Shown here: positions 1 to 32,000 of the stretch, in pieces
Numbering within the stretch: position 1 is the first letter of the stretch
Layout: each line of letters begins with the position of its first letter
Source of the DNA: Nostoc punctiforme PCC 73102
Lineage (GTDB): Bacteria; Cyanobacteriota; Cyanobacteriia; Cyanobacteriales; Nostocaceae
Assembly (NCBI RefSeq): GCF_000020025.1
Contig: NC_010628.1
Coordinates: forward strand, 7,500,001-7,532,000
Direction of reading: 5' to 3'
DNA length: 32,000 bases
Notes under the pieces: generated by a model
Databases searched by the model: none
What the model saw: the letters and a program-made list of their open reading frames with translations, nothing else
Told to the model about the DNA's origin: nothing
Made by a program: the position numbers and the translations under genes

Positions 1-1417
1 CTATTAAAAACCTTAGTACGTAAACACGTTCGATTGGTTCTCTTAATCCTAAAATCTCACAGAACTGTTCAATATATCCTGTGACTTTCATGCCGTACTG
101 TTCTATTATTGAGTCACAGTAAGAAGTAACAGCATTGTAATGATAGTTAGTGTTGTTGACTACTATGAAATCTAATACATCCCTCAAGTCTTCAGTGCGT
201 ATATCAATACCGTTTTCTATACCTAGTGGTATTCTTAATGTATTAGGTGTAACATTTTCACTGTTATATATAAAAGTTTCTTTATACACATCCCATTGTA
301 AATTACCTAAGTCAGCTTCTTTAGTAACGATATCTACTAATGCTTCCATTTTCCCACCTTCATTTTTTACGCTAGATTTGTAAGTACTTTTATCTTTGCC
401 AGCTTTTATACTTTTTTTGATTGTGGTACTTATTTCCTTTTCAGGTAGTCCGGTTTCACTAGCAGCATCGAATAGGCTTTCAAAAGCATCATCTTCATCT
501 ATTACGCCTTCCCTTATTGCTCCACCAGCAATAAAACTGGCTTCATTTAATGTGTTGTTGCGACTACCTTCTGTTGCTTTACTTACTTTGTCTATCTGTT
601 TTTGCAATATTGAAGGTATAGTTTTTTCAGATTCTTGAGCATAAACTTTGGCAGGTATCAAGTCTATTACTTCATTCTGATTTCTGTACCTAACACTAGG
701 ATTACAATACGCAAGCTTAACTAGTTGTGGTTCTCCTTTCCTATGAAAAAATCCAGGTAGACGCATTACACGAGGTAAATCATGTACCTTCTTATCTGAT
801 TCGTAGTGGCTAATAATTGACTGTTGGCTAGATTTGAACTGGTTTAGTTTTTCGTTATCTTCCAATAACCAGTAAATATGTCCTTTTTGTATCCCGTTGA
901 CATTGCTAGTATTTACTATGACTGAAGGTTCTAAGTGACAGTGTTCAGGTAATCCATTCTTGTCACAATCAGCGTATAATGCACGAACATAGGTAATATC
1001 TTCAGTTTTTCGTGTATTGCCTGCTGTCTGATTGATAGTAACAAATATGCCAGCATCTTTATTATTTAATTTAACTAGTTCATTTTTACACTCATCAAAA
1101 GCACCATAGAGTTGTCTAGTTAGACTTTCGTCTTTACGTTTCTCATTATCATCAAAAGTTTGGAATAAAAATTTATATTCCTCAAAGTCTGTGAATAAAT
1201 CATTCCCACATAATGCACTTAAAAACTTTTCAGTATCTTCAAAGTTAAATGATGAGTCAGTACCTATATTTTCTTGATAAAATTCTGTAAATTCGTTATA
1301 ATTAGTAACAGTTGAATTGTTCATTGTTTTCATTGTATTGTCATTTTTTGAGTAGTTCATTTGTTTGAGTTCGCCTGTGTAAGTAAAGGGGTCATTTTCT
1401 CTAGGAAATAGTTTCAT
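1..1417 (-). CDS. Replication protein with a RepB'-type primase/PrimPol-like N-domain, a PriCT-like helical domain and the start of a VirE/D5-helicase-like region. It is partial because the C-terminus runs off the window start.
   Basis: This ORF is not in the ORF track. My translation of the minus strand from ATG 1417 is open to base 1 (472 codons, MKLFPRENDPF...), with GGAG 10 nt upstream. Motifs seen: AGIFVTINQTAGNTRKTEDITYVRALYADCD, DLPRVMRLPGFFHRKG (primase core pattern) and TEGSRNNTLNEASFIAGG (PriCT-like GxRNxxL). I checked the frame at several points. Confidence 0.75.
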   Translation of the reverse strand, partial: MKLFPRENDPFTYTGELKQMNYSKNDNTMKTMNNSTVTNYNEFTEFYQENIGTDSSFNFEDTEKFLSALCGNDLFTDFEEYKFLFQTFDDNEKRKDESLTRQLYGAFDECKNELVKLNNKDAGIFVTINQTAGNTRKTEDITYVRALYADCDKNGLPEHCHLEPSVIVNTSNVNGIQKGHIYWLLEDNEKLNQFKSSQQSIISHYESDKKVHDLPRVMRLPGFFHRKGEPQLVKLAYCNPSVRYRNQNEVIDLIPAKVYAQESEKTIPSILQKQIDKVSKATEGSRNNTLNEASFIAGGAIREGVIDEDDAFESLFDAASETGLPEKEISTTIKKSIKAGKDKSTYKSSVKNEGGKMEALVDIVTKEADLGNLQWDVYKETFIYNSENVTPNTLRIPLGIENGIDIRTEDLRDVLDFIVVNNTNYHYNAVTSYCDSIIEQYGMKVTGYIEQFCEILGLREPIERVYVLRFLI

Positions 1418-1694
1418 TTTGTTTTTTCTCCGTTATTAGTAGTCGATTATTGCCTTTAGTTGTGGTTAGCTGAAGGCTATTTCAATTCGTATAAAATCTG
1501 GTGTAAGGAATGTCATTCGCTCGATTAGAAAACCGTTCGTGCTTGTTCTGAGACGCTGTAATAATATTAAGCACAGCGTTCTTTTTATGAAACCTTGTCC
1601 AGTCTTCTAGCACTTGGTTTAGCTTATGTAATATTCCGGGACAATTCGTTTAGTTTTAGTTATCATAAGTCTTTATAGTGTATTTATTCTGATA

Positions 1695-1718
1695 GGGGAT
1701 AATCAGTACTTTATCCCC
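1695..1718 (-). terminator. Hairpin just downstream of the 1729 stop (8-bp stem ggggataa/ttatcccc).
   Basis: The sequence ggggataa-tcagtact-ttatcccc is seen directly. No clear U-tract follows on the minus strand. Confidence 0.3.
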
Positions 1719-1728
1719 AGTAATTACA

Positions 1729-1926
1729 TTAGCTAGTTACCCTACTAGCAGCTAATCTGTCTCTTAGGTCGTTACGCTGTTCATCGGTTAAATTTTTACG
1801 TTTCCTTTTCAAGTCAGTAGCCTTCCTAAACTCTGAAATAGGTACATTACTGAGTGTCAAATTTCTTTCACCCTCAAATAATTTCAGTTGAGTATATTCA
1901 GGGAATTGCTTTAACCAACTATCCAC
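1729..1926 (-). CDS. Hypothetical 65-aa protein with a basic C-terminus. The gene status is doubtful.
   Basis: ORF track. It has a GTG start and no obvious SD. The frame stays open upstream to a TAA near 1990 without an ATG. Confidence 0.3.
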   Translation of the reverse strand: MDSWLKQFPEYTQLKLFEGERNLTLSNVPISEFRKATDLKRKRKNLTDEQRNDLRDRLAASRVTS

Positions 1927-2002
1927 TGTCCATCGATGATTCGACCAACCAGAGACTAAATTTAGGTCATAATCCCAGGTAACATAAGTTTATGTGGGGT
2001 TT

Positions 2003-2194
2003 TTATCCATTAGGTAATCCCTTAAGGTTTATGTCACCTAAATGTACAAATTTATCATCTCCAAGGACTAAAAAAATCACAATCTTAGTCTCTGGAATGT
2101 TTAAAAGCATACCAACATTCGGATACTCTAATTTTTTAGTTTCCTCCAAAGTTAGGTTCCATTCTGCATTCAATATGATAGGATTTTCTAACAC
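2003..2194 (-). CDS. Hypothetical 63-aa protein, translationally coupled to the upstream RHH gene.
   Basis: Its GTG start overlaps the RHH stop (GTGTTAG). AAGGAG lies 8 nt upstream of the GTG. I recognise no family. Confidence 0.5.
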   Translation of the reverse strand: MLENPIILNAEWNLTLEETKKLEYPNVGMLLNIPETKIVIFLVLGDDKFVHLGDINLKGLPNG

Positions 2195-2370
2195 GCTACT
2201 AACTCCTTAGCAGCTTCCAAAGTTTGTAAGTCAGCATTTTTAATAGACCTTAGACCTATTCTTATCAAATCATTCTGGCTTACTCCTAACCTCCGACTTT
2301 CTACTTTTAACAATTGGTTAGTTTCTTCAGAAAATCTGATACTTCTAACTACTGTTTTATTAATTGTCAT
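2188..2370 (-). CDS. Ribbon-helix-helix (CopG/Arc/MetJ-type) DNA-binding protein, 60 aa.
   Basis: The N-terminal strand VVRSIRFSEE followed by helices NQLLKVESRRLGVSQNDLIRIGL is a typical RHH pattern. It is the first gene of the leftward operon. Confidence 0.7.
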   Translation of the reverse strand: MTINKTVVRSIRFSEETNQLLKVESRRLGVSQNDLIRIGLRSIKNADLQTLEAAKELVAC

Positions 2371-2434
2371 AATCGTGTTACATAAAAACTACTATAATAT
2401 AAATATAGCATGAATAAATGAATTATGAAGAACC

Positions 2435-2848
2435 ATGAACATACAAAATTATTTTATACGTAGACATCAATTTAACAGGATGAAAAGGTCAAGGGTAAAA
2501 ACGAATACTATAGAAAATACGCCGCATATTAATAATGGTGTACCAATCGAAGCTAAACCACAAGTTCAAGGTTTAGAGTACAGTTATAGACCATTATTGA
2601 CTACTTTTGCTTTGATGGCAGTACCTTTATTACCTACAACTAACCTCTATTCAGATGAGCCGCCTACAAGAATTGTTGCATTACGTATCAAGGGAAAAAA
2701 CCAACCTTTGACAGATGACGAAAAGAGAGAATTAAGGGATTTTTACAGTTTTGCGAATCGTAAGAATTTACAGCAACAGAAAGAAGACGATGGTTTTAAA
2801 AAGCAGGTTATTGGGGAGTCTTTTAGAACTGTTAGAAAATTGATTTAA
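2435..2848 (+). CDS. Hypothetical 137-aa protein, divergent from the RHH operon and co-oriented with the integrase relic. It is possibly an element regulator.
   Basis: ORF track. A 64-bp divergent gap holds TATAAT-like boxes and four ATGAA repeats (2410, 2418, 2425, 2435). A strong terminator follows. Confidence 0.5.
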   Translation: MNIQNYFIRRHQFNRMKRSRVKTNTIENTPHINNGVPIEAKPQVQGLEYSYRPLLTTFALMAVPLLPTTNLYSDEPPTRIVALRIKGKNQPLTDDEKRELRDFYSFANRKNLQQQKEDDGFKKQVIGESFRTVRKLI

Positions 2849-2851
2849 ATA

Positions 2852-2879
2852 AAACCCCTAGAGTAGTAGCTAGGGGTTT
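2852..2879 (+). terminator. Rho-independent-type hairpin after the 2435..2848 gene.
   Basis: A perfect 10-bp stem, aaacccctag / ctaggggttt, with an 8-nt loop. Confidence 0.6.
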
Positions 2880-3044
2880 ATCAGTTAGAAAATAATTGAA
2901 AGCTTACCGTAACTTTGCTGAGAAGTTATATCTTTTTCACTATGTCTCAAAATTTCACTGAAAAGAATTTTCTGACCTAATTTTAATGCTATATCGTCTT
3001 GTGCTTCTAATTGAGAGTGTGCGTAACGGTAACTTGCAGCATAA

Positions 3045-3257
3045 AACATTTACACACTCAAAGGAATTTACACACTCAAAGGACTGGTTAGACCCAGGCT
3101 GATTATTAGGAAAGTAAACACCAAGGGAAAACTTGCAACTAGGTCAATTCCAGTGATAGAAGATTTGGCGTAAATACTAAGGAATTATTACCCACTAGCA
3201 AGGGGGGATGACTATCTGTTCCCCGGTTGGGGAGAATGGTGTAGAGCTAGAACTTGA
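3045..3257 (+). pseudogene. Tyrosine recombinase (phage-integrase family) internal fragment. It has an in-frame stop and lacks the catalytic C-terminus.
   Basis: One frame reads YTLKGIYTLKGLVRPRLIIRKVNTKGKLATRSIPVIEDLA*ILRNYYPLARGDDYLFPGWGEWCRART*. The pattern K-x-K-x-x-R-x-IP ... L..Y ... YLFPG is typical of the central part of integrases. There is no start codon and no HxxR or catalytic Tyr downstream. Confidence 0.5.
3048..3083. repeat. Perfect tandem duplication, 2 x 18 bp (atttacacactcaaagga), inside the integrase relic.
   Basis: Seen directly. It is in frame and duplicates the peptide YTLKGI. Confidence 0.95.
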
Positions 3258-3542
3258 TAAAAAGCTAGAAATTGATGCTAATAGTCACCATTAGGGATAA
3301 GTGTTTCTGCACACACAAAAACAACAGTAACTCTTACTCCATATATATTAGAGTCTGCAAAGGCTTTGTTAGTTTGAGTTGAATAATAAAATAGTTAGTT
3401 AGCTGCGGAAATACTTATAAAAATAGACACACTGTAAATAAATATTGCAAATAATACCTTATTGATTTACTAACTTCACTCAAAATGGTAGAAAGCGAGT
3501 TGAAAGTTATTTGTAATTACTAATTATAAGACGTTGGTTTAC

Positions 3543-4184
3543 ATGAAAACATCAGATTGGATTACTATTGCAGGTTGGGTCGTTAGTTTTATTTTAGGTT
3601 TAATTGCTTCATTGATTATACAGAATCGAGCCAAAAAGAAGCAGATAATAGCTTGGTCAGTAGTAGGAGAATCCAATATTATAACTAACGAATCTTTTGG
3701 TGGATTTACTGTACCTATAAAAATATTTGTTAATGGTATAGAAGAAAATAATCTTAGTACAGTAAGAGTGAGGGTAGGAAACAAAGGGAATACAGAAATT
3801 ACAAATATTAGGTTAATATTTAAGTTTGGTAGTAAAGCAAATTTATTTAGTGGAGAATTAGTTCAAAACTTAGGTGCTTATGCAGACTGTCTTCATATCA
3901 ATAATCAGGGTAATTCTGCAACTTTAGACATTGACTATATTAATCATAGTTATTTTTTTGATATAGATTTCCTTGTTGGTAAATATGAAATACGTGATAT
4001 TCATGTTGATATGGCAAAGGCAGGAGTTGAACTTATAAAAACAGAATTTACAAGATGGGACTTAGAATTTACGCAAAGTATTATTGATATTCTTAATTCC
4101 AAAGTCTCTACAATAGACACTACATATATTTTGAAAGATATAGTAAATGAATTATCAAAAATTAGACAAATTATGGATAAATAG
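3543..4184 (+). CDS. Membrane-anchored hypothetical protein with an N-terminal TM helix and a soluble domain of about 180 aa.
   Basis: ORF track (TTG at 3534; ATG at 3543 is the more likely start). The TM segment is WITIAGWVVSFILGLIASLII followed by basic NRAKKKQ. I recognise no family. Confidence 0.6.
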   Translation: MKTSDWITIAGWVVSFILGLIASLIIQNRAKKKQIIAWSVVGESNIITNESFGGFTVPIKIFVNGIEENNLSTVRVRVGNKGNTEITNIRLIFKFGSKANLFSGELVQNLGAYADCLHINNQGNSATLDIDYINHSYFFDIDFLVGKYEIRDIHVDMAKAGVELIKTEFTRWDLEFTQSIIDILNSKVSTIDTTYILKDIVNELSKIRQIMDK

Positions 4185-4396
4185 GATTTAGAAATAGAAT
4201 GATACAATAAATTTTAGGACACACTGAACTAAAGACTAAAATTTGTGACCTAAAGGTGTCAAGTATTGGATAAATAAACGCTTGGGGCGATTATGTCGGG
4301 ATACAGGTATTAGACAACATGAAATCGGAACTAGCTCATAATTAGCAATTACCCCTTGTAGTACACTAACGCGGTAATGCAATTTGCATCTTAATA

Positions 4397-4711
4397 TTAA
4401 TTACTAAACAAAATATTTTTAAGTTCGATAAATAGAACTTCTCTCACGCCCGTTTCTTCAAAAATTCTATACTGACATTCTTTTATTAAATCTATAGTAA
4501 CTGGTATATCTATCTTTTCCCCGTCTTTAGATTTTAAACTTATAGAATCATCGTTAATTTGAATTTCTTTGTCCTCAGATTTAGACAATATTGTATTTAA
4601 TATTTCTTCTAAATTTAAAGGGTTATATGGTAAATGCTCTAAACATTTTTTAAGATGTTCATTATTCCAAAGTTCGGTTTTTCTGGTTTTATAATCATAG
4701 ATGTTCATCAA
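4397..4711 (-). CDS. Hypothetical 104-aa protein.
   Basis: ORF track only. AT-rich island codon usage and no recognisable motif. Confidence 0.45.
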   Translation of the reverse strand: MMNIYDYKTRKTELWNNEHLKKCLEHLPYNPLNLEEILNTILSKSEDKEIQINDDSISLKSKDGEKIDIPVTIDLIKECQYRIFEETGVREVLFIELKNILFSN

Positions 4712-4779
4712 AATTCTGTTGATGTTGTTTATAAGAGTCCCTTAATTCCAGCAATATATCATCAAACATTAACGCTAGT

Positions 4780-4860
4780 TGTCCTCACTGTGGAAGTTCA
4801 AGTTTACTTTACAAATTGACAAAAGATACTAGTGTCTAGATTGTAAAAAATGTATGGCTG
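4780..4860 (+). pseudogene. Possible relic of a transposase-type zinc-ribbon N-terminus.
   Basis: CPHCGSSSLLYKLTKDTSV* is followed in another frame by DCKKCMAASKT. This gives CxxC-(x15)-CxxC only if a stop and a frameshift are ignored. No start codon is present. Confidence 0.25.
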
Positions 4861-4995
4861 CTAGCAAAACTATCTGCAAATAATCATCGATTATAAAGAG
4901 TAACTATGAACTTTAAGTAATCTATAAATAATCTCTATGCCTAATCTTTTTTATTAAGGTAATACTGTATTGTAGATAATTCAAAGTAAGATAAA

Positions 4996-5220
4996 ATGAA
5001 AATCGCTTTTGCAGATGTAAAAATTGGTGATGATTTTACTCATAAATCGTCAGATAGAGTCAGAATAAAACTCTCAAATGAAACTTATGGTTTTAGTATG
5101 TCAAATGCAAAAAATATGCTTGAAAATCAGAAAGATTTTAATAAATTTTTTGAAGCTAGATTAGAATCTGAAACACCACTTGCAGAAACATTGGTAGACG
5201 TTAAAGAACCACTTAAATAA
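4996..5220 (+). CDS. Hypothetical 74-aa protein.
   Basis: ORF track. A terminator hairpin follows at 5245..5271. Confidence 0.5.
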   Translation: MKIAFADVKIGDDFTHKSSDRVRIKLSNETYGFSMSNAKNMLENQKDFNKFFEARLESETPLAETLVDVKEPLK

Positions 5221-5244
5221 CCTTGAAACCACAGATGGAAATAT

Positions 5245-5271
5245 CATCCCAAAATCTCTGGGATGTTTTTT
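5245..5271. terminator. Terminator hairpin between two convergent genes.
   Basis: Stem catccca / tgggatg followed by tttttt. It sits between 4996..5220 (+) and 5275..5433 (-). Confidence 0.6.
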
Positions 5272-5274
5272 ACT

Positions 5275-5433
5275 TTAGTTCTTAGATTTTGCACGTAAAA
5301 TTAATATATTAATAACATCGTATATACCTAATACTAAAATTATCAATACATATAATACAAACAATAGCCTCCATACAAAAAATAAAGTAATACCACCTAT
5401 TATTAAACGAGAAAATGACAAACGTTTAAGCAT
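5275..5433 (-). CDS. Small hydrophobic peptide of 52 aa, below the ORF-track size cutoff.
   Basis: My translation is MLKRLSFSRLIIGGITLFFVWRLLFVLYVLIILVLGIYDVINILILRAKSKN*. It has two predicted hydrophobic segments and an ATG start. Confidence 0.4.
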   Translation of the reverse strand: MLKRLSFSRLIIGGITLFFVWRLLFVLYVLIILVLGIYDVINILILRAKSKN

Positions 5434-5641
5434 ATTTAGATTAAATTTTTAAGCACTTAGAATAAAGTAACATTTTTTAATTATCAATACCGCAGTAATT
5501 ATACTAACCAATTGAAAACTAAAAAGCTATTTAAGGAAATATACTCATGGCAAATTAAACTATTTGCTGTTAGTAAAGATTCATAATAATTTTCCATCTT
5601 ATAGATGGGAATACTAAACTGATATCAATAACGAAGTACCC

Positions 5642-5968
5642 ATGTCTGAAGAAATTGCAAAAAGATTACCTTCTGAAATCGAAAAACAATTACCTCCCTG
5701 GTTTGCCTCTAGACTTTTAGATGAAGAATCTTACTACGGCTTACTTACAACTAGTGGCACAATTATTGGAATTAGTGAGATAAGGAAATTTAGCCAGATG
5801 GCTGATGGGTCTATCTGGATGGATGTACTTTTAATAGGAGAAAAGCTACCAGATAATCTTTGCTCTGAGATACCATACTTGGTAACTAAATCTGGATACA
5901 CATCAGCAACAATTAATGTAAGTCAAATCATTGCTGCTTTTGATTTAGGGCATCACCAAGAAAATTAA
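5642..5968 (+). CDS. Hypothetical 108-aa protein.
   Basis: ORF track. A hairpin (agaggt/acctct followed by tttt) lies about 40 nt downstream. Confidence 0.5.
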   Translation: MSEEIAKRLPSEIEKQLPPWFASRLLDEESYYGLLTTSGTIIGISEIRKFSQMADGSIWMDVLLIGEKLPDNLCSEIPYLVTKSGYTSATINVSQIIAAFDLGHHQEN

Positions 5969-6242
5969 AAGTATCTATTAGAGCTAGTTTACAACGTTTG
6001 TAAGAGAGGTCTGACCACCTCTTTTACAGCAAATAGTTACTTACTATGCTCTTTACTTTGGATGTTTCCAGCAAATAGGCAACACCCAAAGGAAGGAATT
6101 TTACAGCTTTAAACGACATCGAAGTAAAAACATCTACGATTGAGTATTTAGCACCTGATTATGATGAGAATATTGACTGTGAGGAATTTAGAGAATATAT
6201 TGTTGTTAACAATGTTGCTCTTATTAGAAATTGTCCTAAAAA

Positions 6243-6593
6243 ATGTCTACGCATAACCCCAAACATCATACTATCGACTTAGATGGAACCATCATTTTAC
6301 ATTCTAAACACTTAGAAAAAATTGTAGAAGTTCACATAAATAAGGAAAAACGACGTTTTTACGGTATAAAGAAAGATGGTTCTGTGATAGAAGATGATGG
6401 TGATTGTGGAAATGATTTTGCTCAACCAGTGATGCTTTATAAAATCTTCTATTGCTTTGAGAATGACACTTGGGGAGTAGGATATCGAATTAAAAATAAG
6501 AAAGTAAGTAAGTGGATAGATGGTTTTAAAACAGCTAGAGAAGCTTGGTTATATAGAGAAGCATTAATTGCTGGTGATATAGCTGAAAGATAG
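6243..6593 (+). CDS. Hypothetical 116-aa protein.
   Basis: ORF track. The C-terminal WGVGYRIKNKKVSKWIDGFKTAREAWLYREALIAG faintly resembles an AP2-like DNA-binding fold, which is weak evidence. An A6 run at the start codon adjoins an upstream open frame. Confidence 0.5.
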   Translation: MSTHNPKHHTIDLDGTIILHSKHLEKIVEVHINKEKRRFYGIKKDGSVIEDDGDCGNDFAQPVMLYKIFYCFENDTWGVGYRIKNKKVSKWIDGFKTAREAWLYREALIAGDIAER

Positions 6594-6922
6594 ATAATTG
6601 TTACTCACCGTTTACGTCTACAGCATTACTCTATCTAGAACGTTCATTATAGATTCTAACTTATGAAAATGACATGATACTTGAAACAAAAAACAAACGC
6701 TGTATAGCTCAACCTAAGAGGAGTTGTTTACTTGAGGATAGCTGCTACCAAAGTTATAGCAGATTTACCTTACATCTTATATTTCATAGTTGTAGTCGTT
6801 AAATAACGCATGGAAAGTAGAAATTAGACATTTTCTAACAGTTATGTCTTCTTATTAATTAGGAGTCCCGTTTCCTTTAGATTCCCTAACAAGCATAAAA
6901 AGTTGGATGAATATATACTCAA

Positions 6923-7244
6923 GTATGTAAGGTATGCAATAACTTGCATACCAAGTGTGCATTATCTGTATCTAGGTGATGTTGGTTTTCTAACGCAAAA
7001 GTACCTACGTAATATTTCGCATAGATTTACGTTTGTTTATACATAAAATAAAAGTATGCAAAATTGAGTTTTTATAATTAGTTAAAATAATAAATTTTTA
7101 AGTTTTAAATGGCTTTAGTGATAATTAGATAAAGGTTTCTTATTTTATATTAAAATCTTATAAATAAATTTAATATGCAACTTCTATGCAACTATGCTGC
7201 TTTGACACGATACTGGTAGAGTACACCTCAGTTATGCAAATAAC
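6923..7244. repeat. Cluster of TATGCAA motifs, including a perfect inverted pair, in the noncoding island end next to tRNA-Pro.
   Basis: Palindrome ggtatgcaa-taac-ttgcatacc at 6931..6952. Further copies at 6923 (gtatgtaa), 7054, 7173, 7184 and 7232 (ttatgcaaataac). Confidence 0.6.
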
Positions 7245-7289
7245 TAAAGACTGTTGAGATATAAGCACTCTAATAGTCAGTGCTTATTG

Positions 7290-7324
7290 AAAAACCTGCT
7301 AGTCATTTTAAAAAGACTAGCAGG
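7290..7324 (-). terminator. Rho-independent terminator downstream of tRNA-Pro.
   Basis: A 10-bp stem, cctgctagtc / gactagcagg, is followed on the minus strand by TTTTT. A second hairpin (aagcact/agtgctt) lies at 7263..7285. Confidence 0.6.
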
Positions 7325-7340
7325 CATGGCTTATCATCAA

Positions 7341-7414
7341 TCGGAGCGGCGGGATTCGAACCCACGACCTCCACTACCCCAAAGTGGCGCGCTACCAAGC
7401 TGCGCTACGCCCCG
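7341..7414 (-). tRNA. tRNA-Pro, anticodon GGG.
   Basis: Manual cloverleaf: CGGGGCG TA GCGC AGCTTGGTA GCGC G CCACT TTGGGGT AGTGG AGGTC GTGGG TTCGAAT CCCGC CGCTCCG A. All stems pair and CCA is not encoded. Confidence 0.93.
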
Positions 7415-7464
7415 GTCAGAATTACCATCATATAGCAATACTCTTAGATAATCAAGAGGCTCAT

Positions 7465-7830
7465 TTAAAAAACTTTAAGCATCCCAGCAGCTTGCAATAA
7501 ATCTGGAACAGCAGAAGCACTCCATTTACCTTCTACACATCGCCCTGTATTCAAAATGAAGCACAGACTGTAATCATGAGGATAGCCTTCTACCTCCATC
7601 CATAATAAATCGCTTTCGGCTTCACAAGCAATTTTTTCCTCTTCCATTAATTCCGTTGCGAGTTGCTTCATGGTGTCTGCTAACTGTGCTAGTAGACGGC
7701 AAAAATCATTCAACTCAGCTTCGGTTAACTCAATTGCCCAATCATCTGTACCGACTAAACCTTTAAATTCAGGTGCATCGGGATTCCAGCCAATACGCCA
7801 ACCAAATCCGGTTTTTACAACGCGTTCCAT
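7465..7830 (-). CDS. Conserved cyanobacterial hypothetical protein, 121 aa. From memory it may be DUF1818-like, which is unverified.
   Basis: ORF track. Native-like composition. Confidence 0.65.
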   Translation of the reverse strand: MERVVKTGFGWRIGWNPDAPEFKGLVGTDDWAIELTEAELNDFCRLLAQLADTMKQLATELMEEEKIACEAESDLLWMEVEGYPHDYSLCFILNTGRCVEGKWSASAVPDLLQAAGMLKVF

Positions 7831-7900
7831 AATTAGTTAAAAGTGAGGAGTTATAAGTTAGGAATTATGAATTTACAACTTATAACTCCTAAATTTCCCA

Positions 7901-8509
7901 CTATCTAAGTAGTTCAGCACCTCCTCGTTGGGGTGGCTGTGGGGTAGTTGATCTACTCGGACTGGGTGCGGTATTCGGTTTAGGAGATAGGGTATTTTGG
8001 GAAGTAGGATTAAATATGTTGACTAAGACTTGCACTAGGGCATCTCGCTGACTGCGGGTAAGACGGGTTATGGCTTTGCGATCGCCTTCCATAGGGTTTT
8101 CCCGTAGTGAATCATAGCCTGGATAGGTAGTATCATACATAATTTCATTCGCCCCCAGGTAATCAGCTAAAGTCAGCTTCCAATCTAAGCGATAAATTGG
8201 GGCCCGCCCTTTAGTATAAATGTGATATCTAATCAGGCGATTTGCCAGGGTGCTGTTTTCTGCAACTTTCCCATTTTCTTTGCTGATATACTTGTTTTCT
8301 CGTGGGAAATCTGGCAATTGCTGGTACACCAACTGCCAAACATCACTAGGTGTTATTCTCTGAGCATAAGCAGGTTGGATACTAAACAAACTTGGGTATA
8401 TTGATTTGCCCGCCCCTGAACTCAAAGCAATTACACCCACTACCATTAAGGCAGTGAGTGTTTGCCAGGGCTTGAGTAGGGGTTGAATGAACGATTGATG
8501 TTTGCTCAT
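7901..8509 (-). CDS. Hypothetical exported or membrane-anchored protein, 202 aa.
   Basis: N-terminal hydrophobic segment LTALMVVGVIALSSGAG with AYAQ, which looks like a signal peptide. The C-terminal tail is Pro/Ser/Thr-rich. A HIP1 site lies inside the gene. Confidence 0.65.
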   Translation of the reverse strand: MSKHQSFIQPLLKPWQTLTALMVVGVIALSSGAGKSIYPSLFSIQPAYAQRITPSDVWQLVYQQLPDFPRENKYISKENGKVAENSTLANRLIRYHIYTKGRAPIYRLDWKLTLADYLGANEIMYDTTYPGYDSLRENPMEGDRKAITRLTRSQRDALVQVLVNIFNPTSQNTLSPKPNTAPSPSRSTTPQPPQRGGAELLR

Positions 8510-8532
8510 CCTGCCTTCTCTAAAGCCTTTTT

Positions 8533-8769
8533 TTATAGTTCGCCAATAATCTCTGGTTGAGTCAATTCATCGGACATTTCGATAATTGCTCTTAGCACTG
8601 GCTTCATCATCGCATCTTCGTTATTTTCAAAATCTTCATAACGCCGACGTTTAGCACGATTGGCCACCTGAACCGTAATGCGGTAACGATTTGAGGCTGC
8701 ACTAATCAGTTCCTCAGCTCGGTGCATAATCTGAGACTGAGTTGTCTCGAACTTAGAACGCTTTAGCAT
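8533..8769 (-). CDS. rpoZ: DNA-directed RNA polymerase omega subunit.
   Basis: 78 aa. [20 protein letters not shown] ... [22 protein letters not shown] matches the cyanobacterial omega pattern as I recall it. Confidence 0.8.
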
Positions 8770-8928
8770 AATCAGTGGTTCTTGGGGTCATTCCCCAGTG
8801 TAGCAGTACTGATAAATCTGTTGTCTTGTATTTAATCGCCAGCAACCTTTCTGTTGATAGAGGCTAAGAGCCTTCTAGTCATTTTATAAGTTACTTATAA
8901 TACTATCTGACTAAAGTCACACATCCTT

Positions 8929-9348
8929 ATGGCTGACCTTGTGGAAACTGCTATCAACGCGGGAAATTTCAATACCCTGGTGAAAGCTGCTCAAGCTGCA
9001 AATCTCATAGAAACTCTAAAGAGTCCTGGTTCTTTGACACTATTTGCACCAACTGACGAAGCTTTTGCCAAGCTGCCAGAAGGAACTTTAGATTCTCTAC
9101 TACAAGACATTCCCAAGCTCCAGAAAATTGTGGCATATCATGTCGCTAGTGGGGATGTTCGATCTGACGATTTGGTACAGATTAATGAGGCACAGACGCT
9201 TGAAGGGTCAATTGTAGCCATTGAATCTGCCGATGGCAAAATCAAAGTGAATAACGCCAATGTTATCAAAACAGACATTTTGACAGACAATGGCGTGATC
9301 CACATTATTGATGAGGTTTTGATGCCTGCAATGGTTGCCGGAAAATAA
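8929..9348 (+). CDS. Fasciclin (FAS1) domain protein.
   Basis: Motifs LTLFAPTDEAFAKLPEGTLDSLL, VAYHV and NGVIHIIDEVLMP are classic FAS1 H1/H2/YH regions. Confidence 0.85.
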   Translation: MADLVETAINAGNFNTLVKAAQAANLIETLKSPGSLTLFAPTDEAFAKLPEGTLDSLLQDIPKLQKIVAYHVASGDVRSDDLVQINEAQTLEGSIVAIESADGKIKVNNANVIKTDILTDNGVIHIIDEVLMPAMVAGK

Positions 9349-9405
9349 GGGCATTGGGCATGGGGCATTGGGAAATGAAAAGTCTTCCTAGTCCCCAGTC
9401 CCCAG
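9349..9405. repeat. Heptamer tandem repeats: GGCATTG-type x3 and CCCCAGT (STRR1-type) x2.
   Basis: gggcattgggcatggggcattggg at 9349..9372 and agtccccagtccccag at 9390..9405. The second array encodes the last codons (GTGD*) of the amylase ORF. Confidence 0.85.
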
Positions 9406-10854
9406 GATGCAGCCACTGCGTGCGGGAAGAGTTAATGACAATTGCTGAGTTCCTTCTTCACCATTCCACTCAGCTTCAGCAGTACCATATAACAGCTTGT
9501 TGGGTTGAGTATGCAAACTAGCCACATCTACATTTGCGGTTGCCGAACTTGTGCCAGCGTTTATAGCAATTATCAATTCTTCTGTGCCTAAAGTTCGTGC
9601 AAAGAGATAAAGTTGCCCTTGAGCATAGAGGACTTGGTAATCACCTGTACGCAAGGCTGGGTATGTTTGGCGGATGGTAATTAATTGACGATGAGTATTG
9701 AAAATTTCTTGATTCCAGTTAGCCTCTAAAGGAAAGCCACGCCTTGAGTCGGGATCTATGCCACCAGGTAAACCGACTTCATCACCATAGTAAATGCTGG
9801 GGGCACCGGGAAAGGTGAGTAACAGTAAAGTCGATAATTCTACACTCGCTATATCACCGCCTGCAATGGTCATCAATCGGGCTGTATCGTGACTTGCTAA
9901 CAAATTGAGTTGAGTTAGCTGAATTTCCCAAGGGTAAAGTTGCAGTACTTCTTGGATTTTGGTGGCGTACTCGGCAGCAAATAAGGGTGGGTAGGGTTGA
10001 TAGTCGCGGCTTTGGACTTGTTCTAAGACTACGCGATCGCCAGCTGCAAAAGCAATTGTCGGCCCAGCAAATAAATAATTCATTACGCCGTCAAATTGCG
10101 TTCCATCCAACCACTGGCGGGAATCTCCCCACACTTCGCCCACAATATATGCTTCGGGATTGATGGCTTTAGTGCGATCGCGGAATTCCTGCCAAAAACC
10201 CGGAGTTTTTATTTCAAATGGGACATCTAATCGCCAACCGTCGATGCCGAATTTAAGCCAATATTCGGCAATTTCCATAATATATTCTCGTACTTCTGGA
10301 TTATCGTGGTTAAATTCTGGCAAGGCGCGATTTCCCGCCCAACCCACGTAGTTTGCAGGGAATTCACCGTTATAAGGTGAAAGGGGCCAGCCTTCTATTT
10401 TGAACCAATTTACCCAAGGTGAATGGGGGCCATTTTCTAAAACGTCGTGGAAAAAGAAAAAGCCACGGCTGGAATGGTTAAACACCCCATCCAGAACGAC
10501 TTTGATATTCCGTTGATGGGCTGCATCAAGCAATTCTTTAAAAGCCTCGTTGCCCCCTAACATCGGGTCAACTTGATAATAATCGTGGGTATGATAGCGG
10601 TGATTACTGGCGGATTGAAAGATGGGTGTGAAATAAATCGCGTTAATCCCCAAATTCTGGATGTAGTCTAAATCCTCCATGATGCCCCATAAATCCCCAC
10701 CTTTATAACCCTGGAGGGTTGGCATAGAGTCCCAATCTTCCCAACGGGCTTCTTGCAATAACCGTTTGCGCGGCTGTTTGCTTCTGGCAAAGCGATCTGG
10801 GAAAATTTGGTAGAAAACAGCGTGCTTTACCCAATCTGGTGTTTGAATTTGCAT
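9388..10854 (-). CDS. GH13 alpha-amylase-family glycosidase (neopullulanase/cyclomaltodextrinase-like).
   Basis: 488 aa. Motifs: VFYQIFPDRFA, VVLDGVFNHSS, GIDGWRLDVPFE, YIVGEVWGD, LLASHDT (GH13 conserved regions I-IV). Confidence 0.9.
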   Translation of the reverse strand: MQIQTPDWVKHAVFYQIFPDRFARSKQPRKRLLQEARWEDWDSMPTLQGYKGGDLWGIMEDLDYIQNLGINAIYFTPIFQSASNHRYHTHDYYQVDPMLGGNEAFKELLDAAHQRNIKVVLDGVFNHSSRGFFFFHDVLENGPHSPWVNWFKIEGWPLSPYNGEFPANYVGWAGNRALPEFNHDNPEVREYIMEIAEYWLKFGIDGWRLDVPFEIKTPGFWQEFRDRTKAINPEAYIVGEVWGDSRQWLDGTQFDGVMNYLFAGPTIAFAAGDRVVLEQVQSRDYQPYPPLFAAEYATKIQEVLQLYPWEIQLTQLNLLASHDTARLMTIAGGDIASVELSTLLLLTFPGAPSIYYGDEVGLPGGIDPDSRRGFPLEANWNQEIFNTHRQLITIRQTYPALRTGDYQVLYAQGQLYLFARTLGTEELIIAINAGTSSATANVDVASLHTQPNKLLYGTAEAEWNGEEGTQQLSLTLPARSGCILGTGD

Positions 10855-11017
10855 GAATAACTTTTTGTACGTTCAGAAGCGATCGTTGCAAATATTAGCT
10901 TCTTTATGACTCTTACTTATGATAGAGAATCTGTAATTTGCCAGTAGTCAGTAGAAATTTATACCAATTTAACAATTTTGGCTACAGGACTCATCTTTGG
11001 ATTTTTGCGAAGCTAGG

Positions 11018-11063
11018 TACAACTCAAAGAGCCTTCTTGCCTATTGCCCATCGCGCTTCGCCC
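11018..11063. repeat. Dispersed repeat, copy A. Copy B is at 29013..29062.
   Basis: gtacaactcaaagagccttcttgcctattgcccatcgcgcttcgccc aligns with gtacaacttgaaaagcgttcttgcctgttgcctgccatcgcgcttgcgc. Both copies are intergenic. Confidence 0.7.
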
Positions 11064-11522
11064 ACAGAAATCAAAACATATTAGTATACAACTTGTTAGT
11101 ATTTAATATTTCTTAAAATTATCTTTTTTATTTATTACTTAATTATTCTTAATTTTATTTTTTTAACTTTGTCCGTAATGATTTAGGCAGATAGTGGATT
11201 AGTTTAATAGCTCCATAAAAATTACCTCTTAGCTCAGTCTTGGGTAATTCTGAGATGCGTCTGCTCAAAGATATCTCATAAGTACAGAAAATCACTCACT
11301 ATTAGGAGACATAATTCAGGGATATGAGTTATGAATTAGCAATTGTCTTAGGAATTACTTGCCGCCTCCTAAGCTTATTTGATGTTATCTATAAAAAAAT
11401 AGATAACTATAGTCGCATCAAATAATCAAGGCGAAAAAACTGCATAGTCTGCATTAATGCCAGAGCGACTTATGCTAATAAACTACTTTGCTTTCATCCA
11501 ATAAATTGAATTTGAGGTAAAA

Positions 11523-13250
11523 ATGAGGCACGAAAAACTTTCTCCCGGATTACTGTTGGCATTTCAAGACTATCAAAATGAGGGAGATAAAGCTTTAGTT
11601 ACACATAAGCGATCACTTGGCATCATTGCCCACAAAAGCCCAGTCAAGCCAACAAAGAGCGTCGTTTTTATCTATTGCGATCCTGATGCAGACTTGAGTT
11701 ATTTATCACAATATAACATTGAAGTCAATCAAAACTCTGGGAGTGTGCGGACGGCTTTTTTACCGATAGAAAGTTTAGATGTCTTATCTGAAGAAGATGT
11801 TATCCAACGCATCAAGCCGTCACGCAAACTTCATTTGAGGATGGACACTGCAATGGGAGCAGTTAAACTCCCAGAGTTCCAGAACAAAACTGGACTGACT
11901 GGTAAAGGAGTAATCATCGGCATTATAGACAGTGGCATCGATCCGAAACACCCCGCTTTTGCTGGACGAATTTTACACATTTGGGATCAAACACTGCCAG
12001 GACCAGGAGTAACGGAGGGTGGCTATGGGGCGGAATTTACGGGGGCGCAACTGACAATTTCTCAGGATACTGGCGGTCATGGTACTCATGTTGCCGGAAT
12101 TGCCGCCGGTGCCGATGCTAGCTATGGCGGTGTAGCACCAGAAGCAGAATTAATTGTTGTCAGGTCAGATTTACAGGATGCCCATATTGCTGATGGTGTG
12201 CGTTATATTTTCCGAATTGCTAGAGAGTTAGGACGCGCAGCCGTAGTAAATCTCAGCTTGGGTGGACACGCTGATGCCCATGATGGTAGTGATTCCTTAT
12301 CCAAAGTTATTGATGCGGAAACTGGCCCTGGAAGAATAGTTTGCTGTGCTGCCGGTAACGAAGGAAACGATAACATTCATGGACAAGCGATAATACCCAG
12401 TGGACGCACTCGTGGTATGCGCTTTAATGTTCCTTTGAATCAAATAGGTATAGTTTGGTTAAACGCCTGGTATTCCAAAGACAGCGAATTAGAAGTCTCA
12501 GTACGGAGTCCTAACGGTTTTGTCACCCCCTTCCAAAAAATAATTACTGACGGTAATGCCGCACAAGATTACCAGTTACCAGATGCAAGGGTGCAATTGG
12601 CGACACCAGCGCCAGATAAAGCCAATGGCGATCATAATTTCTTTGTGCAAATCCGGGGTATTGACCCCTCGCCAGTTATGGGAGGTGTTTGGCAGCTACG
12701 AGTTCGCAACAGTTCTGCAACTGACACACGTTTAGATGTATGGACATTAGATGACACTTCGTCAGTGTTCTTTACTGGTAAAAGTGTGAAAGATACGCTA
12801 AAAATTGGTTCACCAGGTGCCGCTAGCAGTGCAATTACAGTTGCCGCCTATACTACTAAAACCAAGTACACAGATATTGATAACCAAGTGCGAGAAATGG
12901 GGTTAGAATTGCATACTATTTCGGAATTCAGTAGTGAAGGGCCTCTACGGAATGATTCACACAAGCCGGATGTCGCAGCACCAGGAGCGATGATTATTTC
13001 CACTCTTTCCGCCGATGCAAATTTTGACCGCTCATCGATGATTAATTCCAAGTTTGTGGTGCAGGCTGGTACGAGTATGGCAACACCATTTGTTAGTGGG
13101 TTAGTAGCATTACTATTGCAGCGAGATCCGAATCTCGAGCCGACTGCTGTGAAAGACTTGCTACGTAAAAATAGTGCAATTCCTGGAAAACCCGCAGGGA
13201 CATTTGATGAGAAATGGGGTTATGGAGTGATTAACGCTTTAAATCTGTAA
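11523..13250 (+). CDS. Subtilisin-like serine peptidase (MEROPS S8) with an N-terminal domain of about 105 aa.
   Basis: The Asp/His/Ser triad motifs are IGIIDSGID, GHGTHVAG and GTSMATPFVSG. No obvious signal peptide. Confidence 0.9.
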   Translation: MRHEKLSPGLLLAFQDYQNEGDKALVTHKRSLGIIAHKSPVKPTKSVVFIYCDPDADLSYLSQYNIEVNQNSGSVRTAFLPIESLDVLSEEDVIQRIKPSRKLHLRMDTAMGAVKLPEFQNKTGLTGKGVIIGIIDSGIDPKHPAFAGRILHIWDQTLPGPGVTEGGYGAEFTGAQLTISQDTGGHGTHVAGIAAGADASYGGVAPEAELIVVRSDLQDAHIADGVRYIFRIARELGRAAVVNLSLGGHADAHDGSDSLSKVIDAETGPGRIVCCAAGNEGNDNIHGQAIIPSGRTRGMRFNVPLNQIGIVWLNAWYSKDSELEVSVRSPNGFVTPFQKIITDGNAAQDYQLPDARVQLATPAPDKANGDHNFFVQIRGIDPSPVMGGVWQLRVRNSSATDTRLDVWTLDDTSSVFFTGKSVKDTLKIGSPGAASSAITVAAYTTKTKYTDIDNQVREMGLELHTISEFSSEGPLRNDSHKPDVAAPGAMIISTLSADANFDRSSMINSKFVVQAGTSMATPFVSGLVALLLQRDPNLEPTAVKDLLRKNSAIPGKPAGTFDEKWGYGVINALNL

Positions 13251-13335
13251 TTGGCCTCAGAGATGCGATATTATTTAACACATTTAACACAATAAATATA
13301 TCGCATCTCTTGAAGATTATACGGCTAGCAAATGA

Positions 13336-13440
13336 AACGGTGCTAATTTAAAAAATGCTGACTTGACAGAGGCAATTTAAATCGGAATAACTGCTTTAGA
13401 TGCTGATTTTTCATGAGCAACTTTGAGTGCTACTTCCATC
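13336..13440 (+). pseudogene. Pentapeptide-repeat gene relic.
   Basis: One frame reads NGANLKNADLTEAI*IGITALDADFS*ATLSATSIEKG. This is the A(D/N)LXX periodicity with two in-frame stops. Confidence 0.5.
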
Positions 13441-13649
13441 GAAAAAGGGAATATTAATATACAAGCATAATCTGCATTTAGGCTCTCAATAAACATCAAA
13501 GCCAAAGAGAACAGCAATTAATCTGTAATTGGACAGAGTAAATAGCTCATTAAATCTATACTAAAGATAGGCAATAAAAACTCGTAAGTTTGATAACTTC
13601 GTTATACGATAGGCTAAAAATTGCCTGCTTTTTTACCCACTTACTGCTC

Positions 13650-13949
13650 ATGGATTTTCAAAAGCTAGATGCTACCCTTGCGATAGCGCTCAATGACGTT
13701 CAAAACCCAGAGGAACCGAGTTTAGAAGTTTTCATCCATACTGAACCAATTTTAGACTCTGCTGCAACTGCTGTTTTAGAAAATTTAGGCATCAGTGGTG
13801 TTACCAGTGGAAGAGATGTATTTACTGCAACACTATCACTAAATGCAATTTACCACTTGTCCGAGGAACCTTGGGTAAAATATTTGAAGCGATCGCAGCA
13901 ATTGCGTTTGGTTAATAAGAGACTAAATACAGGCAAGTTGGGTGTTTAG
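13650..13949 (+). CDS. Stand-alone paralog of the S8 peptidase N-terminal domain (99 aa from ATG 13650; the ORF track starts at TTG 13590).
   Basis: By-eye alignment of QKLDATLAIALNDVQN...LEVFIHTEP...GRDVFTATLSLNAIYHLSEEPWVKYLKRSQQLRL against EKLSPGLLLAFQDYQN...SVVFIYCDP...GSVRTAFLPIESLDVLSEEDVIQRIKPSRKLHL (S8 residues 4-105). Confidence 0.55.
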   Translation: MDFQKLDATLAIALNDVQNPEEPSLEVFIHTEPILDSAATAVLENLGISGVTSGRDVFTATLSLNAIYHLSEEPWVKYLKRSQQLRLVNKRLNTGKLGV

Positions 13950-14239
13950 TGACCATTGTCTGACCCTATACTACGCAGACAATCTTTTGTATTTACTGTG
14001 AATTAGGTTGTTTTTTCTGGAAACTTACACTTCACCTCAATTTCCAGATTACTTACAGCACAGCATTCAGTAATTTCAGTAGTAATAATTTTTTGAAGAA
14101 CAGCCAAGAAATCTGTCATCATGACTTGGCATGAATTATTAATTACATGATTCTTAACCTTTGATTGACTGAAAGATAGATCCTAAAGATACGTCTAATT
14201 CGATACAATTTATAGGCAGAGAGAGCCGAGGAGAACAAG

Positions 14240-15379
14240 GTGGTCTTATTAAAAGGCTTTGAGATCGAGATATACACTGGCACACCTCAAGGTGAAATCG
14301 TCGGTCTCTCCGACAAAATTGTTGCAGCCTTGGATGGATTTATGCGGGAGCCAGATAGCCGCAATGTCGAATATATAACCCAACCATCCCAAAATTACGA
14401 AAATTTATTGTGTGCCTTGCTGCGTCCCCGACGGGAGTTACGAAACTATCTTAATAGGTTGGACAATTACACTTTGATACCGGGAAGTACTTTATCTTTG
14501 GGTGGCAGCGATCGCTTTCTGCGTTCCGATCCAGCAAATCCCTATCATGACTACATTGAGAACACCTACGGGACAAAAGTAGTCACCGCCAGCGTACACA
14601 TTAATATAGGCATCAGCGATCCAGAAGTATTAATGCGGGCGTGTCGGGTTATCCGTATGGAAGCACCTTTATTTCTCGCCCTCAGCGCCTCATCTCCCTT
14701 CCTAGATGGCAAAACTACTGGCTATCACTCCACTCGCTGGGGCCTATTTCCGCAAACGCCTAGCCATGTACCGTTATTTGCCAGCCACGCCGATCATATC
14801 CAGTGGGTCAAAGATCAACTCGTTGCCGGAACCATGCAAAATGTTCGGCATTTGTGGACATCAGTACGACCAAATGGCGATCGCCGCCCTTATGATCTAA
14901 ATCGCCTAGAACTACGAATTTGCGATTTAGTCACAGATCCCATTGCCTTACTAGCCATTACTGCCTTATTAGAAGCGCGTTTATTGCAAGTAATCGAAAA
15001 TCCCAACATCGATCCTTTAACTCAAAGTATTTTCTCTAACGAAGAACTCGTCACCCTGACTGCTGAAAACGAAGCGGCTGTGGCTGCTGATAGTCTCGAT
15101 GCTCATTTGAGGCATTGGCAAGATGGTAGAAGCATCCTAGCCAGAGATTGGATTACCCAAATGTACCAAGATGTTTGGGCGATCGCTAAACAACGAGGCT
15201 TTAGCTGTTTCCTTTCTCCATTGCACAAAATTCTCCGCGAAGGCAATGAGGCTCAACAGTGGTTGCAGTTACACACAGTTGGTTTTGACAGCCAGCGCGT
15301 CATCACTCAGGCTATTCTCGCCACCCAAGAACGCGAAATCGAACTCGAAGACAAATTGTGTTCGTCCCTATCGGCTTAA
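14240..15379 (+). CDS. gshA: Glutamate--cysteine ligase family protein (cyanobacterial GshA-like).
   Basis: 379 aa with a GTG start. The N-terminus GFEIEIYTGTPQGEIVGLS...REPDSRNVEYITQP resembles cyanobacterial GCL as I recall it. Three HIP1 sites lie inside the gene. Confidence 0.6.
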   Translation: MVLLKGFEIEIYTGTPQGEIVGLSDKIVAALDGFMREPDSRNVEYITQPSQNYENLLCALLRPRRELRNYLNRLDNYTLIPGSTLSLGGSDRFLRSDPANPYHDYIENTYGTKVVTASVHINIGISDPEVLMRACRVIRMEAPLFLALSASSPFLDGKTTGYHSTRWGLFPQTPSHVPLFASHADHIQWVKDQLVAGTMQNVRHLWTSVRPNGDRRPYDLNRLELRICDLVTDPIALLAITALLEARLLQVIENPNIDPLTQSIFSNEELVTLTAENEAAVAADSLDAHLRHWQDGRSILARDWITQMYQDVWAIAKQRGFSCFLSPLHKILREGNEAQQWLQLHTVGFDSQRVITQAILATQEREIELEDKLCSSLSA

Positions 15380-15384
15380 TTGAA

Positions 15385-15480
15385 GAGGCAGAGGAGCAGG
15401 GGGACAGGGAGGATAAGGGGAGAATTATTCAACTTTCTCCCTTGTCTCCCCCCTCTTCCTTGTCTCCTATGTCTCTTCTC
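15385..15480. repeat. GGGGAGAA/CTCCC-rich imperfect inverted repeat directly after the gshA stop. It is a Nostoc-type dispersed repeat and a probable terminator.
   Basis: ggggacagggaggataaggggagaa ... ttctcccttgtctccccc. A related module lies inside the debranching-enzyme gene at about 22463..22537. Confidence 0.6.
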
Positions 15481-15754
15481 CATGCCCCATACCCAATGGT
15501 AGATTTCTTTGGAGATAGTACTAGCCCTAAAATACACAAGTGATTAATCTTTCTACATAAAACTTAATATTTACCAATTTTAGCCAAATATCCTCTCAGG
15601 GATTGCTCTGGGAGGGTTTGTGCTATTGTTTTAAAAATCTAATCGATGGATGATGCTTGATTATTATTAACAAAACCTATGAATAGGCTCTACCCTTTGG
15701 TAGATTTAACATTGACAATAAATTGTTTTATACAATACGTAGATTATACGGACA

Positions 15755-16216
15755 ATGCCCCAGGTCGTTTTAGTTAACCCACAAATTCCTCCTAATACAG
15801 GTAATATTGCTCGTACTTGTGCAGCAACAGGTACAGAATTGCATTTGGTAGGGCCCTTGGGGTTTGAAATTAGCGATCGCTACCTCAAAAGAGCCGGTTT
15901 GGATTACTGGCCTTATGTCAAACTCCACTATCACGAATCCCTAGAAGCCTTTAAAACCGTACATCAAGAGCGTGGAGGCAGATGGTTGGGTTATACCGTT
16001 GGTGGTAATTTTAGTTACGTCAGCTTTCGATATCAAGCCGATGATTGGCTACTATTTGGTAGTGAAACTACGGGCTTACCACCAACAATTTTGTCAGATT
16101 GCGATGCTACTCTGTATATTCCCATGAGCCAACCAGGGGTTCGCAGCTTGAACTTGTCAGTCAGTGTGGCAATTGGCTTATTTGAAACCCGTCGTCAGTT
16201 AGGCTATCTACAATAG
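15755..16216 (+). CDS. trmL: tRNA (cytidine/uridine-2'-O)-methyltransferase TrmL (SpoU family).
   Basis: 153 aa. VVLVNPQIPPNTGNIARTCAATGTELHLVGPLGF and LNLSVSVAIGLFE are SPOUT knot motifs. Confidence 0.85.
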   Translation: MPQVVLVNPQIPPNTGNIARTCAATGTELHLVGPLGFEISDRYLKRAGLDYWPYVKLHYHESLEAFKTVHQERGGRWLGYTVGGNFSYVSFRYQADDWLLFGSETTGLPPTILSDCDATLYIPMSQPGVRSLNLSVSVAIGLFETRRQLGYLQ

Positions 16217-16944
16217 TTGTTTACCTTCACTAGATAAGTATATTTACTTATTAACTCTAAAAAAATCTATCTAAACTGGAGAATTTTGGTAGCAAGATTT
16301 TTTTGTTTACGGCAAAATATGTAAAAGAATATACCAAATCCTGGGTTTATTCGCCAATTGTAGTGGAAGATACTTACAAAGAGAGGAAGGTTATTATAAG
16401 AAATTTATATATAAAACTTGAGATAATGCCAAATTTGAATGATAGATTTTGATGAATTTGAAGCATCCTAAATCGGGAACAAAAACGCTAAAATCCAGTC
16501 ATGTTATGTATTTAAGCTGTTTTTGCTCGATGAACTCCAAAAAGCAGCCTAAAATTAGACGATAGTTAATACGGTTGTTTTTTAGGGAATAATCAACGTA
16601 AAGTCTCGTGTTGAGAAGACTGATGGGCTAGAAATATCTTGAAGATATCTACAGCAGGGGGCATCACTTTTCCAGAAGTCGCAGCAATTTATTTTTCGGC
16701 AGCGACTATAGACTAGGCAAATCATTTGTCTAGTCCCCGTGATTGACGCAAGACAAGCGCGGATAATGGTAAAGAGTTATAAACGTCCTAAGTGGTGTTA
16801 GGAGTGGTTCGGACAAGTAAACACAGCAAACTTTAAGTTTTGCTAATACATGTAAACTTGTCTAAATCAGAGAAGCAGGTTAATCTTGCGTAAGCATCTC
16901 TGGTGAATGTGATCTTGATCTATCATTTGTTGTGATCTAAATCA

Positions 16945-19347
16945 TTGACTAGTATCCAACTGAAAAATCGAGGTCAGTTAAGCGCTAGTGATCATAGGAG
17001 GTCGTCTTTGAAACGAGCATTAAAAAAGAGAGTAAAAGCTGTGTTGAACAATAACCCCAACAGCGATGATGCCCCGGTAGAACTGCAAAATGTGATGAAT
17101 CCAAAAGTTAACCGCCGGGTGCGGACAAAAGCCGCCATGATTGGCTTGGCAATCTCTATGGGAGCAACCAGCCTTTTGGTGACTCGACAAAGCGATCAAG
17201 CCCAAGCAGCGGTGCCAGTAGGCAGCCAAAAGGCTTCCTCTTCGATTCCTGCTGCTCCTGACACTGAAGTGAAATTCGCCTCCACAAAGCTGGAGTCCCA
17301 AGCAGTCTCATCAGCGAGCGTGCCGGAAAATCCTGTGATCGTGGAACCAACGGCAGTCTCACAAGTGCCTGGGCTTGAAGCTAAATGGCAAGTCGCGGCA
17401 AATGGAATGTCTTTGCAAATTCCTGCATCAGAAACGTTTTCCCAAGCAACAGCTGGTTATAAAAATTCCACTAACCTGAAGTCACAAGTGGCACAGGGAT
17501 TGAACAACACATTAACTGAGACTAGTTTCCCAACAGTCAATAATTTGTCTGACTATAGTGCTGATGGTGTTGGCGGTACAAATGTTTTATTGAATGCCCA
17601 GCCACAAACAGTAGCAACATCTGGTGCAGTCAACGGTGAGATAAATGCACAACTTAAGGCACAACAAGAGTTTGCACTGAATCGCTTACAAGAAAAATCT
17701 AATCGGTTAAGAAAAAGTCTCGCACAGTTACAGTCTGGGGAAACTGAAAACTTATCACCAGCTGATATTGGTTTGGCACAGCCGACGACTGGAGTTGAAA
17801 AAACTGCATTAGCCCAGCCGAATACTTTTGATGATGCAAGCAAAGCGAACTTGATATCGAAGTTAAAACAGAAGAATCAGGCGAGTGCAATTGCAGCAGT
17901 ACCAGCTACACCAACAGTTATTGCGTCCTCGGCTCGAACCGCCTACGAAGTTAAGCCTGGAGATACACTAGCAGCGATCGCCAGCAAATACAATACTTCA
18001 GTATCAGAACTAGTTAAGGCAAATAACCTCAACAATCCCAATGAACTGAAAATTAGTCAAAAACTAATTATTCCTGCTGGTCAAGTTGAGGTAACAGTAG
18101 CGAATCAACCCACTGTAGTGAGCCAACCTGTTGTAGCGAGTCAACCTACTTTTGTGGAGTCCAGCAAAACTCCAAAAGTAGCTACCTCTCCTATGAACAT
18201 TGGTAGTGCCAACTCCTATCTACCAACTACTTCACAATCACCATCTATTGCCGACAACAGTAGCGTTGCCGTCCCTACACCAGTAATTGCGAACAATCAG
18301 GTTCAGGCAAATAGTGCCACTGATTTAGAAGTACGCCCTACCACTCCTACTAGGACTTATGGTGTTGGTGGTGAAGATCCAGTGCCAACAGCTTTTGCTG
18401 AAATACAACAGCCTAAAACACCAGCAAATAGAGTAGCACGGGGAAATAATAATGACCGTTTGCGCGGCTTGCAAGCGGAAATTCAGAGATTACAGCAGAA
18501 ATACCGCGCTCAACAGTCTGGTAATTTAGTTGTGCCAGCAGCTAGCGATACTAATAATGCTGCAATGCTCACTCCTGTTTCTACTCCCAATAATTTCATC
18601 GTACCTAACTCTGCTATTCGACCAAATACTGTAGCGATACCAATTCCAGTTCCTACACCTATTAGAGCTACCTATAGCGCTCAACCAATCAAGCCCCAAT
18701 TCCGTACTAGTGTACGTCCTACCGAACCAGTAAACCCAGAATTCTTGCCCAATCTCGGTTCTGCTAGTCAGTGGACTCCTGCTCGCACTCAATCTCCTAC
18801 AAGAATTGCAACTCCTCCTGGAAGAGTAAATGCCTCTGACTCCTTAGGAAAGATGCGGGGAACCACAGTTTCTCCACAGATAGTACCGCCTTTGGCAGCA
18901 GTGGATCAATATCTACCCAGACCCATTGACGAGCTGACACCTGTTCCATCTTCCTCAACCGTAGCTTCCAGATACACATGGCCGGCAAAAGGTACCCTTA
19001 CCTCTGGTTATGGCTGGCGCTGGGGTAGGATGCACAAAGGAATTGACGTTGCTAACTCCACTGGCACGCCAGTTGTCGCCTCAGCTGAGGGTACGATAGA
19101 AAAAGCAGGCTGGAACAATGGTGGCTACGGCAACCTTGTCGAAATCCGTCATCCTGATGGCAGCACCACTCGCTATGCTCATAACAGCAAGATTCTAGTG
19201 CAACCTGGTCAACAGGTACATCAAGGAGAAACAATTGCTTTAATGGGCAGCACTGGTCACAGTACTGGGCCACACACCCACTTTGAAATCCATCCATCAG
19301 GTAAGGGTGCTGTTAACCCAATCGCCATGTTACCGGATCGCATATAA
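16945..19347 (+). CDS. LysM domain-containing M23 (LytM-type) peptidoglycan endopeptidase with a long low-complexity linker.
   Basis: LysM at 17944..18075 (YEVKPGDTLAAIASKYNTSVSELVKANNL...LIIP). M23 near 18970..19300 (HKGIDV...GSTGHSTGPHTHFEI). An N-terminal TM segment AAMIGLAISMGATSLLV is present. The TTG start is uncertain. Confidence 0.9.
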   Translation: MTSIQLKNRGQLSASDHRRSSLKRALKKRVKAVLNNNPNSDDAPVELQNVMNPKVNRRVRTKAAMIGLAISMGATSLLVTRQSDQAQAAVPVGSQKASSSIPAAPDTEVKFASTKLESQAVSSASVPENPVIVEPTAVSQVPGLEAKWQVAANGMSLQIPASETFSQATAGYKNSTNLKSQVAQGLNNTLTETSFPTVNNLSDYSADGVGGTNVLLNAQPQTVATSGAVNGEINAQLKAQQEFALNRLQEKSNRLRKSLAQLQSGETENLSPADIGLAQPTTGVEKTALAQPNTFDDASKANLISKLKQKNQASAIAAVPATPTVIASSARTAYEVKPGDTLAAIASKYNTSVSELVKANNLNNPNELKISQKLIIPAGQVEVTVANQPTVVSQPVVASQPTFVESSKTPKVATSPMNIGSANSYLPTTSQSPSIADNSSVAVPTPVIANNQVQANSATDLEVRPTTPTRTYGVGGEDPVPTAFAEIQQPKTPANRVARGNNNDRLRGLQAEIQRLQQKYRAQQSGNLVVPAASDTNNAAMLTPVSTPNNFIVPNSAIRPNTVAIPIPVPTPIRATYSAQPIKPQFRTSVRPTEPVNPEFLPNLGSASQWTPARTQSPTRIATPPGRVNASDSLGKMRGTTVSPQIVPPLAAVDQYLPRPIDELTPVPSSSTVASRYTWPAKGTLTSGYGWRWGRMHKGIDVANSTGTPVVASAEGTIEKAGWNNGGYGNLVEIRHPDGSTTRYAHNSKILVQPGQQVHQGETIALMGSTGHSTGPHTHFEIHPSGKGAVNPIAMLPDRI

Positions 19348-19388
19348 TTTCTTGGCTATCTGTAACTAAATCATTGCCTTGCTTTGTT

Positions 19389-19411
19389 GAGGGAGTTTAC
19401 CTCCCTCTTTT
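19389..19411 (+). terminator. Rho-independent terminator after the M23 gene.
   Basis: Stem gagggag, loop tttac, stem ctccctc, then tttt. Confidence 0.65.
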
Positions 19412-19514
19412 GCCTTTTATAACCTTAACAGGGATAAAAGCTGTAAGAAAATTGCAAAAATCCTAGTATTGAGCAAATTTGTATGCTATACTAGTTTATG
19501 ATTTGAAGATATAT

Positions 19515-19588
19515 GGCTCAGTAGCTCAGTTGGTTAGAGCGCGGGACTCATAAGCCTGAGGTCGTTGGTTCAATTCCAACCTGAGCCA
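19515..19588 (+). tRNA. tRNA with anticodon CAT. It is either tRNA-Met or a lysidine-type tRNA-Ile2, which cannot be distinguished by eye.
   Basis: GGCTCAG TA GCTC AGTTGGTTA GAGC G CGGGA CTCATAA GCCTG AGGTC GTTGG TTCAATT CCAAC CTGAGCC A. There is one A:G mismatch at the bottom of the anticodon stem. Confidence 0.88.
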
Positions 19589-19792
19589 CTTTAAAAGAAG
19601 GATTATATAAGGGTTTCAGCTTCTAGTCATCTGTAGCATTAGGGAGCTGAATTTTAATATAAGGCTCTTTTAACTATCAAATGACTATGCTTATTTAAGA
19701 ACGTGATAGCCATGAAAGTTTGAATTGAAGCCTTGAAAGGTCGTTTAAGATGAAGATTCCCTAGACTTTTGTTCAATGGTAATCAGAAATAC

Positions 19793-20115
19793 TTATCTTT
19801 GAACTTTATCCTGATCCTGTTGGATTTGCTCGGCTCGGTCTTGGGCAATTCTGGTGATATTAGGCTGAGTTGAGAACCAGTAACCAGTGTTATCGACATA
19901 AAGATAGATGTGTGGGCTGTTCGGTAAGTCGGCGCAAAGCATCGCCAAAAGTTGCTGCACTTTCCCCTGGTTGAACACACCCCAACTTGATCTGATGATC
20001 TTCTACACCGCGATTGGCTGCTCTTAGAGTAGGAGCAGAACCAAGGTAAAATTGTCCGGGCGACACGACGACATGCAGAGTAACGTCCTAAGTTCGGGTT
20101 TTGGCGATCGCACAA
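19793..20115 (-). pseudogene. Frameshifted remnant of an unidentified gene.
   Basis: Three overlapping partial frames, for example DVTLHVVVSPGQFYLGSAPTLRAANRGVEDHQIKLG... and ...FNQGKVQQLLAMLCADLPNSPHIYLYVDNTGYWF... No single frame is intact. Confidence 0.35.
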
Positions 20116-20259
20116 AGTCGAGCCTCTGAGGATTTCTGCTAAGGAGTTAGTTTAGTACTGTGATTGCTCTCACCAAAAGCATCCCTTTTTACTTGGATAA
20201 CTAGCTATCCAATAAAGTAGTCAGACTTAAGAGCGAATACTCTGACAAAATTGCGATGT

Positions 20260-20345
20260 CTACGATGGTCACTGAGCTTGTCGTACCCCTCCGGGGAAGC
20301 AAGCTACGCGCAGCGTCTCGTAGAGAAGTGCGGGCTACGCCTACG
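20260..20345. repeat. Small dispersed repeat modules (Nostoc SDR/MITE-like).
   Basis: cactgagcttgtcg (20270..20283) recurs at 23147..23160. cgcgcagcgtctcgtagagaag (20307..20328) recurs inverted at 23025..23046 with one mismatch. GCTACGCC motifs also occur. Confidence 0.7.
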
Positions 20346-20430
20346 CACCAAAAAACAATCAGCAAATGAAGTAAACCTGTAGCAGTTATTCTAGAGAAAA
20401 CTAGAGTTTTGAAATTTTGGTATATTTGAG

Positions 20431-20817
20431 CTACCCAAAATCATCAGAGAATAATGGCACATCATAAAATTTCAACTTTTGGTCTACTGTAATTATTGTT
20501 AAACCTTCTACCAAAGCTTGAGCAATTAACATCCTATCAAAAGGATCTTTATGGTGTAGAGGCAAATCAGCAACCTTTATTCCATGTGTCAATGTCATAG
20601 ACAAAATCTCAAACCGACTGAAGCGCAAAGCCTCCTCCAAATTACCAGGAGAAATTAACTTTCCTAAAGACTGTTTAATTGAAATCTCCCAAGCACTAAT
20701 TGCACTGACGAAAATTAAATTTTCAGGATTAGTAATTACTTCTCGTACCCGATCTGACAATTTAGAATCATTTTCTAAAAACCACAATAAAATATGAGTA
20801 TCTAACAAAAAACTCAC
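20431..20817 (-). CDS. vapC: PIN-domain toxin, VapC family.
   Basis: 128 aa. The N-terminal LLDTHILLW carries the acidic residue, and the remainder shows the PIN pattern. A 1-nt overlap links it to the upstream antitoxin gene. Confidence 0.85.
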   Translation of the reverse strand: MSFLLDTHILLWFLENDSKLSDRVREVITNPENLIFVSAISAWEISIKQSLGKLISPGNLEEALRFSRFEILSMTLTHGIKVADLPLHHKDPFDRMLIAQALVEGLTIITVDQKLKFYDVPLFSDDFG

Positions 20818-21095
20818 TACTCATCCCCATAAAATGCTGCAATTACTTCTTCTGGAGTCTCATCAAAATCATCAGCAATCTTAACTTTTCCCTGCCAAAA
20901 ACCCGCAACTCTTGGCTTTAAGGCATCATTTAAATCAGCTTTACTAACTGTAGGCTCAGGTTGAGTCAAAGGCAAAACTTTTGCCAAAGGGACACCCTGA
21001 TGAGTTAAGGTAACTTCAACATGATTTTGGATATCTGACAATAAATCAGCTAAATTCTCAGATAAGTCAGCAATATCAAAAGTTTTTGGTGACAT
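20817..21095 (-). CDS. Type II antitoxin partner of VapC (Phd/YefM-like N-terminus).
   Basis: 92 aa, acidic, sitting immediately upstream of vapC and overlapping it. The C-terminal GKVKIADDFDETPEEVIAAFYG is a common antitoxin tail. Confidence 0.7.
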   Translation of the reverse strand: MSPKTFDIADLSENLADLLSDIQNHVEVTLTHQGVPLAKVLPLTQPEPTVSKADLNDALKPRVAGFWQGKVKIADDFDETPEEVIAAFYGDE

Positions 21096-21289
21096 TTTAC
21101 TTATGCCCTACTGATTACCAGCATTATAACCAATAAAATTTACCCTCATTGAAGATGAAATTAAATAGTATTGGACGATGAATAATGATTAAAAAATATG
21201 AAAAGTGTAATCGTTAACACGGTAAATAATTGTTTAAAAACGGCTCAGTTCCCTGTTGCCACAACTCCAGCCAATCATAAAATTACGAA

Positions 21290-23518
21290 TTATTTTTGTA
21301 TGTGGCGAATTATTTCAGCAACTGACCAAGCTTGAGCGATCGCACCTCTGGGTGTATGAGGTGCATCGCCATCAAATATCTCAGAAATAGAGCCAAGACA
21401 AGCGCCAGATAAGAAATGATCTAGCAGAGGTTGCCAATCAAAAGGTAGCGATTGTTCTGGATAAAAACGTTGCCAAGCCCGAATATATGGTCCAATTAGC
21501 CAACCCCAAACAGTGCCTTGGTGATAGGCGCGATCGCGTTGCTCTTGATTACCCTCATATCTCCCTTTGTATTCGGGATCTCCTGGATCGAGACTGCGAA
21601 GACCATAAGGAGTCAGCAAGCTGATAGTTGCCAAATCTAGTATCTGACTCCCTTGTTGGGCAGAAAATCCACAGTGGTGCAGTGACAGCGCCAAAACCGC
21701 ATTGGGACGAATTTGAAAATTTCGGCGATCGTCTGGCTCGATAGTATCGTACAAATAACCCAGCTGAGGATTCCAGAACTTTTGCAGCGAGGTTTTAACC
21801 TTTTCTGCTTGCAGAGCATAACGCTGTGCTTGCTTAGTGAGACGCACTGGATCGCCAAGTTCAAGCGAACTTAAGCGTTCTGCCCACCGACTTAGCCAAC
21901 ATAAAGCTGAATACCATAGCGCATTGATTTCCACCGGCTTACCGTGACGTGGAGTAACGGGATTTGCCCCAATTACCACATCCATCCATGTGAGAGCTAC
22001 ACCACGAGCATCCCAACTAATTAGCCCATCAATAGCATCAACCTGGATATTGTAGTGTGTACCACCAACAAAGGCTTTGTGGATTTGTTGGACTACAGAG
22101 AATTGCTCTGCCAAAAATTCCCAGTCTTGGGTAGCTTCTAAATAAAGTCCTAAAGTTTCAACCCACCACAGCGCCGCATCAATACTGTTATAAAGTGGTT
22201 CACCATCGGCATCAGGAAATACATTAGGCATCAAACCGTGGCGATAGTAATGCCTAAAAGTCCGTAATACTCCTTTTGCCAGATCAAAGCGTTGTGGAAC
22301 TAGTGCCAATCCAGGTAAGGCGATTAATATGTCGCGCCCTCGCTCATTAAACCAGTGATAACCAGCAATCATTGTGGGGCCAGCAATTGAGGCTCGATAG
22401 ACGATAAACTGATCGCTTGCTTTAAGTAGTTGTTGCCAGAGTAGAGATTGGGCATTTAAAAGAGGCACAGGGGCGGGATGCGGGGGGTAGAGGGGAAAAC
22501 TCTTCTCCCTTGCTCCCTGCTCCCTGCTCTCCTCACTCCATCCAAAAATCTGGGAGAGCCGGTCTTGCTCTACCTCCACGGCTTCTGCAAAGGTTTCGGA
22601 AGTGAGAACATCTGCCATCAAGTTTGGAAAACCTACTCGTGCTTCTAGTGTTACCACATCTCCTGGTTGCAGTCTGACTATCAAGTAACCAGGACTGTAG
22701 AGGTCTTCTTTGTCACTTAATCCCCGTTTTGTCTCCTCAGACAATCCATAATTCCAATACCAAACTGCATCTGGTTGATATTTTCCTTTTGTCCAACGCA
22801 AGTGCCAAGGTATACCGAAATTACCCAATTTTTTTGCTTGCAGACAGATTTGCTGTTGCCCAAGCAATTCTGAGAACTGTAATCCTGAACTAGCAATTTG
22901 TGGGTGGTGAAAATCACGTTCTGCGATCAGCAGCCGCAGCCGTAAAATTGCTGTATCATTTCCGTCATAGCGATATTGGATCAAGATTCGATGGCAAAAT
23001 TGGGCATTGGGGAGGCAGTGCGGTCTTCTCTGCGAGACGCTGCGCGATGGGGTCTCCCCAAGTGGAGCAACTGCCGTCATTGGGCATTGGGAAGCATTCT
23101 TCGCTATTTCCAGTTCCTCATTCCTAATCCCCAGTCTCCAGCGATGCACTGAGCTTGTCGAAGTGTCCCCAGCCTCCACTAACCCATAAGGCATCACCAA
23201 TTGTCTGCTTAATTGCCAGTTATCTCGACCCCAAATCCATTTTGGAACTGGGTTAATATCAAAACAGCGCAACAGTTCGTAGCCTGTCAGTTCAATCTGA
23301 CCGTTACCCCAAACATTTGTCCCCAGTGCTACAACGTTCCCCGATACTTCTAAGCTAGCGTCTAAGTGTGAAAACAGCAGAGTCCGTCCAGAAGGTGGGT
23401 TTGTAGCGGTAAACAGCCAACCGTGATAGGTGCGCGTGCGGACATCAGAAATCGTACCACTGGCAAAACTTCCTAAGCCATTGGTAAGTAACCATTCTCT
23501 TGTATCTAAATCAGGCAT
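21290..23518 (-). CDS. Glycogen debranching enzyme (amylo-alpha-1,6-glucosidase, GDE N and C domains) carrying two repeat-derived in-frame insertions.
   Basis: 742 aa. N-terminus REWLLTNGLGSFASGTISDVRTRTYHGWL. The C-terminal half has PNVFPD, NSIDAALWW, LTWMD and YHQGTVWGW, motifs typical of the (alpha/alpha)6 GDE_C domain. Confidence 0.88.
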   Translation of the reverse strand: MPDLDTREWLLTNGLGSFASGTISDVRTRTYHGWLFTATNPPSGRTLLFSHLDASLEVSGNVVALGTNVWGNGQIELTGYELLRCFDINPVPKWIWGRDNWQLSRQLVMPYGLVEAGDTSTSSVHRWRLGIRNEELEIAKNASQCPMTAVAPLGETPSRSVSQRRPHCLPNAQFCHRILIQYRYDGNDTAILRLRLLIAERDFHHPQIASSGLQFSELLGQQQICLQAKKLGNFGIPWHLRWTKGKYQPDAVWYWNYGLSEETKRGLSDKEDLYSPGYLIVRLQPGDVVTLEARVGFPNLMADVLTSETFAEAVEVEQDRLSQIFGWSEESREQGAREKSFPLYPPHPAPVPLLNAQSLLWQQLLKASDQFIVYRASIAGPTMIAGYHWFNERGRDILIALPGLALVPQRFDLAKGVLRTFRHYYRHGLMPNVFPDADGEPLYNSIDAALWWVETLGLYLEATQDWEFLAEQFSVVQQIHKAFVGGTHYNIQVDAIDGLISWDARGVALTWMDVVIGANPVTPRHGKPVEINALWYSALCWLSRWAERLSSLELGDPVRLTKQAQRYALQAEKVKTSLQKFWNPQLGYLYDTIEPDDRRNFQIRPNAVLALSLHHCGFSAQQGSQILDLATISLLTPYGLRSLDPGDPEYKGRYEGNQEQRDRAYHQGTVWGWLIGPYIRAWQRFYPEQSLPFDWQPLLDHFLSGACLGSISEIFDGDAPHTPRGAIAQAWSVAEIIRHIQK
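22463..22537. repeat. Repeat-derived in-frame segment within the debranching-enzyme CDS (approximate limits).
   Basis: ggggggtagaggggaaaactcttctcccttgctccctgctccctgc encodes ...EESREQGAREKSFPLYPPHPAP... It belongs to the same sequence class as the 15385..15480 intergenic repeat. Confidence 0.5.
22994..23179. repeat. Repeat-derived in-frame segment of about 186 bp within the debranching-enzyme CDS (approximate limits).
   Basis: It contains CATTGGG heptamers and modules shared with 20270..20328. It encodes the low-complexity peptide VEAGDTSTSSVHRWRLGIRNEELEIAKNASQCPMTAVAPLGETPSRSVSQRRPHCLPNAQF. Confidence 0.6.
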
Positions 23519-23649
23519 TGGCTACTCAAAATCGTTATGAGTATGATATAGTCGTAACAGATCGTAATTAAACTGTGAGAGCGTGGATGGGCGAGTTTTA
23601 CTTGACCCGTATTTCAACGCTAATAAACCGATAAAGGAGAATTAGGTTA

Positions 23650-24261
23650 ATGTCCCTTACTTACGGAACCGAAGGAAGCCTCCGCGTTGGCCAACAAGCT
23701 CCCGATTTCACAGCAACGGCTGTGGTAGATCAGGAATTTAAGACAATTAAACTTTCCGATTATCGCGGTAAGTATGTCGTCCTGTTTTTCTACCCACTAG
23801 ACTTTACCTTTGTTTGTCCTACTGAAATCACAGCATTTAGCGATCGCTACGAAGAATTCAAGAAAATCAATACTGAAGTCCTTGGGGCTTCCGTTGACAG
23901 TGAATTCTCCCACCTCGCTTGGATTCAAACAGATCGTAAGTCTGGTGGTGTCGGCGACCTGAATTATCCTCTAGTCTCAGACATTAAGAAAGAGATTAGC
24001 GCCGCTTACAACGTTCTTGACCCAGCAGCCGGCATTGCCTTGCGTGGTCTGTTCCTCATCGATAAAGATGGTATCATACAGCACGCTACCATCAACAACC
24101 TAGCTTTTGGTCGCAGCGTTGACGAAACCCTGCGGACATTACAAGCAATTCAGTATGTTCAATCTCACCCCGATGAAGTTTGCCCAGCTGGTTGGCAACC
24201 TGGTGACAAGACAATGAATCCTGACCCAGTGAAGTCTAAAGTTTACTTCTCTGCTGTCTAA
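23650..24261 (+). CDS. Typical 2-Cys peroxiredoxin (AhpC/Prx1 subfamily).
   Basis: Peroxidatic motif [10 protein letters not shown] and resolving-Cys motif EVCPAGW. Confidence 0.92.
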
Positions 24262-24315
24262 ATTTCGTTAGCAAACTCTAATCTAAGTTGTTGGAGTTGA
24301 GAGCAAAATCAATGA

Positions 24316-24380
24316 AAACCACAGATAAACAGAGATACACATGAAACAGTGTCAACCTCTGTATCTATCTGTGGTTTTTT
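24316..24380 (+). terminator. Long hairpin terminator after the peroxiredoxin gene.
   Basis: aaaaccacagata ... tatctgtggtttttt, with an inner stem cagag/ctctg. Confidence 0.7.
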
Positions 24381-24415
24381 CATAAAATAGTATTTAAATA
24401 ATTAGGGTTAAAAAT

Positions 24416-24952
24416 ATGTTGACTTCAACTGATTTTAGTGGCTTATTAAATGAGCGATTCTTCCGCAACTTTTTACCAGTTCCAGCTAGAAATCAGCTCA
24501 GGTTGGGAGTAGGAACACCTGATTTTCAACTGCCAGATATTACCAACGGAACTTTAGTAAAATTGTCTGATTATAAAGGCAAGCAACCAGTGTTACTCGC
24601 CTTTACCCGCATCTTTACTGAAAAACAATATTGCCCCTTTTGTTTTCCTCATATCAAAGCCTTGAATGAAAATTATGAGGAATTCAAAAATCGTGGTATA
24701 GAAGTTTTAATGATTACTAGTACTGATGAAGGGCAAAGCCAAATTGTTGTGAAAGATTTAGGCTTAAAAATGCCGTTATTGAGCGATCCTAGTTGTCGAG
24801 TTTTTCGTACCTATCAAGTAGGACAAGCACTAGGAGCGCCTTTACCAGCCCAGTTTGTATTAGATAAAGAAGGAAAACTCAGCTACTGGCATTTATTTTC
24901 TTTTCTGGATCGCAATGCTAGTATTGAGATTTTGTTAGAACAATTTAATTGA
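24416..24952 (+). CDS. AhpC/TSA (redoxin) family thioredoxin-fold protein.
   Basis: 178 aa. PVLLAFTRIFTEKQYCPFCFPH shows a CxxC-like active site in the Prx position. Confidence 0.7.
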   Translation: MLTSTDFSGLLNERFFRNFLPVPARNQLRLGVGTPDFQLPDITNGTLVKLSDYKGKQPVLLAFTRIFTEKQYCPFCFPHIKALNENYEEFKNRGIEVLMITSTDEGQSQIVVKDLGLKMPLLSDPSCRVFRTYQVGQALGAPLPAQFVLDKEGKLSYWHLFSFLDRNASIEILLEQFN

Positions 24953-25006
24953 GTATAAGGTGTAAAATTGGCAATGCTTACCCTACTGATAAAACTGTGA
25001 GGTTTT

Positions 25007-25675
25007 ATGGTGCTGACCCTTTATCATTCGCCTATTTCTCCTAACTCCCGCCGTGTTTGGATTACTCTTCTGGAAAAAGGGCTTGAATTTGAATTAGTAG
25101 ATATAAAGCTGGATGGGGAACAGTTTCAACCAGAGTTTTTGGCAATTAACCCATTTCATCACATACCAGCTTTGGTGGATGACGACTTTAATGTAGTGGA
25201 ATCTTTAGCAATCCTGGACTATTTAGAGGCAAAATATCCTACACCTGCGATGTTGCCTAAAGATGCTAAGGATTTAGCGATCGCACGGATGGTACAACTG
25301 GTAACTGTAAATGAGCTTTTGCCAGCAGCGACGACGTTTTTACCTCAGATATTAGGTTTGCCTGGAGCAGATCCAGAAAAAATCGAGAAGGCAAAGCATA
25401 AAATTGCCACAGTGCTGAAGTTTTTTGAAAATTTATTAGACGATCGCCCTTACTTTGCTAGTCACAACCTCACTCTCGCCGAAGTTGTGGCTGGAACTGT
25501 AGTAAATGTGCTGCCAAGTGTTGGCATTTTCTTAAGTGAATATCCAAAATTAAATGCTTGGCACGATCGCTTAATTGTACGTCCATCGTGGCAAGCTACC
25601 GAGTCTACACCAGAGGCAATGGAAGCGTTTAAGTCTGTCATTGTAGCGAGAAATACGCGGCAAACTCAGACCTAA
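25007..25675 (+). CDS. Glutathione S-transferase.
   Basis: N-terminal thioredoxin-like domain (LYHSPISPNSRRVWITLLEKG, IPALVDDDFNVVESLAILDYL) plus a helical C-domain. Confidence 0.85.
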   Translation: MVLTLYHSPISPNSRRVWITLLEKGLEFELVDIKLDGEQFQPEFLAINPFHHIPALVDDDFNVVESLAILDYLEAKYPTPAMLPKDAKDLAIARMVQLVTVNELLPAATTFLPQILGLPGADPEKIEKAKHKIATVLKFFENLLDDRPYFASHNLTLAEVVAGTVVNVLPSVGIFLSEYPKLNAWHDRLIVRPSWQATESTPEAMEAFKSVIVARNTRQTQT

Positions 25676-25681
25676 TCAATA

Positions 25682-25708
25682 TAGAAACGGTAAAATTTAC
25701 CGTTTCTA
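25682..25708. terminator. Bidirectional terminator palindrome between the GST and dnaJ-class genes.
   Basis: tagaaacggtaaa-a-tttaccgtttcta, a perfect 13-bp inverted repeat. Confidence 0.7.
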
Positions 25709-25724
25709 CAATAATCCGAAATTT

Positions 25725-26738
25725 TCACAGCTTGACTTGCTGCAAATGACTGCGGGGATTATAAGTACGTATAGCCCGGATTTTTTCATAATATTCTCGT
25801 TCTTGTTGGCTGAGGTCTTTTGGTGGTGCGATCGCCACCTTCACCAACTGATCGCCACGTCCACCCTTGGCGAGGGGCCAACCTTTGCCACGCAAACGCA
25901 GCGATTGGCCAGAACGCACTCCGGCTGGTAGCTTTACATTAACTGAACCATCGGGAGTGGGTACATCAATAGACGCCCCTAGAGTAGCTTCATCTGGTGT
26001 AATTGCTACTTCGCACACCAAGTTATCGCCTTCCATTTGAAAGAACGAGTGCGGCTGAAGTTCAACTTTTAAGTATAAATCTCCTCGTTGTTGAGTCATC
26101 GGGTTGATTTGACCTTTACCCCGCACGCGCAGACGAGTACCAGGTTTAGCCCCAGATGGGATACGAACATCAATTGTCTCGTTACCCAAACTAAAGCGCT
26201 TTTGCACGCCATTAAATGCTTCAGCAAAAGTTAGGGTGATTATAGCTTCACTATCCTGGGAAGTACCCGCACCTGGATCTTGAAACCCATAATCGTTAAA
26301 GCCACCAAAACCACTTGGCGCACCTGTAGGAGGGCGGTAAGAGTAACTTTGTGAGTAACTTTGTCGCCCACCTCCACCGCGAGGGGCAGCACCGCCAAAG
26401 CGCCCTAGCAACTCATTAATGAACTCATCAAAATTACCATATTGACTGAAGTCAAAGCCACCCATATCGGCACCAACGCCGCCGCCGGGGAAACCTTCAC
26501 CAGCTTGTTTCCAATATTGGCCGAATTGGTCATATTTTTTGCGTTTATCTACATCTGAAACAACCTCGTAGGCTTCGCTAACTTCTTTAAAGCGTGCCTC
26601 TGCCTGTTTGTTATTTGGGTTGACATCGGGGTGATATTTGCGGGCTAGTTTACGAAAGGCTTGTTTAATCTCATCCTGAGTGGCAGTCTTACTAACTCCC
26701 AAAATTGCGTAATAGTCTTTGAAGTCGGTTGCAGCCAT
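25725..26738 (-). CDS. DnaJ-class co-chaperone without a zinc-finger domain (type II / CbpA-like).
   Basis: J domain DYYAILGVSKTATQDEIKQAFRKLARKYHPDVN, a G/F-rich linker and C-terminal substrate-binding domains. No CxxCxGxG repeats. Confidence 0.85.
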   Translation of the reverse strand: MAATDFKDYYAILGVSKTATQDEIKQAFRKLARKYHPDVNPNNKQAEARFKEVSEAYEVVSDVDKRKKYDQFGQYWKQAGEGFPGGGVGADMGGFDFSQYGNFDEFINELLGRFGGAAPRGGGGRQSYSQSYSYRPPTGAPSGFGGFNDYGFQDPGAGTSQDSEAIITLTFAEAFNGVQKRFSLGNETIDVRIPSGAKPGTRLRVRGKGQINPMTQQRGDLYLKVELQPHSFFQMEGDNLVCEVAITPDEATLGASIDVPTPDGSVNVKLPAGVRSGQSLRLRGKGWPLAKGGRGDQLVKVAIAPPKDLSQQEREYYEKIRAIRTYNPRSHLQQVKL

Positions 26739-26856
26739 CTACTAGCCTCCTATAGAAATTACTGTTATGTTTTTTTTTAAGAACACAGATATTTAATTGC
26801 TAGGTAGAGTGCCAAGCAAAAGAATCTGATTTTAAATTAACAAAGAATATAGAAAA

Positions 26857-27387
26857 TCAAGTGTGGTTCTTGCTCAACGTGCGATCGCAATTTCCGTACT
26901 CCGATTTTTCTGATAAGCGGATCAGCCCGTCTAGTCCCTCTTCCAGGCTTGGGGGGGCATCCCGGAGTTGACGGTGCATTCGCAAAATAATTTCTTCAGG
27001 AACCTGGCGCGATCGCTTTTTATTCCATGCTAAACACAGCCAGACTGGTGTATCTACCCAAATTGCCGTAATTTGCCTAAAGCCCAGGTTACGTGCTACA
27101 GCAATGACTTCACGACGATGGCGGCGCTGGGCGTTAGTAGCATCGAAAATAGCTGTATTAGTTTTGGAAATAGCTTGCTGAAACTGCCGCTCAATTTCGT
27201 GCCAAATAAGCACCCACGGTCCCTGAAGGGCTTGGGAACCGAACAATTGCCCCCGGATGGCATCCGTAGAAATCAGCGACATCTGGGGGCATTCTACCAG
27301 TAATTTTTTTGCAAAAGTTGACTTACCGCTACCTGGAAGACCAATCAACAAAATGAGTTTAGTCATTTGTCCGTTGTCCTTTGTCAT
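26857..27387 (-). CDS. P-loop NTPase/kinase (AAA_33 / polynucleotide-kinase-like).
   Basis: Walker A GLPGSGKST. The alternative start ATG 27366 (MTKLILLIG) is more likely, because the first 7 codons are heptamer-repeat sequence. Confidence 0.75.
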   Translation of the reverse strand: MTKDNGQMTKLILLIGLPGSGKSTFAKKLLVECPQMSLISTDAIRGQLFGSQALQGPWVLIWHEIERQFQQAISKTNTAIFDATNAQRRHRREVIAVARNLGFRQITAIWVDTPVWLCLAWNKKRSRQVPEEIILRMHRQLRDAPPSLEEGLDGLIRLSEKSEYGNCDRTLSKNHT

Positions 27388-27444
27388 TTGTCCTTTGTTA
27401 CTTGTAACTATTAACCAATGACTAATGACTAATGACTAATGACT
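27363..27444. repeat. Two STRR-type heptamer arrays: (TCnTTTG)x6 at 27363..27404 and (AATGACT)x4 at 27417..27444.
   Basis: Seen directly. The arrays fill the glgC-kinase spacer and overlap the glgC stop codon (27443..27445) and the kinase 5' end. Confidence 0.9.
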
Positions 27445-28732
27445 AAATGATGGTTCCATCGGGAATTACAGCATTTTTCAACACGACAACGATGCCACTG
27501 CGGATATAGAAACCTTGGTTTTCGCGTTCAGCTTCTTGCACGTTATCTTTATTAACAATTTTGACATCGTGACCGATGCGCGCATTTTTATCGATGATAG
27601 CACCACGAATGATCGTGTCTGTACCGATACCTACGGGAATGTCATTTTCTATCAAGCTACATTGCCGTTCCACAGAAGCTTGGTAAAAATCTGCACCCAT
27701 GAGCAAAGATTCTTCAATGACGCAACCAGATTCAATTCGCGATCGCACTCCTAAAACTGAATGTTGAATGCGGCAATTTTTCAAAATACAACCTTCGCCA
27801 ATAATTGATTCTGTGATCTGGCAATCTAAAAGCTTAGTCGGAGGTAAGTAACGAGCGCGGGTATAAATTGGTGCGTGTTCATCATAGAAACTAAAGGGTG
27901 GCTGGGGCTGCTGAGTCAGGGCTAAATTGGCATGATAAAAAGCCTCAATTGTTCCAATATCTTCCCAGTAGTCATCAAAAAGGTAAGCTTGAACGTTGTA
28001 ATCTTTAGAGGCATCAGGAATAATTTCTTTACCAAAATCCGTCCGTTCTACAGATTCTCTCAACAACTTGAACAAAACCTCTTTTTTAAAGACATAAATC
28101 CCCATCGAAGCGATGTAAGGTTGTTTTTGGGCTTGTTCTTTTGTTAATCCCAGTACACTTGTATCAACTTGCATTTGGGTTAATGCTTCACCTTTGGGTT
28201 TTTCGCTAAAGTCAATTATCCTACCGGAGTCATCGATTTTCATCAAACCAAAATCTGAGGCACGGCGCTCGTCTATGGGGATAACTGAGAGAGTAATATC
28301 AGCTCCTGTATCTCTATGACGCTGGATAAACTGGCGATAATCCATGCGGTAGAGGTGATCGCCTGAGAGAATTAGATATTCTTCTACATCCCATTCCTCC
28401 ATTAACCACAGATACTGACGCACTGCATCTGCTGTACCTTGGAACCAGTTAGGGTTTTCTGGAGTTTGTTGTGCCGCTAGCACTTCCACAAACCCTTCGT
28501 TAAAGCCAGTAAAGTTATAGGTACGGGCGATGTGACGATTCAGAGAAGCTGAGTTGAATTGTGTCAGGACGTAGATTTTGAATATTTCGGAATTTATGCA
28601 GTTACTAACAGGGATATCGATTAAGCGGTACTTCCCCGCTACTGGTACTGCTGGTTTAGCGCGGAGTTTGGTTAATGGGTAAAGCCGAGTACCCGCGCCA
28701 CCGCCAAGGATGATTGATAATACTTTTTTCAC
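27443..28732 (-). CDS. glgC: Glucose-1-phosphate adenylyltransferase (ADP-glucose pyrophosphorylase).
   Basis: 429 aa. [49 protein letters not shown] and the C-terminal left-handed beta-helix region. GTG start. Confidence 0.95.
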
Positions 28733-29012
28733 AAAATTTCTCCCGACTGCCTTTCAACTCTCATCTTCAGTTTAGGACTGTCTGCCACCACAGGTAAGGG
28801 GGATCATGTGATTCTTAGGGATGAATTTTATAGAATGCTGTTGGTGATGGATAGTGCGGCTGATAAGTAAAAAGACTAGAACATTTGTATTATTTTAGGT
28901 GGGTGAACAATATAGAAAGTTTTGGCTACACTTCCCTTATATGGAATTTGAGTATCGCTTTTGCATTTAAATCGATATATAGGAATCATATTTGATTTCT
29001 GAAAAAACTTTA

Positions 29013-29062
29013 GTACAACTTGAAAAGCGTTCTTGCCTGTTGCCTGCCATCGCGCTTGCGCT
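29013..29062. repeat. Dispersed repeat copy B, the partner of 11018..11063, followed by GCTACGCC-type motifs.
   Basis: See copy A. It lies in the 400-bp spacer between the PLD-like gene and glgC. Confidence 0.7.
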
Positions 29063-29131
29063 ACACGCACTACGCCAATAAATATGGCTACGCCACGCTG
29101 TGCGAACAAAAATCAAAGCTGACTGCTATAG

Positions 29132-31042
29132 TTATCTATTTATTTTCTTTGATAAAGTATATTGCGAGATAAAATTATCAGGTGAATCACTGTTTTGGGC
29201 AATATTGAGACGTAGAAACTGCGCCCAGACTTCATCGCTAAGTAACTTTAAAGCAGTTTTAGGATTGTTAATTGCGATCGCACCGATAACTTTACGCCAT
29301 CCTTCCTGCAATGACTCAAGAAAAGCCTCTTCAATAGAAACTTGACTCAGCAACGAAAGTGCGGTTTTAAAACTTTCTGAATCAGCTTGTATATTCTTCG
29401 ACCTTAAACCTTGAAGTGTCACCTTTAACCACACAGGAAGAAGCTCTAGCCAATTGTTTTGCTGTATGTTTGTGAGTGCAATGTCTTCCATACCTAGCGC
29501 ACCCCATACATATAAAGACTCCACAGCCAGTTTAGAATCGCGGTTGTTTAGAGCATTTTGCCATAATTTTTGAGCTTGATTTTGGAAGCGATTAGCGAGA
29601 AATTCATAAGCTTCCTGGACTTTATGCAAAATTGTGACTTTATAAACTGATTCACCTCGTGGTAGGTAATCACCATGATAAGATAGCCAGTTATGAGATC
29701 CACAAAGATGGATTTCTCGATCAACTATTACTTCTTTTATATGGGAGTCTCCTAGCCATAAAACCTGTACAGATGATAAACCATCAGGTGTTTTTATTGC
29801 TCGCAGTTTTTTCTCTACTTCGGGCGAAATTGGTTTCTCTTCATCTTCTTGTCGCCGCACAATTCCATGTCCAATTAAAATCCAAACTCCACGATTAGCT
29901 AATTTTTGTAACAAAGTTAGAAATTTTTCATCGACAACTGCCTGATTCACCCAAGGAGAATAAATAATAACCTGACTTTTAGCAGAATTCAAAACTTCTG
30001 AGAAAGCTTGGCTAATTTGTCCATCGCGTAACTGTACAACTTCACCTACGACTGGAGAATTATCTACTTTTTTCCCAGGTTTTATCGCAGGTTTTAGTGC
30101 TTTTTGGCGAATATTTTCAAGTCTAACTTCTATTTCAGTATTTTTATATTTGAGAATGGCTTCACGTTCAAAATTAATGGTTTCGGTTGATAACTTACAT
30201 AATGCTTGCAAGGATATCTTCCCTTGAGCGTGTAGAGCTTCTAACCAATTTGATGCTGACTCTAAAATTTGTTTTCCATTTTTTATTTGGATGGTTAATT
30301 TATCTTCAATAGCATCGAAGATAACGAAAAGCGATATTTTTCTCCAAAATTTTTGAGTTGGATTTAATACCTTATAAGAAGTAACGATTTTTCCCTCTTC
30401 TGGGACATGAAGTGCTAAATCTGAAGCCTGAATACTTTTTTGGATTTCCTCAAGTTTTAAAGAAGAGATATCAGCAATTGCACGATCAATAGTTAAAAAG
30501 TCTGCCAAGTCTGGCAAATTGATCGCTGTCTCGCTTAGTGATTCAGCTTGAAAGGTTATTTTGTCACTTAAAGGGTCTGTAATAGCATTAAGCTGTACAG
30601 GATATGGGGGCTGTGGTACAGACCCTTTTTCATAAAATGAGCGACCTTCAGAAGTAACTGTAATTGGTGATGTTTCTGATAGAGTTTGTAATGAGCGAAG
30701 AGTTGCAGTAGTAGTTTTGATAAATACAGAATCCAGTCCAAGTACAGAGGCTAATTCATCCTCTGTTGGCGGAGGTTGAAATTCAATCGCAGCGCGGATA
30801 ATAAATTCTTCGAGTACGTTAAACTGACGGGGCTCTTTGATATTTACTTCTATAGTAGTTTGACGCAAACTATAACGAAATTGACGCGCTGCTAAAACTG
30901 ATAAACTAGGACTTTGCGCTTCTATTTCGTCTACAAAATTTTTGAGATTGTCATCAATAGGTTTAGCAGAAGAGGCGAGAAACATCAAGGGAATAAGATT
31001 GGATAATTGAATTTGTACAAATACTTGTAACCCATGAGGCAA
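29132..31042 (-). CDS. Orphan multidomain protein: a winged-helix-like N-region, a middle region of unknown fold, a single-HKD PLD-superfamily (Nuc/endonuclease-like) domain and a helical tail of about 150 aa.
   Basis: Perfect HxK(x)4D(x)6GSxN motif HIKEVIVDREIHLCGSHN at 29690..29743, verified on the DNA. The PLD-like N-strand VIIYSPWV is present. The ORF-track start is TTG 31042, and ATG 30985 is an alternative. Confidence 0.8.
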   Translation of the reverse strand: MPHGLQVFVQIQLSNLIPLMFLASSAKPIDDNLKNFVDEIEAQSPSLSVLAARQFRYSLRQTTIEVNIKEPRQFNVLEEFIIRAAIEFQPPPTEDELASVLGLDSVFIKTTTATLRSLQTLSETSPITVTSEGRSFYEKGSVPQPPYPVQLNAITDPLSDKITFQAESLSETAINLPDLADFLTIDRAIADISSLKLEEIQKSIQASDLALHVPEEGKIVTSYKVLNPTQKFWRKISLFVIFDAIEDKLTIQIKNGKQILESASNWLEALHAQGKISLQALCKLSTETINFEREAILKYKNTEIEVRLENIRQKALKPAIKPGKKVDNSPVVGEVVQLRDGQISQAFSEVLNSAKSQVIIYSPWVNQAVVDEKFLTLLQKLANRGVWILIGHGIVRRQEDEEKPISPEVEKKLRAIKTPDGLSSVQVLWLGDSHIKEVIVDREIHLCGSHNWLSYHGDYLPRGESVYKVTILHKVQEAYEFLANRFQNQAQKLWQNALNNRDSKLAVESLYVWGALGMEDIALTNIQQNNWLELLPVWLKVTLQGLRSKNIQADSESFKTALSLLSQVSIEEAFLESLQEGWRKVIGAIAINNPKTALKLLSDEVWAQFLRLNIAQNSDSPDNFISQYTLSKKINR

Positions 31043-31237
31043 AGTACCTTTATGCTTTCAATAAGCTTTGGCGGCGACTAGCCAACCAAGCAAATCCAGC
31101 ACTAGTGACAAATATTAGCACACCATATAATTTTCCCAGGAATGGTCATTGTGGGACTATTCAGCAGCGTAGGGGTAGCAGCGATCGCGATGGGAGCATC
31201 CACTTTTGGCAGAAACACTCAAATAGCAAGTAAACCA

Positions 31238-32000
31238 TTAAGATAAGCTTAAGCGTTCAGAGAGAATTTGGTTGACACTCTCAACATTCCACTGTGCACC
31301 AGAAATTTTAATCCTGGCTCCAATCTGTTTAATTGCCGACTCGACTGCACCAGAACCGATAGAACAGAGTTCTTCAGCCTGGTAATAGCTGTAGTTGACA
31401 ATACGAGAACGATGTTTGTTGAGATAAGTAATGAAATTTTTCACCTGTTTACCTCGGCAATGAATAAACAAAGCCTGAGTATTATCTATTTGACCTTGCC
31501 ACAAAAAACTTTCAGCAGCTTTAAGCCGTTTTAAAGAACCACCAATTTTATAGAGATTTTCTTTGAGGTGATACCAGTCTAAAATTTCCCAACGCTCAAA
31601 ATTCTCACTTTTACCAAATTCTCTGACAAGATTCCACACACCATCATGACCATCTCCTAAGCAGACTAACGGGTTAACCAGAGGCTGAATATTGACATAA
31701 TCAACTAATGATTGGTTGTCATCAAAAAACGCACCATAGTAAATCCCTTGTAGACGAACGGTTTTATAGTCTCGCCAGTGACAGCCTGCTTTCGGTTTAC
31801 CTCTAAGTCGGACTTTTCCTCCATCTACATTGACTTCTGACACGACTTGTAATGCTACGGGCAGTTGAAAATCTTGTTCGAGAACTAGTTTTTGTTGCGT
31901 CGTGTGACCAACTTTCACTCCTGTTAATGCCTCAATTTCGATTTCTGCTTTTTGGTATGAAACATTTGCTGATAGTCGCAAACAGCACTTTTGAAGTAAT
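31238..32000 (-). CDS. DDE transposase, ISKra4-like family. It is partial because the N-terminus lies beyond the window end.
   Basis: The frame stays open upstream of the ORF-track TTG (31981) to base 32000. Motifs VDGGKVRLR, LGDGHDGVWN, LDWYHLKENLYK and SIGSGAVESAIKQI...SGAQW match my recollection of cyanobacterial ISKra4-family transposases. Confidence 0.6.
   Translation of the reverse strand, partial: LLQKCCLRLSANVSYQKAEIEIEALTGVKVGHTTQQKLVLEQDFQLPVALQVVSEVNVDGGKVRLRGKPKAGCHWRDYKTVRLQGIYYGAFFDDNQSLVDYVNIQPLVNPLVCLGDGHDGVWNLVREFGKSENFERWEILDWYHLKENLYKIGGSLKRLKAAESFLWQGQIDNTQALFIHCRGKQVKNFITYLNKHRSRIVNYSYYQAEELCSIGSGAVESAIKQIGARIKISGAQWNVESVNQILSERLSLS

Follow-up and report, generated by a model that had tools for sequence, protein, structure and literature searches.

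The AT-rich block beside a tRNA-Pro gene in Nostoc punctiforme PCC 73102 makes up most of a probable 10.3-kb mobile element

Genes and composition of the tRNA-Pro locus

The window analyzed, a 32,000-nt stretch of the Nostoc punctiforme PCC 73102 genome, opens with an AT-rich block that adjoins a tRNA-Pro(GGG) gene. The following features were recognized in it:

1..1417, minus: first 472 of the 761 codons of a fused primase/VapE-type SF3 initiator-helicase (Pri-Rep), the remainder lying left of the window
1729..1926, minus: 65-aa ORF of the leftward operon, gene-called on Logan contigs and conserved with relative L087
2003..2194, minus: 63-aa ORF, translationally coupled to the RHH gene through a 7-nt overlap
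2188..2370, minus: putative 60-aa ribbon-helix-helix (RHH; CopG/Arc-type) regulator, first gene of the leftward operon
2371..2434, no strand: 64-bp control region from which the RHH operon and the 137-aa gene diverge, as read from the sequence
2435..2848, plus: 137-aa orphan protein, divergent from the RHH gene and conserved in all close relatives
2885..3049, minus: 54-aa C-terminal remnant of a ResT/TelK-type (telomere-resolvase-like) tyrosine recombinase
3048..3083, no strand: perfect 18-bp tandem duplication (TRF score 72, 100% match; repeat family D19)
3090..3250, plus: possible short, stop-interrupted P4-type integrase fragment (the relic of the initial annotation)
3534..4184, plus: 216-aa (annotated as 213-aa) cargo protein with an N-terminal hydrophobic helix, ACC84355 in N. 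punctiforme
4397..5968, both strands: small cargo ORFs of 104 aa (minus), 74 aa (plus), 52 aa (minus) and 108 aa (plus)
6243..6593, plus: 116-aa cargo/accessory protein, C-terminus weakly like an integrase arm/AP2-type DNA-binding domain
6933..7239, no strand: TATGCAA/TTGCATA in six copies, candidate arm-type sites for integrase binding in the arm next to the tRNA
7284..7388, minus: attL identity block, made up of the part of tRNA-Pro between the anticodon stem and the 3′ end and a further 57 nt that hold the terminator hairpin of the tRNA
7341..7414, minus: tRNA-Pro(GGG), the integration target, reconstituted by the att copy of the element (ARAGORN; Rfam tRNA 61.7 bits)

The initial annotation had described the block as AT-rich and free of HIP1 up to the tRNA gene, and analysis of GC content and tetranucleotide deviation bore this out. 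The GC content was 31.7% in positions 1-7283 and 42.3% in 7415-32000, and tetranucleotide correlation to the host was 0.80-0.83 for island segments compared to 0.92-0.955 for host segments. HIP1, GCGATCGC, occurred 20 times in the window, always at or to the right of position 8078, in agreement with the count of at least 20 proposed for the remaining 25 kb; positions 1-8077 contained none, whereas 5.9 copies were expected in the island at the host rate of 0.81 per kb (Poisson P(0)=0.003). Period-7 tandem arrays, whose absence from the block (as STRR heptamers) had also been pointed out, numbered zero inside the island and four outside, a difference that alone is not significant. The right-hand boundary had been placed at the 3′ end of the tRNA (7341); the block does adjoin the tRNA gene, but its final 57 nt (7284-7340) duplicate the native tRNA terminator and are not specific to the element.

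The predicted core layout, with the RHH gene, the coupled 63-aa ORF, the 65-aa ORF and a frame running off base 1 on one side of the 64-bp gap and the 137-aa gene on the other, was confirmed at the same positions. The RHH protein matched Pfam RHH_3 (E=0.054), a NikA-like profile (E=0.068) and a PHROG transcriptional regulator (E=0.001), and Foldseek searches with its AF2 model (pLDDT 72) gave top matches that were all CopG, Arc or ParG, so that the RHH assignment appears soft but coherent. No family match was obtained for the 63-aa, 65-aa or 137-aa products. The 137-aa protein, which has only 7 homologues among 1.84 billion representatives and whose gene is followed by a hairpin terminator (∼2855-2880), might act as a maintenance regulator. 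The control region lies inside a block conserved in relatives L087, L088 and L118; a promoter scan was uninformative in such AT-rich DNA.

We infer that the region from 3.05 to 7.28 kb represents exchangeable cargo. The 216-aa protein had no Pfam, PHROG, PADLOC or NCBIfam match, and the four small ORFs had no family matches; their region, 4397..5968, is absent from L088 save for one inverted piece with 69% identity. The 116-aa protein matched Pfam Arm-DNA-bind_4 below the cut-off (E=0.0011), and its low-confidence AF2 model (pLDDT 48) showed three strands followed by a helix at residues 65-114. In one relative, a Type I restriction-modification system occupies the cargo position.

The complete element: att copies, replication module and integrase

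A contig 100% identical to window 1-7347 (L002) brings the element to ∼10.3 kb. To the left of the window it carries the rest of the primase/VapE gene, ten iterons, a 409-aa integrase and a second tRNA 3′ half (the far att copy); the last three of these are thus read from a contig identical to the window rather than from the window's own continuation. The 761-aa Pri-Rep and the 409-aa integrase are both on record as proteins of the 8,234,322-bp (8.23-Mb) N. punctiforme chromosome.

The leftward extension revealed the direct repeat of the tRNA 3′ half that an integrative element was predicted to have: tRNA positions 27-56 recur at the far end of L002, where the contig stops, and L088 contains the complete 107-nt att block twice, with 1 mismatch. 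The tRNA-Pro site was found empty in Nostoc UHCC 0252 and DSM 114161, and empty sites retain a single copy of the block. Because the element brings its own version of the tRNA sequence, running from the anticodon stem through the 3′ end and including the terminator, its insertion restores an entire tRNA gene, and a partial copy remains at the far end. The host-unlike composition, the absence of HIP1 and the empty site in relatives indicate that the element is of foreign origin. A search of JGI metagenomes for the att-junction pattern found nothing and, for N. punctiforme itself, neither a circular junction nor an emptied site was seen.

The gene leaving the window at base 1 had been proposed to encode a primase/PriCT/helicase-like protein. 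Profile searches with the 1..1417 product supported the primase, with matches to RepB_primase (24.9 bits, cut-off 24.3) and PHROG 10514 DNA primase (2e-22), but no PriCT match was obtained at E<=0.1, and the VapE helicase domain lies mostly past the window edge. The full 761-aa protein (from L002 and P0001) matched VapE-like_dom (1.6e-59), DUF5906 and SaPI1 Rep1 (PDB 7PDS, 4.9e-18). Directly after its gene, ten ACCTGCAC iterons in both orientations surround a 74% AT stretch, ten copies in 360 bp versus 0.21 expected; the iterons are kept in four elements with differing copy number. This layout agrees with the SaPI origin, in which 6-12 short iterons in both orientations lie directly downstream of rep with an AT-rich center (PMC9371898).

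The integrase, located ∼1.7-2.9 kb left of window base 1 beside the far att copy, is a full-length tyrosine-type enzyme with an arm-binding domain (Phage_integrase 5.9e-15; Arm-DNA-bind_2). Residues R254, K286, Y357, R360 and Y392 are invariant across 23 family members, and every family-invariant residue is kept. In this predicted enzyme, a Tyr replaces the His of H-x-x-R and the third His/Trp is missing, a family-wide trait. With a dN/dS of 0.13 against the FACHB-133 copy, the integrase is under purifying selection. Its exact sequence is that of ACC84353, whose numbering adjoins that of cargo proteins ACC84355-57. TTGCATA occurs 8 times in the 10.3-kb element (2.4 expected overall), always close to an att copy (at most 420 bp from one, at most 100 bp from the other), forming clusters to either side of the att core; five of the six tRNA-proximal copies are conserved in L088.

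Recombinase remnants also occur within the element. The minus-strand remnant at 2885-3049 shares 80% identity (tblastn E=2e-21) with the final part of an intact 380-aa protein of L118 that matches PF16684 at 1.2e-17, and homology with L088 and L118 ends at L002 4302, which is window 3046, at the 18-bp duplication. For the plus-strand relic reported at 3045-3257, we found no Pfam match and no tblastn match to the family integrases; when 2,789 ORFs were searched with phmmer, the best five matches all fell in the VPL...FPG segment of integrases, the best at E=0.0099. Accordingly, the solid relic is the minus-strand one, and 3090..3250 may be a P4-type integrase fragment. These two remnants, the second of them only possible, show that the element was rearranged in the past.

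All in all, window 1-7388 is very probably the 7.4 kb next to the tRNA in an integrative, self-replicating mobile element of ∼10.3 kb lodged in the 3′ half of tRNA-Pro(GGG). With its own integrase and a replication module resembling that of staphylococcal phage satellites, the element looks intact. In its life cycle, the integrase would act on the TTGCATA arm sites to excise the element as a circle and integrate it at tRNA-Pro; Pri-Rep would bind the iterons, melt the AT-rich core and self-load, like SaPI Rep proteins, to replicate the circle; and the divergent RHH operon/137-aa pair would set the quiescent or induced state. No transfer machinery is visible among its genes, and cell-to-cell movement must therefore rely on something else, for which capture in phage capsids would rank first, vesicles or free DNA second and conjugative mobilization last.

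Comparison with known mobile elements

The proposed architecture, a tRNA-targeting integrative element with a regulator/pri-rep core, is supported, and "satellite-like or tycheposon-like" is a fair description of it. SaPI/PICI satellites (e.g. SaPI1, SaPI5; 10-15 kb) share site-specific integration, a tyrosine integrase, regulators in divergent orientation, a self-loading SF3 Rep helicase that is either joined to the primase or encoded after it, and the iteron arrangement. In the Nostoc element, by contrast, no genes for terS, capsid morphogenesis or interference and no regulator of the Stl or AlpA type were recognized; its integrase lies at the far end from the regulators, its target is a tRNA gene, and it resides in a heterocystous cyanobacterium for which no helper phage is known. 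Tycheposons, described in Prochlorococcus and other marine bacteria, have a primase/helicase gene as their hallmark, with helicases of the VirE(VapE) type among them (bioRxiv 10.1101/2020.12.28.424599). The likeness to them is one of architecture: a complete tRNA at one end with a partial one at the other, a tyrosine recombinase, the primase/helicase gene, swapped integration and replication modules, and variable cargo. In contrast to tycheposons, the element has a freshwater/terrestrial Nostoc host, has uncharacterized cargo in place of nutrient-uptake operons and stands alone, not at the edge of a large accreted island.

VEIMEs are likewise small integrase and primase/helicase elements with mostly orphan genes, no major capsid gene and, in some, restriction-modification cargo; what defines them is their detection as concatemers inside virions, which was not seen for the Nostoc element. 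Satellite phage P4 has a tRNA-targeting integrase and one large primase-helicase (the alpha protein) that recognizes its own iteron-type origin, as Pri-Rep may do, and the weak DUF5906 (D5/P4-type helicase) match is a further likeness; in contrast, the element is without psu, delta, sid and epsilon, its primase domain is RepB-type rather than P4-type, and its regulator is RHH. Small cyanobacterial plasmids (Cyanobacterium aponinum, 5.8 kb; Nostoc PCC 7120, 55 kb, NC_003273) use a VapE-domain helicase as their likely Rep, with ∼30% identity over the helicase half, but they are free, have no integrase/att module and do not share the primase domain.

Alternative readings of the locus

The initial annotation had the integrase decayed and the island probably locked in place. 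We consider this improbable, despite the recombinase fragments at 2885-3049 and perhaps 3090-3250, the lack of a recognized excisionase and the fact that no excision product was observed, because an intact, selected integrase, arm sites and both att copies are present, the missing parts lying just off the window. In addition, two strains with primase genes that have diverged to dS ∼1 share 96.5% identity in the int-att module, which indicates recent exchange of a working module. The conditions named as decisive against a mobile element, namely the same block beside tRNA-Pro in all relatives, no att duplication and no primase match, all came out in its favor.

The element could be a true PICI-like phage satellite, quiescent until a Nostoc phage induces it to excise, replicate from its iterons and be packaged in helper capsids, possibly protecting the population. 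Its size, integrase, divergent regulators, fused pri-rep and downstream iteron origin form the SaPI/PICI backbone, relatives carry defense cargo (Type I restriction-modification), and marine VEIMEs show that satellites may do without capsid genes (PMC9618062). We nevertheless judge this rather unlikely: Pfam, PHROG and PADLOC searches found no packaging, capsid or interference genes (in Pfam and PHROGs, nothing of the terS, capsid, portal, Ppi/Cpm/Sid-like or AlpA type matched at E<=0.1), 50,697 phage records showed no DNA similarity, IMG/VR relatives were distant (<=45%, on the primase domain), ordinary cyanobacterial plasmids and phages encode VapE-type Rep proteins too, and no helper phage is known. 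The RHH/Pri-Rep/iteron replicon might instead descend from a small cyanobacterial plasmid that acquired tRNA-specific integrases or a ResT/TelK-type resolvase, is mostly integrated and moves by mobilization or transformation. This proposal, which we hold as a tentative one, overlaps the preferred explanation and does not exclude it. A CopG-like RHH gene upstream of rep is the classic plasmid copy-control arrangement, VapE Rep homologues (∼30% identity) are carried by plasmids in Cyanobacterium, Nostoc and Phormidium that measure 5.8-55 kb, and L118 couples the same core to an intact ResT/TelK-like gene, of which the window retains a remnant and Fischerella plasmid6 carries a 55% identical homologue; yet no free plasmid form was seen and no relaxase or oriT was recognized, the RHH-NikA match reaching only E=0.068. 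Integrase, primase/helicase and small regulators also make up the early region of prophages, in which VapE-type helicases are common, but derivation from a larger prophage by deletion of its structural genes is most improbable given the lack of similarity to phage records and an att-to-att distance of only ∼10.3 kb. Related elements, at 7.6-13.2 kb, have the same core and no structural gene in any; they include a mosaic relative in FACHB-133 at the same tRNA-Pro site, with the 107-nt att repeat and different cargo, and one in a Nostoc MAG at tRNA-Arg, with a 48-nt repeat, a different integrase and HsdMSR (Type I restriction-modification) cargo.

Insertion at tRNA-Pro and extent of the island

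GC content was 0.317 in window 1-7283 versus 0.423 in 7415-32000, and tetranucleotide usage correlated with that of the host at 0.80-0.83 in 5-kb segments inside the block versus 0.92-0.955 in host segments. The HIP1 sequence GCGATCGC occurs 20 times in the window, with 0.11 copies expected by chance, and every copy lies at or beyond 8078; the block contains none, versus 5.9 expected at host density (Poisson P(0)=0.003). Heptamer tandem arrays numbered four outside the block and none inside, a difference that alone is not significant. These data bear out the initial annotation, which had described an AT-rich, HIP1-free block ending at tRNA-Pro, and the ORF layout of the block matched its description as well. 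More 1-kb stretches with a GC content of 0.35-0.37 are present in the host region, otherwise at 0.42-0.48 (window 10501-12000, 15501-17000 and 29501-31000). At window 19515-21095, where GC dips locally, a tRNA-Met is followed by a PIN toxin/antitoxin pair. The counterpart in Nostoc UHCC 0252 (L090 980-2226) has a 72-aa Arm-DNA-bind_2 fragment between tRNA-Met and the same pair, possibly left by another integrative element.

Other Nostoc genomes show synteny for the host genes to the right of tRNA-Pro (DUF1818, a 202-aa protein, RpoZ and a fasciclin protein). The site is empty in Nostoc UHCC 0252 and Nostoc DSM 114161 (L091): ordinary genes with a normal composition come directly after the tRNA and its terminator hairpin. 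Nostoc FACHB-133 (L088) has a 13.2-kb relative at the tRNA-Pro site, AT-rich and HIP1-free, with a Peptidase_M50 gene beyond it. On either side of this relative is a 107-nt repeat (one mismatch) that comprises tRNA positions 25-74 and a further 57 nt containing the terminator. It follows that window 7284-7340 is a copy of the native tRNA terminator, with element-specific DNA from 7283. Direct repeats of the tRNA 3′ part were 107 nt long in L088, 48 nt in L087 (a relative in a Nostoc metagenome-assembled genome) and 50 nt in L135 (Tolypothrix FACHB-123), and the element edges show a full-length tRNA on one side and a partial tRNA on the other. By these comparisons, the AT-rich block is an insertion and not ancestral DNA. 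The absence of the block from tRNA-Pro in relatives, on which the initial island proposal depended, is shown by the two empty sites, and the att duplication was found as a second copy of the tRNA 3′ part at the distal edge of the element.

The far edge was read from L002, a 10,309-bp contig that was reached via the RHH protein of the block and matches window 1-7347 at 100% identity in reverse orientation (window = 7348 minus L002 coordinate); the left part of the element is taken from this identical contig, not from the window's own continuation. Leftwards from the window, L002 carries in order the rest of the Pri-Rep gene, an 800-bp non-coding stretch, the gene for a 409-aa integrase and a tRNA part at the edge. 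This distal edge, CGCCACTTTGGGGTAGTGGAGGTCGTGGGT, is tRNA-Pro from position 27 on, its last 30 nt being equal to tRNA positions 27-56, and the opposite end begins 7 nt within the tRNA 3′ end. Since both ends fall in tRNA copies, the contig spans att to att and the unit measures ~10.3 kb. The 761-aa product of the gene truncated by the window is on record on the 8,234,322-bp N. punctiforme PCC 73102 chromosome. The integrase is an exact match to ACC84353 of N. punctiforme and the cargo proteins are ACC84355-84357, indicating that the integrase belongs to this locus in this genome. The chromosomal order left of the window would be integrase ACC84353, then CGCCACTTTGGGGTAGTGG...CCGA, then host DNA. 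The features that frame the element are as follows.

window 7341-7414, minus strand: tRNA-Pro(GGG)
L002 9014-10243, outside the window: tyrosine integrase, 409 aa (Phage_integrase 5.9e-15, plus Arm-DNA-bind_2)

Integrase, replicon and accessory genes

Alignment of the integrase to XerD showed that Arg I, the β-hairpin Lys, Arg II and the Tyr nucleophile are present, that Tyr replaces the His of H-x-x-R and that the third His/Trp is absent. Because Y357 is invariant, together with R254, K286, R360 and Y392, across 23 family members (26-98% identity), the odd residues are a clade signature and not decay. Throughout the cyanobacterial integrase clade (alignment A3), Tyr for His of H-x-x-R is invariant and the third His/Trp is not conserved. 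All integrase relatives found were cyanobacterial, mostly from Nostocales. Integrases that are 71-98% identical use different tRNAs where these are identifiable (tRNA-Pro(GGG) here and in FACHB-133, tRNA-Thr(GGT) in Tolypothrix), and att identity starts in the anticodon stem in every case.

The heptamer TTGCATA is present in 8 copies in the element versus 2.4 expected. Six are clustered in the 420 bp next to the proximal att (window 6933-7239) and the other two in the 100 bp next to the distal att; the 9.8 kb in the middle has none. Five of the six proximal copies are kept in L088. We regard these repeats as candidate arm-type sites for the arm-binding domain of the integrase. No excisionase was recognised in the element. 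If the element excises, the attP circle junction would read ...GGGCTTATA-[att]-...AATAAGCACTGACTATTAG, and attB would consist of DUF1818-tRNA-Pro-terminator joined to the left flank; the att-junction pattern, searched for excised circles and further att sites, had no match in JGI metagenomes.

The product running off base 1 of the window is a RepB-type primase by Pfam (24.9 bits, cut-off 24.3) and PHROG 10514 (2e-22), in agreement with the primase-like identity first assigned to it. The full Pri-Rep on L002 contains in addition a VapE-like domain (PF05272, VapE/VirE-like, 1.6e-59) and DUF5906, and the sole solved-structure match of its helicase half is 7PDS (E=4.9e-18), the Rep1-DNA complex of satellite SaPI1. 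SaPI origins have 6-12 iterons directly downstream of rep, flanking an AT-rich centre on both sides in opposite orientations, and pri and rep are fused in some SaPIs (PMC9371898). Ten copies of the iteron ACCTGCAC were found in L002 8225-8585 (an origin span of 360 bp), the first 9 nt past the Pri-Rep stop codon, with 0.21 copies expected and none elsewhere in L002 or the window. A 74% AT stretch separates the first three copies, of which two are reversed, from the seven forward copies that follow, and the array is kept in L087, L088 and L118 (a relative bearing a ResT/TelK gene) with differences of 74-bp units. This arrangement is strong evidence that the replicon would work like a SaPI replicon. 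A SaPI-like replicon is no evidence for a satellite lifestyle; VapE-type proteins are also found in many phages and on cyanobacterial plasmids. Full-length Pri-Rep relatives were few and the source-named ones came from Nostoc; a single-protein scan of genome contigs gave no match, and an alignment scan gave many unrelated RepB-primase islands and, from Nostoc, just one distant match (32%).

Between the iterons and int lies a 215-nt non-coding block (L002 8586-8800, ~1.24-1.45 kb left of window base 1) with 97-100% identity among three elements that share no more than 75-80% identity in their primase genes; one of the three has an unrelated integrase. It folds better than shuffled sequences on one strand (z -3.4). 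Rfam recognised the tRNA alone in the window and had no match on L002, the 215-nt block included.

Three weak but concordant lines place the 60-aa protein in the CopG/Arc-type RHH family. The 137-aa protein, encoded divergently, is an orphan; an exhaustive search of 1.84 billion representatives yielded 7 homologues, not enough for a profile or a model. Searches of Pfam, PHROGs, PADLOC and NCBIfam yielded no usable match for the cargo ORFs (216, 104, 74, 52, 108 and 116 aa). The C-terminus of the 116-aa protein resembles an arm/AP2 domain at a sub-threshold level, and the AF2 model of this protein (pLDDT 48) was too poor for structure search. A promoter scan was uninformative, with 34 sites versus 35 expected.

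Module exchange and recombinase remnants

In comparison with the FACHB-133 element, the int/att module is 96.5% identical, the regulatory block 88% and the primase gene 75.5%; the tRNA-proximal arm is 93% identical over its first 480 bp and 86% over 741 bp, and the cargo is unrelated. Given a dS of 0.06 for int (dN/dS 0.13) versus ~1 for the primase gene (dN/dS 0.21), the integration module was recently shared between replicons that are old and diverged; it forms one contiguous piece when the element is circular. The Nostoc metagenome relative (L087/L001) shares the regulators, the Pri-Rep (74%) and the iterons, and is inserted at tRNA-Arg(CCG) with an unrelated 478-aa integrase. At the cargo position it encodes a complete Type I restriction-modification system, with HsdM, HsdS and HsdR (L087 1965-8037 / L001 548-6620). 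Conversely, integrases 71-74% identical to that of the island pair with a different replicase, Prim-Pol + AAA_25 (756-766 aa), so that replicases have been swapped as well as integrases. This pairing was observed in Tolypothrix FACHB-123 (L135 9880-17521), where the 50-nt repeat starts at position 23 of tRNA-Thr(GGT), and in an ENA/JGI contig (L136 10001-16501). The family thus shows clean swapping of int/att, replicase and cargo modules, Type I restriction-modification included. A more distant element in Nostoc CENA543-like DNA (L089) has a Pri-Rep 41% identical, a NUMOD4/HNH_3 endonuclease between int and Pri-Rep (1609-2085) and a second tyrosine recombinase further on.

Two features lie at the border between regulators and cargo.

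window 2885-3049, minus strand: ResT/TelK-type remnant, last 54 codons (80% identical, E=2e-21, to the C-terminus of the L118 380-aa protein)
window 3048-3083: perfect 18-bp tandem duplication (TTACACACTCAAAGGA(A/C)T region) at the truncation point of the remnant

The L118 protein (L118 273-1415) is intact, with a ResT/TelK catalytic domain (1.2e-17, 64.5 bits), and the truncation point of the 54-aa remnant is also the end of homology with L088 and L118. The 18-bp duplication sits exactly where the conserved regulatory block gives way to strain-specific cargo. The initial annotation had placed a decayed tyrosine recombinase on the plus strand, at 3045-3257. A solid recombinase remnant does exist, but it is the ResT/TelK-type one on the minus strand. 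For the plus-strand peptide (...TKGKLATRSIPVIEDLA*ILRNYYPLARGDDYLFPGWGEW), phmmer against 2,789 ORFs from the fetched loci placed all five best matches on one P4-type integrase segment (best E=0.0099); Pfam had no match to it, and tblastn of five family integrases against the window found none. The peptide is a plausible but weak candidate for a P4-type integrase fragment. The presence of both remnants suggests acquisition of the cargo side by fusion with, or deletion against, another element.

In L118, the RHH/Pri-Rep/iteron core is joined to the intact ResT/TelK gene, with neither integrase nor tRNA within its 9.8 kb. A search of L118 for a telomere-resolution palindrome found nothing beyond a 14-bp hairpin upstream of the resolvase gene. 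A 55% identical homologue is carried by Fischerella sp. NIES-4106 plasmid6 (AP018304.1, 24.6 kb), whose deposition as circular is uninformative on linearity.

Relation to known element classes

Small integrase + replicase islands are known in staphylococci, enterobacteria and marine picocyanobacteria; our literature search found no description of such an island in Nostocales and no paper on this one. An intact integrase, a tRNA 3′ repeat at the far end and empty sites in relatives are what characterise tRNA-targeting tyrosine-integrase islands, and all were found here. The element resembles SaPI/PICI islands in its int, regulators and pri-rep with cognate iteron origin. No packaging or capsid-redirecting family (terS, ppi, cpm, capsid set) was found at E<=0.1 in Pfam or PHROG for any element ORF, although the orphan ORFs could hide them. 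As to a master regulator of the AlpA or Stl type, AlpA/HTH_17 had no match, and the element has the RHH protein and the orphan 137-aa protein instead. Tycheposons share the full and partial tRNA flanks and a VapE/VirE-like + RepB_primase hallmark gene. P4-like satellites differ by the capsid-size and antitermination genes psu, delta and sid, for which the element had no match in Pfam or PHROGs, and N15-type linear plasmid-prophages by an intact telomere resolvase, of which the window has the last 54 codons only. Relaxase, coupling protein and type IV secretion genes, which mark integrative mobilisable or conjugative elements, were not found in Pfam or NCBIfam, a weak NikA-like RHH match (E=0.068) apart. 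All in all, the element is integrative, replicative and intact-looking, and its integration and replication would work like those of a SaPI/PICI or a cargo tycheposon. As it stands, it is an ordinary kind of mobile island whose cargo has no assigned function. Its location in the model strain N. punctiforme PCC 73102, together with the delimited 105-nt att block, candidate arm sites, integrase, Pri-Rep and 360-bp iteron origin, makes excision, replication and transfer directly testable, and Nostoc genetics might gain two tools from it, a compact replicon and a system for site-specific integration at tRNA-Pro.

A far-reaching reading, which we consider improbable, is that the Nostoc elements are the filamentous heterocystous counterpart of phage satellites or tycheposons, with a SaPI-type Pri-Rep/iteron replicon shuffled among tRNA-Pro/tRNA-Arg integrases and, in one relative, a ResT/TelK resolvase that might give a hairpin-ended linear form, and ferrying anti-phage or other cargo between strains in borrowed capsids or vesicles. 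A satellite nature of the element, if it proved right, would extend phage parasitism to heterocystous cyanobacteria. Phage records had no DNA match to the element, and IMG/VR contained distant relatives only (primase 45% or less, integrase 30% or less). At tRNA-Thr, the integrase family of the element is combined with another replicase.

Follow-up and report, generated by a model that had tools for sequence, protein, structure and literature searches.

Introduction

Endonucleases of the Nuc/NucT/Zucchini type, which are single-HKD PLD proteins, act on nucleic acids as homodimers. Mokosh, which was described in 2022 and is already modelled in PADLOC and DefenseFinder, protects E. coli from phages, a defence that is lost when either the helicase ATP-binding site or the PLD active site is mutated; these mutation results cover three active systems, with the types not separated (bioRxiv 10.1101/2022.05.11.491447). 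The founding description of type I Mokosh mentions a serine-threonine kinase domain in the helicase MkoA (bioRxiv 10.1101/2022.05.11.491447). The domains found in Mokosh have parallels in MOV10L1 and PLD6 of the piRNA pathway (10.1101/2022.12.12.520048), and the purification of type I Mokosh proteins was unsuccessful in one survey (10.1101/2025.07.10.664194).

We analyzed a gene near the end of a window of 32,000 nucleotides from Nostoc punctiforme PCC 73102, which a preliminary description had presented as an orphan. We found that this gene belongs to Mokosh. It is likely to be mkoB, the PLD nuclease subunit of a chromosomal type I Mokosh-like two-gene system in Nostocales that consists of the MkoA helicase and the MkoB nuclease.

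Reading frame and family identity of mkoB

As previously described, positions 29132..31042 of the minus strand formed one unbroken open reading frame, but the length of 636 residues assigned to its product did not hold. The 636-aa version, which starts at TTG 31042, is probably an over-extension. Homologs aligned only from residue 20 of this reading, and the DNA upstream of ATG 30985 corresponded to the end of mkoA in most orthologous loci; the conserved ATG was therefore taken as the start.

29132..30985, minus strand: mkoB coding sequence, 617 aa plus stop codon from the conserved ATG 30985

An exact look-up of the 617-aa PCC 73102 protein returned no record. The PADLOC MkoB profile PDLC03922 matched the protein with an E-value of 2e-28 and 98 bits, with residues 62-461 corresponding to profile positions 15-421 of 610 (the PADLOC models show no curated cut-off), and this match bore out the suspected membership in an anti-phage family. 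The same profile was matched by all 43 of the 43 diverse family members, the best of which reached 7e-37, while the scores of the PCC 73102 protein on other profiles were 3.5e-11 for the PLD part of MkoC and 5e-4 for DrmC. Because the PADLOC scores were moderate and the last 175 residues lay outside the MkoB profile match, we assigned the protein to a divergent MkoB subfamily.

Overall architecture of MkoB

The AlphaFold2 (AF2) model of MkoB, with a pLDDT of 91, contained a winged helix, a β-rich domain, a single-HKD PLD domain and a helical tail, which were distributed over the gene as follows.

30626..30985, minus strand: N-terminal module, part 1 (residues 1-120), with a helix, a long β-hairpin (28-54) and a winged helix (~57-120); AF2 pLDDT >90
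30086..30625, minus strand: N-terminal module, part 2, β-rich at 121-240 and followed by a helical linker at 241-300; from the AF2 secondary structure and pLDDT
29630..30040, minus strand: single-HKD PLD nuclease domain (residues 316-452); Pfam PLDc_2, 26 bits, and Foldseek
29690..29743, minus strand: HKD catalytic motif HIKEVIVDREIHLCGSHN, from the translation; its HxK(x4)D part, HIKEVIVD, at 29720..29743
29135..29629, minus strand: C-terminal all-helical tail (residues 453-617); AF2 helices 453-616, pLDDT ~95

The winged helix, which had been proposed from the sequence alone, carried the pattern LEEFxLRA...LGLD..F...T..G..FY and was recovered by two comparisons. Foldseek superposed 65-75 of its residues on the DNA-binding domains of MarR, DtxR and CggR with an rmsd of ~2 Å (prob ~1.0, E 0.07-0.3), and a profile search revealed weak MarR matches (E 0.03). 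Additionally, E59, D85, F88 and G114 of the N-terminal module were invariant or almost so in the family alignment. Beyond the winged helix, Foldseek found no fold match for this module in the PDB or BFVD, and the stretch of unmatched fold that had been noticed before the PLD domain corresponds to the β-rich and helical segments of part 2. The helical C-terminal tail was likewise present as described, with a poorly conserved sequence in the alignment.

The PLD domain fell slightly short of the Pfam PLDc_2 gathering score (26 bits against 27), and its best folds in Foldseek were NucT (6ehi, TM 0.69), Nuc (1byr, 0.68) and Zucchini (4ggk, 0.57), all target-normalised; PLD6 and PLD3/4 were also among the best matches. 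We found the HKD signature exactly where it had been reported. Its residues are H415, K417, D422, G429, S430 and N432 in the 617-residue numbering, the first three being H434, K436 and D441 in the 636-residue numbering. Among the 43 family members, D422 and G429 were invariant, and H415, K417, S430 and N432 were conserved in at least 90%. Each chain contained one HKD copy, in agreement with the earlier reading, as evident from the single PLDc_2 stretch and the single PLD domain of the model. MkoB is thus supported as a PLD-fold protein that carries a single HKD and belongs to the nuclease branch.

An assignment as a two-HKD enzyme (cardiolipin/phosphatidylserine synthase or PLD) was rejected on the same single PLDc_2 stretch and PLD domain. 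The structures of Pss, PLD1 and PLD2 aligned only to the single PLD domain of MkoB with low TM values in Foldseek, and the homologs were not the two-HKD phospholipid enzymes that, according to the preliminary description, would have overturned its reading.

The partner helicase MkoA

The claim that the gene stands alone turned out to be an effect of the window edge and an insertion sequence (IS), which together hid the partner. In PCC 73102, mkoA (ACC84380.1, 1491 aa) is intact, and its end lies past the window edge, 2,183 bp upstream from the ATG of mkoB. We compared the best 80 loci from a 14-sequence alignment scan, almost all of them from Nostoc and with the other 124 matching species left out. 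With few exceptions, the ~80 Nostocales loci encoded an MkoA helicase of ~1,490 residues upstream of mkoB on the same strand, as did two cyanobacterial plasmids. The end of the helicase gene overlapped the mkoB start in 51 of the Nostocales loci, often by ~20 nt. Nearly all loci with sufficient upstream sequence had a same-strand MkoA-type helicase within ~10 kb of mkoB; five loci (L038, L061, L067, L079 and L090) had none within the upstream sequence examined. The pairing extended to MkoB relatives of only 19-21% identity, in which an AAA_11/AAA_12 helicase gene lay immediately upstream and overlapped the mkoB relative. The plasmid copies of mkoA and mkoB overlapped by 23 nt, and one of them adjoined hsdR, toxin-antitoxin genes and xerD.

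The MkoA ortholog of strain UO1 matched PADLOC MkoA at 2.7e-114 (two MkoA models of differing length exist), the Pfam families AAA_11 and AAA_12, and an IGHMBP2-family model at 232 bits, as an SF1 helicase. It also contained an IF2_N domain, and no Pfam kinase family was matched at E <= 0.01. The kinase domain mentioned for type I MkoA may have diverged or be optional.

Many Nostoc genomes had two helicase paralogs upstream of mkoB. The two, A' and A, were 52-58% identical in their N-terminal parts, compared with 82-93% identity for MkoB. A helicase that is duplicated and strongly diverged from genome to genome, beside a stable MkoB, is a pattern typical of an immune sensor.

The N-terminal module in DarT fusions

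We also observed the MkoB N-terminal module in another setting, fused to DarT behind an MkoA-like helicase in helicase-coupled cassettes. The fusion proteins share residues 1-255 of MkoB, and a sister cassette was found nested inside BREX loci. With the module joined to a different effector behind the same kind of helicase, these relatives argue that the first ~255 residues of MkoB serve as the module for helicase coupling or for the substrate, and that the PLD domain is an effector open to replacement. The module could even be a general adaptor, through which MkoA-type helicases drive interchangeable effectors, either PLD or DarT. The DarT-fused relatives thus yield a directly testable statement on the construction of Mokosh.

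Genomic setting and selection

The position of mkoB was conserved across Nostoc, among housekeeping genes and outside any defence island, which is atypical for a defence gene. Downstream of mkoB, glgC was present only in the N. punctiforme clade, and a GCS2 gene took its place in the remaining loci; a strict synteny with glgC across Nostocales, which had been raised as an objection to a defence role, was thus not observed. The neighbourhood analysis proposed earlier revealed the upstream helicase, but it revealed neither a defence island at the Nostoc locus nor a methyltransferase partner; in the orthologous loci, no methyltransferase or other self-protection gene was found near mkoB. The 399-bp spacer towards glgC had been called repeat-filled, a description that we could not confirm: the only repeats in it were a weak direct pair of 17 nt and two inverted pairs, both imperfect, all of the short kind with two copies that often arises by chance. 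The HIP1 site at 29274 was present within mkoB as described.

Compared with 13 orthologs, mkoB showed a dN/dS of 0.2-0.3 in every domain, which indicates purifying selection. It was AT-rich compared with the neighbouring genes; GC3 was 0.25 in mkoB and 0.28 in mkoA against 0.36-0.47 in the housekeeping neighbours.

These features raise the alternative that the pair is a domesticated housekeeping module, in which an Upf1-like helicase and a Zucchini-like nuclease have been kept vertically for RNA surveillance or decay or for an anti-transposon role. The targets of such a chromosomally fixed module would be transcripts of the cell itself or of IS elements, and it would not (only) be a phage-triggered defence but a bacterial counterpart of the MOV10L1/Zucchini step of the piRNA pathway; it would have been kept in the IS-rich Nostoc genomes, with duplicated, diverging helicases giving the specificity. 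The gene order fits this alternative: virtually every one of the 80 best loci, which range from Nostoc to Scytonema, Cylindrospermum and Atlanticothrix, has mkoA upstream and either GCS2 or glgC downstream. It is also in line with the identities, which follow those of the neighbouring genes, the purifying selection, the housekeeping nature of the adjoining genes, the IF2_N domain in MkoA and the parallel with MOV10L1 and PLD6 (10.1101/2022.12.12.520048). However, family members also occurred on conjugative or mobilizable plasmids beside restriction and toxin-antitoxin genes, the sister cassette was nested in BREX loci, mkoA and mkoB were compositionally foreign (GC3 0.25-0.28), and a highly divergent, duplicated helicase with a stable MkoB is as for an immune sensor. 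A vertically inherited defence system remains compatible with all of these observations, and we consider the domesticated module unlikely.

The ISKra4 insertion between mkoA and mkoB

The PCC 73102 locus was rebuilt from same-strain Logan contigs carrying mkoA, which joined the window through a 19-nt exact overlap, and was compared with the IS-free locus of UO1. Two features were defined upstream of mkoB.

30986..31191, minus strand: mkoB upstream region, common to IS-free relatives (alignment with L015, L016, L093 and L011)
31192..32000, minus strand: ISKra4-family element, right 809 bp of 1,172 bp, continuing past the window end (NCBIfam; Logan contig reconstruction)

The neighbouring transposase is ISKra4-like, as had been proposed, with 211.3 bits against a cut-off of 205 for NCBIfam transpos_ISKra4 (NF033572). 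It is split over two frames, with a 63-aa orfA outside the window and orfB at 31238..31981. The element carries the terminal inverted repeat GGGAGCATCCA(G/C)TTTTGG and is flanked by a target-site duplication of 9-10 bp, the right copy of which, ATCGCGATC(G), occupies 31182..31191, overlapping a HIP1 site. The insertion is clean; it lies 206 bp upstream of mkoB, between mkoA and mkoB, and is strain-specific, being absent in UO1, C110 and other close relatives. The upstream region itself carries a 3'-end remnant of an SBF-type transporter gene (tblastn).

We rejected the loss of a partner gene to the IS, which the preliminary description had asked to be checked. Both IS ends and the target duplication were present, the flanks were collinear with IS-free UO1, and mkoA was intact.

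In the N. punctiforme clade, a spacer of ~1 kb separates mkoA from mkoB even without the IS, so translational coupling was lost before the IS came. Since mkoB is not translationally coupled to mkoA in PCC 73102, its expression would depend on a promoter of its own or on read-through out of the IS. No promoter-like site lay between the IS end at 31192 and the mkoB start in a consensus scan, whose total over 28650-31300 equalled chance expectation; a signal scan found terminator-like sites at chance level only, and an Rfam scan of 28000-32000 gave nothing credible.

The insertion could thus have disabled the system in PCC 73102 by depriving mkoB of its promoter or of read-through from mkoA, leaving the gene silent and heading for decay. 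This is suggested by the strain-specific element inside the short upstream region and by the lack of a promoter-like site in a scan whose total was at chance level. Both reading frames are intact, however, and the transposase lies on the mkoB strand, so that mkoB could be transcribed by read-through or from an outward promoter; dN/dS is uninformative either way for so recent an insertion. We regard a disabled system as quite unlikely.

Proposed mechanism and significance

The PLD nuclease, winged helix and defence family of the preliminary description were retained, while its single-gene or restriction-like system gave way to a two-gene helicase-nuclease pair. It is very unlikely that MkoB acts alone as a DNA-targeting, restriction-like nuclease with its winged helix for DNA recognition and a dispensable helicase: although MkoB has its own winged helix and its gene, in many Nostoc including the N. 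punctiforme clade, is intact and constrained despite a distance of 1-5 kb to the nearest helicase gene, an MkoA-type helicase lies within ~10 kb in nearly all loci with enough upstream sequence, the genes overlap in distant relatives and on plasmids, no methyltransferase or self-protection gene is nearby, and helicase ATP-binding-site mutations abolished defence in the founding experiments (bioRxiv 10.1101/2022.05.11.491447).

In the two-gene Mokosh-like system that we favour, MkoA, an ATP-driven helicase of the Upf1/IGHMBP2 type, would engage phage-derived nucleic acid, and MkoB, working with MkoA, would cut it at a composite active site. As in Nuc and Zucchini, the two single-HKD domains of an MkoB homodimer would form this site and act by way of a phosphohistidine intermediate. 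The N-terminal module of ~255 residues, with its winged helix and β-rich domain, would most likely couple the effector to the helicase or to its substrate.

For type I Mokosh, this cyanobacterial subfamily, well folded (pLDDT 91) and sampled in depth, provides comparative data and another source of protein. Additionally, the positionally conserved Nostoc locus, in which a conserved nuclease is accompanied by one or two fast-diverging helicases, is a natural experiment on which subunit has the specificity. For annotation, the lesson is that a two-gene system can pass for an orphan when an IS and a window edge intervene.

Comparison with known systems

In TrmB-family regulators, the C-terminal domain is a sensing domain that is not known to be catalytic. 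TrmBL2 (5bqt) shares with MkoB the order of an N-terminal winged helix, a linker and a domain of PLD-like fold, and it ranked sixth in Foldseek over 239 columns; the rmsd of 18.6 Å indicated that the domains are arranged differently. The resemblance is an architectural lead and not evidence of membership.

DrmC of DISARM is also a single-HKD PLD protein in a helicase-containing defence system. An assignment to DrmC was rejected, as NCBIfam DISARM_DrmC_I gave 16.8 bits against a cut-off of 133 and the PADLOC score was only 5e-4. DrmC lacks the MkoB-type N-terminal module, and no DrmA, DrmB or methyltransferase gene was found near mkoB in the orthologous loci.

MkoB resembles Nuc, NucT and Zucchini (PLD6, MitoPLD) in having one HKD per chain, in its PLD fold (TM 0.57-0.69, target-normalised) and in the catalytic H, K, D, G, S and N residues, which are conserved in the MkoB family. 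In contrast, those proteins are single-domain enzymes of ~150-200 aa with 14-17% identity to MkoB, which adds an N-terminal module of ~300 aa, a helical tail of ~165 aa and a helicase partner gene.

The closest system is type I Mokosh (MkoA and MkoB; Millman et al. 2022), from which the Nostoc locus differs in several respects. The Nostoc pair represents a divergent subfamily from cyanobacteria whose E-values are moderate, the profile leaves the helical tail of MkoB unmatched, and MkoA has IF2_N but no kinase domain that Pfam can detect. The locus shows vertical conservation in Nostoc and not a patchy distribution, many Nostoc have two helicase paralogs upstream, and in PCC 73102 the IS and spacer place 2.18 kb between the genes. 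The overall design is the same: two genes on the same strand, the first for a large SF1 Upf1-like AAA_11/AAA_12 helicase and the second for a protein of ~600 aa with one HKD PLD domain. Both Nostoc proteins match the PADLOC MkoA and MkoB profiles, and in MkoB the alignment (profile positions 15-421) extends beyond the PLD domain into the N-terminal region.

Family identity and start codon of MkoB

The PADLOC search revealed that the window protein matched the MkoB profile with an E-value of 2e-28 over residues 62-461 of a 636-aa reading; on the profile, the aligned stretch runs from position 15 to position 421 of 610 and so takes in the N-terminal region as well as the PLD domain. Weaker PADLOC matches were found to MkoC, at its PLD end (3.5e-11), and to DrmC (5e-4). 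In Pfam, only PLDc_2 was detected, below threshold (26 bits versus a gathering score of 27). Two candidate identities were rejected by NCBIfam: DrmC scored 16.8 bits versus a cut-off of 133, and the NucT family score was far under its threshold. The family is of moderate to large size, with 836 clusters (50% identity) at E <= 0.001 and 104 at E <= 1e-30. All 43 diverse full-length members that we aligned, 19-52% identical to the query, matched the PADLOC MkoB model; in this alignment, D422 and G429 were invariant, and H415, K417, S430 and N432 were at least 90% conserved. The gene belongs to type I Mokosh, of which it is a divergent cyanobacterial representative, and its partner lies just beyond the window edge. 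In a few full-length members (P0211, P0174 and P0189; alignment columns about 540-560), the HKD motif lacked its catalytic H or K, with variants such as ...LYGQDVVLD..., ...RQGRDVLVD... and ...QYSKDVIID...; these proteins may be catalytically dead MkoB.

The ORF was found to be uninterrupted as described, with 636 codons counted from TTG, and the translation of its HKD segment gave exactly the expected sequence:

29132-31042, minus strand: open reading frame containing mkoB
29690-29743, minus strand: HKD segment, HIKEVIVDREIHLCGSHN
30985, minus strand: conserved ATG

The window protein was 100% identical to one of 617 aa from Nostoc punctiforme PCC 73102. Because relatives found among 1.84 billion representatives begin, with their own residue 1, opposite residue 20 of the 636-aa reading, and because in most orthologous loci the DNA 5' of the ATG at 30985 belongs to the end of another gene, the predicted conserved start is this ATG, which gives 617 aa and not 636; residues are numbered here on the 617-aa protein unless the 636-aa reading is named, the latter numbers being higher by 19. 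The 399-bp spacer towards glgC, previously called repeat-filled, contained no repeats beyond a weak direct pair and two inverted pairs, both imperfect. Its GC-rich part (29040-29100) showed reiterated short motifs, CGCTTGCGCTACACGCACTACGCC ... GGCTACGCCACGCTGTGCG, adjoined by a weak terminator-like hairpin at 29084-29096 on the minus strand.

Predicted structure of MkoB

The AlphaFold2 model of MkoB, built on the 43-member alignment, was confident, with a mean pLDDT of 91.1 and a pTM of 0.58, and was divided into the following components:

residues 12-24: helix
residues 28-54: long beta-hairpin
residues 57-120: three-helix bundle and wing
residues 122-236: beta-rich domain
residues 242-300: helical linker
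residues 316-452: alpha/beta PLD domain
residues 453-616: all-helical tail

A second model, of residues 1-312 alone, had a pLDDT of 85.7. Foldseek matched the N-terminal half to the DNA-binding domains of MarR, DtxR/IdeR/MntR and CggR over 65-75 residues at about 2 Å rmsd, with probabilities of about 1.0 and weak E-values (0.07-0.3), and the BFVD search revealed the same kind of winged-helix match. A sequence-profile search with the N-terminal region gave MarR at E 0.03, and weak HTH_Crp_2 matches were present in four family members. The proposed winged helix is thus supported by the models at the level of fold. In the fold libraries searched, neither the beta-rich domain nor the helical tail had a match.

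The helicase partner across the family

We found a helicase partner upstream of mkoB across the family. In Nostoc sphaeroides, the ortholog begins within the final part of a gene for a large AAA_11/AAA_12 helicase. Nostoc sp. C110 and also N. punctiforme UO1, whose MkoB proteins are 95-97% identical to that of the window, encode a 1,493-aa helicase on the mkoB strand, some 1-2 kb further upstream. This helicase contained IF2_N, a split AAA_11 and AAA_12 (Pfam) and matched PADLOC MkoA at 2.7e-114 and the IGHMBP2-family helicase model at 232 bits. A scan of the genome collection identified a relative in 204 species, and the best 80 loci were examined, nearly all from Nostoc and the others from Atlanticothrix, Cylindrospermum, Scytonema and Stigonema. 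A same-strand upstream helicase was detected by tblastn in nearly all of these 80 that had enough upstream sequence; its end lay about 17 nt inside mkoB in 51 of the 80, and an SBF-type transporter gene, or its remnant, was located between the two genes in others. Relatives with 21% and 19% identity followed an AAA_11/AAA_12 helicase (1,264 and 1,325 aa) by 13-17 nt. The two genes overlapped by 23 nt on a conjugative plasmid of Aulosira laxa and on plasmid pCHL69-1 of Cyanobacterium sp. HL-69, where the pair adjoins hsdR, two toxin-antitoxin pairs and xerD.

In many Nostoc genomes (loci L019, L022, L023, L039, L043, L081 and others; positions about 1-10017), two MkoA-type helicases were present upstream of one mkoB. 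Paralog A shared about 90% identity with the C110 protein; for paralog A', which overlaps mkoB, identity was only 52-58% over the first ~780 residues and 63-86% at the C-terminus, with no alignment at all for residues ~783-900. The layouts differed by genome (A-SBF-A'-mkoB, A-mkoB or A-SBF-mkoB), and this divergence and variation suggest that the paralogs have recombined and that a specificity region has diverged fast.

DarT-fused relatives of the N-terminal module

A tblastn search against plasmids matched the first 255 residues of MkoB to the N-terminus of a 531-aa protein on plasmid pC052_C of Nostoc sp. C052 (34% identity, BLASTP 6e-37), the C-terminal half of which is a DarT ssDNA ADP-ribosyltransferase domain. 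An MkoA-like helicase gene (PADLOC MkoA 2.7e-106) overlapped the fusion gene by 17 nt upstream, an ADP-ribosylglycohydrolase gene followed, and the trio was flanked by pglX and pglZ within a BREX-1 locus. The same three-gene cassette was found inside a BREX locus in Anabaenopsis elenkinii and adjoining HicA in an Oscillatoriaceae genome.

Loci with the helicase / N-module-DarT / ADP-ribosylglycohydrolase cassette
L104, 3277-10025: Nostoc sp. C052 plasmid pC052_C
L105, 3906-11037: Anabaenopsis elenkinii
L106, 4235-10877

About eight clusters of full-length DarT fusions were identified, cyanobacterial wherever the source was named. The cassette appears to be a Mokosh-type system in which DarT has taken the place of the PLD effector; no description of it was found in the Mokosh literature searched. 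The N-module thus stays with the helicase as the effector is exchanged, which places the MkoB family firmly in defence contexts. The sequence features first noted are real, and the preliminary description of a defence-related PLD nuclease with a winged helix holds.

Selection, gene order and composition

Comparison of the window mkoB with 13 orthologs gave overall dN/dS values of 0.21-0.31 (Nei-Gojobori), low both with and without an overlapping helicase, and the gene is under constraint in all its parts: 51 of 52 domain-by-ortholog values were below 0.45, the exception being the C-terminal tail versus the ortholog at L017 (0.50). Among the loci examined, the conserved order was mkoA upstream and a GCS2 gene downstream of mkoB; in most Nostoc genomes, genes for a SpoU methylase and a LysM-M23 peptidase came next after GCS2. 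The N. punctiforme clade has glgC downstream in place of GCS2. In the window, GCS2 is located at 14240 in the opposite orientation, and the block from GCS2 to glgC (14240-28732) appears to have been inverted in this clade, bringing glgC beside mkoB. Between the LysM-M23 peptidase gene and that of the glycogen debranching enzyme, a 128-aa PIN-domain ORF (20431-20817, minus strand; Pfam PIN 4.9e-18) of low GC content (0.336) possibly encodes a VapC-type toxin.

MkoB identity dropped along with that of its neighbors but faster (in Scytonema, MkoB 70%, MkoA 75% and GCS2 79%), which fits vertical descent with faster evolution. Both mkoB (GC 0.369, GC3 0.249) and mkoA (0.379, 0.278) had a far higher AT content than the housekeeping genes around them (GC3 0.36-0.47). 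The HIP1 octamer reported at 29274 was present; the window holds 20 such sites versus a chance expectation of 0.1, and their density in mkoB (~0.54 per kb) was near the window average (0.63 per kb). The gene is an old resident whose composition still looks like that of accessory DNA. The conserved position, the housekeeping neighbors and the IF2_N domain of the helicase would also suit a housekeeping or anti-transposon module, a reading that we regard as unlikely: the occurrence on plasmids and near BREX and restriction genes, the foreign composition and the duplicated, fast-diverging helicase all speak against it.

The mkoA gene and the IS insertion in PCC 73102

The defence pair was also found in the strain itself. 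Protein ACC84380.1 of N. punctiforme PCC 73102 (1,491 aa) is grouped with the UO1 helicase in a cluster at 90% identity, and the locus was rebuilt from sequencing-run contigs encoding exactly this protein, one of which shares run SRR8435132 with an mkoB contig. These contigs contained mkoA, then 805 bp matching UO1, then foreign sequence. Such a contig ends in 19 nt that, when reverse-complemented, equal the final 19 nt of the window. The joined order was the mkoA stop, 805 bp, a 1,172-bp element, 206 bp and the mkoB ATG, which would place mkoA about 1.2-5.6 kb past the window end:

30986-31191: remnant of the last ~75 codons of an SBF-type transporter gene, complete and directly upstream of mkoB in other Nostoc
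31192-32000 and beyond (locus L096, 14153-14534): IS of the ISKra4 family

The adjoining transposase was ISKra4-like as proposed (NCBIfam ISKra4, 211 bits versus a cut-off of 205). The element, only 1,172 bp long with inverted ends of about 18-20 bp, encoded its transposase in two frames, a 63-aa orfA ending at a stop and orfB continuing in another frame, which reflects either a programmed frameshift or a defect. Because the element has inverted ends, GGGAGCATCCA(G/C)TTTTGG, has on either side a 9-10 bp duplication, ATCGCGATC(G), of a sequence that is single-copy in UO1, and has both flanks collinear with UO1 at 96-98% identity, the IS is, on this comparison, a simple insertion with nothing deleted. 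The target duplication was located in tandem HIP1-like sequence (GCGATCGCGATCG). The concern that the insertion had cost a partner gene thus proved unfounded, mkoA lying beyond the IS. Silencing of mkoB by the IS in PCC 73102 seems rather improbable. With a family-wide helicase partner and the strain's own mkoA just past the window, the gene is not a novel orphan single-gene system, and a stand-alone MkoB nuclease, which the uncoupled mkoA/mkoB layouts would fit, is very doubtful.

Comparison with known systems

[quoted passage not shown] In a 2025 survey, type I proteins could not be purified, and type II Mokosh, found to be a monomer, gave defence against a single ssDNA phage only (10.1101/2025.07.10.664194). 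By analogy with Nuc and Zucchini, MkoB may dimerise via its single-HKD domain; it would cleave nucleic acid unwound or presented by MkoA, with the N-terminal module coupling it to the helicase or to the substrate. A conserved Nostoc locus with variable helicases, together with relatives in which the effector is swapped for DarT, says something testable about how Mokosh is built.

Upon Foldseek comparison with the PDB, the nearest folds to the MkoB PLD domain were NucT, Nuc and Zucchini/PLD6 (TM 0.69, 0.68 and 0.57), along with FAM83-type PLD-like domains and PLD3/4, whereas the alignment of two-HKD enzymes was limited to the one PLD domain of MkoB. The pair of Mokosh domains has a parallel in the piRNA pathway, in MOV10L1 and PLD6/Zucchini (10.1101/2022.12.12.520048).
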